Shown here: positions 1 to 64,000 of the stretch, piece after piece
Layout of the letters: each line of letters starts with the position of its first letter
Position numbering within the stretch: position 1 is the first letter of the stretch
Source: a virus
Reading direction: 5' to 3' (one strand)
Virus record (IMG/VR): IMGVR_UViG_3300046001_004063
Location: 11,098-75,097 of that record
DNA: 64,000 bases
Translations under genes and position numbers: made by a program
Notes under the pieces: model-generated
What the model saw: only the letters and a program-made list of their open reading frames with translations
Told to the model about the DNA's origin: nothing
Database searches by the model: none

Positions 1-1212
1 TGTTTTCACTTGTGCAGGATCACCATTTGCTATTTTTACATTGCCGGGCGCAGTAGATGTTTGCGTAATGTTATTTGTAACGTTAGATGGATTTTGCCTT
101 ACGCCTTGTCGGACCAGTTCGGCATTCTGTGCATCTCGTTCAGCGGCAGCGGCTTGTGATTTTTGGCGGTTTGCTTGATACTCTACTTCACGGGCTGCCT
201 CTTGTTTGTCCAACTCTTTTTGCCATTCAGGTGTAGGTTTACCGGTAACTCCGTCATACTTAGCACCCTTACCTGTTGCAGGATCATATGGTTTATCAAG
301 CGTAGATGGTGCCTTCGTTGTAGGTTGCTGTTGTGCAGGTTGTGTTGCGGCTGGTTGTGCGGCAGTGGCCGCCGGCCGTTGTTGTGCAGTTTGTGCGGCG
401 GCAGCTTGGTTAGCTTGTTTAGCTTGTTTAATCTGGTCAGGTTTCATGCCTGGAAATTTAGTTAGGTCTAAGGTACCACCTTTTGCCACTGCACCGGGTG
501 CGGCTTTGGCAGCAACTTGCGGCTTGCCAGTGTTCGGATCATATCCTTGTGGAGCGGCTGCGATTCTTGCTTGTGTAGCCGCATCAGGGACTACTGGTGC
601 CGGAGCGGCCGGAGTAGGTGCTGCCGCCGATTGTCCTGGCTTGGTAAACATACTTTTGGCTTTGTTGACCATGTTGCCTACAAAGCCTTCGTCCATGTCA
701 TCATCTGCTACACCTTGTTGGTCAGCAGTTTTACGACGAGCAACATCGCTCAAGTGTGTGACCACGCCACGTGGATCTTTGGGCTGACCTTGCTTGTTTT
801 TTTCGACTGGGTGCCATTCTGAGTCGTCTTTCCAACTCACAACTTTACCTTGTTTGTCCTTGACTTCTGTGTGGCCTTCTGCTACACCTTGTTGCTTATC
901 GTTGGGGTTGGTAGTCAACATGAACTCTTTGTCTTTGTTGAACAGCTTGGCCTGCATTATACGTGCGGCTTTGTTTGCGGCTGCCTTATCTTGGAATGCA
1001 TAAGGATTGCCTGATTTATCTTTGATCAGTTTGCCATTGAGGCGAATATACCAAGTATTTGATTGTTGATCAAGGCCGTGATTCTCATCATTGGCACCAC
1101 CATCTGCACGATATGCTTGTGAGTCTTTGCCAAAGCCGCTGGTGCTATTGGCAACGTCACGTTCGTATGCGTCACGTGGGTCTCTCATTTCATATAGGTC
1201 ATTTAGGTTCAT
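1..1212 (-). CDS. Ala/Pro/Gln-rich modular putative virion-internal protein (3' end runs off the window)
   Basis: Not in the ORF track. Read manually from ATG at 1212 (TAATG overlap with the upstream stop): MNLNDLYEMRDPRDAY..., open to base 1, with QQGVAEG and QQGVADD linkers. Confidence 0.75.
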   Translation of the reverse strand, partial: MNLNDLYEMRDPRDAYERDVANSTSGFGKDSQAYRADGGANDENHGLDQQSNTWYIRLNGKLIKDKSGNPYAFQDKAAANKAARIMQAKLFNKDKEFMLTTNPNDKQQGVAEGHTEVKDKQGKVVSWKDDSEWHPVEKNKQGQPKDPRGVVTHLSDVARRKTADQQGVADDDMDEGFVGNMVNKAKSMFTKPGQSAAAPTPAAPAPVVPDAATQARIAAAPQGYDPNTGKPQVAAKAAPGAVAKGGTLDLTKFPGMKPDQIKQAKQANQAAAAQTAQQRPAATAAQPAATQPAQQQPTTKAPSTLDKPYDPATGKGAKYDGVTGKPTPEWQKELDKQEAAREVEYQANRQKSQAAAAERDAQNAELVRQGVRQNPSNVTNNITQTSTAPGNVKIANGDPAQVKT

Positions 1213-1910
1213 TATGCTTCCTCAATATAGTCGGCTGACAGATCTTGTTTACGCTGTCTAGCCATGTACATTTCCAATGCCATCTGTGCTTGGTCCAAGT
1301 TCTTAAAGCGGCTCTTCATTGCACGTCCACCATGACGAATTTCAAATCCCGCACGTTCGTCTCCGTATATTTCGCAAGCACGACCATCTTCTAATGCAAC
1401 GGTTTTAACCGGTGCCGATTCAGCATAGGTTGGTTCTTGCACAGGTGTTGTGGGCATTTGTACAATGGGATTCTCGTCGGTGGGATCTTCTGCAACAGCA
1501 GTGATTTGTTTGGCAATGATGCTGGCATCTTTCGCAGGCTTTTTACTGATGTCACGATCTACTTGAACCCGGTCTTTTAAGTCAGTGTCTTTCTTTTCGT
1601 CAGCAATACTGTCAAGGTAGTCAGCAAAGGACTTTTTAACCTTGTCTAACTTGTCTTCACTGGTCACTGCTTCTTCCAGTGCATCCTGTTCAGGTTCTTC
1701 ACTTTCGTTAGAGCCAACCATGTAACCAGCACTGGGAGCTTTCTTATCAGGATCGCCACCCAGCACTGGACCTTGATCGGGCATTTTAAATAATGCAGGC
1801 ATTTGTGGCACAGACTTTTGTTGTGCGTTCAATCCTTTAGTAACCGTATCTGGGGTGATAGTGCTTTCAATCAATGCAAGCCTCTGCATTATTGTGTAAA
1901 TTTCATCCAT
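1212..1910 (-). CDS. hypothetical acidic phage protein (LIE/ALEE/VAED motifs, C-terminal DYIEE)
   Basis: 232-aa ORF tightly packed in the operon. Confidence 0.7.
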   Translation of the reverse strand: MDEIYTIMQRLALIESTITPDTVTKGLNAQQKSVPQMPALFKMPDQGPVLGGDPDKKAPSAGYMVGSNESEEPEQDALEEAVTSEDKLDKVKKSFADYLDSIADEKKDTDLKDRVQVDRDISKKPAKDASIIAKQITAVAEDPTDENPIVQMPTTPVQEPTYAESAPVKTVALEDGRACEIYGDERAGFEIRHGGRAMKSRFKNLDQAQMALEMYMARQRKQDLSADYIEEA

Positions 1911-1911
1911 G

Positions 1912-2352
1912 TTATGCCCTCGCGTCCTTCAAATAACTTTTCAGTTGCCACTGATACTTGCCGTGTTGGCTTTGGCGTTCTGCGGCAAAGTTTGCAATGT
2001 CTTCACGACCTTCGGCAGCGGCAGCTTCAAAAACTTGCCGGCTCATGCCAATCATGATCTGTGTATCTGCGAGTAATTCTTCCAGCATCAAACGAGCACG
2101 TGGCACTTTGGTTTGATCCGGTATCTGTGTTAGTTCTAAGAAGCGGCTGAGACTGCCGGGAGCATATTCATCTGTGGTACGAATGTATTCAGCAATGGGA
2201 TCTACTGCTGAATATGAATCTTCGTAGATGTTGGAAAAGAATTCGTGTAGTTCACCAAAGTCAGGTCCTTCTACATTCCAATGAAAATAGTGTGCCTTCA
2301 AATAGTACGAAAACGTACTGGCCAAATAGGTCTTTAGTAAATCACTTAACAT
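1912..2352 (-). CDS. dps: Dps/ferritin-like DNA-protection protein
   Basis: HYFHWNVEGPDFGELHEFF and DPIAEYIR ferroxidase signature. Confidence 0.92.
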   Translation of the reverse strand: MLSDLLKTYLASTFSYYLKAHYFHWNVEGPDFGELHEFFSNIYEDSYSAVDPIAEYIRTTDEYAPGSLSRFLELTQIPDQTKVPRARLMLEELLADTQIMIGMSRQVFEAAAAEGREDIANFAAERQSQHGKYQWQLKSYLKDARA

Positions 2353-2542
2353 TTGTTTTCCTTGCTTTCTTTCTCATACTTTTCGGTGTGTTTGGAAAAG
2401 GGTCATTGGTATATTTACCAGAAAAGAAACTATCGGGATTTCTTGCAATCATGCCACCCACGGGCATGGCCACTGTGGCAACGCTACCACTACTGGTGGC
2501 ACCAACGGACGCATTTTCTTTGATAAATTCCTGAGCTCTCAT
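2342..2542 (-). CDS. small protein with capsid-targeting-like N-terminus (MRAQEFIKE)
   Basis: 66-aa ORF overlapping both neighbours. Confidence 0.7.
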   Translation of the reverse strand: MRAQEFIKENASVGATSSGSVATVAMPVGGMIARNPDSFFSGKYTNDPFPNTPKSMRKKARKTNVK

Positions 2543-2820
2543 GTGAGTATCTTTAGTAGATTTCCTTTGATTTTTCCGGGACCGTAATCCACACGCATAT
2601 TCAAAACACGTATGGTGGCACCGGGAGAATTGACAAGTTCGTAACTGATTACATATTCGCCCGGCTCTGCTTCGATCTGTATCATTTCTTCAAGATATTC
2701 ATCCCGCCAACGCCAGGTTCTTTCAGCAAATAATTCGTCATCTACGTAAACGCGGTAAACAGGTGGAGTTTCAGTCCAACTGCAATCAACGTCACATAGC
2801 ACACGAATAAACTGTTTCAT
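2539..2820 (-). CDS. hypothetical beta-rich protein
   Basis: 93-aa ORF; TAAATA 4 nt upstream of ATG. Confidence 0.7.
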   Translation of the reverse strand: MKQFIRVLCDVDCSWTETPPVYRVYVDDELFAERTWRWRDEYLEEMIQIEAEPGEYVISYELVNSPGATIRVLNMRVDYGPGKIKGNLLKILT

Positions 2821-2902
2821 ATTGTATTTAGCGTGATTAACTGTATAGTTAAATTAGCAATTTAACAGTGGGTATAAATCAGTAGTTCTACTTAAATACT
2901 CA

Positions 2903-3610
2903 ATGACTGAACTTATCTATACCCTAATAGTCACACACATTACTATAATCTGTGTTACATTGTATCTACATCGCGGGCAAGCACATCGCGCGGTTACATT
3001 TCACCCTGCGGTGGCACATTTTATGCGCTTTTGGTTATGGGGAACTACCGGCATGGTGACCAAACAATGGGTTAGCACTCATCGTAAGCATCATCGTTTT
3101 ACTGAGCAACCAGGCGACCCACATAGCCCACATGTCTACGGTATATGGACCGTATTTTTTAAAGGTGCATTTTTATATAATCAAGCAACTAAAGACAACA
3201 CAATGGTTCAAGCGTATGGAGCAGGCACCCCAGACGATTGGATTGAACGCAATGTTTATACACCACATAGTCGTCTTGGCATCGTGCTTATGCTTATTAT
3301 TGATCTATGTTTATTTGGATTATGGGGATGGTTAGTTTGGTTAGTTCAGATAGTTTGGATTCCATTATGGGCTGCTGGTGTTGTCAATGGAGTTGGGCAC
3401 TGGTGGGGGTATCGTAATACTAACACCAAAGATTTTAGTCGTAATATAGTGCCTTGGGATTTTTGGGTGGGCGGCGAGCTTTTACACAACAACCACCATG
3501 CGGACCCAGCAAGTCCTAAACTAAGTCGTAAGTGGTATGAGTTTGATATTGGATGGTTATATATTAAACTATTAAGCTATTGTGGATTGGCTACGATCCG
3601 AACTACTTAA
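2903..3610 (+). CDS. delta-9 acyl-lipid/acyl-CoA fatty acid desaturase
   Basis: His boxes HRGQAH, HRKHH, HNNHH plus transmembrane segments. Confidence 0.93.
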   Translation: MTELIYTLIVTHITIICVTLYLHRGQAHRAVTFHPAVAHFMRFWLWGTTGMVTKQWVSTHRKHHRFTEQPGDPHSPHVYGIWTVFFKGAFLYNQATKDNTMVQAYGAGTPDDWIERNVYTPHSRLGIVLMLIIDLCLFGLWGWLVWLVQIVWIPLWAAGVVNGVGHWWGYRNTNTKDFSRNIVPWDFWVGGELLHNNHHADPASPKLSRKWYEFDIGWLYIKLLSYCGLATIRTT

Positions 3611-4180
3611 TTTGCATTTATTATGGTGCCGTTGATAAAATACATTAATAGGCAAGTCTTTTTTACAGCACAGACAACTTATCCTTACAGCTTTTTTTCC
3701 AAAGTTTGGACACAAAGGTCCTTTTGTTCCAAACATAGGATTGTTTTTGCCTGCTTTCTTGGCCCGTTGAACTGTTAAGGTTTCCTCACTGTGGCGCTTT
3801 CCAAAAAATGGGTTAAGCTCACCTTTTAATTTAGCACTTACTTCTGTACGCTTTTTACCAAAGTTTGGATGATTTTTTCCAGAGCGACTTGCTTTTTCTT
3901 CAGTTGACATAATACGGCCACTTATACCGTCTCCACCATCTGTTTTATTTCTAAGTATTCCTGTGCCCGTATCTTTGCGACCATACCATCTTATTAATCG
4001 TCGTTCAATGGCCAGAGAGCCAACTTCAGTTAATCCAGATTCGACAATAATGATTTTAGAACGATCTTTTGGAGGATGTACTTCGCCCTTGCCTTTTATC
4101 CACGCACGTTTGCCTTTTCCTTTTCCGATGTAGTACGGAGTGTTGTCTTTTCTTAGATAGGCATAAACATAGTATTCCAT
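3572..4180 (-). CDS. GIY-YIG-type homing endonuclease with NUMOD3 repeats and C-terminal Cys/His ribbon
   Basis: YYVYAYL...YYIGKG...R...E...N core; NPFFGKRHSEET and NPMFG repeats. Confidence 0.85.
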   Translation of the reverse strand: MEYYVYAYLRKDNTPYYIGKGKGKRAWIKGKGEVHPPKDRSKIIIVESGLTEVGSLAIERRLIRWYGRKDTGTGILRNKTDGGDGISGRIMSTEEKASRSGKNHPNFGKKRTEVSAKLKGELNPFFGKRHSEETLTVQRAKKAGKNNPMFGTKGPLCPNFGKKAVRISCLCCKKDLPINVFYQRHHNKCKLSSSDRSQSTIA

Positions 4181-4234
4181 AATAATACTTATTATATTAT
4201 AGATAAACTTTATTATTCTGGCACGGTTGCGTGA

Positions 4235-4423
4235 CTAACGCAGTTCTTTGATTGAGCCCACGTGCCAATCTTCGATGCGGTACTGTGCTTTGATCATTTG
4301 TCTAGCCACATGTGTGTTGGGAGCCCATACCACTGCATCGACCCAGCCCACATATCCAGGGTTCTGAACACGCACCTTGGCAGTCCATTGTTTTGCACCT
4401 CGGATGATTTCTTTGGCTCGCAT
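4235..4423 (-). CDS. small hypothetical protein (MRAKEII N-terminus)
   Basis: ATG at 4423 overlaps the upstream TGA. Confidence 0.7.
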   Translation of the reverse strand: MRAKEIIRGAKQWTAKVRVQNPGYVGWVDAVVWAPNTHVARQMIKAQYRIEDWHVGSIKELR

Positions 4424-5376
4424 CAGCAGTTCCAACGTCTACGAGCTTTGCAAATGGCCTTGTCCGGAGTCTTGGCACATGAAATATTGTGCATCTTCAT
4501 TTGTCCGCGACTGCGGCTACAATAGCTCTTTCTACGCTTGCTGGCCTTGCTACCACGCTTTAGTTTGCTGGGTTTGGTAGTCACAGCAGTCTTTAGCTTT
4601 GATCCTGGATTCTCTCTGCGATAAGCATTCACAGCCTTTTGACTCATGCCCGCAGTGCGATCTCGTTTGTTGGCCTTTTGCCAGTCTTCGTTCAGTTGCG
4701 AAGTCACAGCAAACACATACAGTTCATCTTCGGTTAGTGATTCTAAGTCCGCCCATACTGCTTCGGCGTCTACACCATTTTGTTCAGCAATACGATCGAT
4801 AATAGATTCAATAAGATCAAACTCTTCTGTCAAGCCTTCATCGGCATTGGGTTTGTCACGGAGTGGGCCGCCTGTGACCCAGGCATCGCAGGTTCTACGG
4901 CTGGCACATTTGAATTTTAAGAACTTACAATAACCCAGCTCACCTGCATCAATAACGCCGGCTGCATCCGCAGGAGAGTCACTGTCGATGCCTTGAGCAA
5001 TGCAGTCCAAGGTTTCTTCTCGTATGTCAAACGCCGCACAGTTGCCGCATAGGCTTTGTTTGGCTTCCTCTGCTGAGTCCAAGTTCCACTCATCAACTTT
5101 TTTCATCCAGAACTTGGTGTTGGGCATGTCTGGGTTCAGCGGCCCATAGCCATAGTCATTGATGGCTTTTTGTCTGTTCTTGAGATTGAGTGTAATGTCT
5201 TGTGTAGCAGGAGGGCACTTGTTGTCAGAGTCTTCTGCTATGCTTTCAGCAGGCACACAGTTGTTTACACGTACTCCGCCCTTCATTTTAGTTTTAGGGT
5301 TGCCAATCTTTTTGCCTGTCCAGCACTTGGGATCCAAGCGGACTTTTTCTTCTACAATGAATTCGTTAGCTCTCAT
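4423..5376 (-). CDS. modular putative internal protein: Cys-pair domain, HiPIP-like Cys domain, acidic domain, basic Cys-containing domain
   Basis: MRANEFIVEE start; CGNC...GYC...C..W; linkers SIAED, GLTEE, QLNED. Confidence 0.7.
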   Translation of the reverse strand: MRANEFIVEEKVRLDPKCWTGKKIGNPKTKMKGGVRVNNCVPAESIAEDSDNKCPPATQDITLNLKNRQKAINDYGYGPLNPDMPNTKFWMKKVDEWNLDSAEEAKQSLCGNCAAFDIREETLDCIAQGIDSDSPADAAGVIDAGELGYCKFLKFKCASRRTCDAWVTGGPLRDKPNADEGLTEEFDLIESIIDRIAEQNGVDAEAVWADLESLTEDELYVFAVTSQLNEDWQKANKRDRTAGMSQKAVNAYRRENPGSKLKTAVTTKPSKLKRGSKASKRRKSYCSRSRGQMKMHNISCAKTPDKAICKARRRWNC

Positions 5377-7238
5377 TTTTTCTTACCTCGTCGCATATTT
5401 AGTTGCCACTGTGCCATCCTGCGACGCTCGCCTGTGCTGGATTGAGCAATCTTTTCCAGTTGGCCCAAGGTGGCTTTTTTAGGAATCCCTACTCTGCGAC
5501 TCAGCCCTTTGCGTCCAGGATTTTTACCATCCGCAAAGTTTTCATCTATCTCTTGTTCCCATACATTTTGTTCAGGACGATGCTTGTCCCAAAATCCAGC
5601 ACCTGCATCAGTTTGCTGACCACTGCGGCGTATTTTATAGCCTTTGCTTTTTACATAGTCATACATTGTAGCGGCAATACCCTGACCTTGATAGCGTTCT
5701 TCTACTTCTAAATCTTGCGGCATTAAGTAATCGCCTTCTTGAACAAATAATACATGTCCAAGTTCGCGGCCGCCTGGCATCATGGCCGTTATTAAAATTT
5801 CGTCATCTTCTTTTTCCAAGGAGATTTCTATTCCATTATAATGTTCCATGCCTTCCGCCACACCTTGTTCTACGCTTTCACTTTTGTATGTGGCTCCAGT
5901 GCAGACCCAAGCAGGGCCTGTGTATCCTTGAGGGAATGCCTTCAAATGCTGAATAGTTCTATGCCAACCTTCAATCAAATCATAACCGTTTGCTAATTTA
6001 GCAACAATAATTGGTTCCGCACTCACACCCTTTTGCTGAATCATTTGTGATTGCAGTGCGTGTCTTTCAGCATCTTTTGGAACTTGAAAAGGATTAGAAC
6101 TACCACCTTCACGACTTTGAATCATACGCTGAGTTTTTGGTGTAAAGATATCTAGTGTGATGGGAATCTTAGTCAGTGTCCATTTACAATTACCAAAGTC
6201 TTGTTGTATTTCATCTAAAAAATCTTCTAAATCTTTTTGATTTTTATTACCTTTTGCCTTGGCATATAAAAAATCTCGTTGCACATATTCAGGCCATTGT
6301 GTTCTTGGAAATTTAGACTGAACCCAGGTCCAGAGTTGGTCACGATACTCACTTAGTGAGCCTTCCGCCACCGGTTGTTTTATTCTACTTAATTCGTATA
6401 TAACTTTGTTGCCAGTGTCTGCACGAAAAGCTCTGAAACCCCATGCTCTAGCATAACGCTGTACTAAACTATCATATAGTCTAGCTCTACTTTGTGCGTT
6501 TTGTCCTTGTTCAACTTCTTTACTGGCAGTAAAGGTTATTCTATTAGGAGTATACTTTTTAATAAACGTTTGTATAGCACTTAACACAGTGGCAAACACA
6601 CGTTGTTGATCGCCTTCACCTGTGACTTCTTGGCTGTTGTTTCTATAGAATTCAACACTCCATGCTTCCTCTTTTGAATCTTTACTAAATCCCTTGTTAA
6701 ACATAATACTTAGAAAAGTTCCGTCATCTAATCGTGCTATTGCATCCACATCACCAAAGTCACCCTTTTCCCATCGAAGTAGTTCATACGGTTTATCAAA
6801 TGCTTCTGTCAGACCCTGTGCAATTGCTTCACGGGCCTGGCGTTCATTCTCTACTTTGAATTTTTGTAAGGCTTGATTATCATTAATTTGTCTACGGTCC
6901 AATTGTTGCCAAATTGACAAGTCAAATTTGAGAAGTTTTCGTTCTACTGCTTGTGCAAAACTAAGTTCATTATTACCTCGGCCTTGCCAATTAGGTTTCA
7001 TGCCCCACACAACTGATACAGAATTATCGTAATCGTTGGACAGTGTAATTCTCATACGTTCGCCATAAAATACGTATGTACGTCCTTGCCAAGTAAAGTA
7101 AAGATCACCATTACTTGTTTGTCCCGTGCTCCAGCCATGCTTTTTTTGCAGAGCACTAACTGCGGCTTGATCTGCATTTTCCGCCACACCTTGCCGAGTC
7201 TGTGCAACAACTTCTGTTATAAATTCACTAGCTCTCAT
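5373..7238 (-). CDS. modular putative internal polyprotein including ParB/Srx-like and GNAT acetyltransferase domains
   Basis: MRASEFITE start; EPIIV...LIEGWHR (ParB-like); VEERYQGQGIATMY (GNAT motif A); QGVAE-type linkers. Confidence 0.78.
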   Translation of the reverse strand: MRASEFITEVVAQTRQGVAENADQAAVSALQKKHGWSTGQTSNGDLYFTWQGRTYVFYGERMRITLSNDYDNSVSVVWGMKPNWQGRGNNELSFAQAVERKLLKFDLSIWQQLDRRQINDNQALQKFKVENERQAREAIAQGLTEAFDKPYELLRWEKGDFGDVDAIARLDDGTFLSIMFNKGFSKDSKEEAWSVEFYRNNSQEVTGEGDQQRVFATVLSAIQTFIKKYTPNRITFTASKEVEQGQNAQSRARLYDSLVQRYARAWGFRAFRADTGNKVIYELSRIKQPVAEGSLSEYRDQLWTWVQSKFPRTQWPEYVQRDFLYAKAKGNKNQKDLEDFLDEIQQDFGNCKWTLTKIPITLDIFTPKTQRMIQSREGGSSNPFQVPKDAERHALQSQMIQQKGVSAEPIIVAKLANGYDLIEGWHRTIQHLKAFPQGYTGPAWVCTGATYKSESVEQGVAEGMEHYNGIEISLEKEDDEILITAMMPGGRELGHVLFVQEGDYLMPQDLEVEERYQGQGIAATMYDYVKSKGYKIRRSGQQTDAGAGFWDKHRPEQNVWEQEIDENFADGKNPGRKGLSRRVGIPKKATLGQLEKIAQSSTGERRRMAQWQLNMRRGKKK

Positions 7239-7239
7239 A

Positions 7240-10200
7240 TCAACTCACAATTGGTAGCACAGTAACATCTGCACCATGGCTGTAGCCATTGTCGGTCAAC
7301 CATTGTGTGGCCACACGGTTAGCATCACGCTGTTGATTGCCTATGCCGGAGAATCGATGCAGTTCATTGCCATCAGAATCTACAATCTTCCAAGCACCTG
7401 TAAATGTACCTGGTGTGGCTCGTTGTTGTGCTAGGTCTGCGGTGGATCCTGCAGCAGGTGTAGATGCCGTTTCTTCTGCAGGTTCCACTTGATAGTTGCC
7501 ATCCCAGTTGTATTCTCTAGCCCACACTGCGGCAAGTTCGTTGGCCTTGGCTCTGGTATTAACTGCAGGACGGAAACGATATACTTCGCGGCCTAACCCG
7601 TCAATGATTTTCCATTGTCCAGTTGGGCTTGTGGCAGCACGACCTGCGGCTATTGGCATGTCTATATCAACAATTCCCACTCCACCGACGGTACGTATGC
7701 CAAACATACGTTCAGCCTGACCTCGTTGTAGGCTATGTGGACCGTGTTCAATGTAATCATTCAGGCGAACCAATGCCTCTTCATCATTGGTGATTCCATC
7801 AGCATCCTCTACTGAGTTGCCAGTTTGTTTGTTGTAAATTTCGTAGCGAACAGTTTTTGCAGATTGTTCATATGGACGCAATGGCTTTGCAGTCATATCA
7901 TTAGCTGTGGCCCAATCTGGATATTCTGCACGACCTTTTTCAATGGCTTCTTCTTTGCTGGTAGCAACAACTTCAACACTGGCTCCATATCCAGGACGAC
8001 CTACACTCCACCAGTATTTTTCACCGCCTGTTGGATCTTTCTTCAACTTGCGTTCCAATTGTGCCTGCTTAACAAAACTACGCAAGGCAGCCGCAGGAAT
8101 CTTGCCTGCTACGTATTCACTGAAGTACTTGATAGTGTCAGAACCTTTGTTGTCCTGTGTCAACAACTTGTACAGTTTCTTCAAGTATTCTTCGCGATAC
8201 ATTTCAGGATTCAGTGCCGCACTCATGGCCACTGTGAAACGCAACAGGGTGTTTTCAATTTGATCAAAGTTTTGATCCAACCAATCGCCGCCAGGGCTAC
8301 GGAATTCAATGTGTCCATCTTTGGTGTTGATACTGGTGTACTTGCTGGTCACACCCGAATGAATGGCTTTACTTGCCAAACTATCCAAGTTGCCTTTCAT
8401 TTTGTTTAGTAACCGTTCTGCTTCGTCGGGCTTTTGCCGCACCTGATCACGTACCATTTTTATTGCTGGCTTGGCATAGGTATTGCCAGCACGTCCAAAC
8501 AAGTCCAGTACATACTCATCGCCCATCAGCAGGGCTAACTTTACAAAGTCCAAGTTCTCTCTGCTGTAGTTGGGCACAGATATGTTGATGTGCAGGCCTG
8601 TTGAATCATTGGTGTAGCAACCATATACCTTGGCCCACTTTTTAACCTTGTTCAAGTCACTTAATATATCGTCAATGGGCAAGGGTGGGCTCACAAACTC
8701 CAGGCCTACATCATCGCTGTCATCGGCTTCTAAACTGCCATCAGGTTCCACAATATAATGTTGTGCAGTAGGGCTAGGTCTTGTTACCCCGCCACTGTGG
8801 TAGTTGCCGCTGGCTCGAACGTCACGTCCTATTGCATCTTGGAATTCGTTAGCAACATCTTCGATACTGGCTTCGCCACCACCCTGTTGTTCAAAATGGG
8901 GCCAACTCATGTTGTATTCACGTTCAATGTCTGACATGCGATTCAAATCTCGATCTTCTAGCCATTCTGATTCTAGGTCTGCATTCTGATTAAAATCTTC
9001 TTGTGCAGATTCACGTGCCGCATCGTACCAATAGTTGCCATAGCTTTCTTCTATTACTTTTTCTGTGGCATCGCGATATGCTTGTTTGTCTGCTACATAT
9101 TCGCCGTCTACGCCGGGCTCTGTGCCTAGTATTTCTGCAATTTCATCTGCACTGGCGTTTTCTTTAAGGTAATTGTAGACAAATTCTGATTCGTCGCCGT
9201 CCCATCGAGTATCAAACGACTCACTTAACCATTCGTAGTATTCATCCTGCATCCGGTCACGCAGTCTAGTGACATCGCCGCGGCTGTTGTAATCGCCATC
9301 GTAGAAGAAATCATAAGCCTCCTGTATGCTACTAACACCTTCATCGTAACTGTAATCTGCTTCCATTTGACCGTCGTCATCGCCGCCTTCAACATTGGGC
9401 ACAATCATTTCAAATTCCATGCCGGCAATGGCACCGGTCTTGGCAGCTTCGCGACGTAGGCTGCCTGTGCTCATGTTGATTTCAAACAGCATGTCATCAA
9501 TGCCTTCGGCAATTAAATCTTCATCAGTTTTGGGTTGATGTTTGTCTGTGACATCTTCGCCACCTTCTACATCAGGATCGATGTCGTGTGTTTTTAGTCC
9601 CAGGCGTTTGAACTGTTTCAAGTAGCCCTGTTCTGCTTCATCGCTGGGGAAAACAACAACTGTTTGTGGTGGACCTTGATTGTAATTTTCCGGTTTGGCA
9701 TCATCCAAGTCAGATATGTCCATGCCCAACTGATACCAGTCAGTCAGGTCTTTAACATCAATTTTGGTTGTGCCTGCGGGAAATTGTGGTGGAAACTCTG
9801 GACCTGTTGCTTCTTGATTGCCCAGTTCATCTTCACGTTCTCCGGGCACTTGACTCAAGGGTGTGGAGTTGTATCCATAACTTTTGTTGGACGTACGGCC
9901 AGTTTCTTTAAACTCGCGCAGTGCATTGGCCAAGCCGGTCATTAACAAGCCCGGATGTCCTTGACTGTCAGTTTTTAATCCCAACTTGTTTGCTTCTTTA
10001 CCCACTGCACCCGGACGCACATCTTGTGTCAGAGCCATGCTAAAGCGTGGGTCTCGAGCCTGCTTCTTTGTGGGAATGTATCCTGATGCTTCTGCTAACT
10101 CATCTGCTTGCCCGGCAGCAAAATGTTCCGGGTGTAGTTTGGCATAGTCACGCATGAGTACGCCGGCACGAGCATTGGCTTCGTTTTCGTATGGACTGCC

Positions 10201-11304
10201 AGTTTCCCCTGCATCTGGTCCCATATCACTGCCATCACGTTCGTGTTGATGCTTGTGTGTGAGTTCATGAGCCACTGTGCGCAACACATCCATGATGTGT
10301 CGCTGACCCCAGGCCACTTCTAACATTTTTTCATCGTCGTTATACCGGCCAAATGTTTTGTGCCGCACAGGCCATTGTGGATCCTTGCGCAAGCGAATGC
10401 GTGGCATCTGTTCAATCGTTAATTCTGCAACACAAAACTCCACAAAGTCTGTAAGTATGTCTTCGTCTGATTTGGGTTCTTCATTCAAGAACATCTGTGT
10501 TGTGGGACTTACTCCGTCCCATGAAGCGCCAACATCTTCTGTGGCTTTGAATCCGTAGGTGAATCTAAATGGTTTATCAATTTCAATCGTGCGTTCTTTA
10601 AGACTCAGTGCTCGATCTTTGGCAGCGGTTCTGGCATCATACAGTTTTTGTATCACACCCTGCGACCGCAACATCTTGTACGCAATGTTTTCTGGACCCA
10701 GTTCACCGTGCTGATCAAGACCAGCTTGACGCATCTTTTTAATCTTGGCAGCAGTGTTGGTCAAGCGTTTTAGACTGCCAGATTTTACTGCTGATTCAAT
10801 GCGATGTTTGATCACATCGTACTTGCTCTTTACCGCAGTGTCGTTTACTGTGGAACGTTTCTTAAGTGGAATGTTGATCCAGTCGTTGTTCAGCACACTG
10901 AATATGCCTTGACTGACTGCTGATTTGTTGGCGTTTTCCACATAGAGTTCTACATCGTAGCCACCAATTTTAATATTGTGTGTTTCGTTGTACTGAAACT
11001 TTTTAGCATCAAACAGCTCGCGATACACTTCACTCACATCTGCTTCAGGCAAATCAACTACCAGGTGCAGGTCAATATCACTATGTGGAGTATATGTATA
11101 ACCAGCATTGCTGCCGGACAAGGTAATGTCTTTGAGGTTTAGATCTGTAAGTCCAAGACTCTGTTTAAAGTCTTCGGCAATTTGTAACAGTTTAGCCCGC
11201 ACCTGTGGGCGCATTTTATTAGCCTGCCAGATACGTGGATTTAACTGTTCGTTGAATTTCACAGCGTCGGCGAGGTTATAGGAATCTAATTCAGAAATAT
11301 TCAT
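7240..11304 (-). CDS. polyvalent protein: Pol-beta nucleotidyltransferase + zincin-like metallopeptidase + amidoligase (COOH-NH2 ligase type 2) + C-terminal repeats
   Basis: GSNAG...SDIDLH; HELTH; GMEFE, DGSL, EFVSP, STGLHIN, KYTSIN, IEFRSPGG. Start moved to the ATG just after the TAAATA box. Confidence 0.8.
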   Translation of the reverse strand: MNISELDSYNLADAVKFNEQLNPRIWQANKMRPQVRAKLLQIAEDFKQSLGLTDLNLKDITLSGSNAGYTYTPHSDIDLHLVVDLPEADVSEVYRELFDAKKFQYNETHNIKIGGYDVELYVENANKSAVSQGIFSVLNNDWINIPLKKRSTVNDTAVKSKYDVIKHRIESAVKSGSLKRLTNTAAKIKKMRQAGLDQHGELGPENIAYKMLRSQGVIQKLYDARTAAKDRALSLKERTIEIDKPFRFTYGFKATEDVGASWDGVSPTTQMFLNEEPKSDEDILTDFVEFCVAELTIEQMPRIRLRKDPQWPVRHKTFGRYNDDEKMLEVAWGQRHIMDVLRTVAHELTHKHQHERDGSDMGPDAGETGSPYENEANARAGVLMRDYAKLHPEHFAAGQADELAEASGYIPTKKQARDPRFSMALTQDVRPGAVGKEANKLGLKTDSQGHPGLLMTGLANALREFKETGRTSNKSYGYNSTPLSQVPGEREDELGNQEATGPEFPPQFPAGTTKIDVKDLTDWYQLGMDISDLDDAKPENYNQGPPQTVVVFPSDEAEQGYLKQFKRLGLKTHDIDPDVEGGEDVTDKHQPKTDEDLIAEGIDDMLFEINMSTGSLRREAAKTGAIAGMEFEMIVPNVEGGDDDGQMEADYSYDEGVSSIQEAYDFFYDGDYNSRGDVTRLRDRMQDEYYEWLSESFDTRWDGDESEFVYNYLKENASADEIAEILGTEPGVDGEYVADKQAYRDATEKVIEESYGNYWYDAARESAQEDFNQNADLESEWLEDRDLNRMSDIEREYNMSWPHFEQQGGGEASIEDVANEFQDAIGRDVRASGNYHSGGVTRPSPTAQHYIVEPDGSLEADDSDDVGLEFVSPPLPIDDILSDLNKVKKWAKVYGCYTNDSTGLHINISVPNYSRENLDFVKLALLMGDEYVLDLFGRAGNTYAKPAIKMVRDQVRQKPDEAERLLNKMKGNLDSLASKAIHSGVTSKYTSINTKDGHIEFRSPGGDWLDQNFDQIENTLLRFTVAMSAALNPEMYREEYLKKLYKLLTQDNKGSDTIKYFSEYVAGKIPAAALRSFVKQAQLERKLKKDPTGGEKYWWSVGRPGYGASVEVVATSKEEAIEKGRAEYPDWATANDMTAKPLRPYEQSAKTVRYEIYNKQTGNSVEDADGITNDEEALVRLNDYIEHGPHSLQRGQAERMFGIRTVGGVGIVDIDMPIAAGRAATSPTGQWKIIDGLGREVYRFRPAVNTRAKANELAAVWAREYNWDGNYQVEPAEETASTPAAGSTADLAQQRATPGTFTGAWKIVDSDGNELHRFSGIGNQQRDANRVATQWLTDNGYSHGADVTVLPIVS

Positions 11305-11326
11305 GATTGTAATATTTAGCGCAAAT

Positions 11327-11354
11327 AAAAAAGCCACTGGGTAAAGTGGCTTTT
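11327..11354 (-). terminator. rho-independent terminator, possibly bidirectional
   Basis: AAAAGCCACT-GGGTAA-AGTGGCTTTT perfect stem with T/A tracts. Confidence 0.8.
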
Positions 11355-11377
11355 GGATTGGCTATTAAACTAGCAGT

Positions 11378-12283
11378 TTATTTCTTTTTACTGGCTTTTT
11401 TACTCGATGCCAACACTTTAGTTTCGGCTGGCGCAGGCACGGCAGCGGCTCTAGCGGCAGCCTGTCTTGCTTCCACCATTGGCGTAACATCAGTGATCAG
11501 TTTCTCTTGTGCTTCGTGAGCAAATGTGTACGTGCCGGTGTGACGCAATAAAACACGTTTGTCAACCCAAACCCGACCGCCCAAGTCACGCCAGTTTTCA
11601 CAGAATGTCCAGTCTTCCGAATAGTAGCGATTTTCACGCACTGCTGTGTCAAAGTAGGTTTTCATGTAGGGATTGAGTTCTACTGGCAGGCCAATGTCGT
11701 TGATAAACGGCTTGGTTGCAGGGTGTGCATTCAACTTGTCAAACACATGACGCTTGACCAAGAAGAAGCCTGTGCCTGTTTTAGACACTTCTTGTAAGCC
11801 GTCAGCGCCTTCTTCTGCACCGTCAAATCCGTTGACGCACCACTTGATTGGAAGTGACTTCATTGGGTACAATCCGCCAATAACATCCACGTCACGATTT
11901 AACATGACCAACAGGTGCCATGGCTCCCAGCCAATGTCCGCATCAACGAACATCAAGTGTGTTGAATCAGGATTGGCCAAGAACTTGGCAACCATTGTAT
12001 TACGAGCACGACTGATCAAACTTTCGTTTGTGAGTGTTTCCATGGTCCAATCAATGCCCAATTGACGTGCAGTATTTGACCATTTGATGTAGCTCATAAA
12101 CGTTGACTCAGTCAACATACCGCCATAACATGGCATACAAATGTGAACACGGGTGGTTTTCAAGTAGTCAACATTTACTTGAATTTGTTGTTGTTGCCCG
12201 CCCACTTGTTGTGGTGTTGAGGGTGTTTCTGTGGTGGGTACAACATCTGGCATTTTGCCGGTTACGTTTTGTTCGTCAGCCAT
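11378..12283 (-). CDS. GT-A fold glycosyltransferase-like protein
   Basis: SLISRARN, FVDAD (DxD), GTGF, SEDWTFC motifs. Confidence 0.78.
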   Translation of the reverse strand: MADEQNVTGKMPDVVPTTETPSTPQQVGGQQQQIQVNVDYLKTTRVHICMPCYGGMLTESTFMSYIKWSNTARQLGIDWTMETLTNESLISRARNTMVAKFLANPDSTHLMFVDADIGWEPWHLLVMLNRDVDVIGGLYPMKSLPIKWCVNGFDGAEEGADGLQEVSKTGTGFFLVKRHVFDKLNAHPATKPFINDIGLPVELNPYMKTYFDTAVRENRYYSEDWTFCENWRDLGGRVWVDKRVLLRHTGTYTFAHEAQEKLITDVTPMVEARQAAARAAAVPAPAETKVLASSKKASKKK

Positions 12284-12346
12284 ATTTTCCTTAAAAAGTT
12301 AGTCAGATATTTACTAACTTTGCTTGCGGGTGTGATTTTTTTGAGG

Positions 12347-13237
12347 TTAAATTTCTACTGTGATTAATTCAAATTCGTCAGCACGATCTTCGTAGCCAAC
12401 ATAACCACGTGGGTTACACACGATACGTGTAGAACCAATCCGGTAGTCAAACGGGTGATGTGTATGTCCGTGTGTCCACAGCCGGATCTGCGGATGATCC
12501 AGGATATAATCATTCATATCACTACTGTAGCCGCCGTTCATGATTACATCATCTGCATAGCGTGGATGTGTGCTTAACTTGCTGGGACTATGATGTCCAC
12601 AAACTACAAACTTCTGTTCTGGGTTGCCTTCGATGATTTGCTGAATATAGCCTCGGAATTTTACATGTTCTTCCATGGCATCTTCGGGACTAAACTTTGC
12701 AGTACGAGTCTTGAAGATGGGTTTTTCACGGTTGTCTACTCCGTTGATTTGCTCATAGTTCTTGTAGTTTACAACTCGGTTGGAGTTTTCAACACAGCGG
12801 AAGTCGTTCATCATGCTGGTCATGTGATACAGAGTTATTCCGTCACCGTTGTTCATGTCTGTCCACAGTGTGCCGCCAATAAAGGTAACATCACCAATGA
12901 TTCGAATTTCTTTTTCCAACAGGTACACATTTGGCAAGTAACTGAGTACGTCTTTTAAGTGCGTTTCTGTGCGAGCAAAGTCACCGTTGTAGTGCTCGTG
13001 GTTGCCCATGATGTAAATCACATGCGGGAACTGTGCAGAACATCTTTGCATAAAATCGTGATAACGATTACTTCGGTAATCTGGACCCATGATTCCGTGT
13101 GGATCACGTTGCGTTATATCCTTGGCCACAAGAATATCACCAGATAGAATCAATACTTCTGCGTTGTTGTTGTTGGTTAGATCTAAGTCACCAAATTCTA
13201 GGTGAACATCACTTGCTATTGCTATCTTCATACTCAA
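12347..13237 (-). CDS. calcineurin-like metallophosphoesterase
   Basis: SDVH, GD, GNHE, HGHTH, NPRGY. Confidence 0.9.
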   Translation of the reverse strand: MSMKIAIASDVHLEFGDLDLTNNNNAEVLILSGDILVAKDITQRDPHGIMGPDYRSNRYHDFMQRCSAQFPHVIYIMGNHEHYNGDFARTETHLKDVLSYLPNVYLLEKEIRIIGDVTFIGGTLWTDMNNGDGITLYHMTSMMNDFRCVENSNRVVNYKNYEQINGVDNREKPIFKTRTAKFSPEDAMEEHVKFRGYIQQIIEGNPEQKFVVCGHHSPSKLSTHPRYADDVIMNGGYSSDMNDYILDHPQIRLWTHGHTHHPFDYRIGSTRIVCNPRGYVGYEDRADEFELITVEI

Positions 13238-13249
13238 TACTCCGAGCGA

Positions 13250-14005
13250 TTAGCGATTATATGTTTTTTCGTCTATATAATCAGGGTTGATGTGTGTAAA
13301 GTCAGCGTCAATGCTGTTTACTTGTTTTTCTAATTGTAACACATTCTCCAGCCACTCCACAACCTTGACATTGCCGATCTGACGCGATTCGCGAATATAA
13401 TTTTGGGCTTGCTCAGAAATGCCCAATTTCTTATCAAACACTGCACGAATTGCCGAATCTGGTTGACCATACAAGTCAGCAATCACTTGATCTTTGTCAC
13501 GGTCGTTGCCTTTGAGATACATTTTGCGTATTTCGGATGCAGAGTTAGCATCAACGCCATTTACTTTAAAGTTGATAGTGGGAGTGATCACAACGTAGCC
13601 ATGTTTGGTCATGGGCTTTATTGACTTTTTATTCTTGGGCAATGGTTGTAGATAACCTAGGGAGCCATCTTTTTTAGGAGCAAAATTAAAACGTTCGGCA
13701 TCCTTGGCGCTTACAGCAAATATCAGCACTGTATTTTTCTTTTCTTCATCAGGGATAGCACTGGTAATTTCAACAGCTTGATATGGATTTTTTACGTTGA
13801 CAATGCGACCAGCCGGAATACCCAGTTTAGTCATCATCATTACTTTATCAGAATAACTAAAAGGACTGGTAACAGGTGCTTGTACACCACTGGTAGCAAT
13901 AAAAATGCTGTCGTTGCTAAACTGTTTGTTCAGCCAATCATAACTGGCCTTATGGCCTTTATGGAATGGGTGGAAACGTCCTGGGTAGATTACTAGATAA
14001 TTCAT
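13250..14005 (-). CDS. cytidylyltransferase-like (HxGH) nucleotidyltransferase
   Basis: YPGRFHPFHKGH and SASEIR. Confidence 0.78.
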   Translation of the reverse strand: MNYLVIYPGRFHPFHKGHKASYDWLNKQFSNDSIFIATSGVQAPVTSPFSYSDKVMMMTKLGIPAGRIVNVKNPYQAVEITSAIPDEEKKNTVLIFAVSAKDAERFNFAPKKDGSLGYLQPLPKNKKSIKPMTKHGYVVITPTINFKVNGVDANSASEIRKMYLKGNDRDKDQVIADLYGQPDSAIRAVFDKKLGISEQAQNYIRESRQIGNVKVVEWLENVLQLEKQVNSIDADFTHINPDYIDEKTYNR

Positions 14006-14021
14006 TATAGCATATTTATGC

Positions 14022-14456
14022 TTACATGTTTTCTAGTAGCCACAGGTAAATTGGTGTTGTAAACCGTAAACTCACATGGCCATTGCAGCCCATATCGCCG
14101 TAAAATTTGTCTTCAACAGGTGCTTGTGATCCGTTAAAACTGTGATGATACACACTTTGGTCAACAAACACCTGTCCTAATTTAATGTCGTCAAATGCAA
14201 TATTAGCAATGGACAACATTGCATCTTTGGTAATATTACCGTTGTCGTCTATAACGGTGTGCTCCGGAGTTTTATTTTTCATCACGAACTTAAACTCATG
14301 TTCGCCGTCGTCGTCGAGAATTTCTAAACTCACAGGAGTTAGGTTGTTTACGTGGTCGATTGAAAGGAGTGAAACATTGTCTAGTACCACTTCAAACCCC
14401 AGAGCAGAAGTGTAGTCAGAGGAAGTGAGGTCAAATGTTACTGTTATTTTATCCAT
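14022..14456 (-). CDS. hypothetical protein
   Basis: 144-aa ORF in operon. Confidence 0.65.
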   Translation of the reverse strand: MDKITVTFDLTSSDYTSALGFEVVLDNVSLLSIDHVNNLTPVSLEILDDDGEHEFKFVMKNKTPEHTVIDDNGNITKDAMLSIANIAFDDIKLGQVFVDQSVYHHSFNGSQAPVEDKFYGDMGCNGHVSLRFTTPIYLWLLENM

Positions 14457-14465
14457 GATAATGCC

Positions 14466-14849
14466 TTAGTATGAAACTGAAACGTTGTTGATGTAAGCAG
14501 GGTTATTGTCGTATTCTTCAAAACTGGTTACCACTGCTTTTAACCAGGAAAAATTGCCGGTTAAATTAACAGGGTATCTAAAGTCTGTTGCTGGTGTAGA
14601 TCCATCACCGTATTCAAACACATCGAACCAGTTGGCGTCTGCGGGATCAAAATCCAAGGTTGCTTGCAAAGTTATCTTGCCCGGAAAGTTATCAACAGTA
14701 ATAAACACAGTTTCTAAACTGCCTTGTCCTTGATAATAGCCCACTGCTTTAACAGGATTGCTTTCAAAGTCAACAGTACTACCATCATAGTTGCCGCTGG
14801 GAGTGCCGGTCACTAGGTCGCTTAATAATGTCAACGTTGTGATAGTCAT
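14466..14849 (-). CDS. hypothetical protein, possibly structural
   Basis: 127-aa beta-rich ORF. Confidence 0.6.
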   Translation of the reverse strand: MTITTLTLLSDLVTGTPSGNYDGSTVDFESNPVKAVGYYQGQGSLETVFITVDNFPGKITLQATLDFDPADANWFDVFEYGDGSTPATDFRYPVNLTGNFSWLKAVVTSFEEYDNNPAYINNVSVSY

Positions 14850-14850
14850 G

Positions 14851-15015
14851 TTATGCTCGTTCCGCTTCTACAACAACCCCTGCACCAGCAAGTTCTTCTG
14901 CTACACTTTGTAGTGCTGTAACAATGTCTGCTGTGGCAATTTCGATGCCAGCATCTGTATCTTTGACCAATTTTGATAGTTTGATCACAACTATTTCTTC
15001 GTGTATTTTTGCCAT
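14851..15015 (-). CDS. small hypothetical protein (MAKIHEEIVVIKLSKLVKD...)
   Basis: 54-aa ORF read manually; fills the gap; TAAGTA 7 nt upstream. Confidence 0.7.
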   Translation of the reverse strand: MAKIHEEIVVIKLSKLVKDTDAGIEIATADIVTALQSVAEELAGAGVVVEAERA

Positions 15016-15025
15016 AGTATATTAC

Positions 15026-15700
15026 TTATGATTTTATGATCTGAATTGTGTTTTTTATCAAGCCGGGATATACCAAACTCAACATGGTCATCCAGCCAGT
15101 GTCCGTGTGATCCACAAAATAGTAAGATTCAGTCCAGCCTCGCCAATTAGTGTGCAATGTCCAGTCCCGTAACCCAGGGCTTAGTCTGATACCTTCTTGC
15201 TTTTTCAACAAGTTGCTGATTGATCGTTTTTGCTGTTCGTTTACCACCACTGATCTCAAGTAGGTGCGATGCGTGTATGCAGATTCTTTAAGACAGATAG
15301 TGTCTCTGGGACGATCAATCACTGCTTGTGTGTAGGTTAGATAACTGAGCCCTGACACTGTGTCTGTTATTTCAGAGAACAGTTCGGGATCATTGGTGTA
15401 CACACGTACTTGATTGTATTCTATCACCACTTTGTGTTGATGTTTGGTGTTGATCAACACATCACACATGCTGTGTAAATTTTTTACCGCGTCATCTGTG
15501 ATGGCTCGGTTTGCAGAATAGTAATCTTGTAGTTTGTTTACCCACTCTCTACGTACTGATACAACGTGATCAATTGCGTCATGGTCAAGTTTACGCAGGC
15601 AACCTGCTTCTCGCAACCGGCCGTACATGCAGTATCGATATTGATCGTAAAACAACCGATCTTTACTTACATCATTGAATGTTGGGATTGAATTGGTCAA
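15026..15700 (-). CDS. hypothetical protein
   Basis: 224-aa ORF overlapping the 3' end of clpA. Confidence 0.7.
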   Translation of the reverse strand: MTNSIPTFNDVSKDRLFYDQYRYCMYGRLREAGCLRKLDHDAIDHVVSVRREWVNKLQDYYSANRAITDDAVKNLHSMCDVLINTKHQHKVVIEYNQVRVYTNDPELFSEITDTVSGLSYLTYTQAVIDRPRDTICLKESAYTHRTYLRSVVVNEQQKRSISNLLKKQEGIRLSPGLRDWTLHTNWRGWTESYYFVDHTDTGWMTMLSLVYPGLIKNTIQIIKS

Positions 15701-17954
15701 TTACAATGTATCCTTCGTCATTGACAACAGGTATGGTCAATGTTGATGTGGTTGTGAATTCCACTGCGTCATTGACCATACCAGCATGAATTGCACAGTC
15801 AGCAATCTGATCAAACAAGATGCGCTTGCTCAATGGCACACAAATCAGTTCGTCAATTTTGCGACCCAATGGACGAGCACCCATCTTGGGATCGTAACCT
15901 TTGTCTGCCAACATGTCGATCACATCTTCAGCAAAGGTAAGACGAATGTTCTTGCTCAGCAATGTTTCCTGCAACTCTGCTGTGAACTTGACCACAATCT
16001 TCTTGATGGCCAATTTGTCCAACTTGTTGAACTTGCACACTTTGTCAATACGATTACGCAGTTCTGGTTTGAAGAACTCTTTCATGGCACGATCTTCCTC
16101 GCCACTCTTTTCTAACGATTGACCAAAGCCAATGTTGTTGTTTTCATTGTCTCTAGCACCTAGGTTCGAAGTCATGATAATGATACAGTTCTTGACGTCA
16201 ACTGATTTGCCACTGCTGCCAGTGATCCGGGCCTCGTCCAGCATCTGCAACATGATGTTGACCACATCTGGGTGTGCCTTTTCAATTTCGTCAAACAACA
16301 AAATACTGAACGGATGCTTGGAAATATCGCTGATCAACTTGCCGCCACCCACATTGCCGTCGTCGAAGCCCACATATCCAGGAGGTGCACCAATCAAACT
16401 GGCAATGCTGTGCTTCTCTTGGAACTCACTCATGTCATATTTCAGCAGGTGCATGTCGAGATTTTTACTCAGCAGTTTGGCCAGTTCTGTTTTACCTGTG
16501 CCGGTTGGACCTAGGAACAAGAAACTGGCCACAGGCTTTTTAGCATTGCCAATGCCGGAGAAGTTGATATAAATGCGTTCTAGCACAGTGTCAATGGCTT
16601 CGTCTTGTCCGTACAGGAACTGCTTGATGTTGCCTTCGAGCTCGGTAACTTTGGTACTGCGTTCGTTTTGTAATCTATCCAACGGAACCCCTGTGACACG
16701 ACTGAGTTGTGCCATGATCATGTCACGGTTGATAGTGACTGTGCCTAGGTCTTTGACCCGCTCTCCAGCACAAGCGCCATCCAACAGGTCAATTGACTTG
16801 TCAGGATTCTTGCGATCATGAATGTAGCGTCCACTTAGTTCCACAGCCGCTGTCATTGCTTCTGTGTCAATTAGCACATTGTGGAATGTTTCTAACCGGG
16901 GGCTAATGCCAATTAAGATTTGTTCAGTGGTTTCTGCATCGGGCTCACCAATGTTGACTCTGTGGAATCTGCGCATCAACGCACGATCCTTTTCAAACGA
17001 TTCGTAGTATTCTTCCCAGGTGGTACTAGCAATCACTTTGATGTTGCCTTTGGTGATGGCCGGCTTGATCATGTTGGCAAAGTCCAAACTGCTGGAGCCA
17101 CTGGTGCCTGCACCCATCATGGTGTGTGCTTCGTCAATGAACAAAACACAGTTCTTTTTGGTTTCCAGCGCGGCAATAACGTCCTTGAACTTTTCTTCAA
17201 ATTCGCCGCGATACTTTGAACCTGCTAGTAAGGATCCAATTTCTAATCCCCAAACTTCAGAACCTTTAAGGAACTCTGGAACACGACCTGCGTTGATCTC
17301 CTGTGCAAGCCCGTCAATGATGGCAGTTTTGCCCACGCCAGGGTCGCCTACCATCAACACGTTGGCCTTGAACTTGCGAGCCAACACAGTGATCATTTCT
17401 TCAAGTTCAGTGGCTCGACCAATCATGGGCTCTAACTTGCCGTCGGTTGCCATCTTGCTTAGATTTGTACAGTGTTGATCCAGTATCTCGTTTGCACTTT
17501 CGTTGCTGAGACCTTTTTCTGGTGCGCTGTGATTCTTTTGATAGAACTCAGCAAACTCAGTTTTGTGAACGCCATACTTCAACAAGAAGTAGTGTGCATG
17601 GCTGTTGTTTTCTGCCATCATTGCTAGATATAAATCCAACAGTGTAATTGCTCTGCGACCGGTAAACAGTACCTGCGTCAATGCACGATTAAACATACGC
17701 TCAAGGCCATTTGTTTTTCGTGGTGTGTAATCTTCTTTGCTGGTTAGTAAACTAACCTGACTCAGGATGTATGCACTGAGTTCGCCTTCGAACTGTTCAA
17801 CGGCTGTGCCGTATTTGGTCAACACCGATCGAAACGGTGCGTATTGAATCATGGCCATCAATACATGTTCAGTTATTACATAAGCATGGTTGTGGGCTTT
17901 TGCAATAGCAACAGCATTGTTAACAATCTTTTCAATTTCAGGATTATTTTGCAT
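15672..17954 (-). CDS. clpA: ClpA-type AAA+ chaperone / Clp protease ATPase subunit
   Basis: Clp N domain; Walker A motifs GDPGVGKT and GPTGTGKT; IGF ClpP-docking loop; no ClpB middle domain. Confidence 0.9.
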   Translation of the reverse strand: MQNNPEIEKIVNNAVAIAKAHNHAYVITEHVLMAMIQYAPFRSVLTKYGTAVEQFEGELSAYILSQVSLLTSKEDYTPRKTNGLERMFNRALTQVLFTGRRAITLLDLYLAMMAENNSHAHYFLLKYGVHKTEFAEFYQKNHSAPEKGLSNESANEILDQHCTNLSKMATDGKLEPMIGRATELEEMITVLARKFKANVLMVGDPGVGKTAIIDGLAQEINAGRVPEFLKGSEVWGLEIGSLLAGSKYRGEFEEKFKDVIAALETKKNCVLFIDEAHTMMGAGTSGSSSLDFANMIKPAITKGNIKVIASTTWEEYYESFEKDRALMRRFHRVNIGEPDAETTEQILIGISPRLETFHNVLIDTEAMTAAVELSGRYIHDRKNPDKSIDLLDGACAGERVKDLGTVTINRDMIMAQLSRVTGVPLDRLQNERSTKVTELEGNIKQFLYGQDEAIDTVLERIYINFSGIGNAKKPVASFLFLGPTGTGKTELAKLLSKNLDMHLLKYDMSEFQEKHSIASLIGAPPGYVGFDDGNVGGGKLISDISKHPFSILLFDEIEKAHPDVVNIMLQMLDEARITGSSGKSVDVKNCIIIMTSNLGARDNENNNIGFGQSLEKSGEEDRAMKEFFKPELRNRIDKVCKFNKLDKLAIKKIVVKFTAELQETLLSKNIRLTFAEDVIDMLADKGYDPKMGARPLGRKIDELICVPLSKRILFDQIADCAIHAGMVNDAVEFTTTSTLTIPVVNDEGYIVIDQFNPNIQ

Positions 17955-18008
17955 CTTTTCCTTTTGTGGTTCGTGTATATATTATTATACAGCAATTTGT
18001 TTTATATA

Positions 18009-18788
18009 TCAAGAGGTAATTGTTCGTTTTTGCTCTATCATGTCCAGCAGATCTTTTGGTATGTCTTTGGGAATCACTGCCTGTATTTGAACCAGCATGT
18101 CTCCAGGGCCTGTGCGTCCGGGCAATCCTCTGCCACGTAATCTCAGTCGAGCGCCAGGCTGTGTGCCTTTTGGCACAACAATGGTTATCTCGTTGCCGAG
18201 CAGGTCTTTAACTGTGGTTTCAGTGCCTAGTATAAGATCCCAGATGTTTACTTCGTGGTCAGTCAACAGGTTTGATCCTTGTCGACCCCAGGTTGAACTG
18301 GCAGCAATTCTAAAAGTTATCACAAGATCACTGCTGTGTGGTCCAATGCCCCGGTACTGAACACTGTCACCATCGTTGATGCCCACAGGTATTTCTATTT
18401 CTACTGTGGATGCTCCAATGCCAATTGTGCGTTTGCCACCTGTTGCTACATCTGCCAGAGTAATGGTTAAGTTTGCACGACTAACTGCAGGCTGTTGGCG
18501 TTGTTGACGCTGTCCAAACTGTGTGCCAAAAACATTAAAGATAGTATCAAAATCAAACTGTGGGCCACCTGCCGGATTAAAGTTGTTGAATTGTGGTCTG
18601 GGATTGTCATACTGTTGTCGTTTGGCGCTGTCGCCTAAGGTATCGTAGGCAGCTTGTATTTCTTGAAACTTGGCAGTATCTCCACCTTTGTCAGGATGAT
18701 GCTGGCTGGCCAACTTACGAAAAGCCCGTTTGATTTCATCTTGCGTGGCAGTTCGGCTCACGCCCAAAGTTGAATAGTAATCTATCAT
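18009..18788 (-). CDS. DnaJ/CbpA-type J-domain co-chaperone
   Basis: J domain with HPD; C-terminal domain; no zinc finger. Confidence 0.92.
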
Positions 18789-18789
18789 G

Positions 18790-18823
18790 AAAAAAGTCCT
18801 GTACAGTTAATTATACAGGACTT
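18790..18823 (-). terminator. terminator hairpin overlapping the -10 of the dnaJ-like promoter
   Basis: AAGTCCTGTA-N10-TACAGGACTT followed by a T-tract on the - strand. Confidence 0.6.
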
Positions 18824-18838
18824 GCAGGGTCGAGTCAA
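18810..18838 (-). promoter_or_regulatory. sigma70-type promoter
   Basis: TTGACT-17-TATAAT. Confidence 0.75.
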
Positions 18839-19051
18839 TTACTTCTTAACAGGAACTTCGTGTCCTTCTAGCTTCTTGTGTACTTTGACTTCTTTGCAGT
18901 TTTGTTTGACTTTTTTGGTTTTTGGATCAATCACATCTCGGCCTTCTTTGTCTTTGACATCAACACAAACTCGAGTTTTTTCTTTTGGTTCTTCAGCCAC
19001 TGCAAATTGACTACCTAGGGCCAATGCTAATGCTAATACGATTTTTTTCAT
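18839..19051 (-). CDS. small exported protein
   Basis: signal peptide MKKIVLALALALGSQFAVA; two Cys. Confidence 0.75.
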   Translation of the reverse strand: MKKIVLALALALGSQFAVAEEPKEKTRVCVDVKDKEGRDVIDPKTKKVKQNCKEVKVHKKLEGHEVPVKK

Positions 19052-19068
19052 TTTGTTTTTCCTTTATT

Positions 19069-19692
19069 TTATCCAATCATTACAGCCGAGTATAATGTGT
19101 ACCTGTCTTTATTTATATTGCGTATATTGTGCAGTGTGCCAGCACCGTTGAGAAACATAATGCCTTTGTTACGTTGTCCGGTCATTGTGTAGTAGGGGTC
19201 TGGCGTAGTGATATCAAACAGTTCGGTTCCGGTATCGTTGTCAGTTAAATTAACAATCATCTGTAGAATAATATGATTGTTGTCACAGTGAGTGCCCATT
19301 GCAAATCCCGGAGCATCATGATTTATAACAGTTACAGTTTTTGTGGAATTGACATAGTAATCAAGATTTTTGTGCCAGAGCTTTCTAAAATAAGCCTTGC
19401 CTGTGTCTATATCTGTCTGTGTTGCGGCATGAAGAAATTCTGCACGTTGCCTACTAGGCACCTGTAATAGTTCTTTCAACATATCTGACTTGCAATCTGC
19501 ATGACACTGTTTTCGTTGGTGACTGATAGCTGATGTTGTATTATCAACCCAGATGTCTGCGCAAAGTAATTCATTTGAACAATCAGGAGCATCAACTAGT
19601 TCAACTTCCCAAAACATACTATCATACATGCCATTTAAGTGGCTTGGCTGTAGCACTTTATGTATGCGTCGTTGGCCTAGTTGTATATGCAT
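19069..19692 (-). CDS. 2OG-Fe(II) oxygenase-like protein
   Basis: HCD...H...R motif; likely start MHIQLGQ at 19692 (TGATG overlap) rather than 20094. Confidence 0.65.
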   Translation of the reverse strand: MHIQLGQRRIHKVLQPSHLNGMYDSMFWEVELVDAPDCSNELLCADIWVDNTTSAISHQRKQCHADCKSDMLKELLQVPSRQRAEFLHAATQTDIDTGKAYFRKLWHKNLDYYVNSTKTVTVINHDAPGFAMGTHCDNNHIILQMIVNLTDNDTGTELFDITTPDPYYTMTGQRNKGIMFLNGAGTLHNIRNINKDRYTLYSAVMIG

Positions 19693-20219
19693 CAGCGTTC
19701 CGGGAACGGTGGAACAACAGGTGCTGTCTTGCCACCCCAGCCTGTTATTATTTCTGTACTTGCTGGCGCTCCAAATCCTGTTGACGTACTTGCAAATCCT
19801 GCGCTTGAAGGTTGCGATCCCCAAGCATGTGTGACTGTTGTTGCTGTTGGTGCACCAAACGTACCAAGCCCGGACTGCGGTGTTGATCCAGGTATTTGAT
19901 ATGTTGAACCGACATTTGATGGTAAGTTGATTCCGCCATTGTTGGCTCCTCCAAGTTTTTCCTGTGTACGACCATACGCCGCAATACCCAACACAGCACC
20001 CATGGCAATGTGATACAACCCAGCGCCTTGCAAGGTGATAGGTTGCCACTGAACGTTGACCTGTCCTTTTGAAATACTCTGTAGCACTGACCACAGCACT
20101 GGAAATATCACAAAGTCAGCAATACAGGTCAACATGTAACTCCATCCCATCATGGGACGCCATTTTGAATTCATCCAGTCTTCTTTTTTCTTTTCACTCT
20201 CACTCATTTTTTGTGTCAT
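19692..20219 (-). CDS. holin-like membrane protein (GTA 3TM-holin-like)
   Basis: WRPMMGW, transmembrane helices, GRTQEK; next to the endolysin. Confidence 0.7.
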   Translation of the reverse strand: MTQKMSESEKKKEDWMNSKWRPMMGWSYMLTCIADFVIFPVLWSVLQSISKGQVNVQWQPITLQGAGLYHIAMGAVLGIAAYGRTQEKLGGANNGGINLPSNVGSTYQIPGSTPQSGLGTFGAPTATTVTHAWGSQPSSAGFASTSTGFGAPASTEIITGWGGKTAPVVPPFPER

Positions 20220-20240
20220 ATCTGGCTCCGTATTATAATT

Positions 20241-20777
20241 TTAAAACCACAGCCAATAGCCCTGGGCCATCAGCACTAATCCCAATGCACCAACGCCTAA
20301 ACTGGCCTTATACATTTTGTTGTTTACCGACAAAATACTAGCACTCAACAGCACAATAGCCAGTTGAAACAACATGCCGGAGAATGTTAGCCATGGGCTG
20401 TGTGCTCTAGCCGCTTCACGTGCGGCATCTTGTGCTCGTGCCTTGGCCAGTAATTCTCGTTTGCCTTCGCCTGTGTCAGGTTCGCTTTCGTATCTAGCAA
20501 TCTTGGCTTCTAGTTTCTCAATACGTTCTTTGTCAACGCCTTTTTTAGCTTCTTCTAATTGTCCTTCGGCCAGAGTCTGTTTGATACTTTTGCTCTGATA
20601 GAATCCATAAGTGTTGCTGGCCTGTAGCAGGTTGGTCTGTGCTGTGCTTGAAAAGCCATTGGCAAGATATGTGTTGGCAGCCAAAAATAAGGCCATAAAC
20701 ACAATGACCAGGCCGGCTTTGTCTTTGATCTGTGCTTCACGCTCTGAACGCGATAGGGGTTTGTTTTCTTCAGCCAT
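20241..20777 (-). CDS. DUF4337-like membrane protein
   Basis: YQSKSIK motif, three transmembrane segments. Confidence 0.65.
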   Translation of the reverse strand: MAEENKPLSRSEREAQIKDKAGLVIVFMALFLAANTYLANGFSSTAQTNLLQASNTYGFYQSKSIKQTLAEGQLEEAKKGVDKERIEKLEAKIARYESEPDTGEGKRELLAKARAQDAAREAARAHSPWLTFSGMLFQLAIVLLSASILSVNNKMYKASLGVGALGLVLMAQGYWLWF

Positions 20778-20781
20778 TTCA

Positions 20782-20898
20782 TTAATCCTTTTTAATCACG
20801 GCCATCACACGAGCCTGTATGCGTTTTGCAAAGTCCGGTTGTGGGAAATTCCAACCAATGAATGCTCCTACGGCCAACCAAAATAGTGTTTCCAACAT
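20782..20898 (-). CDS. small membrane protein (MLETLFWLAVGAFIGWNFPQP...)
   Basis: 38-aa ORF read manually; GGAG RBS. Confidence 0.65.
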   Translation of the reverse strand: MLETLFWLAVGAFIGWNFPQPDFAKRIQARVMAVIKKD

Positions 20899-20901
20899 GA
20901 T

Positions 20902-21519
20902 TTATGCTCCTAGTATATGTAATGCGTGTTCAGTATGCTTGATGCGATCTTCTAAGCCAATATAACCACCGTTGATGGCTCGTGTCAGGCCCTTGGTATC
21001 ATTTGCATCAGCAAATCTATTTAAGTTATTTTGTTCCCAGAAGAAACAAGCACTCTGTGCGGCACCTTCGAATGTGGCCAGATACTCGGCAGCTTCTTCT
21101 ACTGAAATACCCAGTGATCCTGCAAAGAATGTGTAGTTGTCCTTACCAGTCAACTGAATCAATCCACGACCACAAAAACGCCAGCCATCGCCAGACGCTT
21201 CGTCGCCATTGCCCATGCGGTTGGCATAGACTCTGTTGGCAATTTTTTCAGGCTTGTTGGCGTATTGTTGTGCCAGTTCAGCAGTGGGGAAATACTTTTT
21301 AAACACTGTCATCAAACTTGCGGCCTTGTAGTTTAGATTTTCTTTGATAAAAACAAAATTACCTGACTCGTGTGCGCACTGTGCTACAAAGTGTGCCACA
21401 CGCAGGGGTGTGTTGATTTCGTAATCATCCAGCAACTGGTCCAGTGCTTCGTGCCAGTGCGTGATGTAGGGATTCTTGACCATTTGTTTTAGTTGGTCTA
21501 GTGCTAGTATACTACTCAT
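20902..21519 (-). CDS. glycoside hydrolase family 19 endolysin
   Basis: AQCAHES, ENLNY, GRGLIQLTG..NY, INGG..GL.DR. Confidence 0.92.
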   Translation of the reverse strand: MSSILALDQLKQMVKNPYITHWHEALDQLLDDYEINTPLRVAHFVAQCAHESGNFVFIKENLNYKAASLMTVFKKYFPTAELAQQYANKPEKIANRVYANRMGNGDEASGDGWRFCGRGLIQLTGKDNYTFFAGSLGISVEEAAEYLATFEGAAQSACFFWEQNNLNRFADANDTKGLTRAINGGYIGLEDRIKHTEHALHILGA

Positions 21520-21797
21520 TTAACGGCTCCTTCAAATATATTCTTTTGTATCTGATACCACTGTTGCCAAGCATCTGCTTTCACAGCGCACTCATAGTAT
21601 GTGCCATAGTTGATGGTTACTGTTCTTGCAACATCACTTAACACAGGTGCATCTTTTAATTTTTCTAAATTGGGACAACGTTCTAAAGAGTTTAGCCCAG
21701 GCGGTTCAGGAAACCGTGCAGTAACTGGTACTGCGGTTGAGCATCCTGCAAGTGCGACAAGTACGGCCAAACTAACTACAACACTTTTGCTACTCAT
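21516..21797 (-). CDS. o-spanin (Rz1-like lipoprotein)
   Basis: lipobox LAGC, Pro-rich, next to the endolysin. Confidence 0.75.
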   Translation of the reverse strand: MSSKSVVVSLAVLVALAGCSTAVPVTARFPEPPGLNSLERCPNLEKLKDAPVLSDVARTVTINYGTYYECAVKADAWQQWYQIQKNIFEGAVK

Positions 21798-23836
21798 TTC
21801 CTATACCTTTTACTTTCGGGTGCCATTCCCCAGGATGCGTCTTCGGCTGCCACTGCGGGTGGTTTTGCTGTGGCCGTCTGGTATCCAGAGAAACCAGTTT
21901 TACTAAAGTTTGTAACAGGCGCGGCAGATTTCTTTGGTGCCAATAACCCACCGTAGGTTACCTTAGACGGTGCACCTGCTGTGGTAGATGTTGCTTGAGG
22001 AGCCGCTGGTTTAGCAACTGGTGCGGCTGGTGCGGCTGGTGCGGCTGGTGCGGCTGGTGCGGCTGGTGCGGCTGGGTTAGCAACCGGAGTCGCTGGGTTA
22101 GCACCCGGTACACCAGCAAACGGTATCTTCATTGTTCCGTAAACTTGCTTGACAGAAGCAGATGGCACACCTGCATCTTGCATCACTTTGGCCACAGCCT
22201 CACTGTCAGTTGGGTTGCCTGCTTTCTTCCATGCTTGTAATAGTTTGTCAGCAGTGATTTTGGTTGTCAAGTTAGCGCCTTTGGTCTTGGCCCAGTCAAC
22301 TGCTGAACCAACTGCTTTACTGGCAGCACCTTTGACACTATCCCAGATTCCTTCGTCAAGTTTGCGTTGACGTTCGAGGATCTTGCCAATCACCAAATAG
22401 ATTTGGCTTTCAGTTAAATCGATACTTTCATTGACGCCGGCTGCTTTTGCTACAGCCGCTTTACCTGCGGCCATTGCCGCTTGCTTAGCCGCTTGGATCA
22501 TATATGGACTGTTGCCTGCTCGCGCCATTCCCTTAGCTAGTGTCTGTTGAAATTCAGGAGTAGCCATTATTTGATCTATAGTGATTCCAGAAACATTACC
22601 AGCAAAATCACTCACTGCGCTAGTTGCAACATTAGAGGCAGCATTTGCGGCAGTACCTACCGCTGAGCCGCCACCGTCTTGTAGTTGTTGCATTAATTGG
22701 GCACGAACTTGCTTTGTTAAAAGGTCTTTGCCCATCTGTGTTAGACCTTCACCGGTAGCACCTACAATGTTATCTGTTAAATCCAATACATCATTATAAC
22801 TGTTTACCCCATTAGCGGCAATAAGTTCTTTCACTGAGTCATTTGCGGCTTTAAATGCGGCATCTTGTGCGGCTCTAGCCGAAGCAACACTACTAGCGGC
22901 TGTACTTACATCTGGTGTGCCTTTAATCAAGTCGCCAATCTTACTAGCACCGTAAGCCATTGCGCCTGTTTTAGCACCTGAGTATGCGGCACTGGAGAAC
23001 TTCTCACCTTGCAACAACTTGTCTACCAGTTTGAACAACCCAACAGCGGCTGCACCACCAACTCCCGCGGTGCTGATACCAGCGGCAGCAATCAATGCTG
23101 AATAGATTAAACTCTGTGCAACAGGATGCTTCTTAGCAAAGTCTCTGTACTTTTGTACATATTTCATAGCACCCTGGTCGCCACCGGTTGCTTGCTTTAG
23201 TTTCTCGGCGGCACTATCATACATGGCATCAACGTTCTTGATGGGACCAGAGTTCTGTACTTTGGTCTTTAGTTCTTCCCATGCTTGACCAACAGCACTG
23301 GCAGCATCTTTGCCTTGGCCAATCAAGGTACGATTGCCGCCTGCGGCAGTGGCACCTTGTTCTACTTGTTGGAAGATTTGATTAATTTGATCAGCAGTTA
23401 GTTGTGCTTCAGAAATTCTTTGTCCAGCATTTTCCCACAACTTGTATGTGCGTGTTTCTGTAATCATTACTTTTGTTGTGCGATTGCTCTCACTTACTTT
23501 CTTGGGCAATGATTTATAATTTTGTTTACGATCAGCACCGTGAAATTCCTTGGCAACGTCCGGACTGATACCAACTTTCCGGGCAAACTTGGGATTGTGT
23601 GCGGCTGCTGCCATTGTGCGGAACTGTGCTTGGCTGGTGCTCTTTTCATCTAGTTGTTCTTCAGCTAGGCCGCCTGCTTGTGCATCTTGGTCGGCCATTC
23701 GAACAGTTTCTGCGTCACGTCGTTGATCAGCCGCTTGTGATTGCCAACTGTCGGGATTGTCGGCTTGATCTTCAACCATGGCGGCCCTGGACGCCGCTAC
23801 TCTAGGTGTTTCGTTTATAAATTCATTAAATTTCAT
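21794..23836 (-). CDS. large Ala-rich putative internal/ejection protein
   Basis: MKFNEFINE start; LAE/LDE/VSE/VNE linkers; hydrophobic Gly/Ala segment; PAA repeat. Confidence 0.7.
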   Translation of the reverse strand: MKFNEFINETPRVAASRAAMVEDQADNPDSWQSQAADQRRDAETVRMADQDAQAGGLAEEQLDEKSTSQAQFRTMAAAAHNPKFARKVGISPDVAKEFHGADRKQNYKSLPKKVSESNRTTKVMITETRTYKLWENAGQRISEAQLTADQINQIFQQVEQGATAAGGNRTLIGQGKDAASAVGQAWEELKTKVQNSGPIKNVDAMYDSAAEKLKQATGGDQGAMKYVQKYRDFAKKHPVAQSLIYSALIAAAGISTAGVGGAAAVGLFKLVDKLLQGEKFSSAAYSGAKTGAMAYGASKIGDLIKGTPDVSTAASSVASARAAQDAAFKAANDSVKELIAANGVNSYNDVLDLTDNIVGATGEGLTQMGKDLLTKQVRAQLMQQLQDGGGSAVGTAANAASNVATSAVSDFAGNVSGITIDQIMATPEFQQTLAKGMARAGNSPYMIQAAKQAAMAAGKAAVAKAAGVNESIDLTESQIYLVIGKILERQRKLDEGIWDSVKGAASKAVGSAVDWAKTKGANLTTKITADKLLQAWKKAGNPTDSEAVAKVMQDAGVPSASVKQVYGTMKIPFAGVPGANPATPVANPAAPAAPAAPAAPAAPAAPVAKPAAPQATSTTAGAPSKVTYGGLLAPKKSAAPVTNFSKTGFSGYQTATAKPPAVAAEDASWGMAPESKRYRK
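22018..22075. repeat. 9-bp tandem repeat (CTGGTGCGG), about 6 copies, encoding (PAA)n
   Basis: directly visible. Confidence 0.9.
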
Positions 23837-24306
23837 TTCTTAGGTCCTTCTGCGGCATCATTGTGTGCCTTGATAAATTCTCGAGGTATTTCACAAATAC
23901 CACCCGGCATGAACTTGGTGTCGTATTTGATTACTTCTCGATCCACGTACTCTCTTACAACTTCTGTACGACCACGAATGTACTTGATTGTTTCCTTGGT
24001 TTTGGTTTCTATTTCTGTGTTGGCAGCCGCAGATTGTTCTTCAGCAATTTTTAACTTGGCTTCAACTTCTGCAACCTTTGCTTGCCAACGGTCATCAGCG
24101 GCTTGGCCGCCTAGCATCCAGGCACCAATGACCAACAACACAACGCCTGCCAACTCAGCAGGTGTTCGGTACAGGGCAACCCCGGGAATCCAACGCACTG
24201 CTTTGCTGGCTAAAAATAGTCCAAATCCGCCTGCGGCAGCGGCCCAGGCCATGAGTACAAAAATAAAATCCGGAATTAAACTAAACATCCATGCAAGTTG
24301 CGACAT
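23833..24306 (-). CDS. i-spanin (Rz-like)
   Basis: N-terminal TM segments, coiled coil, C-terminal C.IP..F...HN.AA. Confidence 0.7.
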   Translation of the reverse strand: MSQLAWMFSLIPDFIFVLMAWAAAAGGFGLFLASKAVRWIPGVALYRTPAELAGVVLLVIGAWMLGGQAADDRWQAKVAEVEAKLKIAEEQSAAANTEIETKTKETIKYIRGRTEVVREYVDREVIKYDTKFMPGGICEIPREFIKAHNDAAEGPKK

Positions 24307-24378
24307 ACGTATACCTTATATGTACGTATTTAGCAAGTGGCATATTTACTGTAACCCTATATTTTTTATGTGTTAATA

Positions 24379-25434
24379 CTAGTAAACAAACAGTTTTTGA
24401 TCACCGCGATCTGGAAACAAATCAATTTTGGTATCTTGTCTGCGTATATCTAAAGTGATACAATGCAATCCACCATCCCAAAATGTTCTTGTTCTAAATG
24501 GCATTGCATGTGCGGTAACTCCGTGTTTTTCTAACTCTCGAAATACGCCTTCATTTTCGCCCACCATCAACACATTGTGCTCATCAATTACCAAACAGTT
24601 GACTTCGAAGTAAGTTTCTGTATAGTCTCCTACCCAATCTTGAGCATGTTTAATCACGTGATCGTTAAATTTTGCTGATTCGACAATGCTGGGCAAATAC
24701 CACTTGCCATTACTAACAGGACCTTTTCTCCATGCAAGCGTGTGCTTGGAAAATTCTGGTTGGCTTATGTTGATACAATCCCATCCAGGAAATGTACGTT
24801 CATAGTCTGAAAAATATTCACTGGTCAGCAACACTCCAGGTTTGATCACAGCAAAACACGCATCCACGTGGCCGCCATTGTTTAATACATGCAACCGATA
24901 ATCTTTAAAAGTTTGCTGTACATATTCAACATCTATATCACCTTCATTCCAGTGAGTGTCTAGATAGAGATCACGACCAGCACGTACAGTGTTAGCGCCG
25001 CATATATGAGTGACCGCAGGAACATTGGGACGATTGAATATAAGGCTGGCAGGATCCTGTGAGTATTCAGCAACAGCGTCGGCCCAGGGCCGGTGGAACC
25101 AAGGGTGTCCATACAATGTGTTACCAAAAACTAAAAAATGATCACGCGGTGTGATCATGGGCTTGCGCAATTGCCCTGCACTGGTGGGATGGGTAGGGTG
25201 TTCCAAAAAATTTTCAATGCGATCATATTGGGGTCTGCGCACTTGTACACCGAACTCTTCTAACTTGCGTTGTATTACAGTGAGATCTTCTTGGGTCTTT
25301 TCTGTGATTTCATAAAAGATATCACGCACTTCAGATTCCAAATGGTCATAAAAATGTGCAGGATAACAATCTCCCAACCAGACTTCTTCCAGGCAACCCC
25401 AGTTGGTAAAACTGTTTATCTTTGGCAGTGTCAT
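24379..25434 (-). CDS. amidinotransferase (glycine/inosamine-phosphate type)
   Basis: PRD, GHVD, DGGLHCITLD catalytic motifs. Confidence 0.85.
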   Translation of the reverse strand: MTLPKINSFTNWGCLEEVWLGDCYPAHFYDHLESEVRDIFYEITEKTQEDLTVIQRKLEEFGVQVRRPQYDRIENFLEHPTHPTSAGQLRKPMITPRDHFLVFGNTLYGHPWFHRPWADAVAEYSQDPASLIFNRPNVPAVTHICGANTVRAGRDLYLDTHWNEGDIDVEYVQQTFKDYRLHVLNNGGHVDACFAVIKPGVLLTSEYFSDYERTFPGWDCINISQPEFSKHTLAWRKGPVSNGKWYLPSIVESAKFNDHVIKHAQDWVGDYTETYFEVNCLVIDEHNVLMVGENEGVFRELEKHGVTAHAMPFRTRTFWDGGLHCITLDIRRQDTKIDLFPDRGDQKLFVY

Positions 25435-26225
25435 TTAAGTCCCATGCTTTTTCGTATGTTTGTAGCACTGATACTGTGGGTTGATTCATCAAATGACTCT
25501 TGTTCAATTTTATAGCCCACGTCACGTCCGTAGGTGATGTTTACAATGTTAGGAACAACCTGTATTTCGTATTGTCCTTGATACACCATGTCTAGATCTC
25601 TGCGTATATAATTCTTTACTTGTTCAATGGCAAATGGGTTTGAACCTTGCCATCCTTGACAGTCGCGAATTTGTATAACAACCTGCCCTGTTTTGGCAAT
25701 GGCACGGTCAAACAGCGCACGATGTCCTGCATGCCAAGGTTGCCAACGTCCTAGCATTTGCACAGTTTCTCGTTGCCAATCAAACACAGGTCTACGACGG
25801 TTGTCTAAGATATGTGCGGCAATGAACTCACCCCATTTCTCACTGTGCTGTTCTGTAATTCTAAAATCATAAACTTCAGGCGGAACAAAGGCTCGGTTAG
25901 TGTCTTCGTATCTACCTTTGTCAATGGTGTCAACCCACACTGTCCAGTCTGCTTTGAAGTTATTGCGCATTTCCACCAACGGAGCAACAAAGTCACAGAT
26001 GACATAATCAACATCGGTCATCGTGTCTGCCAATGATCGCATACGTAGACTTTGTCGAATACGGCCTGCTTCGCTAAAGTCCCAGTCATTGTATTCTTTG
26101 CGTACATCGTCGGCATTTAACCAATGAACTCGTTTCTTTTCGTTTTGCAAATGCTCGAGTATGTGCTGTGCCAGATATGTTTTGCCGGCTCCTGGTAAGC
26201 CCATGATTAAAATACGTTGTGGCAT
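25431..26225 (-). CDS. adenylylsulfate kinase fused to an HxGH nucleotidyltransferase domain
   Basis: GLPGAGKT...NADDVR...DFS..GR; GRWQPWHAGH; ISATNIR. Confidence 0.8.
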   Translation of the reverse strand: MPQRILIMGLPGAGKTYLAQHILEHLQNEKKRVHWLNADDVRKEYNDWDFSEAGRIRQSLRMRSLADTMTDVDYVICDFVAPLVEMRNNFKADWTVWVDTIDKGRYEDTNRAFVPPEVYDFRITEQHSEKWGEFIAAHILDNRRRPVFDWQRETVQMLGRWQPWHAGHRALFDRAIAKTGQVVIQIRDCQGWQGSNPFAIEQVKNYIRRDLDMVYQGQYEIQVVPNIVNITYGRDVGYKIEQESFDESTHSISATNIRKSMGLK

Positions 26226-26226
26226 G

Positions 26227-26856
26227 TTATTTCCATTTCCTTGAAGTGTGTTTTGCTAGATCATCTGTGGCATGATGCGCCACAGGTTGAAAGTATTTAC
26301 TGTTGGTATCATCCACTAGAATATTTGTCAACTGCGGATGTTCAAAATCCATTGGGAATTCCAACTGCTTTGCAATCTGCCGCAGGTAATCTTCTCGGTA
26401 CAAGTGTAGCAATTCATAACTTAAAAACACAGGATCCCAGGTGCGTAGTTTTTCATACTCAGCAAGTGCAATGTCAACTGTGGGCTCGCCACGCACACGA
26501 GTTTGTTGATAATTTAGTATGTTGCAATCTCGTCCGATCACAGCAATCTTTACACAGATACCCAGGCCCATAGCAGTGGCAGCAAAACGTACAATGTTGG
26601 GCACAGTGCGCTCGCCGTTGAGCATGTAAGGTGTGCTTACACTGGTGACAAAGTAATCACAGCGGCTCCAGTCAAAGTCTTTGAGTAAATCAGGATTTTC
26701 CCAGTACTCGGCAAAGGGTTCTTGATCATGCCCTATCCAGTATTCATGCAACAACTTATGCCAACCGTGTACATCAGGATGCAGGGCAAATATTTTTGAC
26801 CATAAATGATTGCCAGACCCCTGTGGGCCTGTTAAAATTACGAGTGTTTTTGCCAC
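26227..26856 (-). CDS. sulfotransferase-like P-loop protein
   Basis: TGPQGSGNH 5'-PSB-like loop, IGRD, SYE. Confidence 0.6.
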   Translation of the reverse strand: MAKTLVILTGPQGSGNHLWSKIFALHPDVHGWHKLLHEYWIGHDQEPFAEYWENPDLLKDFDWSRCDYFVTSVSTPYMLNGERTVPNIVRFAATAMGLGICVKIAVIGRDCNILNYQQTRVRGEPTVDIALAEYEKLRTWDPVFLSYELLHLYREDYLRQIAKQLEFPMDFEHPQLTNILVDDTNSKYFQPVAHHATDDLAKHTSRKWK

Positions 26857-27047
26857 GTGATTTTATTCCAAATTCTTTCGTGTATGTAATACAAAATAGT
26901 ATTCAGTGTTACTTGAGTTATTGCAATTGTGCCAGCAACAGAAAAATCTCCCAGCACCAAATAAGATATTGCAAAAGTTGCGCCACTACCAGTTATACGC
27001 CAACTGATAGTTTTGACCAAACTTCTTGTTGATGTGTCTGTGCTCAT
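26838..27047 (-). CDS. DUF2061-like small membrane protein
   Basis: RSLVKTISWR...YYIHERIW. Confidence 0.8.
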   Translation of the reverse strand: MSTDTSTRSLVKTISWRITGSGATFAISYLVLGDFSVAGTIAITQVTLNTILYYIHERIWNKITWQKHS

Positions 27048-27706
27048 TGTAGAGATGCCAGGAAGCGGCGAGTTTGATCTGTAATAACCCCAGTTAATTG
27101 AAATGTAACTCTAGGATGATGACCTGCATTGGCAGTGCTGTGCGGCATGTTGGCCCAGTCAAAAGTTGATACATCACCGGCACGCCATTGATTCCAATGG
27201 TGGTTGCCATACTCCCAGAACTGTCCAGGTTGCCAATCTGTTAACTGTACAAAATAGCGTCCTATCTTTGTGGGATCTTCAGGGCACCATTTCTGCAGTT
27301 TGTCTATGTGTAAATTCCACACTTCTCCAGGCTGCTGTACGTGTATGCGTTCCATGCAATCATCTAGGCCAAATACCCGAGTAATTGCTTGTAACGAAGC
27401 AGGAATACGCCAGTTAATATGAGTAATGATCATTTTGGGATCTGCGCCCACACGTTCAATGTCGTATTCTTCTGCCAACAAATCTTCACGTGGAGGAGGA
27501 ACACCTTCGCCTTTGTAGCCGCGAGTTTCCCAAGTTGCTGGGTTTGAGTTGGCAACAATGTCTTCAATATCGGCCTGCCATGTGGGTTCAATATGTCCTA
27601 GATGGTTGATTACATCTTCGAATCGATCTATTTTGACAGTGTCAAAATGATATGTACTGTAACTCTTGGTGAAATCCCAACTGCTTTTAAATTCGTCTGT
27701 TATCAT
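27044..27706 (-). CDS. 2OG-Fe(II)/cupin oxygenase-like protein
   Basis: HID...PHSTANAG..PR. Confidence 0.7.
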   Translation of the reverse strand: MITDEFKSSWDFTKSYSTYHFDTVKIDRFEDVINHLGHIEPTWQADIEDIVANSNPATWETRGYKGEGVPPPREDLLAEEYDIERVGADPKMIITHINWRIPASLQAITRVFGLDDCMERIHVQQPGEVWNLHIDKLQKWCPEDPTKIGRYFVQLTDWQPGQFWEYGNHHWNQWRAGDVSTFDWANMPHSTANAGHHPRVTFQLTGVITDQTRRFLASLQ

Positions 27707-28329
27707 ATTAATGTGACCCTTACGTCGCTTGCGCCATAACTTTGTTCATACTCTGCCGGCGGAACTTCTATACCCAACATACGTGCCAACTGTTGATTGG
27801 TCAACGGATGTTGTCCTGGATATTTCAATGAAGCATTCACAATGCCTGTGTTCTGTTGTTTAATTATGCTGGCCATTGTTTTTAAGTTTTTATAGTACAT
27901 GTCATATGCAGGATAGGTAATATCAAAGTGTCCACACTTGACCCACCAGCCTAAACAAGCATCATCAGGGCGATGTACAATTACAATAGGCACTTCGGAG
28001 AACTGTTCTCGCAAATAGTCAATGTGATTTGAGAACACATGGCTTTTGATAATGCGTACACCTCGAGATTCTTTAAATTGAAATGGCTCAGCAAAGATAG
28101 TTTCTAACTCAGTTCTAGTTAGTGTGGTCAAATCCTCTGGCAATGCAGAGATCATACCGGGATCAAAGTAAGCACCCAAGTGCATGAGTTCGCGAGTGCC
28201 CGACGCATCGTGATAATAAGTCCATTCATCTCTATAGTCCGAACGATCAATGTCGGGACTATAGTAGATGTTCTTGACCACACTGCTCCATTTACTGCCA
28301 GGAGCACCGGCTACAAAGATATATTTCAT
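27703..28329 (-). CDS. sulfotransferase-like protein (paralog 1)
   Basis: GAPGSKWS loop, IIKSH, VHR. Confidence 0.55.
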   Translation of the reverse strand: MKYIFVAGAPGSKWSSVVKNIYYSPDIDRSDYRDEWTYYHDASGTRELMHLGAYFDPGMISALPEDLTTLTRTELETIFAEPFQFKESRGVRIIKSHVFSNHIDYLREQFSEVPIVIVHRPDDACLGWWVKCGHFDITYPAYDMYYKNLKTMASIIKQQNTGIVNASLKYPGQHPLTNQQLARMLGIEVPPAEYEQSYGASDVRVTLI

Positions 28330-28904
28330 TTTATAATAGTAATTAGCATATCGCTAAACTTGTGATCAACTTCTCTGTTGACACCAAAATTATCTAATAC
28401 CCATTTGGGTGTTAAATGATTCCAAGTCGCATTGTGTTTGTACGAAAACCCCAGTATAGATTGATTCATTCGAGCTATTTCACTCATCATATTGGTAGCA
28501 TCTTTAAATGCATCATACTTGGGATATGTGATATTAAACCCGCCTGCACCATTCCACCACGCAAAGCTGATAGTGTCTGGACGATATACTAGTACAATCC
28601 AATCATTGGGATACTGTTGCTTAATCGCATCTAAGTGATGTGCCCACTCATGTGCTTTAATTAATCTACAGCCATCCAATGTAGTGTGTGCGCTGTCAAT
28701 GTTGGCAGGGGTTAAATCCAAGGGGAATTCCATACCCGAGCCAAAGTATGCGCCTAAATGATCTGAAAAGGGTTTAAAGATAAACGTGCGTTCGGGTGTG
28801 CGATCGCTTGTGTTAAACCCTGGCACAGTTTCTAATAGTTGTGCAACACCGGACCAGCGTGATCCGGGTACACCTGAAAAGAATATGCGTTTAGGCAAAG
28901 ACAT
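28326..28904 (-). CDS. sulfotransferase-like protein (paralog 2)
   Basis: GVPGSRWS, HLGAYF, LIKAH and WW..G.F.ITYP.Y shared with 27703-28329. Confidence 0.55.
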   Translation of the reverse strand: MSLPKRIFFSGVPGSRWSGVAQLLETVPGFNTSDRTPERTFIFKPFSDHLGAYFGSGMEFPLDLTPANIDSAHTTLDGCRLIKAHEWAHHLDAIKQQYPNDWIVLVYRPDTISFAWWNGAGGFNITYPKYDAFKDATNMMSEIARMNQSILGFSYKHNATWNHLTPKWVLDNFGVNREVDHKFSDMLITIIK

Positions 28905-29882
28905 TTATTCCTTGCTTAAATCAATCTTGCTCAGCACAGGAATAAATGCCGCACGTAGTTCATCCATGTGCCGCTTCAAACCCGCAGGATTTAATTCATC
29001 TTCTGCGTAGAAAATAACATTGGCATCTGTGTATTCTTTATATTCTGCTGAACGAACTGCTTTACTAAATTGCTGTTGGTACCAGGCCACAATGTCTTTG
29101 TTGGTACCTGGTGGTAATTGAATACTCCAGGCCGCATACACATTAATGCCAGGTGCCACTGTGTTCAGCAACGGTACATTGGGAAACTGTGCCATCCGTT
29201 GTGTACCAGTAAATCCAATGGGTTTTACCTTGCCTGCATCCACCAGAGCTTTAGCCACTGCAATGGGCATGATACCAAATTCTGTGCCAGTTTTGCCATC
29301 ATAACTGGCTACACTTTGTACTGCTGGTTGTGGGCCGTTGAATTTCACAGGTTTGACTGTGTCTCGGTTGCCACGGCCTTTGTCCATCAAGTATTCAAAT
29401 GCTGTTCTATGTGCGCCGCCACCAATGGCAATGCTGATTGTTCTGCCTGATTGAATATACTTCACAAACTCTTGTGGTGTATTGACGCCGCTTTTGACAC
29501 TGGCAACCAATACCAGGGGCGATTTACCCATGGTCAATACATCCACAAATGAGTCGTAGTTGTATTTCTTTATGGACTTTTCCCAGATATCATTTGTGAC
29601 ATAACTGCTCATGTGACTGGGCAAGTTGATTGTATGGCCATCGTTTGTGGCTTCCAAAAACTTGTTGTTGGCAATTACACTGTCTGCACCTGGTATGTTT
29701 TGTACTACAAAAACAAATTTGGGATTTTCTTTTTGCACAATCTGTGCCAGTTTTCTAAAGGCCATTTCGTTTCCGGCACCGGGTGTATTACCAATAGATA
29801 CAGTAACGGGTTTAGTGGGTTCCCAAGCAAACGCCAGGGCAGGCGCTAATAACAGCGCGGCAAATAATTTTTTGATTGACAT
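28905..29882 (-). CDS. Bug/TctC tripartite tricarboxylate transporter substrate-binding protein
   Basis: signal peptide; P.KPV, PGAG, N.PGA, DGHT, PNVP motifs; start moved to MSIKKL. Confidence 0.85.
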   Translation of the reverse strand: MSIKKLFAALLLAPALAFAWEPTKPVTVSIGNTPGAGNEMAFRKLAQIVQKENPKFVFVVQNIPGADSVIANNKFLEATNDGHTINLPSHMSSYVTNDIWEKSIKKYNYDSFVDVLTMGKSPLVLVASVKSGVNTPQEFVKYIQSGRTISIAIGGGAHRTAFEYLMDKGRGNRDTVKPVKFNGPQPAVQSVASYDGKTGTEFGIMPIAVAKALVDAGKVKPIGFTGTQRMAQFPNVPLLNTVAPGINVYAAWSIQLPPGTNKDIVAWYQQQFSKAVRSAEYKEYTDANVIFYAEDELNPAGLKRHMDELRAAFIPVLSKIDLSKE

Positions 29883-29974
29883 ATAGTTCCTTAAATAGTA
29901 TGCTTGATTTTTAAACGCCTGGCAAATAATTTGCTGGTTTGTCAAAAATTCTACTTTATTTATTAAATTTTTCT

Positions 29975-30700
29975 ATGAACACTAAAATTTTTAACCTAAT
30001 CTGCAAAAATTTGCAGGACTCCTTTAACTTGCCCAAGTATGCTAATATCACAATCAACGCAGATACTCAGGTACAAAATTTACCCTGGACACCTGCACGT
30101 TATCGCAAGTTCAAGGACGCTGTAGAAGCAGAACTAAGTTTGCCCTGTGATTATGTAGGTACCGTACGGAACATTGTGGATGATCTCTCTGAACGTTATA
30201 TCTTGCGTTTCTTTAGTGAAATTTGGAAGCCACGCACAGGTGACTATGAACACACGGGCTGGGAACTTGCAGAAGAAATTAACAAACTGAACCCGGAACG
30301 TGTGCTCGATGTGGGCTGTGGCTATCATCCTTTTAAAGGACGTATCAACAACTTGGTTGGCATCGATCCCTACAATAACTGCGCAGATTATGAAGTAGAT
30401 ATCCTAGAGTACCGAGTAAAACATCAGTATGATGTTATCATGGCACTAGGGTCAATCAATTTCAACTCACATGATGAAATCGAATCCAGGTTCAGTCATT
30501 GTGTTGGTTTGTTGAAGCAGGGCGGCAAGTTTTTCCTACGTGCCAATCCCGGCATCACACATAAGACAGGACCCTATGTGGAAATTTTTAATTGGACATT
30601 TGAGATAGCAAATGAGTTTGCTGAAAAGTATAATCTTCAACTAGAAACGTTCAAGAAAGATGCTAACGATCGATTGTATTTTGTGTATCAAAAACTTTGA
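29975..30700 (+). CDS. class I SAM methyltransferase with an ACP-like N-terminal extension
   Basis: VLDVGCG, GIDP, LLKQGG. Confidence 0.8.
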   Translation: MNTKIFNLICKNLQDSFNLPKYANITINADTQVQNLPWTPARYRKFKDAVEAELSLPCDYVGTVRNIVDDLSERYILRFFSEIWKPRTGDYEHTGWELAEEINKLNPERVLDVGCGYHPFKGRINNLVGIDPYNNCADYEVDILEYRVKHQYDVIMALGSINFNSHDEIESRFSHCVGLLKQGGKFFLRANPGITHKTGPYVEIFNWTFEIANEFAEKYNLQLETFKKDANDRLYFVYQKL

Positions 30701-31358
30701 TCATTAATTCGCCGGCAGCGGCATGTGCTGATTCCAATGGATGCCCTATATCAGTTATAGCGTGTCCATTTTTTTTGCTCCATTGTTGAAAATTCGTGCC
30801 TTCAAATGTGGTCATATGCGGCCGAATGTAGTCTTGTAGATCGGTAATGGCCGGAGTTGTATGCCACCGCCGATCAAACATCAGTTCATCCATATAGGTC
30901 ATTATGAACGGGCAGTTTTTTTGTTTAAGTGTGTCTATCACTACTCGTATGCTCATAAGAGTTGTGAGTTTGTCTCGTATTTCTGAATGTAAGTTTTTAT
31001 AGTATGTGTTTGCTATATCAGTTGTGTCACTGGGCGCAATTGTCAACCAAGGCTGCCATGAGCTCTGTCTGGGATTAGCAATATTAACGTAATCAAACCG
31101 ATCTATGTATGTCCAACCAATAACAAAGAATGCTTGTTCATTTATGGCCAATTGAGACAATGCTCTTTCGGCTATTTGTAGATTCCCAGAGCCGGGTCTT
31201 GCACAGCACAAATAATTATAGTTTAGATGCTGAGCCAAATGCGCCGGCCATGTTGAGTTACTGTGGTTTGGTCTCTGTCCAATAGATTCGTTCCAAAAAA
31301 CTTCGTCACTTAGTTCACTACCGTAGATAAAACTGCAACCAAAACTTTTTAAATTCAT
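30663..31358 (-). CDS. SGNH-hydrolase-like protein
   Basis: FGCSF...GSGN...HPLE.AH; paralog of 48450-49145. Confidence 0.6.
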   Translation of the reverse strand: MNLKSFGCSFIYGSELSDEVFWNESIGQRPNHSNSTWPAHLAQHLNYNYLCCARPGSGNLQIAERALSQLAINEQAFFVIGWTYIDRFDYVNIANPRQSSWQPWLTIAPSDTTDIANTYYKNLHSEIRDKLTTLMSIRVVIDTLKQKNCPFIMTYMDELMFDRRWHTTPAITDLQDYIRPHMTTFEGTNFQQWSKKNGHAITDIGHPLESAHAAAGELMIKVFDTQNTIDR

Positions 31359-31395
31359 AGGTAATTATATACCTACTTTACAGAGTAGGAAAGAA

Positions 31396-31962
31396 TTAAC
31401 GCAGGCCGGCTGCGGTTTGTAGGGATTTTAGTTCTGCGTCAGTTTCATAGATCTGCTTGTAGGGCAGTCCAGCTGACACACGCACTTCGTTGAGATCCTT
31501 TTCGTAGCGTTCTCTGTAGGCCTTGGGGCTTGTGGGAACAGTACTGTCAAATGTATCTCTGCTGAACGGCACAGAGTCACCTTTGTAGTGCATGGTCCAG
31601 TCATCTGGCTCATACTCTGTTAAGGTGTTTAGATCATTCAACAGGGTTTCTACATGCTGACCTGCTGTGCTACGACGACGTATTTCCACATACACCAGGT
31701 AACGATTGGGCTTGACTTCTCCGGGGCTCTTGTCTGCATCCAGTACAAAGTCATAGCCCTTTTCAAACCAAGCCATCAGATCCTTGGCAGCCTGTGGATC
31801 ACGCACAAAGAAACTCACTACAATGATGTCATCGTCGTCGCCCATTTTACTGCTAAATTCGTCAACATGAATAGTGGGCTTCATCAAGCCTTCCAAATCC
31901 TTGTAACTAAGGCTTTCAGACAGCAGGTTGCTGAGGCTGTTGGGAAAGGTTGTTTTGTGCAT
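31396..31962 (-). CDS. hypothetical phage protein (start uncertain)
   Basis: acidic ORF, DEFSSKMGDDDDIIVVSF. Confidence 0.65.
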   Translation of the reverse strand: MHKTTFPNSLSNLLSESLSYKDLEGLMKPTIHVDEFSSKMGDDDDIIVVSFFVRDPQAAKDLMAWFEKGYDFVLDADKSPGEVKPNRYLVYVEIRRRSTAGQHVETLLNDLNTLTEYEPDDWTMHYKGDSVPFSRDTFDSTVPTSPKAYRERYEKDLNEVRVSAGLPYKQIYETDAELKSLQTAAGLR

Positions 31963-32506
31963 TTTGTGCTTGCTCGTCGTTTTGGTATTCATCTTGATCA
32001 ATGTCTTGTTCATAGGCATCATCCAAGTCTGCTAGGTCAATGTCTTGATCTTCCAGTTCAATGGATCCTGTGCGGATATCACTCATCAGGCTCTTTGGCA
32101 TGGTAATTTGTACCAGCCAAATCTTCTGTTCCATTATCTTTGCTTTGTGTGTGCCAGGGCGATAGTCACTGGGTGACTCAATCTTTACCGGCACCTTCAT
32201 TGTGGTTTTCTTGAACTTTACTGTGCAATCAAACGGCAACAATCTACGTGCGGCACGTGGATCGGGCATGCGTTTTTCGGGCCACATGAATGTGCAAGTT
32301 ACGTTGTATTTGCCAATGTCTGGGCCTGCGACTAGTTCGCCAATATCCCAGTTTTGAAATGCGTACAAGTCTAGTTCGTCAATCACACGCTCGAAATCCA
32401 ACAAGGTCAACAAACTTCCTTCTGACATGTAAATGTCGCGAATGTTTTCTGCTACTTGCCAGTAATCTGAGCCGTCTTTAAATACTTTTTCGTCTGCTAA
32501 ATCCAT
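31916..32506 (-). CDS. hypothetical phage protein
   Basis: 196-aa ORF; TAAATA 5 nt before ATG. Confidence 0.75.
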   Translation of the reverse strand: MDLADEKVFKDGSDYWQVAENIRDIYMSEGSLLTLLDFERVIDELDLYAFQNWDIGELVAGPDIGKYNVTCTFMWPEKRMPDPRAARRLLPFDCTVKFKKTTMKVPVKIESPSDYRPGTHKAKIMEQKIWLVQITMPKSLMSDIRTGSIELEDQDIDLADLDDAYEQDIDQDEYQNDEQAQNAQNNLSQQPQQPAV

Positions 32507-32524
32507 ACAGTTATTTAGTCTTCT

Positions 32525-32532
32525 TATAAATA
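32525..32532 (+). promoter_or_regulatory. T4-type late promoter TATAAATA for the HNH gene
   Basis: exact T4 late consensus. Confidence 0.7.
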
Positions 32533-32593
32533 GAGGTGTAGTTCACGGAATTGGCGTTCCCAACTACTCTAACGCTTATAAGGAGCAATCAGC

Positions 32594-33091
32594 ATGCGTA
32601 TTTACTCGCACAAGATTTATCGACAAATTTACAAAAAACATATTGGCCCTATTCCATCGGAGTCCAATGGTCGCACATACGAAATTCATCATATAGATGG
32701 AAATCATAATAACAATAATCCATCAAATTTAAAAGCGGTCACTGTTAAAGAACACTATGACATACACTATGCACAAGGTGATTATAATGCTTGTGTCCTG
32801 ATGTCGTTTAGGATGAATTTAGAACCAGAAGAGTTATCTGCACTGCGAAGCAAGGCAGCATACACACGGGTAGAAAACGGAACTCATCCGTGGACCGATA
32901 AAGAGAAAATGAAGAAACAAAATCAAAAAAGAACAGCAGAAGGAAAAAATGCGTTCTCAAACCCTGATATTGTAAAACAACAAATAGCAAACGGTACTCA
33001 TGCCACTACAAAAAGAGTTAGTTGTTTAGGTTGCAAGAAAGAAACGTATGTTTCCGCGTTTAATAAGTGGCACACAAAATGTTCGCCATAG
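32594..33091 (+). CDS. HNH homing endonuclease
   Basis: YEIHHIDGNHNNN.PSNL.....EH...H; AAGGAG RBS. Confidence 0.88.
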   Translation: MRIYSHKIYRQIYKKHIGPIPSESNGRTYEIHHIDGNHNNNNPSNLKAVTVKEHYDIHYAQGDYNACVLMSFRMNLEPEELSALRSKAAYTRVENGTHPWTDKEKMKKQNQKRTAEGKNAFSNPDIVKQQIANGTHATTKRVSCLGCKKETYVSAFNKWHTKCSP

Positions 33092-33210
33092 AGAAATACT
33101 TATGCCGTACGAATCCGTTATCAGCACCCATAGAATTCACAAAGTTATAGCCTAAATACTCAGGACAGCAGGTTGCTGTCAGACAAAAAACCTCAACTTT
33201 GGAGATTACA

Positions 33211-33942
33211 TTGAGCAGACAAAGAGCCGCAAAAGCACAAAAACGTATGGCACAAGTAGAAAACACAATTGATTTTTCCCAGGCACACCAGTATCATCGC
33301 CCAAAAGCGATTGCACTTGTGCCACGGACTCGCAATCAAGAACGACTTGTACTGGCGTTGTTGGATGATGACCAACACATTGTAGTAACAGCAGGACCGG
33401 CAGGCACTGGCAAAACCTATCTGGCCATGCAAGCCGCAGTAAAAGCCCTTAAAGAAGGCTCCTGCGAACGTATAGTATTGACACGCCCGGCGGTGGGCGT
33501 AGAGGATGAATCACATGGATTCCTACCCGGGGACCTTAACCAGAAAATGGAACCTTGGACAAGACCCTTGATAGATGTGCTACGTGAGACCTATCGTCCA
33601 CAGGACATAGCCGCTATGATTGAAAATCAATTGATAGAAATATCACCCTTGGCATTCATGCGTGGGCGCACGTTCAAGCACAGTTGGATCATTGCTGATG
33701 AAATGCAAAATGCCACACCCAATCAGATGAAAATGCTGATGACACGCATCGGTGTAGGCAGTAAGATTGTGGTCACTGGCGATGTAGAACAGACTGACCG
33801 ACCGGGCAGTAACAACGGCTTGCTGGACCTGTGTGTCAAGTTAGATCGAACGGATGTGGAAGGAATTGCAATGTGTCCAATGGAAGCACGTGATGTTCAA
33901 CGTCATGCTATCATTGGCTCAGTGCTAAAACTTTACTCTTGA
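33211..33942 (+). CDS. phoH: PhoH-family ATPase
   Basis: GPAGTGKT, TRPAV, GFLPG, MRGRT, DEMQN, TGD..Q.D; TTG start after GGAG. Confidence 0.95.
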   Translation: MSRQRAAKAQKRMAQVENTIDFSQAHQYHRPKAIALVPRTRNQERLVLALLDDDQHIVVTAGPAGTGKTYLAMQAAVKALKEGSCERIVLTRPAVGVEDESHGFLPGDLNQKMEPWTRPLIDVLRETYRPQDIAAMIENQLIEISPLAFMRGRTFKHSWIIADEMQNATPNQMKMLMTRIGVGSKIVVTGDVEQTDRPGSNNGLLDLCVKLDRTDVEGIAMCPMEARDVQRHAIIGSVLKLYS

Positions 33943-34541
33943 TCAGTTATTAACTGGTAAATCTCTTTCCAGTTTTTGACAATTGTGATGCCTTCGTGGT
34001 AGTGGTGCATGTTATGACCGTGCTCTACCAGAAGGCTCCGCAATCCTGCGCGGTATCCTGCAATGGCATTTTCTGGTTTGTCTTCTAACCAGTAGCATCC
34101 AGTACCTTCGTATTCTTCCAGTGCTTCTTCCTTGTCGGCTCCGGTGTCCAAGCACACTATGCGTTCAAATGCTGATGTTCCAAACAGTTTGTTTAGATTC
34201 ATTTCACGGAGTTTTTGTGCGTTGGGATCTAGACTCAAACTGGTAATACAATGAAATCTAAATCCATGCTCTTCGTGCAGTCGCTTGACGTAATACATGG
34301 CATCACGCAGTGCAGGCAAGAATCCAATTGCGGCTGATTCGTTAAAGATGCGTATTAGTTTTTTAACTTGTTCTTTTGGTATGCCATATCTCATTGACAT
34401 ATCATAGTTGAGCTTGCTACCAGGAACTTCTTCAAAGCCGTGTTCCTGCATCCAAACATTAAACGCCCATTCCCAATCTAATAAGACACCATCAGCATCA
34501 GTTAGGATTAGTTTTTTTAGGTTTTTGTATTTTGATTTCAT
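33933..34541 (-). CDS. HAD-family 5'(3')-nucleotidase-like protein
   Basis: DADGVL, WLEDKPEN. Confidence 0.8.
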   Translation of the reverse strand: MKSKYKNLKKLILTDADGVLLDWEWAFNVWMQEHGFEEVPGSKLNYDMSMRYGIPKEQVKKLIRIFNESAAIGFLPALRDAMYYVKRLHEEHGFRFHCITSLSLDPNAQKLREMNLNKLFGTSAFERIVCLDTGADKEEALEEYEGTGCYWLEDKPENAIAGYRAGLRSLLVEHGHNMHHYHEGITIVKNWKEIYQLITDQE

Positions 34542-34546
34542 AGTGT

Positions 34547-34575
34547 ATTATACTACAAAATCCGATTGCTGTCAA
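34547..34575 (-). promoter_or_regulatory. consensus sigma70 promoter
   Basis: TTGACA-17-TATAAT; ATG 5 nt downstream. Confidence 0.85.
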
Positions 34576-34865
34576 CTGGCTGCGGGCACAGGAGCATCCG
34601 CTTTGACATCAATTGGATGTCCATTTTCGTTAAACAGTCGTTCGATGATGTTGGCATAGTGCTGGTAATAATAACTCACAACAGTGTCCCACACTCTAGG
34701 AACTTGTACACCGTTCATGCTACATTTTTCGACTTTTAATTTTTTAAAATCTAAAATTACACTGGCAGTTTGAATATCGCTGGTTTTTAATCTTGTGGCC
34801 ACAGTCATAACTTCGTCAGTTTGACCATTTGCTTTTTTGTAATAGGTAAGGATTAGATATCTCAT
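34572..34865 (-). CDS. hypothetical protein
   Basis: 97-aa ORF; TAAATA 4 nt before ATG. Confidence 0.7.
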   Translation of the reverse strand: MRYLILTYYKKANGQTDEVMTVATRLKTSDIQTASVILDFKKLKVEKCSMNGVQVPRVWDTVVSYYYQHYANIIERLFNENGHPIDVKADAPVPAAS

Positions 34866-34872
34866 GGTGTAT

Positions 34873-35406
34873 TTAAATGATTATTGGAGTCTTGTCAAAA
34901 ATTAAAAAACAATCGCCGTTTAGCGAATTTGTTATAAATGGGCGCAACATTTGATATGTCAACTGCATCTGGTAATTATTTGCCATGTGCAAAGTCAGTT
35001 GGGCAAATGCCTGTTCTGGACTCAATGCTGTTCTATTCCAGTTAATAAAGATAGAATTAATACCAAGAATTAAACGTCCACCGGGTAATAGATTATCACA
35101 CAAATGGCCTAACTGGTGTGCGTACTCAGCTATAGAGTTATACCGCAGTTCAAATACATTCAAAGCTAGAATGTTATTAAACGAATTTACCGCGTCGGGA
35201 CGTTGATCCAGCAAGTTTTCGTGTATTGTTAAATTAGGAATCCAGTTTTGAAATCTAGCACCAAAAGAATTCCATGCAAGTGTGGTTCCGGGTATAATAA
35301 ATTTAGTAACAATTCGATCTCGTGGCAATAGTTGATCACTATGTCGATAGTGATACCACACTGCATCCCAGTGATTGATCATTGACCGAAGTTTAGTTTT
35401 GTTCAT
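34873..35406 (-). CDS. hypothetical protein, remote methyltransferase-like
   Basis: LLPGGRLIL motif; likely start MNKTKLR. Confidence 0.5.
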   Translation of the reverse strand: MNKTKLRSMINHWDAVWYHYRHSDQLLPRDRIVTKFIIPGTTLAWNSFGARFQNWIPNLTIHENLLDQRPDAVNSFNNILALNVFELRYNSIAEYAHQLGHLCDNLLPGGRLILGINSIFINWNRTALSPEQAFAQLTLHMANNYQMQLTYQMLRPFITNSLNGDCFLIFDKTPIII

Positions 35407-35905
35407 GTTTGGCCAACCAAAATCTGTTGTTGCCATGCACCCAGTTACCAATGCCGCCGCGTTCGTCAGGAATATAACAATACTTGTTAATTTTAAAGTT
35501 AGGTAGTTTGCGTTGAACGTACAGTGGCAATGCTGAATCGAAATCATGATTGATCAACGTCGAGTCAGGAGTATCCACACGAATACACCACTTGTTCAGC
35601 GCCATGTAAATTTGTCCATTGGGTAACAATTGATCAACCAAATTGTCTATCTTGTGACACAGATCTCCAAGCTCTACAATCTGTGTGTTGTTAAAATACA
35701 TTATTAAATCCCAGGGTGCAGATCCTTTGGAGAATTGATCCCATAAACGTTGTTGTTGTCCCACCGTATCCCACTCAGCATACTCACTGATATTTAACAC
35801 ACTAGATAATTGTTGTTTGCCAAACCAGTTGTTAAACTCGTTCTCTTGTTGGGATTGCATGCGACAAGATTTTTTTAGTTGAGTACGTGTATGCAGTCTG
35901 TTCAT
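35393..35905 (-). CDS. hypothetical protein, remote methyltransferase-like
   Basis: WDLIM...LLPNGQIYM. Confidence 0.5.
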   Translation of the reverse strand: MNRLHTRTQLKKSCRMQSQQENEFNNWFGKQQLSSVLNISEYAEWDTVGQQQRLWDQFSKGSAPWDLIMYFNNTQIVELGDLCHKIDNLVDQLLPNGQIYMALNKWCIRVDTPDSTLINHDFDSALPLYVQRKLPNFKINKYCYIPDERGGIGNWVHGNNRFWLAKHEQN

Positions 35906-36771
35906 TGTTGATAAAATTTTACTAACGCACGACCAATTAAATCATCCTGATCAGGCACAGTGTCTTTATTAAACTGGTAATACGTTAAGTTTGATTGAGT
36001 TTTATAGAAACTGCTATACAACTCTTGTAATCCTTGCAAATTGGCCACAGTGCTGTTTAAAAAACTTGCCACATTACGCATAGTTAATTCAAATGTGGTC
36101 CACTTTGTCAAACACTCAATATTGAAATTAAATATGCGATTATCTACTGCTGGTTTATTAAAGGTTTTACCATATAAATTGAAATCTTGTTGAAACAACT
36201 GCACCAGGGCATCTTCCACTAGTTGATCTAAGTCTCCACCACGATCTCTGAACTGATCTATTGTGGCGTTATCAAACAAACTGTTTTTATAAATGCTACC
36301 CTGTTTGTGAGACAATGCTTTATGTATTAAATTGGCATATCCCACTAATCTATCTACAAAGTTAGGCATGTATGATCGAATCATTGTGCCATTGGGCCAC
36401 ATAGACAACAGATATCGATGGTTATCAATTACTGACGTATCACAAAGCACCAGGAATTTTTTTCCGTCTTGTATTTGTTGCCATGCTGATTGGTCAGTGA
36501 CTGTTGGAGTATAATTGTAGTCTGAATAACTTTTTAAATGTTTACCAAGTTGTCCTGCTAGGTAATATGTCGAAACATACTTGGCTGTAGAATGAGAATC
36601 ACCAGTGCGACTAAACGTAAAGTTGTCATTGCTGATTTTAACCGTGTTGTCAATATGATTGCTGATTGCGTGGAACATAAAGTTACCATACGCACCACCG
36701 CGATAATGAATTAATACCGCATTAGTGGAATTAAAATCAGCAATCATATTACCCAATTTGTCCGAGTTCAA
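35902..36771 (-). CDS. hypothetical protein, possible sulfotransferase-like fold
   Basis: IHYRGGAYGNF N-terminal loop. Confidence 0.5.
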   Translation of the reverse strand: MNSDKLGNMIADFNSTNAVLIHYRGGAYGNFMFHAISNHIDNTVKISNDNFTFSRTGDSHSTAKYVSTYYLAGQLGKHLKSYSDYNYTPTVTDQSAWQQIQDGKKFLVLCDTSVIDNHRYLLSMWPNGTMIRSYMPNFVDRLVGYANLIHKALSHKQGSIYKNSLFDNATIDQFRDRGGDLDQLVEDALVQLFQQDFNLYGKTFNKPAVDNRIFNFNIECLTKWTTFELTMRNVASFLNSTVANLQGLQELYSSFYKTQSNLTYYQFNKDTVPDQDDLIGRALVKFYQQ

Positions 36772-37672
36772 TCAATGTTGCACTGAGATTAATTTCTTGA
36801 TCTGCTACCAAGGGAATGTTGGCAATACCATTGCGAATAATGATAATTGCTTGGTCTTGCTTTTCAACATCTCGACTCCACAGATCAAGATTATCATACA
36901 TCCAGCGGAATGTAACGTCTGCTTCTTCTGGAGTGCTTTGTTGACACAGCAATGTACGTGCTTCACGAATCTTGCCTGCTTTGAACAAGCCCACACAGTC
37001 CAGTTTCCAGTCGCCTACCGAACGATCAGTCACACTTGGCGCCAACAGCGTGCCAGTTTGACTGTTTTGTTGTGTTAGATTCAAACACTTACGCAGGTCT
37101 GGATAAGTGGCTTTGACATAACTGTCCAAGGTGTCGATGTCGAACTCCACGCCTTCTGTGACCAGCACAGTGGCCGCACGGGCAGTGAACTCTGTGTGAT
37201 CTGTTTTGGGAATGGCAATATGCTGACAACGACTGTGGATTGGTGGCAGGATCTTGTTGGGATAGTTACAGGTCAAAATAAACCGCACACTGTGACTGTA
37301 GTCTTCCATCAAGTTACGCATGGCCGGTTGTACACTGCTGGGATTCATGTAGTCTGCTTCATCAATCAGCACAACCTTGAATCGTCCAAATGGCATGGTC
37401 TGACAGAAAGAGATCAGTTTGTCAACCCATTCAATCTTACGTGCTTCTTTACTGCCGTTAGCATACAGCACATCGTATTCGTCAACACCCAGTTCATTGA
37501 TCAACACTTTGGCCAAGGTTGTTTTACCTGTGCCCGGCCCGCCACTGAACAACAGGTGCGGAATGGTTCCATCTTTGATCCAAGCTGCCACTTGTTGTCT
37601 ATGATTATCATCAATAAACACATAGTCGCTGACTGCGGTTGGTCTATATTTTTCTGTCCAGAGTTGTTTCAT
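36749..37672 (-). CDS. clamp loader ATPase subunit (gp44/RFC-like)
   Basis: WTEKYRP, GGPGTGKT, DEAD, SRC. Confidence 0.93.
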   Translation of the reverse strand: MKQLWTEKYRPTAVSDYVFIDDNHRQQVAAWIKDGTIPHLLFSGGPGTGKTTLAKVLINELGVDEYDVLYANGSKEARKIEWVDKLISFCQTMPFGRFKVVLIDEADYMNPSSVQPAMRNLMEDYSHSVRFILTCNYPNKILPPIHSRCQHIAIPKTDHTEFTARAATVLVTEGVEFDIDTLDSYVKATYPDLRKCLNLTQQNSQTGTLLAPSVTDRSVGDWKLDCVGLFKAGKIREARTLLCQQSTPEEADVTFRWMYDNLDLWSRDVEKQDQAIIIIRNGIANIPLVADQEINLSATLIELGQIG

Positions 37673-37703
37673 GTTATTGCAATTTGTTGTTTCATTGTTG
37701 ACA

Positions 37704-37732
37704 ATTATAACACCAAGAGCGGCATGTGTCTA
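37704..37732 (-). promoter_or_regulatory. sigma70-type promoter
   Basis: TAGACA-17-TATAAT. Confidence 0.7.
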
Positions 37733-38212
37733 CTAGTTTGGAGCAGTTAATGTTTTAAATGTTTCCGCGGCTGCTACACGTTTGCGGAGACTACTTGATG
37801 AAAAGGAATGGTCTCGTCCATTGAACACCAATTCAATACCACGCTGATTACCTTCCCATTGTCCGGTAAAATCTTTTTCTTGATATTCTACTCCCAAAAT
37901 GCGTACATCCAAGGGAAGAATTAACAACAGGTCAATTAGGTCCTGTTCAGTTTGATACACAACAACTTCGTCAACATAACGGCAGGCAGCCAATTGAATT
38001 TGACGTTCTACAATGCTTTGAACAGGCTTGTTTTTGGTGTCAGGTCGATCAATCGTGGGATCGGTTTGTAATCCGCAAATTAGATAATCACAATGATTCT
38101 TTGCTTCACTCAGCATGGCAATATGTCCTGCGTGAAGCATGTCAAATGTGCTGAAGGTAATGCCAATTTTCTTGCCGTCAGCCTTGAGTTTTTTAATATG
38201 ATTAAAAATCAT
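37733..38212 (-). CDS. TagD-like cytidylyltransferase
   Basis: FDMLHAGH, YVDEV, SSSSLR. Confidence 0.88.
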   Translation of the reverse strand: MIFNHIKKLKADGKKIGITFSTFDMLHAGHIAMLSEAKNHCDYLICGLQTDPTIDRPDTKNKPVQSIVERQIQLAACRYVDEVVVYQTEQDLIDLLLILPLDVRILGVEYQEKDFTGQWEGNQRGIELVFNGRDHSFSSSSLRKRVAAAETFKTLTAPN

Positions 38213-38604
38213 TAGGCAAATCTATGTTTGGATTCCACGTGTTCGGCTGTGCCCATTGTGTCGTCCTGTGGCTGTTCGTCTGACACTAGTAAAATGTCAT
38301 TGGGATCAATGCGCCGGATGGTACGTTCAACACCGTTATCATCGATTTCAATACCACGTGTCCAACGACCGTGTGCCACGCAGATCCAGTTGCCTGGTCG
38401 AACATCCTGTTGCTCCGGGCCCACTGCATACACCTGAGCCCAGCGTGGACGAATACCTAGACCTGTTCCGTTGTCGTTTAACAGCACAATACCAGAACTT
38501 GTTTGTCGCATGTCAAAAGACATATCGCTGACAATTACAGCATCACGCAATGGCTCGAGACTGCTGGCTGATAATTTATATGGTGCAAATGCGGCTTTAC
38601 TCAT
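38212..38604 (-). CDS. GroES/Cpn10-like co-chaperonin
   Basis: LEPLRDAVIV, TSSGIVL, VYAVGP, DILLV. Confidence 0.85.
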   Translation of the reverse strand: MSKAAFAPYKLSASSLEPLRDAVIVSDMSFDMRQTSSGIVLLNDNGTGLGIRPRWAQVYAVGPEQQDVRPGNWICVAHGRWTRGIEIDDNGVERTIRRIDPNDILLVSDEQPQDDTMGTAEHVESKHRFA

Positions 38605-38613
38605 TGATTCCTC

Positions 38614-39189
38614 TTAGATTTTGTTAACGCCAGGCTTGTTTTGTGCCATTTGACGTGGTGTTTTAATTAATTCTTGTTTGACTGTTTGTGCTTTGGCAAT
38701 GGCTGCTGCCAATCCACCACGTGGAATAGGTTTTGCAGGTTCTTGTGCTAGTTCTGGAATGGCAGCTTCTAGTTCGGCAAGTTCTTCTAATGATTCGATT
38801 TCTGGAATTTCTTCAACGTCGACAGGTTCTGGCGCAGGTTGTATCTTATCATGCACAGATACTAACCGCTCATCATTGTATGCATCCAACACTGAATCAC
38901 TTACAACTTTTTCTTTGCGTTTCTTAATCTTGGCTTTTTCTGCCTGTTGCTTTTTGGCAACTGCGGTGCTGGTGGTGGGCTCCATTGCTGATGTGTTTGT
39001 GCTCTGCTTCTGATAGTGTTTTTGTACTTGTTTGTTCTTGGACTCAATCACGCGGTTGGCACTATCAAGTGTATCACCACGAGCATTAACATTCATGTTG
39101 CCAACTGCACGGACGTTTTCGTTTTCTAACATCAATGCGCCAATGTCAACCACACGCCCCATAGCCGATTTATATATTTTTTGTGCCAT
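38614..39189 (-). CDS. hypothetical protein
   Basis: 191-aa ORF with AAGGA RBS. Confidence 0.7.
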   Translation of the reverse strand: MAQKIYKSAMGRVVDIGALMLENENVRAVGNMNVNARGDTLDSANRVIESKNKQVQKHYQKQSTNTSAMEPTTSTAVAKKQQAEKAKIKKRKEKVVSDSVLDAYNDERLVSVHDKIQPAPEPVDVEEIPEIESLEELAELEAAIPELAQEPAKPIPRGGLAAAIAKAQTVKQELIKTPRQMAQNKPGVNKI

Positions 39190-39216
39190 AACTATTCCTT
39201 TGAAATATATGTATAT

Positions 39217-39726
39217 TTAACGTAGAAACTCTTCCACATCTAAATTATAGTACATGCTGTCAATTCGATGTACCTGTAATTTGTACAGTACATAACTGGC
39301 CACACTGGATCCACGCCCAACACCCCATACTATCTTGTGTTCGGTCATTACGTCAACCATGTACACCATAAAACGTAATAGATTAAACAGACCACGTTCT
39401 TGATACAACAACAACTCTTTGCCGCAACGCTGTAGTTCTGCTTCGGTACCGCATAATCCCAGCACATGTGCCGCAATGTCCATGTTTTTGTATTGATCGG
39501 GCATGTGCCATGCGGCTTGTTGCTGTGCGTGAAAGTCGTTGGAATTGGTACGCTCTTTTTCATAGAACCATTGTGGAACTGGATCTAACAATTCATTCAA
39601 GTACTTTAATTCCACAGTTGAATCAACGATCATCCCACTGAGTTCTGTCGGCGTGTGACCTTTCATCACAAGATCGCACACATCATCTTGGGTGTAAATT
39701 AACTCACCAACGTTATTTTGTTTCAT
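39217..39726 (-). CDS. stand-alone fragment of a C-family DNA polymerase (DnaE-like, GRGS region)
   Basis: VWGVGRGSSVASYVLY....HRID...L..EEFL; likely start MKQNNVGE. Confidence 0.82.
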   Translation of the reverse strand: MKQNNVGELIYTQDDVCDLVMKGHTPTELSGMIVDSTVELKYLNELLDPVPQWFYEKERTNSNDFHAQQQAAWHMPDQYKNMDIAAHVLGLCGTEAELQRCGKELLLYQERGLFNLLRFMVYMVDVMTEHKIVWGVGRGSSVASYVLYKLQVHRIDSMYYNLDVEEFLR

Positions 39727-40324
39727 CTTTATTAAAATTAACAAACACAATAGTGTTACCGGTGTCTTCGGAACTGGGTTCATCGTCCTCGGGCCACTGT
39801 AGTTCTAATTCTCTCCAGGATGATACGGCACCCAGGCTCATGATGTTTTCTGTTTCGGATATCTTATTATTGTAGTGCATCAAGTTGGCGTCGTGCCACC
39901 AGCCCTTTTGATCATATGGACCAATTGGCTCTTCGTCACTGTGCATGTACGTTACTTCGCCACCAAGTTCACTGCTGACCTCAACTTCGCCAATGATCAT
40001 GCGGTCTTCACAAATGGCATTTAGTTTGCAGTATAGCATGATACCAATCAGTTGGTCAACCGGTTCATCTGGTAAGGTGGTGATCTTGACACCGGCATTG
40101 GCCAACAGTTTGCATTGTTCTTCATTGCTGCCATTGATAAACACACTGGATTCTAGTGAGTCTGCAATGAAAAATTTAATACGATCAAATGCAACATTGT
40201 GACTTTCACCATCCATTGTTGTGGTCATCATCCATAAACGAACCCGGTAATTGTTCATTCTCAGCATGCCGTCAAAATAACACCCGGCCATGAAGTCAAT
40301 GGAGTATTGTAGTCTTACATTCAT
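39713..40324 (-). CDS. hypothetical protein, possible degenerate QueD/T-fold
   Basis: pattern similarity only. Confidence 0.6.
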   Translation of the reverse strand: MNVRLQYSIDFMAGCYFDGMLRMNNYRVRLWMMTTTMDGESHNVAFDRIKFFIADSLESSVFINGSNEEQCKLLANAGVKITTLPDEPVDQLIGIMLYCKLNAICEDRMIIGEVEVSSELGGEVTYMHSDEEPIGPYDQKGWWHDANLMHYNNKISETENIMSLGAVSSWRELELQWPEDDEPSSEDTGNTIVFVNFNKDETK

Positions 40325-40569
40325 GATATATCAATGATTTGATCAAAGTTGGGACCTCGCCCGTCTTTGTCATTTTGTTTGTTAAACAGAGCTGTGGATT
40401 TCTCTGTGTACTTGGTTTGATATGTTTCGATTGCCATTTGAATTTGGCGCACCAGTTCAGTATTGCCCATTCTAATAGCAATACCCATTTTTTTGTTGAG
40501 TTCTGATATTTTGGAGCCTAGCTCATCAATGGTCAATGAGTCTACGCTGTTTATTAACGGATGTTCCAT
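40321..40569 (-). CDS. hypothetical coiled-coil protein
   Basis: 82-aa ORF. Confidence 0.7.
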   Translation of the reverse strand: MEHPLINSVDSLTIDELGSKISELNKKMGIAIRMGNTELVRQIQMAIETYQTKYTEKSTALFNKQNDKDGRGPNFDQIIDIS

Positions 40570-40575
40570 GCGTTA

Positions 40576-40604
40576 ATTGTACAGCAGGTTGACAGCAAAG
40601 TCAA
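40576..40604 (-). promoter_or_regulatory. sigma70-type promoter with a 9-bp inverted repeat over the -35
   Basis: TTGACT-17-TACAAT; CAGGTTGAC-N6-GTCAACCTG. Confidence 0.7.
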
Positions 40605-40613
40605 CCTGTTTGG

Positions 40614-41522
40614 TCAGGCAAACACTGCTCCGTTGTTGCCGATGCAATACCATTTGGAGTTTGTGTACATTAGTGTAACTGCATCACCAATGTCGTTGAA
40701 TGTAATGGTGCCTGTACCACTTGACTTCCATCCTGCGTTGGTCACAGTAACAACCATATCACCAGTGTCACCGGCCATTGCTAGTACTTTAACTTGCCCA
40801 TCTGTGCCAGCAGCCAATGTTGCTGTTTCGGCAGCGGCAGTTGTAAAATAACTGGTAGTTTTTGTCAGACTTGCGGCAGCGGCACTGGCTAAGTCTTCGC
40901 TTCCGGTCAAGAACAATGGATTTGTATACAAATTGCGAGGGCGAGTTAGTTCACTTAGATAAACTGTGTTGCCACCATCGTCTGTGTGGAATTGAAATTC
41001 ATATGTGCCTGTTTGAGCAAATGTAATAATGTTGCTGGCGAAGCCTTCGATACCCGTGACACTGGCAGAGGCTGCGCCATTACCAACAGCAGCCGGCAAT
41101 GTCAAGGTGTGTGCAGTACTGGCCACAGTAACTCGAACAGTGACAAAACTCAGTGTGCCTGCGGCAGAAAAGTTAGTGAATGCCAAACTGATGCTGCCAC
41201 CAGTTGTTACAGTTTGGTAATGACCGGCAGCATAGTTGATGCCAACACTTCCACTGAGTGTACCCAGTGCTACACGAGTCAAGGACATGTCTTGTAATTG
41301 CGCATTGCTTAACACAGATCCGTTCATGTTGTTGTCAAGCACAGTTCCTGTCAGTGCGGCTTTTAACACAGCATAAGATTGCAATTGACTAATTTCGTCA
41401 GCGGCAAACTGGAAATTGGTCTTGGTATTGGTGAAGTTGTCGCGAAAACCTTGCGAATTGTTATCTTGCCCGGCTACAGGGTATGCGCCGTCGATGTTGT
41501 TGGGGTTAATGTTTGATGACAT
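40614..41522 (-). CDS. virion structural protein (tail/baseplate fibre-like)
   Basis: YPVAGQDNNSQGFRDNF N-terminus; Thr/Ala/Gly-rich. Confidence 0.7.
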   Translation of the reverse strand: MSSNINPNNIDGAYPVAGQDNNSQGFRDNFTNTKTNFQFAADEISQLQSYAVLKAALTGTVLDNNMNGSVLSNAQLQDMSLTRVALGTLSGSVGINYAAGHYQTVTTGGSISLAFTNFSAAGTLSFVTVRVTVASTAHTLTLPAAVGNGAASASVTGIEGFASNIITFAQTGTYEFQFHTDDGGNTVYLSELTRPRNLYTNPLFLTGSEDLASAAAASLTKTTSYFTTAAAETATLAAGTDGQVKVLAMAGDTGDMVVTVTNAGWKSSGTGTITFNDIGDAVTLMYTNSKWYCIGNNGAVFA

Positions 41523-41573
41523 TTGTTTATCCTAATTTGTTAGTGTATTTAGCACGATTATACGTTGCTTAAA

Positions 41574-43049
41574 TTATCCTATGTACCAATTGGAGCCGTC
41601 GCTCCACACAGGAACAACATTTGATCCTCCGGATCCTACTAGTGTTCCAAAATTGCTGGCAGCAACCAAGTTAGCATTGTTAATAAATGCGCGAGCACCT
41701 GCTACGGCTGTCAAGTTGGCCAATGCAGTAGGTGTTGTTTTTACTGCACCAGAAACATAGGCATTTCCGTTAACGCTGAGTGTGTCAACAGGAGTGGCAT
41801 TGCCAATGCCAACATTGCCGTTGATGTCAACTGTGACACGAGTTACGCCTCCTGTTTCAATTGATATCGGAAGATATGAGGCAGTTCCTGTTTTTGTAGA
41901 TCTTAGTAACACATTACTAGATGTAGCAACAATTGCCAAAACTCCAGCATTGCCGACATCGGATGAGTTGTATCCTCCAAACCCTGCAGTAGTGTCTGTG
42001 CCACTGGGCATAGCCCCAACCAATGTGGTACTATTTGCAACTGATGTTTGGAATACTGTTCTAGTGGCCGGGCCGCTGCTGAAATCGCCATAGATCTTTT
42101 TACCAGCGGGTATTGCTATGTTCCCACCTATGACATTACCTGTGGCCGATATGTTCCCACCTGTGACATTACCTGTGGCCGATATGTTCCCACCTGTGAC
42201 ATTACCTGTGGCCGATATGTCCCCAATTGTGTTAATGTCTCCGTGAACCGATAAATCATCTAAAACAGACACAGCAGTTGAATCATCGCTAGCAATAGTG
42301 TTGATCACAAGATTGTATCCAGAAATATTGCCTGCAACATCAGCACCTGTGCTGGTCACAACCAACACATTACTAGTTCCATTCACTCCAATTGTTACGT
42401 TACCGTTTGTGTTGGTAATGTCAACATTGCTTGATCCATTTTTAATACTGTTAACAGTGATATCAGTACCGATGAAGTTTCCAGTGACTGTTAAATTGTT
42501 TATGACAGCATTGCCTACTACATCAAGTGAATCAGAAATTAAATCGCCAACTACTTCTAATCCATCGTTGACAGTCACGTATGTTGAATCATCGCTGTAA
42601 ATATAATTGACTGTAAGATTACCTGTGTTGACATTGCCACCGTTGATGTTGCCCACGGCTGTTATTAATCCTGCTGTTACCAAGTTGCCACCTGTAACGT
42701 TGCCAGTGGCACTGACATTTACAAATGCTAAATTTGCAACTGCCAATGTGCCGTTGATAATGATATTGTTACCTGTGATATTTCCAGTGACACTTACATT
42801 TGTACCTGTATAATTAACACCAATTACAGCATTGGCCCTGACAATACCATTGGTAGAGACATTGCCAGCTGTCACATTACCATACGCAGACAAACTGTTC
42901 AGTGTGCCAACATCGGTAATATTGCTTTGATTGTTGCCAGTTACATAAGTTGCTGTGAGAGTACTAGCACTCACATTGGCAAAGTTTGCATCCAACTCAC
43001 TGAGTGGTATGTTGCCGGATTGTGTTGCGAAATTAAAAGGAACGGTCAT
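41574..43049 (-). CDS. tail-fibre-like protein with GNVTG beta-repeats
   Basis: repeated ATGNVTGGN; GNVGIG; C-terminal PVWSDGSNW. Confidence 0.75.
   Translation of the reverse strand: MTVPFNFATQSGNIPLSELDANFANVSASTLTATYVTGNNQSNITDVGTLNSLSAYGNVTAGNVSTNGIVRANAVIGVNYTGTNVSVTGNITGNNIIINGTLAVANLAFVNVSATGNVTGGNLVTAGLITAVGNINGGNVNTGNLTVNYIYSDDSTYVTVNDGLEVVGDLISDSLDVVGNAVINNLTVTGNFIGTDITVNSIKNGSSNVDITNTNGNVTIGVNGTSNVLVVTSTGADVAGNISGYNLVINTIASDDSTAVSVLDDLSVHGDINTIGDISATGNVTGGNISATGNVTGGNISATGNVIGGNIAIPAGKKIYGDFSSGPATRTVFQTSVANSTTLVGAMPSGTDTTAGFGGYNSSDVGNAGVLAIVATSSNVLLRSTKTGTASYLPISIETGGVTRVTVDINGNVGIGNATPVDTLSVNGNAYVSGAVKTTPTALANLTAVAGARAFINNANLVAASNFGTLVGSGGSNVVPVWSDGSNWYIG
42116..42219. repeat. 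33-bp tandem repeat, about 3 copies, encoding ISATGNVTGGN
   Basis: GATATGTTCCCACCTGTGACATTACCTGTGGCC repeated. Confidence 0.85.
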
Positions 43050-43064
43050 TGTTATCTTTCTTTG

Positions 43065-45581
43065 TTAAAGTTGTGATGGATCATTTATCCATTCAACTGC
43101 ATCGGTATCATCGTTGACCCATTCAACTGTGGCAGAAGAATTATTGGTCCATGCCACTGGTTCTGCAGGAATAATTGGGCTCACTGGTGAAATAATATTT
43201 CTTCTTGGGAACACCAGATACTTGTCGTAGTCTTGTGTGTTGCTGTCAAGATATATATCCACTGGTGTAATGAATCGTAAACTTCCGCCATCAAATACAG
43301 TCTGCGGACCTGGAGAAAGATCGAACGTTGTTTCTGCTGGTGGTTGTGGCTCCCACTGATCGTATTCGGGGCTCCAGTTGTGTGTTAATGCACGATCCAA
43401 TTCGTAACGGTCAACCTGGAAGTCTATTAGATTTAAACTTGTTCCAAATTGTGTACGTATATTATAGGCAACTTGTCCACTTTGGCCTGGCTTCACATAT
43501 GCAATAACCCAGGCTGGTGTAAATCCCAACACACGGCCATCAGTTTGTTTTGACAACATCCACAATGGTAACAAATTACTGCTTTGTCCAACAACATCAA
43601 TCACCTGGTCACGCATGTTTATCAAACTGTTGGGGTATACCACATCAATTTCTGCTGGGGTATTTGGATCTATTGGATAAGGAATCACAACTTGTTTGCC
43701 AACGCTCTGGCCCGAACTGTTGACTAAATTATCAACTACACGACTATAAACCACTTCGTATAGAACTTCTCCAGTGATCGGGTCTAAGGCCCGTGCTGTG
43801 GAAATTTCTCCCAGTACTAGATTTTTCCAGTAATGATTTAGGTACAAACTAGACACATAATCTATGTAGGTGGCTGCGGTCAATCCATAAGCATGATTAT
43901 AAATTACCTGTGTGGCACGGCCAAAGTTTGGATCATCTGCTCGGTATAATGATTCAACAGGGATGGCAATTGTATTTTGCAACAAATCGTTGATCAGATC
44001 TCGATCGTTCTGTGGTGGCATAGCCTGTATATAAAGATTTTCGTAGGGCTGGTTAAATGCTCTGTTCACAACAATGGAGAAAGTTTTATACACACTGATA
44101 TTACTGCCACCATTGAATGCTTCCACTGTAAAGACAAATTCCATGTCAAACGTGGTTGGTGTAGTCACATTACGATTGCTACTGACCACATCAAAAGTTG
44201 TTGTGCCGCCATCCAATGCAAATGTATTAAAGCTGACACGACCAACAATGTTGCCTGATGACCTCAACTCTAAACCCTGCGGCAATCTACTGTCACTGCC
44301 GGATTTAAGTCTATACTCTAGGCCAATGCCGTCTACATTATAGGCCGAAACATACAGTGTGCTTATTGCTCCGGTGTTGATAGTGCCCAATGGACTAGGA
44401 TTCAACGCACGATCAACTGCTGTGCTGGGTGTTGTCCAAATGATCTCTGTGCCAATTTGTCCAATGATGGTCAAACTGTAACTTTGATAAGGGCTAGTTA
44501 CATCAGGATTATCAAGTTGGGAAACACGTATAGAAAAGTCGTATGTTTGTTCGGTCAACCCTGTGTTGGGGATATAACCATATAACCACCCGCTGTTTGG
44601 ATCAAGAGTCAAGCCAGGCGGCAACTCGTAGGTGCCACGGTCAAATCCTGTCGTGTCGTACGGATCAGAGTCGTAGCCAACTCCCGCGCCTACGATAATA
44701 TCATATACAATTGTATTACCGTCAAGGTCAATTCCGTCAAACTTGAATGCATAAAAGTTGTCGTTGCGAACAGTTCCAATGCTGCCTTCTGGTGTTAACA
44801 ACAGTGGCGGACGTATTGGAGAGCCGTCGGCCGTGATGAATGTATTATCTGCAGTGAAATCTGTTGTGTCTGCAGTCAAACTGTCCCGACTGTATACTTG
44901 AATATTAAATGTACGTATATTACTAGATTTGCCATCAGTGACTTCAAGAATAAATTCATAATTTACATTTAAACTATTTGTGGAAAAGTCAAAATCATAT
45001 TCATCATATCCTTGACCATCTCTAGAAAATCCTGCAATAGCATCACTTGGCGTTTCCGGGGCAATAAATCCTGATATAACCCCTTTGGTAGTTATAGTAG
45101 TGCCGGGCGGCAACGTTCCTGCAATCAGCCTTACAACCACCGCATCTAATGGATCAGTATCAGTGTACTCAATTTGCAAATCTATCACTTGACTACCATC
45201 AAAATATGTGGCAATAAGTCCAGGTGGTGTGATAAACTCTGGAACGTCTTGTCCAGCCACTGTCATACTAAATGTTCGATCAGCCAGTCTATTGACCACA
45301 GTAACGGTGCCAACTGTTTTCTTTGTATAGGCACGAACTGCAAACTTACTAACTGTATCTCTGGACACTAGATCCGGAACACCTTGCACATTAACGTACG
45401 GAACTCCAACAATTGCACCAGTGTCTGTCAATTGTACACCTGTGGGCAATTCTCCAGCAATCAACCTATAGAACAAAGTGTCATCTACCACTTCTGCTAA
45501 TAATGGCAATTGGAAGAACACGCCCTCGGGATATGTTCCTAAATTACCTGCAGGAGTAAGCCACACTGGTTGCGCTGTCAT
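43065..45581 (-). CDS. baseplate wedge-like protein with Ig-like (He_PIG-type) repeats
   Basis: repeated G.LP.GL.L...G.I.G motifs; structural gene cluster. Confidence 0.7.
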   Translation of the reverse strand: MTAQPVWLTPAGNLGTYPEGVFFQLPLLAEVVDDTLFYRLIAGELPTGVQLTDTGAIVGVPYVNVQGVPDLVSRDTVSKFAVRAYTKKTVGTVTVVNRLADRTFSMTVAGQDVPEFITPPGLIATYFDGSQVIDLQIEYTDTDPLDAVVVRLIAGTLPPGTTITTKGVISGFIAPETPSDAIAGFSRDGQGYDEYDFDFSTNSLNVNYEFILEVTDGKSSNIRTFNIQVYSRDSLTADTTDFTADNTFITADGSPIRPPLLLTPEGSIGTVRNDNFYAFKFDGIDLDGNTIVYDIIVGAGVGYDSDPYDTTGFDRGTYELPPGLTLDPNSGWLYGYIPNTGLTEQTYDFSIRVSQLDNPDVTSPYQSYSLTIIGQIGTEIIWTTPSTAVDRALNPSPLGTINTGAISTLYVSAYNVDGIGLEYRLKSGSDSRLPQGLELRSSGNIVGRVSFNTFALDGGTTTFDVVSSNRNVTTPTTFDMEFVFTVEAFNGGSNISVYKTFSIVVNRAFNQPYENLYIQAMPPQNDRDLINDLLQNTIAIPVESLYRADDPNFGRATQVIYNHAYGLTAATYIDYVSSLYLNHYWKNLVLGEISTARALDPITGEVLYEVVYSRVVDNLVNSSGQSVGKQVVIPYPIDPNTPAEIDVVYPNSLINMRDQVIDVVGQSSNLLPLWMLSKQTDGRVLGFTPAWVIAYVKPGQSGQVAYNIRTQFGTSLNLIDFQVDRYELDRALTHNWSPEYDQWEPQPPAETTFDLSPGPQTVFDGGSLRFITPVDIYLDSNTQDYDKYLVFPRRNIISPVSPIIPAEPVAWTNNSSATVEWVNDDTDAVEWINDPSQL

Positions 45582-47519
45582 TTATAGTCTTCCAACAACA
45601 ACTTCAATAATACTGTGATCGCCTGTTGATGCTTCTAACGCTTTGCCAATCACAGTGCCCATCATTGGGGTTTGTTTAGATTGAGCATAGCCGTTGCCTG
45701 CTGATACAAGCATGTCGCCTTTGGCAACTGTGCCACGCACTCGACATGGAACTCGGCCCAACAATGCCACTGCTACCACATGCTCACTGTTCAACATGCT
45801 GTTCATCAAATGAGCAGGTTGAGTAGACACAATTCCTGCAACTCGCGCAGTTTCGTCTGCAGCAATGGTAACTTCTTTGCTGCCACCAAATTCAAGCACC
45901 GTGCCAGGCTCATAGGCAGCATCTGCTGTGTAGTTTTCTGCTATGTCAGCGTATTGTGCCGATGTTGCAGTTCCAACAAAATATGACCCAATGACGTTGC
46001 CTGTGGCACTTACTTGGCCGCCAGTTAATAAATTACCAGTTGTTGTATTTCCAGTCACACTCAATGAGGCTAATGTGCCTATGCTATTTGCAACTACGCC
46101 AGTCAATTGACTACCATTGCCAAAGAAATAGCTACCAGTGATGTTGCCTACAGCCGACATGGTTGAATTTGAGATCACCTGTCCACCAGTGACATTTCCA
46201 GTGGCAATAACGTCGGAAGTAGCCCTCAAGTTACTGCCAGTGACATTACCAGTACTTACAAATCGTCCTGACAGAAATATATTTGCGGCATTTACATTGC
46301 CGGTAGCACTGATAATATTGCCAAATACATCTCCAGTTGCACTGATCAATCCACCTGTTAATACATTACCGCCGGCACTGACACTTCCAACAGTGCGTAA
46401 GTTGCCTCCGGTGATGTTGCCCGAGGCCGACATGGTTAAATCTGAGTTTACATGCGCACCACTGACATTTCCAGTGGCAATAACACCAGAAGTGGCCAAC
46501 AAGTTACTGCCAGTGACGTTACCAACACTTACAAATCTTCCTGTCAGATATATATTTGCAGAATTCACATTGCCCAGGACTTCTATGCCATTGGGTACAA
46601 ATTGCGCTACATTTGAAACACCATCGATGTTGACCAAAATATTTCCAGCCGACCCTGCAACTGATAGAATAGATGTGCCATTGGCAATCTGTGTTACAGC
46701 CACGTTGCTGACTACGGTGACATTACTTAAAAATCCGCCGTCACCAATGATATAGGCTCCAGAGACGTTTCCAACAGCAACAACATTTGCAGATGTGTTG
46801 ATATTTCCAACAGAACTTATTGTGCCGCCGGTTGTGACATTTCCTAGTGTGGCAGTTCCGGTTGCGCTTACTACACCGCCGGTTAAGACGTTACCACCGG
46901 TTACAGTACCGGTTGCACTGGCCGCGCCTGCTGTCTCCAATCCGCTGGCTGAATAAACAATGCCAGTGGCACTTACAGCACCAGTTGTGCGCAAGTTTCC
47001 GGCACTGACATTGCCGGTTGTACTGAGTGTGCCAGCAGTGACATTACCAGATATAACAACACCTGTGGTTGTGAACACAGCAACGTTTGATGTACCGTTG
47101 ATTGTTATGTTTGCATTGCCGTTGTTGGCCAGGGTAATGTTGGTATTGCCATTGATAATCTCTGGGCCAGCCCCGGCTATTACGTTGGTTAATTGGCTGC
47201 CATCACCAATGTAATAATTGGCTGTGACGTTGCCAGTTGCTGACAAAGCAGTGATATTGGCCTGGGCGGCATTTGGAACTTCTCTCCAAATTACAGATGA
47301 CCCATTGTAATTTGCAAAACAATAATAGTAATATTCTGCGTCGTACGCAGTCATGCCTGCAACGTCGCCCACGCTGCCTGTTAACGCAACAGGAGGTACA
47401 GTTTGAATTCTGGAGTAAAGTTCTCCAAAATTGTTGTTTGTTTTGGTAAATGCGGTGCGTATGGGATCGCCTTGTCCGTCATTCGGAGCCGCACCTACAT
47501 TGATAATTTCACGAGCCAT
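45582..47519 (-). CDS. tail fibre with gp9/gp10-like N-terminus and C-terminal chaperone/peptidase-like domain
   Basis: INVG..PNDGQGDPIRTAF.K.N.NF.ELY; ADIAENY...GRVPC.V.G...KGD. Confidence 0.8.
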   Translation of the reverse strand: MAREIINVGAAPNDGQGDPIRTAFTKTNNNFGELYSRIQTVPPVALTGSVGDVAGMTAYDAEYYYYCFANYNGSSVIWREVPNAAQANITALSATGNVTANYYIGDGSQLTNVIAGAGPEIINGNTNITLANNGNANITINGTSNVAVFTTTGVVISGNVTAGTLSTTGNVSAGNLRTTGAVSATGIVYSASGLETAGAASATGTVTGGNVLTGGVVSATGTATLGNVTTGGTISSVGNINTSANVVAVGNVSGAYIIGDGGFLSNVTVVSNVAVTQIANGTSILSVAGSAGNILVNIDGVSNVAQFVPNGIEVLGNVNSANIYLTGRFVSVGNVTGSNLLATSGVIATGNVSGAHVNSDLTMSASGNITGGNLRTVGSVSAGGNVLTGGLISATGDVFGNIISATGNVNAANIFLSGRFVSTGNVTGSNLRATSDVIATGNVTGGQVISNSTMSAVGNITGSYFFGNGSQLTGVVANSIGTLASLSVTGNTTTGNLLTGGQVSATGNVIGSYFVGTATSAQYADIAENYTADAAYEPGTVLEFGGSKEVTIAADETARVAGIVSTQPAHLMNSMLNSEHVVAVALLGRVPCRVRGTVAKGDMLVSAGNGYAQSKQTPMMGTVIGKALEASTGDHSIIEVVVGRL

Positions 47520-47575
47520 ATATTTGAGTCCTCTGGTAGTGTATTTACCAGATCACTCACGCTCGGTGTTTTGCG

Positions 47576-47899
47576 TTAACTCGGACTAAAACTGCTGCCG
47601 CAGCCGCAAGTTGACACTGCTTGCGGGTTATTAATAGCAAAACTACTGCCCATTGCGCCTTCTTCGTAGCGTATGCTGGAGCCTTGAAGGTATTGCCAAC
47701 TCATTGAGTCAACCAGCACTTTCACTGTGTCGTATTCAAAGTCCATGTCGTCTTCGTTTTGCACTTCATCCAGCGTAAACCCGTAACTAAATCCAGAACA
47801 GCCACCTCCCTGCACAAATACACGTAGTTTAATGTCAGGATTGTTTTCTTCTGCTAGTATGTCTTTGAGTTTTACAACTGCACTGGGTTCTAATATCAT
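47576..47899 (-). CDS. erpA: Fe-S cluster insertion protein, ErpA/IscA family
   Basis: [16 protein letters not shown]. Confidence 0.9.
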
Positions 47900-48441
47900 T
47901 ATAGTCTTTCGTTACAAACATCCCAGTCAATAATTTTCCATATATTGTCCAGGTATTTTTCTTTGTCCCATTGGTAGTCCAGGGCCCATACATGTTCCCA
48001 CCAATCAATAAGTACGCATATATCTGTACGCACAGCATGGTTGGGAATTGTTTTGATTGTGCCGGTGGTACTGAGATAAACCCATCCGGATCCTTGGATT
48101 TTCATTGCAGTTTCTTTGACTGCTTGTTTAAAGTCTTCGTATGTTTTAAAGTGTTCTTCTATCAGTGCCAGTACTGCACCGCGTGGTCTGTTGGCACCCT
48201 TAGGAGCTCGGAGTTGGGGGAAAAACTTATTGTGCAGGAAACTGCCAGCACGATTAAAATCCGCATTGCCTTCGCCTGCATTGTAACGCCGGGCATACCC
48301 TTTGGCCAAATGTCCATAATGGTATTCTAAACTTTCTTTGCTCAGTACTGGCTCAAGGTCTTTCTCACCGTAAGGCAGTGGTGTAGTTTCCAGTTTGGCT
48401 GGTCGAGTGCTTGCTTCGATTAGATCAATTTGTTCACGCAT
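47899..48441 (-). CDS. Fe/Mn superoxide dismutase
   Basis: LPY...LEP, EYHY, HNKFF, QGSGW, DWWEH. Confidence 0.88.
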
Positions 48442-48449
48442 AAGGATAT

Positions 48450-49145
48450 TTATACAGTTAACACTTGATCATACTTGTCTTGCCAAAGAACACAGGCAGC
48501 CAAGTGAGCATCCTCGAGTGGATGTAGCCCAGGATCGGTTACACTAAATCCATGTTTATAACTCCAATCTAGAAAAGTTAATCCTTCAAAAGTTTGCAAA
48601 GGTTCTTTGGTAAGATCTTGTAAGGTTTTAACATAGTCTGGAGCATGCCAAGTTGTGTCCCACATTTCGGCATCCATATATGTTTGTATACTAGGAACAT
48701 CAATGTGTTTTAAAAATTGTTGTGTAGAGTAAATGGTTTGTAGAGTTCTAAACTTGTCCCACAATGTACTGTGTCCAGGATACTTTCCGTAGAATTCTAA
48801 AATCTTTTCAGCATCTTCTGATCCAACCAATGGTGCTAACTTTGACGGGACACAGCTTAGTCCCAGTGTAGTCCATGTTTCCTGCTGTGGAATATAAAAA
48901 TCCCACCGAGCACCCCATGTCCAATTAATTACAGCCAACACATTGTCACTGGAATTATTTGAAAAATATGTTAAAATTTGACGACTAATATTTTCGTTAC
49001 CACAGCCCGGCACAGCGGTAGTTTCATAATCAACGCCTAATTTCCGTGCTGCCAGGCCAATCCAACTTTGTTGTCCATCATTATTATTGGCAAGTTCGCT
49101 GCCAAAGACAAAGCTATCTCCAAAGCCAAATATTTTTGTTTTCAT
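48450..49145 (-). CDS. SGNH-hydrolase-like protein
   Basis: FGDSF...GCGN...HPLEDAH. Confidence 0.6.
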   Translation of the reverse strand: MKTKIFGFGDSFVFGSELANNNDGQQSWIGLAARKLGVDYETTAVPGCGNENISRQILTYFSNNSSDNVLAVINWTWGARWDFYIPQQETWTTLGLSCVPSKLAPLVGSEDAEKILEFYGKYPGHSTLWDKFRTLQTIYSTQQFLKHIDVPSIQTYMDAEMWDTTWHAPDYVKTLQDLTKEPLQTFEGLTFLDWSYKHGFSVTDPGLHPLEDAHLAACVLWQDKYDQVLTV

Positions 49146-49279
49146 GCCTGTGCCTTATATAAAGTTAAATGATTTTTCTGTCTAATTTGATCCAACGTTT
49201 GATTGTAAGATTGGCTACAATCCCAAAGTATTGAATTAAATTTAGCAGACTTAATTTGATTAATTAGACCTGTTAACAT
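49142..49279 (-). CDS. small ORF (45 aa), possibly a gene remnant
   Basis: read manually; TAAATA 3 nt before ATG; ATGA-coupled to the next gene. Confidence 0.45.
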   Translation of the reverse strand: MLTGLINQIKSAKFNSILWDCSQSYNQTLDQIRQKNHLTLYKAQA

Positions 49280-49292
49280 GTTTATTTACATC

Positions 49293-50828
49293 CTAAAGAA
49301 TATAACTTCTCACAGCTTCTAGTTCGGGTATGTAATCTGCCAACTTGGTGCCACGAGCATGATCCAACTGATCATTATACATAAAAAAATCTCGTAGATT
49401 TTCAATATTGCAAACTGGGTTGTTTGTATAGTAATTGTAAATGCTGTCTATTCCGCTTTTGCAACTTTTACCGTTTGAATGATAAATGGAGGTTTGCATA
49501 CATTTTTTCATGGATTCAATCACTAGGTCTTTATTAGGGTGATTAAATGCCGACTGCCAATCCAAGTAATTGATTTGAAGATAGATGGCCGTAAACGGAA
49601 ATTCACGATCTAAAAATTCAAACAGCAGGTGTAAATTAGTTACATTGTAAATGCCTGGCACAGTATTAATGCTAACAAAATGTCCACGAGATTCCATCAT
49701 GTGAGCATTTTCTATAACTTTTTCCCAACGAGATCCCGACCTCCAGTAGTTATTGATTTTTGAAAATCCGTCTATACTAAAACTAAAATTGGTGTTGGAA
49801 AAATGTGAAACTGTTTCTAAAAATTCTTGGGAAAATTTTACACCATTTGTACACATTGTAAGAAAAAAATCTGTTCGATTTTTTGCTATACAGCGTTTCA
49901 TAAACTCCAAAACTTCTGGCATGATTGTGGGTTCACCACCTTGGAAATACACTTCACTTTTTTTATCTAATTTGTCAATATCAATTGAATCAATTTTTGC
50001 AGAGCTTGAAATCCAGGATAATGGGCCAGGAGTTACAATATTAAATTTTTTTAATTCTTTTCCAATTGGCTCACTAAGTGCCGGTTGGCAACCTCTGCAT
50101 TTAATGTTACAGTTGTTTCCGGTGTGCATTTCATAAAAATGAGGATGATCTATTTGTTTTAAATCTTCAATTGTTTCTAAATTTAATTGTGTAACCCAAT
50201 CTAAGGTTTCAAATTGTCTATAACTTTCGATGCCTTGATCTTCGTATGAGTAACACGTGGTACAACGGTCTGGTAACTTTTCACCCTGTAACATTTTGTT
50301 TCGAATTTGCGCATAGTTAACATCAGTTTTCCAATCTTTGAGTTGATCGCTTGGTGCAACTGATCCGTTATCACGTGAACATAATTTTAATTGTTTTCCA
50401 TTATCATAACGATTGATCCAGGGATATATGCAAAAACTTTTATTTTTATTGTAAACCAGGTCAGTCCAATAAGAAATTTTCTTTACGCTGTTGTTGTCTC
50501 TGAATACTGTTTGGTAATTTAGTTTTTCTAAATCAACCATTAACTTAAATGTGGCCTGGAAACATTTCCAATGACTCCATTGGTCCGAAGCCTGATCGAG
50601 CATGACAATAACATTGAATTTTTCAGCAAATTTAATTAATTTGCCACGAGGAATATCCACTATGGTTGTGTGATAATATCCAGGTTTTTGCGGATCAAAT
50701 GCAGAATCTAACACCAATCCATGATTGACACTAGCGTGTTGCTTTGCTAAGTTTGACACTTGTTGATCTGTGGATTCGTCATTGTTGCCAAGAAACAATA
50801 CTTTAGCGCCGGGTTCAAAAGAATTCAT
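49293..50828 (-). CDS. radical SAM protein with SPASM/twitch-like domain
   Basis: CNIKCRGC, GGEP, TNG, SIDG; FCIYPW...C...C..C. Confidence 0.88.
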   Translation of the reverse strand: MNSFEPGAKVLFLGNNDESTDQQVSNLAKQHASVNHGLVLDSAFDPQKPGYYHTTIVDIPRGKLIKFAEKFNVIVMLDQASDQWSHWKCFQATFKLMVDLEKLNYQTVFRDNNSVKKISYWTDLVYNKNKSFCIYPWINRYDNGKQLKLCSRDNGSVAPSDQLKDWKTDVNYAQIRNKMLQGEKLPDRCTTCYSYEDQGIESYRQFETLDWVTQLNLETIEDLKQIDHPHFYEMHTGNNCNIKCRGCQPALSEPIGKELKKFNIVTPGPLSWISSSAKIDSIDIDKLDKKSEVYFQGGEPTIMPEVLEFMKRCIAKNRTDFFLTMCTNGVKFSQEFLETVSHFSNTNFSFSIDGFSKINNYWRSGSRWEKVIENAHMMESRGHFVSINTVPGIYNVTNLHLLFEFLDREFPFTAIYLQINYLDWQSAFNHPNKDLVIESMKKCMQTSIYHSNGKSCKSGIDSIYNYYTNNPVCNIENLRDFFMYNDQLDHARGTKLADYIPELEAVRSYIL

Positions 50829-50830
50829 AA

Positions 50831-51049
50831 TTATTTCCTACGTGTAATACGTCCCCGAGTTAGATCGTAAGGTGTAAATTCAATTTCCACACGATCCCCT
50901 AGTAACACTTTGATATTGTTGGTTCGCATGCGCCCACTCAAGTGTCCTAGCACTGTGGTATCTAAACTGTCTAATTTAATTCTAAACATGGCAGCTGGTA
51001 AAATCTCCTCCACCCGGCCTTCCATGTTGATTGTTTCTTCTTTTGCCAT
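50831..51049 (-). CDS. infA: translation initiation factor IF-1
   Basis: MAKEE...[24 protein letters not shown]. Confidence 0.95.
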
Positions 51050-51059
51050 AAGCAATTAC

Positions 51060-51482
51060 TTATTCAAAACTCAGCTCTGCGCTAATCTTCTTCAGCCGGT
51101 CCATTCGGAAACTGCGCCATGCTCCGGCGTCCAGATCATACACTTTGATCACAGCAGGATCGGGTTCTTTTGGTTGCTTTCGGGGTTTAGTGGATTCTGT
51201 TACAAGCCCGTCTACACGTCCCACAATAGAAGCACTGTGTGATATAACAGCCATTGGGGGTTTTTCCGGAATCAAATCCCAATGCAGTGTGCATCGCATG
51301 GTGCGATCTGTACCATCTGCTTTGGTAAAGGTCACTGTGATAGGTTGTTTTTCCAACAAACTCCTGACCCAGTCACGCATGACATGTCGGTTTGTGTCAT
51401 CTGCTTCTTGATACTGTGTGCCTGGTGCTCCTTTGAGCAGTCGTATCACTTCCTGTTGTTCCCATTTCATCATCAACTCCAT
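51060..51482 (-). CDS. WYL/Sm-like SH3-fold phage protein
   Basis: FTKADGTDR.M.CT...V.D....WRSFR. Confidence 0.75.
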   Translation of the reverse strand: MELMMKWEQQEVIRLLKGAPGTQYQEADDTNRHVMRDWVRSLLEKQPITVTFTKADGTDRTMRCTLHWDLIPEKPPMAVISHSASIVGRVDGLVTESTKPRKQPKEPDPAVIKVYDLDAGAWRSFRMDRLKKISAELSFE

Positions 51483-51685
51483 TTTAAATTAAACCACGTT
51501 GCCCACTTGTTGTCATAAAATCTAAACTCAACATAGCCTGGAACATCTCCTGTCATGTTGTCCCATCTAGGCTGATAATACGCAAAATCAAAATCTGTTC
51601 CTTGTTGTAGTCCTTGCCGCCTGAGATCATTGACAATCAACAACATTTCATCCACACGTTTGTTGTGCAGTTTTACTATGTTCAC
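51473..51685 (-). CDS. small hypothetical protein (F..F.L.W family)
   Basis: 70-aa ORF. Confidence 0.7.
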   Translation of the reverse strand: MNIVKLHNKRVDEMLLIVNDLRRQGLQQGTDFDFAYYQPRWDNMTGDVPGYVEFRFYDNKWATWFNLKWS

Positions 51686-51960
51686 AACCAGGTCAGCTTA
51701 AACACAGCTAAATCTTGCTCATCCTCAAAGCAAACTTTATACTTGTTAGATTTGGTAAGTTTATCATAGGCTAGGGTTTTGAAGTCTTCGTCATGCCCAC
51801 CCCAGACCATGTTCCATCTGCCTTCGGGATTGTTGAATGGTTCCCAGGCCTGGCCAAACTGTCGTTCACACCATTGGGAAACCTGCAGTCGGGTGTTCAT
51901 GTCAATCAGGGTTTCATGCACCAAGTTGTTAAGTGATGCTGGATGTACAGATTGGACCAT
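51682..51960 (-). CDS. small hypothetical protein (F..F.L.W family)
   Basis: WC...FG...W...FEDEQD..VFKLTW. Confidence 0.7.
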   Translation of the reverse strand: MVQSVHPASLNNLVHETLIDMNTRLQVSQWCERQFGQAWEPFNNPEGRWNMVWGGHDEDFKTLAYDKLTKSNKYKVCFEDEQDLAVFKLTWL

Positions 51961-52352
51961 TAGCCTCTCCTCATTGTGGCAATGTCATGTGCCTCTTCGT
52001 TACTAAAGATAGGCACTGCATTGGATTTGTGCATGGTGCCAATACCAAGAACTTTTGTGCCTGTGTACACTTTGTGAACAGGTGCAGTTGAAGAACCCGG
52101 GGTCACACGGCTGGGAATGTTGTGAGTGTTTGTGCGACCAACAGGTGTGCTCAATTTGTAGTTCAATGGTTCTGCCGCAAGCGCACGTTGGCGCCGCTTT
52201 TCGTCAGCATCCAGTTCCCACTTAGCCTGTAGCTCTTTCCAGGACGCATCAAGCTCACGTGCTTTACGTGCTTCTTCTGCGTTGCGGAATTTGACTTTGC
52301 CCTTTTTCTTGCCGTTGTAGGAAAGTGCAGGATGTTCGAGATGCATGCTCAT
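51960..52352 (-). CDS. conserved T4-like-phage hypothetical protein
   Basis: YTG...GIGTMHKSNAVP motif. Confidence 0.72.
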   Translation of the reverse strand: MSMHLEHPALSYNGKKKGKVKFRNAEEARKARELDASWKELQAKWELDADEKRRQRALAAEPLNYKLSTPVGRTNTHNIPSRVTPGSSTAPVHKVYTGTKVLGIGTMHKSNAVPIFSNEEAHDIATMRRG

Positions 52353-52588
52353 TGTAAGTTCCTTGGTTCATCATTGATTGCTCGTTCAAGTGCAACACGC
52401 TCTTCGTCAGTCAAGCTATCCCAGTCTATAGGCCGGCTCTGTGCTTCAAGTTCTTCTGGCGTCATGTTGGCAAACATTTCTGTAATTTCTTTCATCACAG
52501 CATCCAGTTCGGCCTGATCCTCTACGTCAAGGCTGTCAAACGCACCGGGCGCAAATTCTACCTTCATTGGTTTTTTAGGATCTGTCAT
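52349..52588 (-). CDS. small acidic hypothetical protein
   Basis: 79-aa ORF behind a promoter. Confidence 0.7.
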   Translation of the reverse strand: MTDPKKPMKVEFAPGAFDSLDVEDQAELDAVMKEITEMFANMTPEELEAQSRPIDWDSLTDEERVALERAINDEPRNLQ

Positions 52589-52613
52589 AGTTGAACTCTG
52601 TTAATCATGCTGT

Positions 52614-52642
52614 ATTATAGCACAAGAAGAATTAGCAGTCAA
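52614..52642 (-). promoter_or_regulatory. sigma70-type promoter
   Basis: TTGACT-17-TATAAT. Confidence 0.8.
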
Positions 52643-53368
52643 CTAGCATTCTGCTACGCCGGAAAACTTGATTTCGGGCAGGCGTTCTCTTGGTATGCAC
52701 AGCATGTTTTGGTAATCCACCTGGAAAAAGGCATAATCTGGCACTCCAGCCAAACTAGCCTTGATTGGTTCCTTGCCGCTGATAAAAAACTCTACCCAAA
52801 TGTATGGACGGTGTTGCTGAATAGTTTTGAGCCCACCTGCCAGTGCGGCACACTCGTACCCTTCTACATCTAACTTGACAAAGTCCAAGCGTTCCAATTC
52901 CAAACTGTCAATTGTTTTAACTTCAACAGGTGTGCCTGTACCAGTGGCGCTGATCTGTACAGTTCCAAAGTCCTGCGGAGTTCCGTAATCAATGTCCGGC
53001 ACAATTGCTGTGCCAGGTACAGCACCAAGCCCGGCCTGTTGTAAATCACAAAAGTCAATGTCGTTTAGAGCCAAGCTGCCAGACAGCGCACGGAACAGAG
53101 TCAGTTGCGGTTCAAAACTGATGATCTGTTGACCACGTCCACGTATTCTATTGGCCACAGGAATGGTAAAGAACCCTGCATTGGCGCCGCCGTCAATGAT
53201 CACCGCACCTTCTTTTAAGGTATCGATCAACGCAAAGATGTTGTTGAGTTCGCCTTCGATATGTGTGGCACCTGTTTTGATCAGGGCCTCAGCTTGAAAG
53301 GCACAATGGCGGTTCACAATAAACCGACCATGTATGCTGTCTATCACTACAAAATTTGCTATGCTCAT
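52643..53368 (-). CDS. FkbM-family methyltransferase
   Basis: DGGANAG, FEP, KLDVEGYE. Confidence 0.9.
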   Translation of the reverse strand: MSIANFVVIDSIHGRFIVNRHCAFQAEALIKTGATHIEGELNNIFALIDTLKEGAVIIDGGANAGFFTIPVANRIRGRGQQIISFEPQLTLFRALSGSLALNDIDFCDLQQAGLGAVPGTAIVPDIDYGTPQDFGTVQISATGTGTPVEVKTIDSLELERLDFVKLDVEGYECAALAGGLKTIQQHRPYIWVEFFISGKEPIKASLAGVPDYAFFQVDYQNMLCIPRERLPEIKFSGVAEC

Positions 53369-53661
53369 TTAAACAAGATCAATGCCATCAGCACAGCTTG
53401 GATGATAAAACCTGTGCCAATTGTCACAATGTTTAAGATGTCTTTGAGAATCACAGCACGGAAAAACAACAGAACCAATCCTGCCCAGGCAAACAGCACA
53501 ATGTCCAAGTTGGGTGTGCGATCACTCAGCCCGGTCATCAGGGCCAGCAGGGTAGGTATAGTTGCGGCATGCACCACAATGGCTGCCAACCAGCCCAGAG
53601 TTTCTGCAGAGATTTTGGTAAAGGTAGTTGAAAGAAAGTTACGAATTGCATCTAGGTTCAT
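53365..53661 (-). CDS. small three-TM membrane protein (PQ-loop/SemiSWEET-like size)
   Basis: three hydrophobic helices. Confidence 0.6.
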   Translation of the reverse strand: MNLDAIRNFLSTTFTKISAETLGWLAAIVVHAATIPTLLALMTGLSDRTPNLDIVLFAWAGLVLLFFRAVILKDILNIVTIGTGFIIQAVLMALILFK

Positions 53662-54236
53662 GTGCGTTCTCCATAGAAAATATGACGGCCGATTTTTTCA
53701 ATTTTAGGATGTTTCCATCCAGGGTTTACATAGTCAGCATGATAGTAAAGTGCATTATGCAGACTGGGTAATCTAAATCCTTCTAACAGAACCTTTTTGG
53801 CCACTTCTTCACTTTCCAACCACATGGGTTTGTGTATGGCTTTTACTTTGTGGTTGCCTTCGCAATACCAACTAAATTGGCAAACTACTCGTTCGTAAAA
53901 CACATTCTTTTGGTGCACCACTCCGCAGACTGAATTGGCAAATTTGCCCGACTGCATGCGATTCAATGTGACCTGGGCCACTGCTACTTTGCCCACAAAC
54001 GGCTCTGAGGCAGCTTCCCAATAGATGTTGCGTGTTAGACATTCCAGTTGTTTGGTCTGTTCCGCGGCAGTGACATAGCCAGGTGGCATAAAGTTTTGTG
54101 CATTTCGTAGTCCGTCCAGGCGTGCATTGCAAACTGCTATTACTGCAACAGCCACTGCCACAAATCCCAGGGTCTTTACTGCTCGCGAGAGCCAGGGTAC
54201 AAGGTCGATATTTTTAAAAGTTAATATGGTGTTCAT
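53658..54236 (-). CDS. cell wall hydrolase, SleB/Hydrolase_2 family
   Basis: NIYWEA..E...GKVAVAQV.LNR, QFSW, YYHADYV.P.W. Confidence 0.92.
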   Translation of the reverse strand: MNTILTFKNIDLVPWLSRAVKTLGFVAVAVAVIAVCNARLDGLRNAQNFMPPGYVTAAEQTKQLECLTRNIYWEAASEPFVGKVAVAQVTLNRMQSGKFANSVCGVVHQKNVFYERVVCQFSWYCEGNHKVKAIHKPMWLESEEVAKKVLLEGFRLPSLHNALYYHADYVNPGWKHPKIEKIGRHIFYGERT

Positions 54237-54303
54237 AGGCTTTTACTTACTCAGAAGGGTTGAGATCCCCGGAAGACCGGGCTGAAACAAAACATTTTTG
54301 CCG

Positions 54304-54810
54304 TTAACTGCGCGGTTTACTGGGTGTTTTAGTTTTTAGTGTTTTCCACATTTCAGACTTGGTCTTGAGCTCTTGCTCAAGTTGTCGATAGCAGTCACCT
54401 AACTCTCGAAGTTGGTCCCACTCTGCTTCAAGTTCAGGATTGATGTCTAACATATTAAGTCGCTCGCCAATGGCGTTGATCTTGTCCATTAGGCTCACAC
54501 CATTCACCACAATGTCAGCATCGTCGCCACGCAGATCTATTGTGCCACTGGTATTAATTGATGTGCCTACAGTCAGGTTAGGAGACATACTAATAGGAGA
54601 CATACCTGTGTCATAGGTGTATCTTCCGGTATGAGACTGGCTTATAATAGTGTCTGATAAACTACTATAATCAAATGTACTGCTCAAGTTCAGTGAACTC
54701 AGATCAATGGTATCAGTTGTCAACACATTGTCAGACGATCCGCTACCGGTAATGGTAATGGTGTCAGTACCATAGTCCCAGAGATCTATTTGCTTTTTGT
54801 CAGAGTCCAT
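54304..54810 (-). CDS. hypothetical protein
   Basis: 168-aa ORF. Confidence 0.65.
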   Translation of the reverse strand: MDSDKKQIDLWDYGTDTITITGSGSSDNVLTTDTIDLSSLNLSSTFDYSSLSDTIISQSHTGRYTYDTGMSPISMSPNLTVGTSINTSGTIDLRGDDADIVVNGVSLMDKINAIGERLNMLDINPELEAEWDQLRELGDCYRQLEQELKTKSEMWKTLKTKTPSKPRS

Positions 54811-54950
54811 GTGCCGTCCTTATTGTCAGTCCATTCAAGCGTGTCGCCGACTTGCCACCCAAGTTCGGCACAGAATTCTTCTCCCAGATCCAGTAATAAT
54901 TCTCCTGGATTTTCCGGATCTTCAATCACTTTCAAAGTCCGCGTAAGCAT
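54786..54950 (-). CDS. AbrB/MazE-like small protein
   Basis: 54-aa ORF read manually: ...LLLDLGEEFCAELGWQVGDTLEW. Confidence 0.7.
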   Translation of the reverse strand: MLTRTLKVIEDPENPGELLLDLGEEFCAELGWQVGDTLEWTDNKDGTWTLTKSK

Positions 54951-54954
54951 TGTG

Positions 54955-55146
54955 TTACTTGGCAGCAGTGGCCAGGGCTTCTTTTTCTGCTGTGATTTCT
55001 TTGCGGCGTTCTTTGATGCCTTTGCTCATTTCCTGCAATGCTTTGCGGGCACGGGCGGCAGCGGCCTTAACACCCTTGGCAGTAAACTTCTCGTTTTCAG
55101 CGAGGTAAGATTCATAAGCGGCTACGATTTGTTCATGTTGTGTCAT
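54955..55146 (-). CDS. histone H1-like (Hc1-type) small basic protein
   Basis: KGVKAAAARARKAL...K.RR.EI. Confidence 0.75.
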   Translation of the reverse strand: MTQHEQIVAAYESYLAENEKFTAKGVKAAAARARKALQEMSKGIKERRKEITAEKEALATAAK

Positions 55147-55192
55147 ATTTGTTCCTTAAAAAGTTATAACGTGTTTACTTAACACTGTGTAC

Positions 55193-55221
55193 AGTATACA
55201 GCATTTTTTTCTGTGTGTCAA
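55193..55221 (-). promoter_or_regulatory. sigma70-type promoter
   Basis: TTGACA-17-TATACT. Confidence 0.75.
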
Positions 55222-55470
55222 CTAATCTAAGTAGATATGTCGCCGATTCCAGCAGTCCCAAACTGTAAGGTTGCTCATGCTGTGAGTCCAAGAAATTACA
55301 AAAAGGTTCAAGGTGTTTTGATCGTAAATTTGGAGACGATGCTCCTCAACTCGGGCACTCGCATTTGGTTTGGAGTTTACCCATTTAGTGAGTTTGCTTT
55401 TGGCATCATCATCTCTCAGTGCTATGATATAAAGTGCGGTATTGCTTTTGTAGGAGGGTACGGTCATCAA
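55222..55470 (-). CDS. hypothetical protein
   Basis: 82-aa ORF. Confidence 0.65.
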   Translation of the reverse strand: MMTVPSYKSNTALYIIALRDDDAKSKLTKWVNSKPNASARVEEHRLQIYDQNTLNLFVISWTHSMSNLTVWDCWNRRHIYLD

Positions 55471-55703
55471 TGTAGTGTTTGGCTCAAGTCTCTGCCCGAC
55501 TGAATGTCGTTCATATACTTAGCAAAGTCAGCATCTAATCCCAATACCTTGTCATCAAACCCTGCGGCCACGGTATCTGGCACTCCCAGTATGCGCAACA
55601 GCCCGCCCATGTGAACGTCTCGTAATCCGTATTCATAAAGTACATACATTAAACTCAGCACATGTGCTCGGATGTCTTCATCTAGTTTTTCGTCTTCTAG
55701 CAT
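55467..55703 (-). CDS. hypothetical protein
   Basis: 78-aa ORF. Confidence 0.65.
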   Translation of the reverse strand: MLEDEKLDEDIRAHVLSLMYVLYEYGLRDVHMGGLLRILGVPDTVAAGFDDKVLGLDADFAKYMNDIQSGRDLSQTLH

Positions 55704-55725
55704 AGTATTAGTTATAACACTTAAT

Positions 55726-55750
55726 AAAAAAAGCGGCCGGAGCCGCTTTG
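55726..55750 (-). terminator. rho-independent terminator
   Basis: AAAGCGGC-TCCG-GCCGC followed by T7 on the - strand. Confidence 0.85.
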
Positions 55751-55767
55751 TTTTGTGCCCAAGTTGT

Positions 55768-56121
55768 TTAGACTTTGGCAGCTTCTACCAACTGCTCAGC
55801 AGTCACAGTGCTCTTGGCCTTGGAAGGTTTGGCACTCTTGGCAGAGATCTTAACTTCGCCTTTTTTAGCGACTCGGGTTTTCTCAGCCAATTTGTTAGCC
55901 ACAGCGTAACTGGCGTCACCTGTGTAGCCCTGTGTGTCCTGCAAGAACTGCAGAGCCTGCAGTTTTGTCATGGGCGAGGGCAGTTCTACCAAGTTAATGG
56001 CAGTGCATTTGGCCTTGTTGAGGATCTTGATGCGAGCCACCAAGTCGTTAGCAAAACGAGCCTTTGTTGTACCATCAGCGTTAGTTGCGGTACCTGCTAC
56101 TGTAAAGAGTTTTTCTGTCAT
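55768..56121 (-). CDS. basic hypothetical phage protein
   Basis: 117-aa ORF with its own promoter and terminator. Confidence 0.75.
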   Translation of the reverse strand: MTEKLFTVAGTATNADGTTKARFANDLVARIKILNKAKCTAINLVELPSPMTKLQALQFLQDTQGYTGDASYAVANKLAEKTRVAKKGEVKISAKSAKPSKAKSTVTAEQLVEAAKV

Positions 56122-56190
56122 AATGTTGCCTTTTAAAGTTGCCTATCTAAGTTTAAAAAAATGTTGTGCCTTACTGCTCAACATATACAT

Positions 56191-56219
56191 ATTGTAGTTG
56201 ATCTTGTTTAGATTGTCAA
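56191..56219 (-). promoter_or_regulatory. sigma70-type promoter
   Basis: TTGACA-17-TACAAT. Confidence 0.75.
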
Positions 56220-56247
56220 CCACAAAGTGTATTCTGGTTTGCCAAAA

Positions 56248-56373
56248 TCACTTGGCCAATTCTTGACTTTGAGTTTGGATAGTTTGGACGCCACGGTCCA
56301 ACATACGGGCAATGCCTGAGAAGCCCACACTTGCCACTACCAACCCCAAAACGAATCCTATAACAAATCTCAT
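56248..56373 (-). CDS. small membrane protein (MRFVIGFVLGLVVASVGFSG...)
   Basis: 41-aa ORF read manually; ATGA coupling. Confidence 0.7.
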   Translation of the reverse strand: MRFVIGFVLGLVVASVGFSGIARMLDRGVQTIQTQSQELAK

Positions 56374-56606
56374 GATGCTTTCACTTTCTGTTTACGTGGA
56401 GCAAACTCTTTGGAAACGTAATACACCAACAGAGATTTTTGAATCATCGCAACCAAGTCGCCGCCACTGCTGTCGCCGGGCACTGCAAAGCGAACTGGAC
56501 ACTTGCTCCATGTGCGATTTTTTTGGAATTCTGAAAACCATTTGCGATGTTGATGATTTGCACTGTCAAAACAAATGGTGGGCCTCATGTGTAGGTCTAA
56601 AATCAT
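56370..56606 (-). CDS. hypothetical early protein
   Basis: 78-aa ORF after promoter and AAGGA RBS. Confidence 0.7.
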   Translation of the reverse strand: MILDLHMRPTICFDSANHQHRKWFSEFQKNRTWSKCPVRFAVPGDSSGGDLVAMIQKSLLVYYVSKEFAPRKQKVKAS

Positions 56607-56634
56607 TTGAATCCTTTTTAATTTCTATACAAGT

Positions 56635-56663
56635 ATTATAACAAATTAGAGTTTATTGGTCAA
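56635..56663 (-). promoter_or_regulatory. early sigma70-type promoter (repeat family)
   Basis: TTGACC-17-TATAAT. Confidence 0.85.
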
Positions 56664-56949
56664 CCAAACCCACAGCATTTTTAATTTCGTAGCGAGCAAT
56701 CTTCTCGTCAAAGTACATGCGAGTTCCTTCCATGTAAGGACTTGCTACCACAATCTCGCCTAGTTCTACTGCAAGAGCCTGCGTGAAGCGAGTGAGAATG
56801 GCATGAGTGTCTTCCATCTGATCCAAGGGATCTCGGTCCAGAATTGCCTGGCAATCGTTAATGAGTTTTTGTATGTTTTTGTGCATCATATCAATTGCTC
56901 CAGAATGCTTCGCTGTCAACTCGGCAAGCCCAAGGTGTGTCAGCATCAA
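56653..56949 (-). CDS. hypothetical protein (true start probably near 56889)
   Basis: ORF track. Confidence 0.55.
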   Translation of the reverse strand: MMLTHLGLAELTAKHSGAIDMMHKNIQKLINDCQAILDRDPLDQMEDTHAILTRFTQALAVELGEIVVASPYMEGTRMYFDEKIARYEIKNAVGLVDQ

Positions 56950-57169
56950 TTTCTACAGCCTTGCCTGTCATCATGTTGCGAACAGTGATTCGAGGTGCGG
57001 TGTAGGTTGCACGAGCCACAATGTTCAGTTGGCTTTCGTTCCAACCTGCTTTGCGGCAAAGACGTGTTCGAGTTGCCTTGGCCGCACCAAAAGTTTTGTA
57101 TGCACGGGTTTTATTGGGACCGTCTGTGACGATTAATCCGGTACCTTTGGCTACGATTACGTATGACAT
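56891..57169 (-). CDS. hypothetical early protein
   Basis: VRNMMTGK.VEI..DTP..C...SE.FWS; AAGGAG RBS. Confidence 0.75.
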   Translation of the reverse strand: MSYVIVAKGTGLIVTDGPNKTRAYKTFGAAKATRTRLCRKAGWNESQLNIVARATYTAPRITVRNMMTGKAVEIDADTPWACRVDSEAFWSN

Positions 57170-57200
57170 TTTTGAACTCCTTTTTACTTACTATACTTCT

Positions 57201-57229
57201 ATTATAGCAAAATGGGAATATTTGGTCAA
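57201..57229 (-). promoter_or_regulatory. early sigma70-type promoter (repeat family)
   Basis: TTGACC-17-TATAAT. Confidence 0.85.
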
Positions 57230-57234
57230 CCGTT

Positions 57235-57435
57235 TTAGTCTACCTGTATGTCGGCTATTTTTCCGGCTCTAAACACAAAGTACATGTTAATACTTTGGTA
57301 GTACACCCAAATGCACTCATTTCCCGGTGCCATTGTATAGTGTAAATCAGGGTATTTTTGCTCCATGTAGTCTGCTACCTGGAGAACTTCAAACTCGTTT
57401 AGGAGTTCGGGACGGGATAATGTTGCATTTTTCAT
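57235..57435 (-). CDS. hypothetical early protein
   Basis: 66-aa ORF; ATG 6 nt after the -10. Confidence 0.65.
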   Translation of the reverse strand: MKNATLSRPELLNEFEVLQVADYMEQKYPDLHYTMAPGNECIWVYYQSINMYFVFRAGKIADIQVD

Positions 57436-57441
57436 ACTCTA

Positions 57442-57470
57442 ATTATAGCAAAATGGCAATAATTGGTCAA
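57442..57470 (-). promoter_or_regulatory. early sigma70-type promoter (repeat family)
   Basis: TTGACC-17-TATAAT. Confidence 0.85.
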
Positions 57471-57487
57471 CCGAAATAGTGTTGTTT

Positions 57488-57859
57488 TTATACAACACTC
57501 AGTTTGACAATGTCAGCAAAGGTGTTTTCAACTTCCCACTCGACCCAATTTTGTATGCTCTCAAATGGGACAGTTTCATCCACCCATTCGTAAACATAGT
57601 CATTGTGCCCGGCAACTAGATAATCTCTAAATGCTGTTTTGAGACGATGCTCTAGTTCGCGTATTTGACGCTCGGGCCCGTGCCATACTCCAGCCCACCG
57701 GATAGCATGGCCCACATGACCTTCATACCCATTTTGTCTAGAATCCAAATTGGTAGTGATACCAAAACAGGTACGAGAAATTACAGCGTCAGTGTCATCA
57801 TCCACAAAGCGATGACGCCAGAGATAGAAATGATGCAGATCAGAGAGATTTGTATTCAT
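57488..57859 (-). CDS. GIY-YIG/T5orf172-like small protein
   Basis: FYLW...FGITTNLDSR...E...EW pattern. Confidence 0.55.
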   Translation of the reverse strand: MNTNLSDLHHFYLWRHRFVDDDTDAVISRTCFGITTNLDSRQNGYEGHVGHAIRWAGVWHGPERQIRELEHRLKTAFRDYLVAGHNDYVYEWVDETVPFESIQNWVEWEVENTFADIVKLSVV

Positions 57860-58967
57860 TGTAGTTCTTGATTGTTGGCAATGGTAAGGTTCCGCCGCGT
57901 TTCATGTAATCTTTGTGCCAAATTGGCAACAGGCAAGCATCAGACCATCCGCCAAACATTCTCTTGTATCGTGTTTTGCAATCTTGGTGGAATGCCTTAG
58001 GAGAACCATAACGTTTCATGTGTTGGTAAAACTCCAACTCGTGTTCTTTGGTAATTTCTATGTCCTGTTCACGACACAGTGTGGCAAAGCGTCCAAATGT
58101 AATTAGATAGCCACCATCCACACCTTTTTCACTGGCATAGTATTTGTTGTGCCAGGCCAGCACCCAATCCAAATCTTCCTTGCTTACATCAAAGTTATCG
58201 GTGCCATGTCCTGCCAGTTTCAACATGCTACTGATGTGAGTAATCATGCCCGGCTTGGCTTTTTGCCCTCGTGCTTCCAGTCCCGGTGCCGCAAACATGT
58301 TGTGAGTTTGCAATATATTTTGTATTTCATTGGCCTGCAGATCTTCAGTCAAGGTGCTGTTGTAAAGACGCACACCATTGACCATACTGCGGTAGATGTA
58401 AAATAGATCTGGTTCTTTGCGTCCCTTGTAGTTGATACAACGGAAACCAAGATTGCCCACTGCTTCACCTACCAAGTCAGACCCAGGTACTCGAAGGTCG
58501 TCATCCACAACTTTACATTGTATCAGTGTGTCTGGAGAGATCAACCCAAAATGCATCATCAAGGCAAAGGCAGTACCACTTTGCTGGCCCTCCCAGGCAC
58601 TGTATCGCCCAGTTTCTTTGATGTAAATTACATTGAGTGGTTGCATGATTCTGGGATCAAACAACTCAATGATATTTTTGCCAATGTGTGGAATTTCCAA
58701 CAGGCGCTGAATGTCAATGTTGATATCAACCAGGCTGGCAGGCTGTAATTCAAGCCGACCAAAGTGTTCTTGTGTGTACTGCTCGCCTTGCAGTCGTTCT
58801 CGAAGATTTTCTATAGCCTCTTGTATGTCATCTTCATTGGCAATGGCCATAGCCCGAGATACCAGTGGATCATAGATATTGCCAGTTGACACCATTGGTG
58901 TTTGAACTGCTTTGGGCACAGGTGCAAACGGATTCACCATTAGATTAGACACAATGGGTCGAGCCAT
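57840..58967 (-). CDS. ParB/Srx-like N-terminal domain protein
   Basis: IQR...FDP...AWEGQQ (DGQHR-like). Confidence 0.55.
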   Translation of the reverse strand: MARPIVSNLMVNPFAPVPKAVQTPMVSTGNIYDPLVSRAMAIANEDDIQEAIENLRERLQGEQYTQEHFGRLELQPASLVDINIDIQRLLEIPHIGKNIIELFDPRIMQPLNVIYIKETGRYSAWEGQQSGTAFALMMHFGLISPDTLIQCKVVDDDLRVPGSDLVGEAVGNLGFRCINYKGRKEPDLFYIYRSMVNGVRLYNSTLTEDLQANEIQNILQTHNMFAAPGLEARGQKAKPGMITHISSMLKLAGHGTDNFDVSKEDLDWVLAWHNKYYASEKGVDGGYLITFGRFATLCREQDIEITKEHELEFYQHMKRYGSPKAFHQDCKTRYKRMFGGWSDACLLPIWHKDYMKRGGTLPLPTIKNYNEYKSL

Positions 58968-58998
58968 AATTTTTACTCCAAAAAGTTAAAGACAAACA

Positions 58999-59027
58999 AG
59001 TATAACAGGTTATGGGTTATTGGTCAA
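58999..59027 (-). promoter_or_regulatory. early sigma70-type promoter
   Basis: TTGACC-17-TATACT. Confidence 0.75.
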
Positions 59028-59965
59028 GTAAATTCAAGTACATTAGATATCAAAGTTGTATTATCAATTCTTGTTTTCATTTTTTCAAACATAGACGGAT
59101 CGCGTTCAACTAAGATGCAATGTCTATTTCGGTTATTACAAGCAACACCAGTGGAACCGCTTCCTGCAAATGTATCTAATACTGTATCTCCTTGGTTGCT
59201 TAACAATTCAATGAAGTATTCTAATATTTCTGTAGGTTTTTGGGTAGGATGTATTTTTCCCTTACCTAGTCCACCACTATACGTTATAGTATTTGGAATA
59301 ATACATTGTATTAATCCTTCGTCGCTTTTCTTTCGATCTGCTAGCATTCGAGTTGCTTCTTTTTTTGCCTCATCAAAAACCTTGTCAAGATTGTCAAGAT
59401 TATCTGCGTCTTTAATCATTTTATAAACAATACTACTAACCTTGTCTGCTGATGCGTATCGTTCAACAATTGAACCTTTAGTAGTATCTGCATTAAAAGT
59501 TCTAGAGCCCTTTGGTTTAATACCAAATAACACATACTCGCAGGCACTCACCGGATTAACCTGGCGATTAAACGGAACTGCCGCAGGCTTTTTCCAGGTC
59601 CAAACACGTTTGGGCTCAAACCCTGCGTTCTCCATTGCAGTCCAAAGATAACTTACATATTGGTCGCTAATGAATATGGCAAAACTACCACCTTTGCGGA
59701 TTTTTTTAAACCAGACATTAGCCCAGCCGTTAATTTGTTGCAGGAATTCGTCGTGCCCCACATCATCCCAATCTTGTTCAAAACTTTCGCTAAACTTTTG
59801 ATTGTGAATAGTTGTTTTATTTTTACCAGTTTCTTTGTCAATCCAAACTGGCTGAGCACCATCTTCACTAATATTATATGGTGGGTCTGTCAACAGTAGG
59901 TCAATTGAACCATCTGCAATTTGATCAGACACGGTTAACATGTCGCCGTTAATTGTTGTAATCAT
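59024..59965 (-). CDS. N4/N6 DNA methyltransferase (beta class)
   Basis: DPPY before HPTQKP and DTFAGSGST. Confidence 0.92.
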   Translation of the reverse strand: MITTINGDMLTVSDQIADGSIDLLLTDPPYNISEDGAQPVWIDKETGKNKTTIHNQKFSESFEQDWDDVGHDEFLQQINGWANVWFKKIRKGGSFAIFISDQYVSYLWTAMENAGFEPKRVWTWKKPAAVPFNRQVNPVSACEYVLFGIKPKGSRTFNADTTKGSIVERYASADKVSSIVYKMIKDADNLDNLDKVFDEAKKEATRMLADRKKSDEGLIQCIIPNTITYSGGLGKGKIHPTQKPTEILEYFIELLSNQGDTVLDTFAGSGSTGVACNNRNRHCILVERDPSMFEKMKTRIDNTTLISNVLEFT

Positions 59966-61224
59966 TTCGTTTCCGATACTCTAATACTAGGCCAATTGGC
60001 CCACGCTCCGCCTGCATTACTATGATAGTGTGTAATCCAGGTATCAACATCTTTAAAAAATATTTCAGTTGTTTTAATATTTACGCTATCAATACTTATG
60101 TTAACAAACTTTTCAGTTGAAAACAACGGTTTCATTACACTACTAACTTCAGTAATAGTTTTTTTATCTACTTGCCCCCATCGAGTCATAAGTGTGATAA
60201 TCGAAAACCAAATTGGATTAAGACTGTACTCTTGTTCCCAACGTCGACGCCAATCGACTGCTTGATTTTTCTTTGGTACCCCGACTCTAGGAAATAAGTC
60301 TCCATTTAACAACTGATAAAATTTATCATATGACCCAGGAACTCTAATAAATTTTTCTAAATCTTGAACTGTTGTTCCTCCAATTAGCAAGACAATTTCA
60401 TTAATCCACGGGCAAATCTTTGCTGCATATTTAAAATAATCTTCCCTATTATGTTTAGCGTGTGCTAATAAAAAGTTAGAAATATCAGACTGTCCAGTCA
60501 ACCCTGTTAGATACTTTACTAGATTAAGTTTGCCACCACCTTGAGGCCCTTTTACGCTGATAATCTTACCGTCTCTCCAGTAGTCTACAACAATTTCGTT
60601 TGACTTTATTGGAAACTTGATTTCGTTTTTTGCTACCCCAGCAAACAGATCTTGATACGCACAAAGAACTTCTCCAAAGTCGCAGATAATTGAATTTAAG
60701 TCTTTTGATTTCATTTTAAGAAAATCTGCAGACAGTGGTGCGGCAGTTTCAACATTGAGTAAAAGACTAACAACCGCATCAAACAGTTTAGTATCAATGC
60801 CACATTCAACCGTTAATCCGTTAATAATATCTTGACGGAATTGAGTAATAGCACCTGGTGAATATACCTTGCCACCAAGACCGATATTGTCAGGAGAGAA
60901 TGCCTTGCGTGGTTTTTCTGTAGCCATTGCTTTAAGCAAAGTAGAATAGTGTGTTCCATTCCAGAAAACTAAAAACCCACAATTTTTGTATTTTGTTCCG
61001 CCACTGGCGACGGAAGCCTTTATAACTGTTCCATTTAATGGAGCAATAAGTTTTTCAAGTTTTTGTTGCGAATCAATAGCAGAAGATTTTGTAAAAATCA
61101 AACGTTTTCCGTTGGTTAATGGAGCATCAAATCTTTTTTTGCTGTCAACTTGTTCGTCTAATTCGGCTGCCAAACTGGGATATTCCTTGCAAAAGATTTT
61201 TTTAAATAATTTTTTATTTGTCAT
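59962..61224 (-). CDS. putative PD-(D/E)xK restriction-endonuclease-like protein
   Basis: DFGEVL...VDY...ISVK; coupled to the MTase; AT-rich. Confidence 0.55.
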   Translation of the reverse strand: MTNKKLFKKIFCKEYPSLAAELDEQVDSKKRFDAPLTNGKRLIFTKSSAIDSQQKLEKLIAPLNGTVIKASVASGGTKYKNCGFLVFWNGTHYSTLLKAMATEKPRKAFSPDNIGLGGKVYSPGAITQFRQDIINGLTVECGIDTKLFDAVVSLLLNVETAAPLSADFLKMKSKDLNSIICDFGEVLCAYQDLFAGVAKNEIKFPIKSNEIVVDYWRDGKIISVKGPQGGGKLNLVKYLTGLTGQSDISNFLLAHAKHNREDYFKYAAKICPWINEIVLLIGGTTVQDLEKFIRVPGSYDKFYQLLNGDLFPRVGVPKKNQAVDWRRRWEQEYSLNPIWFSIITLMTRWGQVDKKTITEVSSVMKPLFSTEKFVNISIDSVNIKTTEIFFKDVDTWITHYHSNAGGAWANWPSIRVSETK

Positions 61225-61267
61225 TGTAAATCTTCATGTTCCTGTATAAATTTCAAACTATACAAGT

Positions 61268-61296
61268 ATTATAACAAAAGGGAAATTAAAAGTCAA
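61268..61296 (-). promoter_or_regulatory. early sigma70-type promoter (repeat family)
   Basis: TTGACT-17-TATAAT. Confidence 0.8.
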
Positions 61297-61514
61297 ACAA
61301 AATCATAAGCATATTCGCCATTGATAGGACCGTTGATTTGAACTTTTCCCACTCCAAATTTACGGCTCAATGTGTGGAAAATACTGCGAGCAGTTTCTTC
61401 TGAACAGGCGGCAAACAATGTGCCAGTATCACTAAAAAATCCAGCGTGTTCGTTGTCGTTTAACAACGGACGAACCAAATAGCTAACGTCGCTTTCAAAT
61501 TCTTGTTGATTCAT
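61293..61514 (-). CDS. hypothetical early protein
   Basis: 73-aa ORF. Confidence 0.7.
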   Translation of the reverse strand: MNQQEFESDVSYLVRPLLNDNEHAGFFSDTGTLFAACSEETARSIFHTLSRKFGVGKVQINGPINGEYAYDFV

Positions 61515-61545
61515 TTTGGGACACCTTTTTAGTTTCTATACAAGT

Positions 61546-61574
61546 ATTATAGCAAAATGGGAATATCGGGTCAA
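61546..61574 (-). promoter_or_regulatory. early sigma70-type promoter (repeat family)
   Basis: TTGACC-17-TATAAT. Confidence 0.85.
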
Positions 61575-61576
61575 CC

Positions 61577-61602
61577 AAAAAAATGTGGCTAAAAAGCCAC
61601 AC
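61577..61602 (-). terminator. rho-independent terminator
   Basis: TGTGGCT-TTTT-AGCCACA followed by T7 on the - strand. Confidence 0.75.
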
Positions 61603-61631
61603 TTTAGTGCTTAATTTTTAAGCAATTTTGA

Positions 61632-61892
61632 CTATTTCTTATCCCGTATCCGGTTAATCAAATCCTTGGTAGTGTCATCTACTGGCACATCAGTTTCCAT
61701 GTGTGGGGCTCGCATGATCCTGATGCCGACTCCTTTGGTTTTGATATTCTCTGCTGCCTCTCGATCCATTCCTTCTGCCACAAGATCTTCAATGACCTCT
61801 TGAGGTAAACCAACAGGCGCAGTATTGCCACTACTCACAATAAAGACCCTGCCGTCTTCTTTTTCGACAATTCTTTCTATTTTGTTTTTCAT
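61632..61892 (-). CDS. hypothetical protein
   Basis: 86-aa ORF. Confidence 0.65.
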   Translation of the reverse strand: MKNKIERIVEKEDGRVFIVSSGNTAPVGLPQEVIEDLVAEGMDREAAENIKTKGVGIRIMRAPHMETDVPVDDTTKDLINRIRDKK

Positions 61893-62095
61893 TCAGCACT
61901 CCACAAATCAATACAATACACCTTGGCCAGAGCCTTGGTCAGGGTCCTGTGTGCTTCTTGTGCGGCAAGGAATCCGTCATCGTACCCTTCCTTGTAGATG
62001 GGATGGTTGTCAAGTTTGGCTTGATCTTCTTTTAGGCTTTCAAGCAAAGCACGTAGCTTTCCCTGGCCGCCAGGCGGTTGGTTGTTGTAGTCCAT
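61889..62095 (-). CDS. hypothetical protein (start MDYNNQ)
   Basis: AGGA RBS upstream of ATG at 62095. Confidence 0.6.
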   Translation of the reverse strand: MDYNNQPPGGQGKLRALLESLKEDQAKLDNHPIYKEGYDDGFLAAQEAHRTLTKALAKVYCIDLWSAE

Positions 62096-62096
62096 T

Positions 62097-62250
62097 TTGT
62101 AATTTCCTAGTAGAAATTGCTGATCTGCCGTTGCCAATGTACAGACCGATTCTGCCATTAGCTACCATTGATACTATCGCTGGACTCGCTGTGTGTTCGC
62201 TTCCAGCATTGCACTGGGGGCCGGCGAGTGACTCCGATCAACCTGGAGTA
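62097..62250 (-). ncRNA. candidate structured leader / small RNA
   Basis: several stems directly behind a TCGACT-17-TATAAT promoter (62256-62284). Confidence 0.4.
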
Positions 62251-62302
62251 AATTTATTATACGCTATATGCCGAAAGTAGTCGATGACTTTGGCAAAGTT
62301 GA

Positions 62303-62635
62303 TTATACGATTGCGGCTTTTTGGATGGCACGATCACTGTAAAACACAGTACCAAGTTCACGTATGGTGTCTGCGGCTGTCTGCGGTGACGCTTCAAACA
62401 TGTCACGGATATCCGCCTCAGTGATGCCGTCAGTGGCTGTCACAAAGTAGATTTCGTAGTGGCGTTGTGGATTGAACTGTGCTCTAAGTCGTAGGTGATA
62501 GGGATTGGCCAGGGCACGGCGTGGGCTTTGTTTGCCTCTAAGGCTTTCCACAATCATTCGTTGATCGTCTGCTGTGATGTCGCCAATGTATTCAAGGCCG
62601 TTGCAGTCCCACATGATCACAAATTGATGATTCAT
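62303..62635 (-). CDS. hypothetical phage protein
   Basis: MWDCNGLE...LRA.FNPQRHYEIY. Confidence 0.75.
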   Translation of the reverse strand: MNHQFVIMWDCNGLEYIGDITADDQRMIVESLRGKQSPRRALANPYHLRLRAQFNPQRHYEIYFVTATDGITEADIRDMFEASPQTAADTIRELGTVFYSDRAIQKAAIV

Positions 62636-62847
62636 TTTACTTGAGCAATAACGGCACGGGCTTGGGCAAGGTCATCCACTTCGTCCAGTAGATCATACAC
62701 CAACATTAATTTTAACAGATCCACTTCTCTCTGATCATAGTCATCAAGATTGAGGTACCATTCTTGAAATTCTTCAGCAGTATCTATCTGCCACATGCAT
62801 TCAAGTAGATCTTTTTGGTAATATGTAAGTCCATTAATGGTTGGCAT
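62632..62847 (-). CDS. hypothetical protein
   Basis: 71-aa ORF. Confidence 0.7.
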   Translation of the reverse strand: MPTINGLTYYQKDLLECMWQIDTAEEFQEWYLNLDDYDQREVDLLKLMLVYDLLDEVDDLAQARAVIAQVK

Positions 62848-62873
62848 GCTAACACCTTTATATGATTGCTTGT

Positions 62874-62902
62874 AGTATAAAAAACTTCGCTGTGCGTGTC
62901 AA
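62874..62902 (-). promoter_or_regulatory. sigma70-type promoter
   Basis: TTGACA-17-TATACT. Confidence 0.75.
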
Positions 62903-63222
62903 CCGTTTAATCTTGGAGCCATGTCTTTATAACTTACTACCCCTGAAGAAACTGCCCCAACAGCAACTTGTTTAAAAACATTTTCGCGGCCACGAGTTCT
63001 ATAATAAGATGCCTTTTGCTTGCTAGTTAAGTAAGCAACTCTCATTTCAAGAGCCCCGGTATCTGTAGCAGAATTCCCATATTTGGTTTCTGCTAAAAAC
63101 GATAGAGTTTTTTTATAAGGTTGACCACGCCAGTTCTGTATTGGCCCTAAGATTAATTTTAAAGACTCAAATAATTCTTTGTCTTCACCACTGTTCCAGG
63201 TGTATAAGTGTTTCCTTGCCAT
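62899..63222 (-). CDS. basic hypothetical protein
   Basis: 107-aa ORF; AAGGA RBS. Confidence 0.7.
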   Translation of the reverse strand: MARKHLYTWNSGEDKELFESLKLILGPIQNWRGQPYKKTLSFLAETKYGNSATDTGALEMRVAYLTSKQKASYYRTRGRENVFKQVAVGAVSSGVVSYKDMAPRLNG

Positions 63223-63297
63223 AATAATTTCCTTTGGTTAATACCCTAGCAGTAAGGGCGGATTAAAAATATATTGAAGTAGTATCAATATGTTAGT

Positions 63298-63326
63298 AGT
63301 ATAGCACCAATCTAAGGTCTTGTCAA
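63298..63326 (-). promoter_or_regulatory. sigma70-type promoter
   Basis: TTGACA-17-TATACT. Confidence 0.78.
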
Positions 63327-63330
63327 CCCA

Positions 63331-63591
63331 TCAGGCAAACTTCATGGTAAATGCCAAATAGTCCAATTCGGAGTCAAAGTAGAATATGTAGCTGCCGGGC
63401 ATGCGATCCGAACTGGTTCGTATTACTTGCCAACGCCATTCGTCTAAAAGTTCGTTTTTGGCCCAGTCAATTACCGAATCAAGAGATCCAAAAGGTTTGG
63501 ATATGTTGATACTGTACCGAAAACTGTCGGCGTCTCGAATTTCAAAACTAAAAGTCTTAGGCCGCTTGGTCAGCGTAGTTTTCATATGCAA
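63331..63591 (-). CDS. small hypothetical protein (F..F.L.W family)
   Basis: W....L...W.W...YIFYFDSELDYLAF. Confidence 0.7.
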   Translation of the reverse strand: MHMKTTLTKRPKTFSFEIRDADSFRYSINISKPFGSLDSVIDWAKNELLDEWRWQVIRTSSDRMPGSYIFYFDSELDYLAFTMKFA

Positions 63592-63976
63592 CCGCCTTTA
63601 ACACGTCGCTGGGTATATTCCAGTATCTATAACTGTCGGCAATGTTGGCAACATAACTGCTGCCAGGTGATCCTGATCGATTAGTTGGTGTCATTTCATA
63701 AAAGAAAAAATCCCTATCTCCTTGATACCAGTCTCGCTTGACGTAGTAGGTTGGAAAGCCTTCGTATGCATCCAAAGCGTATTCACAATCTTCAGTGATT
63801 TCCCACAGTACACCTGGTACATAACAGCCGGCTTTGGGCACAATGGTGGCATGGTTATAAAATTCCAATTTCCAATCTAGCAAATCGAATTGGCACAACG
63901 GAACTGCCGCAGGGCAACGATACTTCATTGAAGCCGGGTGCATGTTGGCGCCATAGGCAAAGTATATTGATTTCAT
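63557..63976 (-). CDS. gamma-glutamylcyclotransferase-like protein
   Basis: YFAYGANM, V.GVLW, LD.YEG.P..Y. Confidence 0.88.
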   Translation of the reverse strand: MKSIYFAYGANMHPASMKYRCPAAVPLCQFDLLDWKLEFYNHATIVPKAGCYVPGVLWEITEDCEYALDAYEGFPTYYVKRDWYQGDRDFFFYEMTPTNRSGSPGSSYVANIADSYRYWNIPSDVLKAVAYENYADQAA

Positions 63977-64000
63977 AGCGTACTTAGGGTGGTGTTGCCC

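Follow-up and report, generated by a model that had tools for sequence, protein, structure and literature searches.

A QGVAE linker conserved as DNA marks points of module exchange within genes of an uncultured giant T4-related lake phage

The window, the whole stretch of 64,000 nucleotides that was analysed, comes from an uncultured giant T4-related lake phage. On its minus strand lies a 621-aa gene composed of a leader, five modules and five junctions. The parts of this gene are as follows.

5373..7238, minus strand: 621-aa modular gene (ORF list, module homologies)
7212..7238, minus strand: N-terminal leader MRASEFITE, similar to the capsid-targeting sequence of T4 (CTS, PMC9026906); 61 distinct such leaders in relatives
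7179..7193, minus strand: linker 1, QGVAE, canonical word CAA GGT GTG GCG GAA (from sequence)
6819..7178, minus strand: module A1, 120 aa, without family match in profile comparison
6804..6818, minus strand: degenerate junction QGLTE (CAG GGT CTG ACA GAA); relatives L120 and L023 have a leader ending in ITE here
6378..6803, minus strand: module A2, DUF6934-like (above cut-off); both ends of its match to L120 lie at junctions
6363..6377, minus strand: linker 2, QPVAE (CAA CCG GTG GCG GAA, from sequence)
5868..6362, minus strand: module B, 165 aa, weak ParB_N match (E = 0.19, below cut-off), with homologues
5853..5867, minus strand: linker 3, QGVAE, canonical word (from sequence)
5553..5852, minus strand: module C, weak GNAT acetyltransferase matches (E = 0.002, below cut-off)
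5541..5552, minus strand: degenerate junction EIDE, ahead of the NFADG tail, which sits after QGVAE in L020 and after a leader in G003
5376..5540, minus strand: basic C-terminal tail module NFADGK...RRGKKK (ORF list, homologues)

The two degenerate junctions, QGLTE and EIDE, had been missed in the original prediction. ORFs containing homologues of module B range from 277 to 1933 aa, and the neighbours of the module differ among them. Five further genes of the window are of relevance here.

1..1212, minus strand: 404-aa gene (cut), leader-like start MNLNDLYE, two variant words CAACAAGGTGTAGCAGA (ORF list)
2342..2542, minus strand: 66-aa gene, leader MRAQEFIKE followed at once by a short cargo (ORF list)
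4423..5376, minus strand: 317-aa gene, leader MRANEFIVE, C-terminal DUF6321 (ORF list, family match)
7240..11304, minus strand: polyvalent-type 1354-aa protein with nucleotidyltransferase, HExxH motif and amidoligase (family matches, translation)
21794..23836, minus strand: 680-aa gene, leader MKFNEFINE, in part similar to PHROG families whose annotation is virion structural protein

In the 1354-aa gene the amidoligase match was above cut-off and the nucleotidyltransferase match below it, and HExxH is visible in the translation. The junction NADE|GLTEEF of the 317-aa gene (4837-4848) corresponds to canonical QGVAE in the relative L120. A mobile GIY-YIG endonuclease gene is also located within the array of the window, and is missing from L120, which is syntenic.

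The word GTGGCGGAA was detected at 5853-5861, 6363-6371 and 7179-7187; each of these copies is on the minus strand and encodes V-A-E in the frame of the 621-aa ORF (5373-7238). A fourth copy, within another gene at 60996-61004, does not follow the reading frame and is probably due to chance; altogether the window contains 4 copies vs 0.26 expected. The 17-mers of the 621-aa gene are located at 7177-7193, 6361-6377 and 5851-5867, with letters as originally reported, and re-reading of positions and frame confirmed that all three VAE linkers use the same codons, GTG GCG GAA. These linkers had been described as lying exactly between unrelated domains. This holds for the copies at 6363 and 5853, which separate DUF6934-like from ParB-like and ParB-like from GNAT-like modules, but the copy at 7179 separates the N-terminal leader from the first module. 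The variant CAACAAGGTGTAGCAGA, said to be shared by two linkers of the 1-1212 gene, is indeed present there twice, at 704-720 and 878-894 (exactly 2 copies in the window vs 0.00 expected), but only the latter is read as VAE (QQGVAE-G), the former being QQGVAD-D.

We compared the linker with codon usage, and found that it is conserved as DNA. In the window, GCG accounts for 8.4% of Ala codons and GTG for 28% of Val codons, and P(GTG GCG GAA | VAE) is 0.019; in the relative G003, GCG accounts for 6.6% of Ala codons. With an expected frequency of 0.004 given QGVAE, the exact 15-mer was present at 22 of 32 distinct QGVAE contexts in relatives picked by protein similarity. Ordinary VAE tripeptides in the same phages are instead encoded by GTT/GTA GCA GAA, and in the 300-kb relative G003 GTGGCGGAA was found at 5/5 [QH]GVAEG sites and at 0/26 other VAE sites. 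In 345 distinct junction contexts the third codon positions were 86-96% fixed with unconserved flanks; as loci L029 and above were found via the exact word, some counts are inflated, and unbiased sets are about 69% canonical. At least 120 IMG/VR stretches contain the 17-mer; of 183 exact copies, 182 are in the QGVAEG frame. The rare GCG, the 22 identical 15-mers and the fixed third positions thus bear out the proposal that the linker is conserved as DNA beyond genome codon usage.

If selection acted on the peptide only, the identity of the DNA would have to come from recent common descent of the linkers or from codon preference. Within the alignment of module B alone, synonymous conservation of the linker was indeed unexceptional, because the silent sites of the module are unsaturated, and linkers inherited together with module B could therefore look conserved by descent. 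For this reason the two deep clades of module B were compared, and between these the synonymous identity was 0.78/0.92 for linker codons vs 0.52/0.71 for conserved module codons (P about 0.01). In addition, one 15-mer joins hundreds of non-homologous pairs of modules, and it does so with disfavoured codons (GCG being 7-8% of Ala), whereas the equally conserved leader peptide, like the ordinary VAE tripeptides, drifts normally in its codons. For the 61 distinct leaders MRAx[ED]F[ILV]xE of the same genes, GAA and GAG were counted 37 and 20 times and TTT and TTC 41 and 20 times, indicating that selection on a peptide is insufficient by itself for the fixed codons of the linker. Peptide-only selection is thus largely refuted by the codon tests, and we leave it a very slight chance.

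The fixed nucleotides might otherwise serve RNA or translation, as a pause at the rare GCG at domain boundaries or as a Shine-Dalgarno-like G-rich run, or might be a protein-binding site, recombination being incidental. Such a function would suit the fixation of five to six successive codons, one of them rare, in a word rich in purines and G as read from the sequence. It would also suit the variants, which are single deviations from one canonical form and are not locally shared; a test of whether non-canonical variants are shared inside single ORFs was not significant (P = 0.10), so that local gene conversion is not demonstrated. However, the unconserved flanks leave no room for a conserved RNA structure, and no start codon is found at a consistent distance past the word. 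Many junctions ahead of the same modules use unrelated codons (DELAE, NADE, EIDE, leaders), indicating that the word is dispensable for making the protein. A role in RNA or translation is accordingly judged improbable.

The ends of shared stretches mostly coincide with the word. Matches between relatives that reach 93% identity or more have 151 internal ends, and 109 of these were within 10 nt of the word vs 1.4 expected; many of the remaining ends were at diverged linkers or leaders. A 466-nt module extending from leader to linker distinguishes L005 from L015, whose flanks are 99.9% and 97.4% identical. The 98.7% identity between L012 and L062 across 5.8 kb stops exactly at a linker, and the modules beyond are replaced. 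L087 and L129 carry one vs two copies of a 201-nt module-plus-linker unit, a tandem duplication. Module A2, with junctions at both its limits, has 96.3% identity between the window and L120, and its flanks have 74-88%. In the homologue of the polyvalent gene in L016, the DELAE of the window (10090-10104, ordinary codons) is represented by QQGVAE, an inserted module B, QGVAE and a further module. A lake-metagenome contig joining 10095 to 6379, with both sides at junctions, lends weak support. Left-hand crossovers were located also in the leader or in ordinary homologous flanks. These findings in near-identical relatives support the original prediction of module gain and loss at the linker, which is always in one reading frame; replacements and a tandem duplication end there as well. 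Excised circles, which had been suggested as well, left no sign in contigs from lake-water runs; some joins with short sides were seen there, among which 10095 to 6379 is the sole one relied on here, and uncovered stretches of these contigs carry no meaning.

Since the data are entirely metagenomic contigs, the varied architectures could in principle be chimeric assemblies joined at the repeated 17-mer. Identical architectures were, however, recovered from independent metagenomes (L001/L002, L004/L005/L026, L006/L008/L009, L012/L013 and L020-L022), and 86-96% of sampled words of the window's stretch were present in 24 lake-water runs. The usual assembly k-mers exceed 17 nt. The chance of such an artefact is close to negligible.

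The linker had also been likened to an integron working inside one ORF. Tyrosine recombinase PF00589 was absent from the window's record and four long relatives (G000-G004), while the positive control was found in 14/14 genomes, and the 17-mer contains no attC-like inverted repeat (no self-complementarity, as read from the sequence) and has unconserved flanks. With no integrase in five records and no such repeat in the word, the integron analogy fails. More broadly, a dedicated system, integron-like or hotspot-based, could act on the word through a site-specific recombinase, a homing endonuclease or other nuclease, or a Chi-like stimulator. The extreme conservation of the word, the precise breakpoints and the GIY-YIG gene inside the array could be taken in this sense, but the same events have their partner breakpoints in leaders or in homologous DNA of the ordinary kind, conservation of the arrays does not extend to the endonuclease, which is absent from L120, and both the integrase and the inverted repeat are lacking. 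We regard such a system as highly improbable. The phages encode a RecA/UvsX-like recombinase, and the position of left-hand crossovers in leaders and homologous flanks indicates that the shuffling is better explained by general recombination at a short patch of in-frame homology than by a site-specific system such as an integron. A patch of 17 nt is short for recombinase-driven exchange, and the clustering of breakpoints could arise in part from selection for in-frame functional products rather than from a hotspot.

With respect to the peptide, the four CTS-like leaders of the window, MRASEFITE, MRANEFIVE, MRAQEFIKE and MKFNEFINE, have the form of a propeptide of about 10 residues with an L/I-x-E end. 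The T4 protease gp21 cleaves behind L/I-x-E, and an N-terminal propeptide of 10 residues constitutes the CTS (PMC9026906). Among 599 module-start contexts, 356 were behind the canonical linker and 151 behind another sequence ending in E, of which 128 have V, L, I or M at P3; before de-duplication, 20 of 622 module starts were directly behind a leader. By sequence resemblance, the V/L/I/M-x-Glu ahead of module starts looks like the gp21 motif, and the linker looks like a candidate cut site of the head protease. The Val at P3 departs from the classical L/I of T4. Homologues of both Peptidase_S77 (gp21) and Gp23 were above cut-off in two of the four long relatives, G002 and G003, with the gp21 homologue of G003 at 34640-35272, and the N-terminal arm of the G003 capsid protein contains the sites ILE|N and LKE|N. 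Neither gp21 nor gp23 gave a match in G001 (estimated 99% complete) or G004. The T4 late-promoter consensus TATAAATA had no exact match near the array genes and was not enriched, giving no support for late expression.

The linker may take part in recombination and yet escape the prohead protease. The products would then act uncut, as polyvalent proteins of several domains in which QGVAE is a flexible spacer, or would be processed elsewhere, for example by the neighbouring HExxH metallopeptidase-like motif. In favour of this, the 75-kb record of the window, a fragment estimated by CheckV to be 22% complete, contains no gene of the prohead protease family; the neighbouring 1354-aa gene combines HExxH with nucleotidyltransferase and amidoligase matches; embedded metallopeptidases have been proposed as processing enzymes of polyvalent proteins (PMC5512222); and six ORFs end 0-3 residues past a linker, where a cut would be purposeless. 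On the other hand, P1 Glu and P3 V/L/I/M are kept at degenerate junctions, which is more in keeping with a Glu-specific protease than with a passive spacer. The same modules also stand free right behind a CTS-like leader, and gp21 homologues exist in G002 and G003. We consider this alternative unlikely, though it retains some weight.

We favour, as the probable explanation, a dual role of the QGVAE linker as a predicted protease junction between cargo modules and as an in-frame crossover word in the DNA. At the peptide level, QGVAE would be one form of a hydrophobic-x-Glu junction between independently folding cargo modules, behind a T4-like capsid-targeting leader at the start of the protein. 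Within the prohead, a T4-type protease of the phage would most likely remove the leader and cut behind the Glu of every junction, and the small proteins set free would travel with the DNA; cleavage and packaging of the modules are predicted here from sequence. At the DNA level, the 15-18-nt word CAA GGT GTG GCG GAA GG, identical across junctions and constant in frame, would be the only homology between otherwise unrelated modules, so that crossovers of general recombination, between co-infecting relatives or paralogous genes, would fall there. Whole modules would thereby be inserted, deleted, replaced or duplicated with frame and junction intact. Newborn junctions would carry the canonical word, which would thus stay common despite its rare codons, and old junctions no longer exchanging would decay to any [VLIM]-x-E with ordinary codons. 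Of this, the conservation of the DNA and the placing of the breakpoints are observed; as to the direction of cause, the word may be selected for shuffling. A stronger form of the dual role, held doubtful, is that the 17-nt word itself is a selected recombination signal, an evolved in-ORF cassette junction possibly aided by a nuclease or hotspot; a lineage of giant phages would then possess a population-wide plug-and-play generator of injected effector repertoires, in which each junction would double as the protease site that sets the new module free.

If the dual role is true, giant T4-related lake phages hold a built-in means of reshuffling small modules of cargo, hundreds in all and probably early-acting or anti-defence in function, by which reading frame and processing sites are never broken. 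This would account for fast diversification of capsid-delivered effector repertoires, would link T4 capsid-targeting propeptides with polyvalent proteins, and would extend motif-mediated shuffling, as in PeSLs and the glycine-rich motifs of gp38, to whole domains in one ORF. The grammar of leader and linker could flag candidate injected proteins in metagenomes and set domain limits without structure prediction, and its layout could serve as a natural template for packing several proteins into phage capsids.

By megablast of the region against cultured phages nothing was found, and tblastn gave only weak DUF6934-type matches to uncharacterised genes of KVP40-like Vibrio phages; a literature search for QGVAE retrieved only alpha-synuclein papers. 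A close parallel is with the T4 internal proteins IPI, IPII, IPIII and Alt, from which gp21 removes the CTS. The T4 leader is MKTYQEFIAE. As in that system, a short N-terminal leader with an I-x-E end, here MRASEFITE, precedes diverse, fast-evolving cargo, with basic tails, and a gp21-type protease and a gp23-type capsid protein are present in relatives. In contrast to the T4 cargo proteins, which are single units with one leader, a single ORF here strings together several unrelated modules by means of an internal junction that recurs, and it is this junction, not the leader, that is fixed as DNA.

Polyvalent proteins of phages and conjugative elements (Iyer, Burroughs, Anand, de Souza and Aravind 2017; PMC5512222) likewise carry many unrelated effector-type domains per polypeptide in mosaic architectures, as does the 621-aa gene with its five modules; the prediction for polyvalent proteins is delivery alongside the DNA and processing into units. 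Their repertoire includes ParB-like, GNAT, metallopeptidase and amidoligase-type domains, the ParB_N and GNAT matches here being below cut-off. For processing, that paper turns to the embedded metallopeptidases, and its main text does not contain the word 'linker'.

In T-even gp38 adhesins (PMC3157838), short conserved motifs in one ORF also part variable segments, with exchanges in or near the motifs among T4-type phages. The glycine-rich motifs of gp38 are, however, structural core elements of one domain, with short hypervariable loops between them, whereas QGVAE parts whole unrelated domains, looks like a protease site and links modules from a pool of hundreds in many genes. In PeSL cassettes of T4-type genomes (PMC2839356), a short repeated DNA motif flanks non-essential genes, and recombination between copies inserts, deletes and replaces modules among close relatives. 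PeSLs are intergenic, consist of a promoter and a terminator hairpin, and shuffle whole genes, whereas the QGVAE word is coding (182/183 copies), hairpin-free, and shuffles domains in frame. The word thus lacks the intergenic sigma-70-like promoter and terminator stem-loop specific to PeSLs, and has the general marks of motif-mediated shuffling, a short conserved DNA motif beside variable segments with breakpoints in or next to it.

In polymorphic toxins, pre-toxin motifs such as VENN in CdiA, with its orphan cassettes, form a conserved peptide and DNA junction at which variable C-terminal cassettes swap by homologous recombination. Here too, a conserved peptide and DNA junction marks the point of exchange. 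While the bacterial system has one junction per protein, a terminal toxin and an immunity gene, the phage genes described here form a multi-junction chain of putative capsid cargo.

The tripeptide V-A-E was found to be encoded by GTG GCG GAA at 7179–7187, 6363–6371 and 5853–5861 of the 621-aa ORF, in agreement with the original prediction of three VAE linkers with identical codons. The organization of this ORF is as follows.

Successive units of the 621-aa ORF (5373–7238, minus strand)
Start of the ORF, minus strand: leader MRASEFITE
After the leader, minus strand: module A1, without family match
6804–6818, minus strand: degenerate junction QGLTE
After QGLTE, minus strand: module A2, DUF6934
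5868–6362, minus strand: module B, weak ParB_N match
After module B, minus strand: module C, weak GNAT matches
5541–5552, minus strand: degenerate junction EIDE
C-terminal end, minus strand: basic tail

The 9-mer GTG GCG GAA is present in four copies in the window against 0.26 expected; GCG is rare in the window (8.4% of Ala codons), and the probability of this spelling for VAE is 0.019. The fourth copy of GTGGCGGAA (60996–61004, minus strand) lies out of frame within a 420-aa ORF (59962–61224), probably by chance. The variant 17-mer ascribed to the neighbouring gene does occur there in exactly two copies (704–720 and 878–894), one of which encodes QQGVAD and not QQGVAE.

Linker codons were then compared among 26 related loci collected by protein-based search, a set not ascertained by the word itself. 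The ORFs that contain module B in these loci range from 277 to 1933 aa and place it beside wholly different neighbours; it is always bounded by linkers. Among 32 distinct QGVAE contexts, 22 showed the exact 15-mer CAA GGT GTG GCG GAA (expected frequency 0.004), supporting the proposed synonymous conservation beyond codon usage; VAE tripeptides in ordinary contexts read GTT/GTA GCA GAA. In IMG/VR, at least 120 stretches match the 17-mer CAAGGTGTGGCGGAAGG exactly, and 182 of 183 copies are read in frame as QGVAEG within long ORFs. In a 300-kb relative (G003), GTGGCGGAA is used at 5/5 [QH]GVAEG sites and at 0/26 other VAE sites. Four long relatives carry 3–4 copies of the 12-mer each; every copy is on the coding strand and in the same genome part as the Clp gene. 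For 345 distinct junction contexts from 147 loci, the peptide consensus is [KE]-Q-G-V-A-E-G and third codon positions are 86–96% fixed, while the flanks are unconserved. The linker-bearing ORFs (214 distinct) carry up to eight linkers each, with a median module length of 95 aa.

Three controls agree in arguing that linker conservation goes beyond peptide selection. The leader MRAx[ED]F[ILV]xE of the same genes, a peptide motif about as long as the linker, drifts freely at silent sites (GAA 37 and GAG 20 for Glu, TTT 41 and TTC 20 for Phe, among 61 distinct leaders), and hence serves as an internal control for the linker codons. The same modules often follow non-canonical junctions spelled in ordinary codons, leaders among them: at the same junctions the window carries DELAE, NADE and EIDE against QQGVAE in L016, QGVAE in L120 and QGVAE in L020, respectively, indicating that the peptide requirement is loose. 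Between the two deep clades of module B, codon identity in the linker was 0.78 (4/6-fold sites) and 0.92 (2-fold) versus 0.52 and 0.71 in conserved module codons (P ~0.01). Since silent sites are unsaturated within this alignment, conservation of homologous linkers is by itself weak evidence; the strong evidence for fixation at DNA level is that non-homologous junctions are identical.

All-against-all comparison of the loci (matches of ≥93% identity and ≥300 nt) placed 109 of 151 internal match ends within 10 nt of the word, against 1.4 expected, so that module gain and loss ends at the word as anticipated; of the remaining 40 ends, many fall at diverged linkers (QGMAE, GIAE, QPVAE, QGLTE) or at a leader. 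Clean allele pairs were also found. L005 and L015 differ by a 466-nt module between leader and linker, with flanks 99.9% and 97.4% identical. L012 and L062 are 98.7% identical across 5.8 kb, and this match ends with the last base of a linker, beyond which two modules are swapped for two others; on the right, the crossover falls within ordinary, diverged homologous sequence. L087 and L129 carry one and two tandem copies, respectively, of a 201-nt module-plus-linker unit. In L120, syntenic with the window, a 213-aa gene consists of leader, A2 and tail only; its A2 is 96.3% identical to that of the window, against 74–88% for the surrounding genome, and the match ends at 6375 and 6809, both on junctions. 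In L016, module B and another module, between two canonical linkers, are inserted in the homologue of the window's 1354-aa polyvalent gene. In a lake-metagenome contig, 10095 is joined to 6379, both of them junctions, with the reconstructed reading ...SRIKPVVAE/ASGYIP; this lends weak support. Several architectures were found again in independent samples, and chimeric assembly is therefore unlikely.

Module B of the window (5868–6362, minus strand) is itself mosaic in the alignment: its N-terminal half clusters with the L003/L018 clade, and the C-terminal half clusters with the L011 clade. Recombination thus occurs inside modules too, where homology exists. Very frequent recurrence was observed for a small Cys-containing module starting KWS[KE]KYK[RS]SI[ND]C and for zinc-ribbon-like modules (CPHCGG...), which follow leaders, canonical linkers and degenerate x-x-E junctions (L014, L016, L090, L114, L130, L133 and others) and are among the most mobile of the pool.

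The exchange had been likened to an integron working inside one ORF. No tyrosine recombinase was detected in the window's record or four relatives (the positive control was detected in 14/14 genomes), the word is without inverted repeat, and the partner breakpoints map to leaders or to ordinary homologous sequence. The integron model is thus not supported, and the observations fit general recombination acting on a short patch of in-frame homology. Three relatives carry a RecA/UvsX-like gene. Each word variant shows a single deviation from one canonical form, and variant sharing within ORFs was not significant, consistent with a scheme in which crossover between canonical words would generate junctions born canonical, followed by slow decay. 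Inside the leader-gene array, the region 3557–4426 holds a free-standing GIY-YIG endonuclease-like gene (3572–4180) with a small neighbouring ORF (4235–4435); the endonuclease-like gene is absent from the otherwise syntenic L120, as expected of a mobile homing-endonuclease insertion.

The source record is 75 kb and 22% complete by CheckV estimate, and its long relatives, sharing a ClpB-like ATPase with 52–73% identity, are contigs of 262–343 kb; the window is thus a giant-phage fragment. In two of these relatives, G002 and G003, a cluster of portal, core-protein, protease, scaffold and capsid genes includes those for a T4-type prohead protease (Peptidase_S77) and a gp23-type major capsid protein, both scoring above Pfam cut-offs. 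The other two, G001 (342,865 bp, rated 99% complete) and G004, gave no match to the gp21 protease family, the gp23 capsid family or the G003 protease, while their ClpB-like proteins are 68–70% identical and linker words are present; the head-gene block may be either missing from the contigs or too diverged.

In T4, gp21 cleaves on the C-terminal side of L/I-x-E, and internal proteins carry the capsid-targeting sequence as an N-terminal propeptide of 10 residues (PMC9026906, PMC3012670). Nearly all linker-bearing ORFs begin with M-x-x-x-[ED]-[FLI]-[FLI]-x-E, and the linker junction is probably a cut site of a T4-type prohead protease. Among 599 distinct contexts before module starts, the canonical linker accounts for 356. 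A further 151 also end in Glu, and 128 of these have V/L/I/M at P3; most others have Glu within three residues, suggesting register shifts of the alignment. A leader directly precedes 20 of 622 module starts, counted before de-duplication. The N-terminal arm of the G003 capsid protein contains ILE/N and LKE/N, and small core proteins of G003 begin MILNEFF... and MNKFEQLIEYVIND. The 66-aa gene at 2342–2542 (minus strand) reads MRAQEFIKE/NASVGATSSGSVATV..., its post-leader stretch resembling the predicted mature arm of the G003 capsid protein (YLKE/NASAGSTAAGNIATL); the product is possibly a small decoy or a mimic of the capsid arm with the same cut-site context.

For the polyvalent gene, ATG 11304 (MNISELDSYNLADAV, which matches L016) is a likelier start than GTG 11337 and the most likely one. 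Upstream (11304–11375, minus strand), a terminator-like hairpin with a T-run is followed by CTAAATATTACAATC directly before this ATG, with no Shine-Dalgarno sequence ahead of it. At least 24 lake-water metagenome runs contain the window near-completely. In four lake metagenomes, summed contig depth is raised ~2–5-fold over neighbouring bins at 4401–4800, 6401–6800, 9201–9600 and 11601–12000, suggesting that other phages of the same lakes share these modules (DUF6321 tail, DUF6934 module and others).

A literature search on the motif QGVAE returned alpha-synuclein papers only, and no precedent was found in the literature searched for a coding, DNA-fixed junction that unites whole unrelated domains in many genes and is also a probable protease site. 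The leader-and-protease logic, here inferred, is that of T4 internal proteins, and the multi-domain cargo is like that of polyvalent proteins (PMC5512222). In T4-type phages, motif-mediated shuffling has been described for PeSL cassettes, which are intergenic (PMC2839356), and, within gp38 adhesins, for glycine-rich motifs (PMC3157838); unlike the PeSL cassettes, the QGVAE word is coding.
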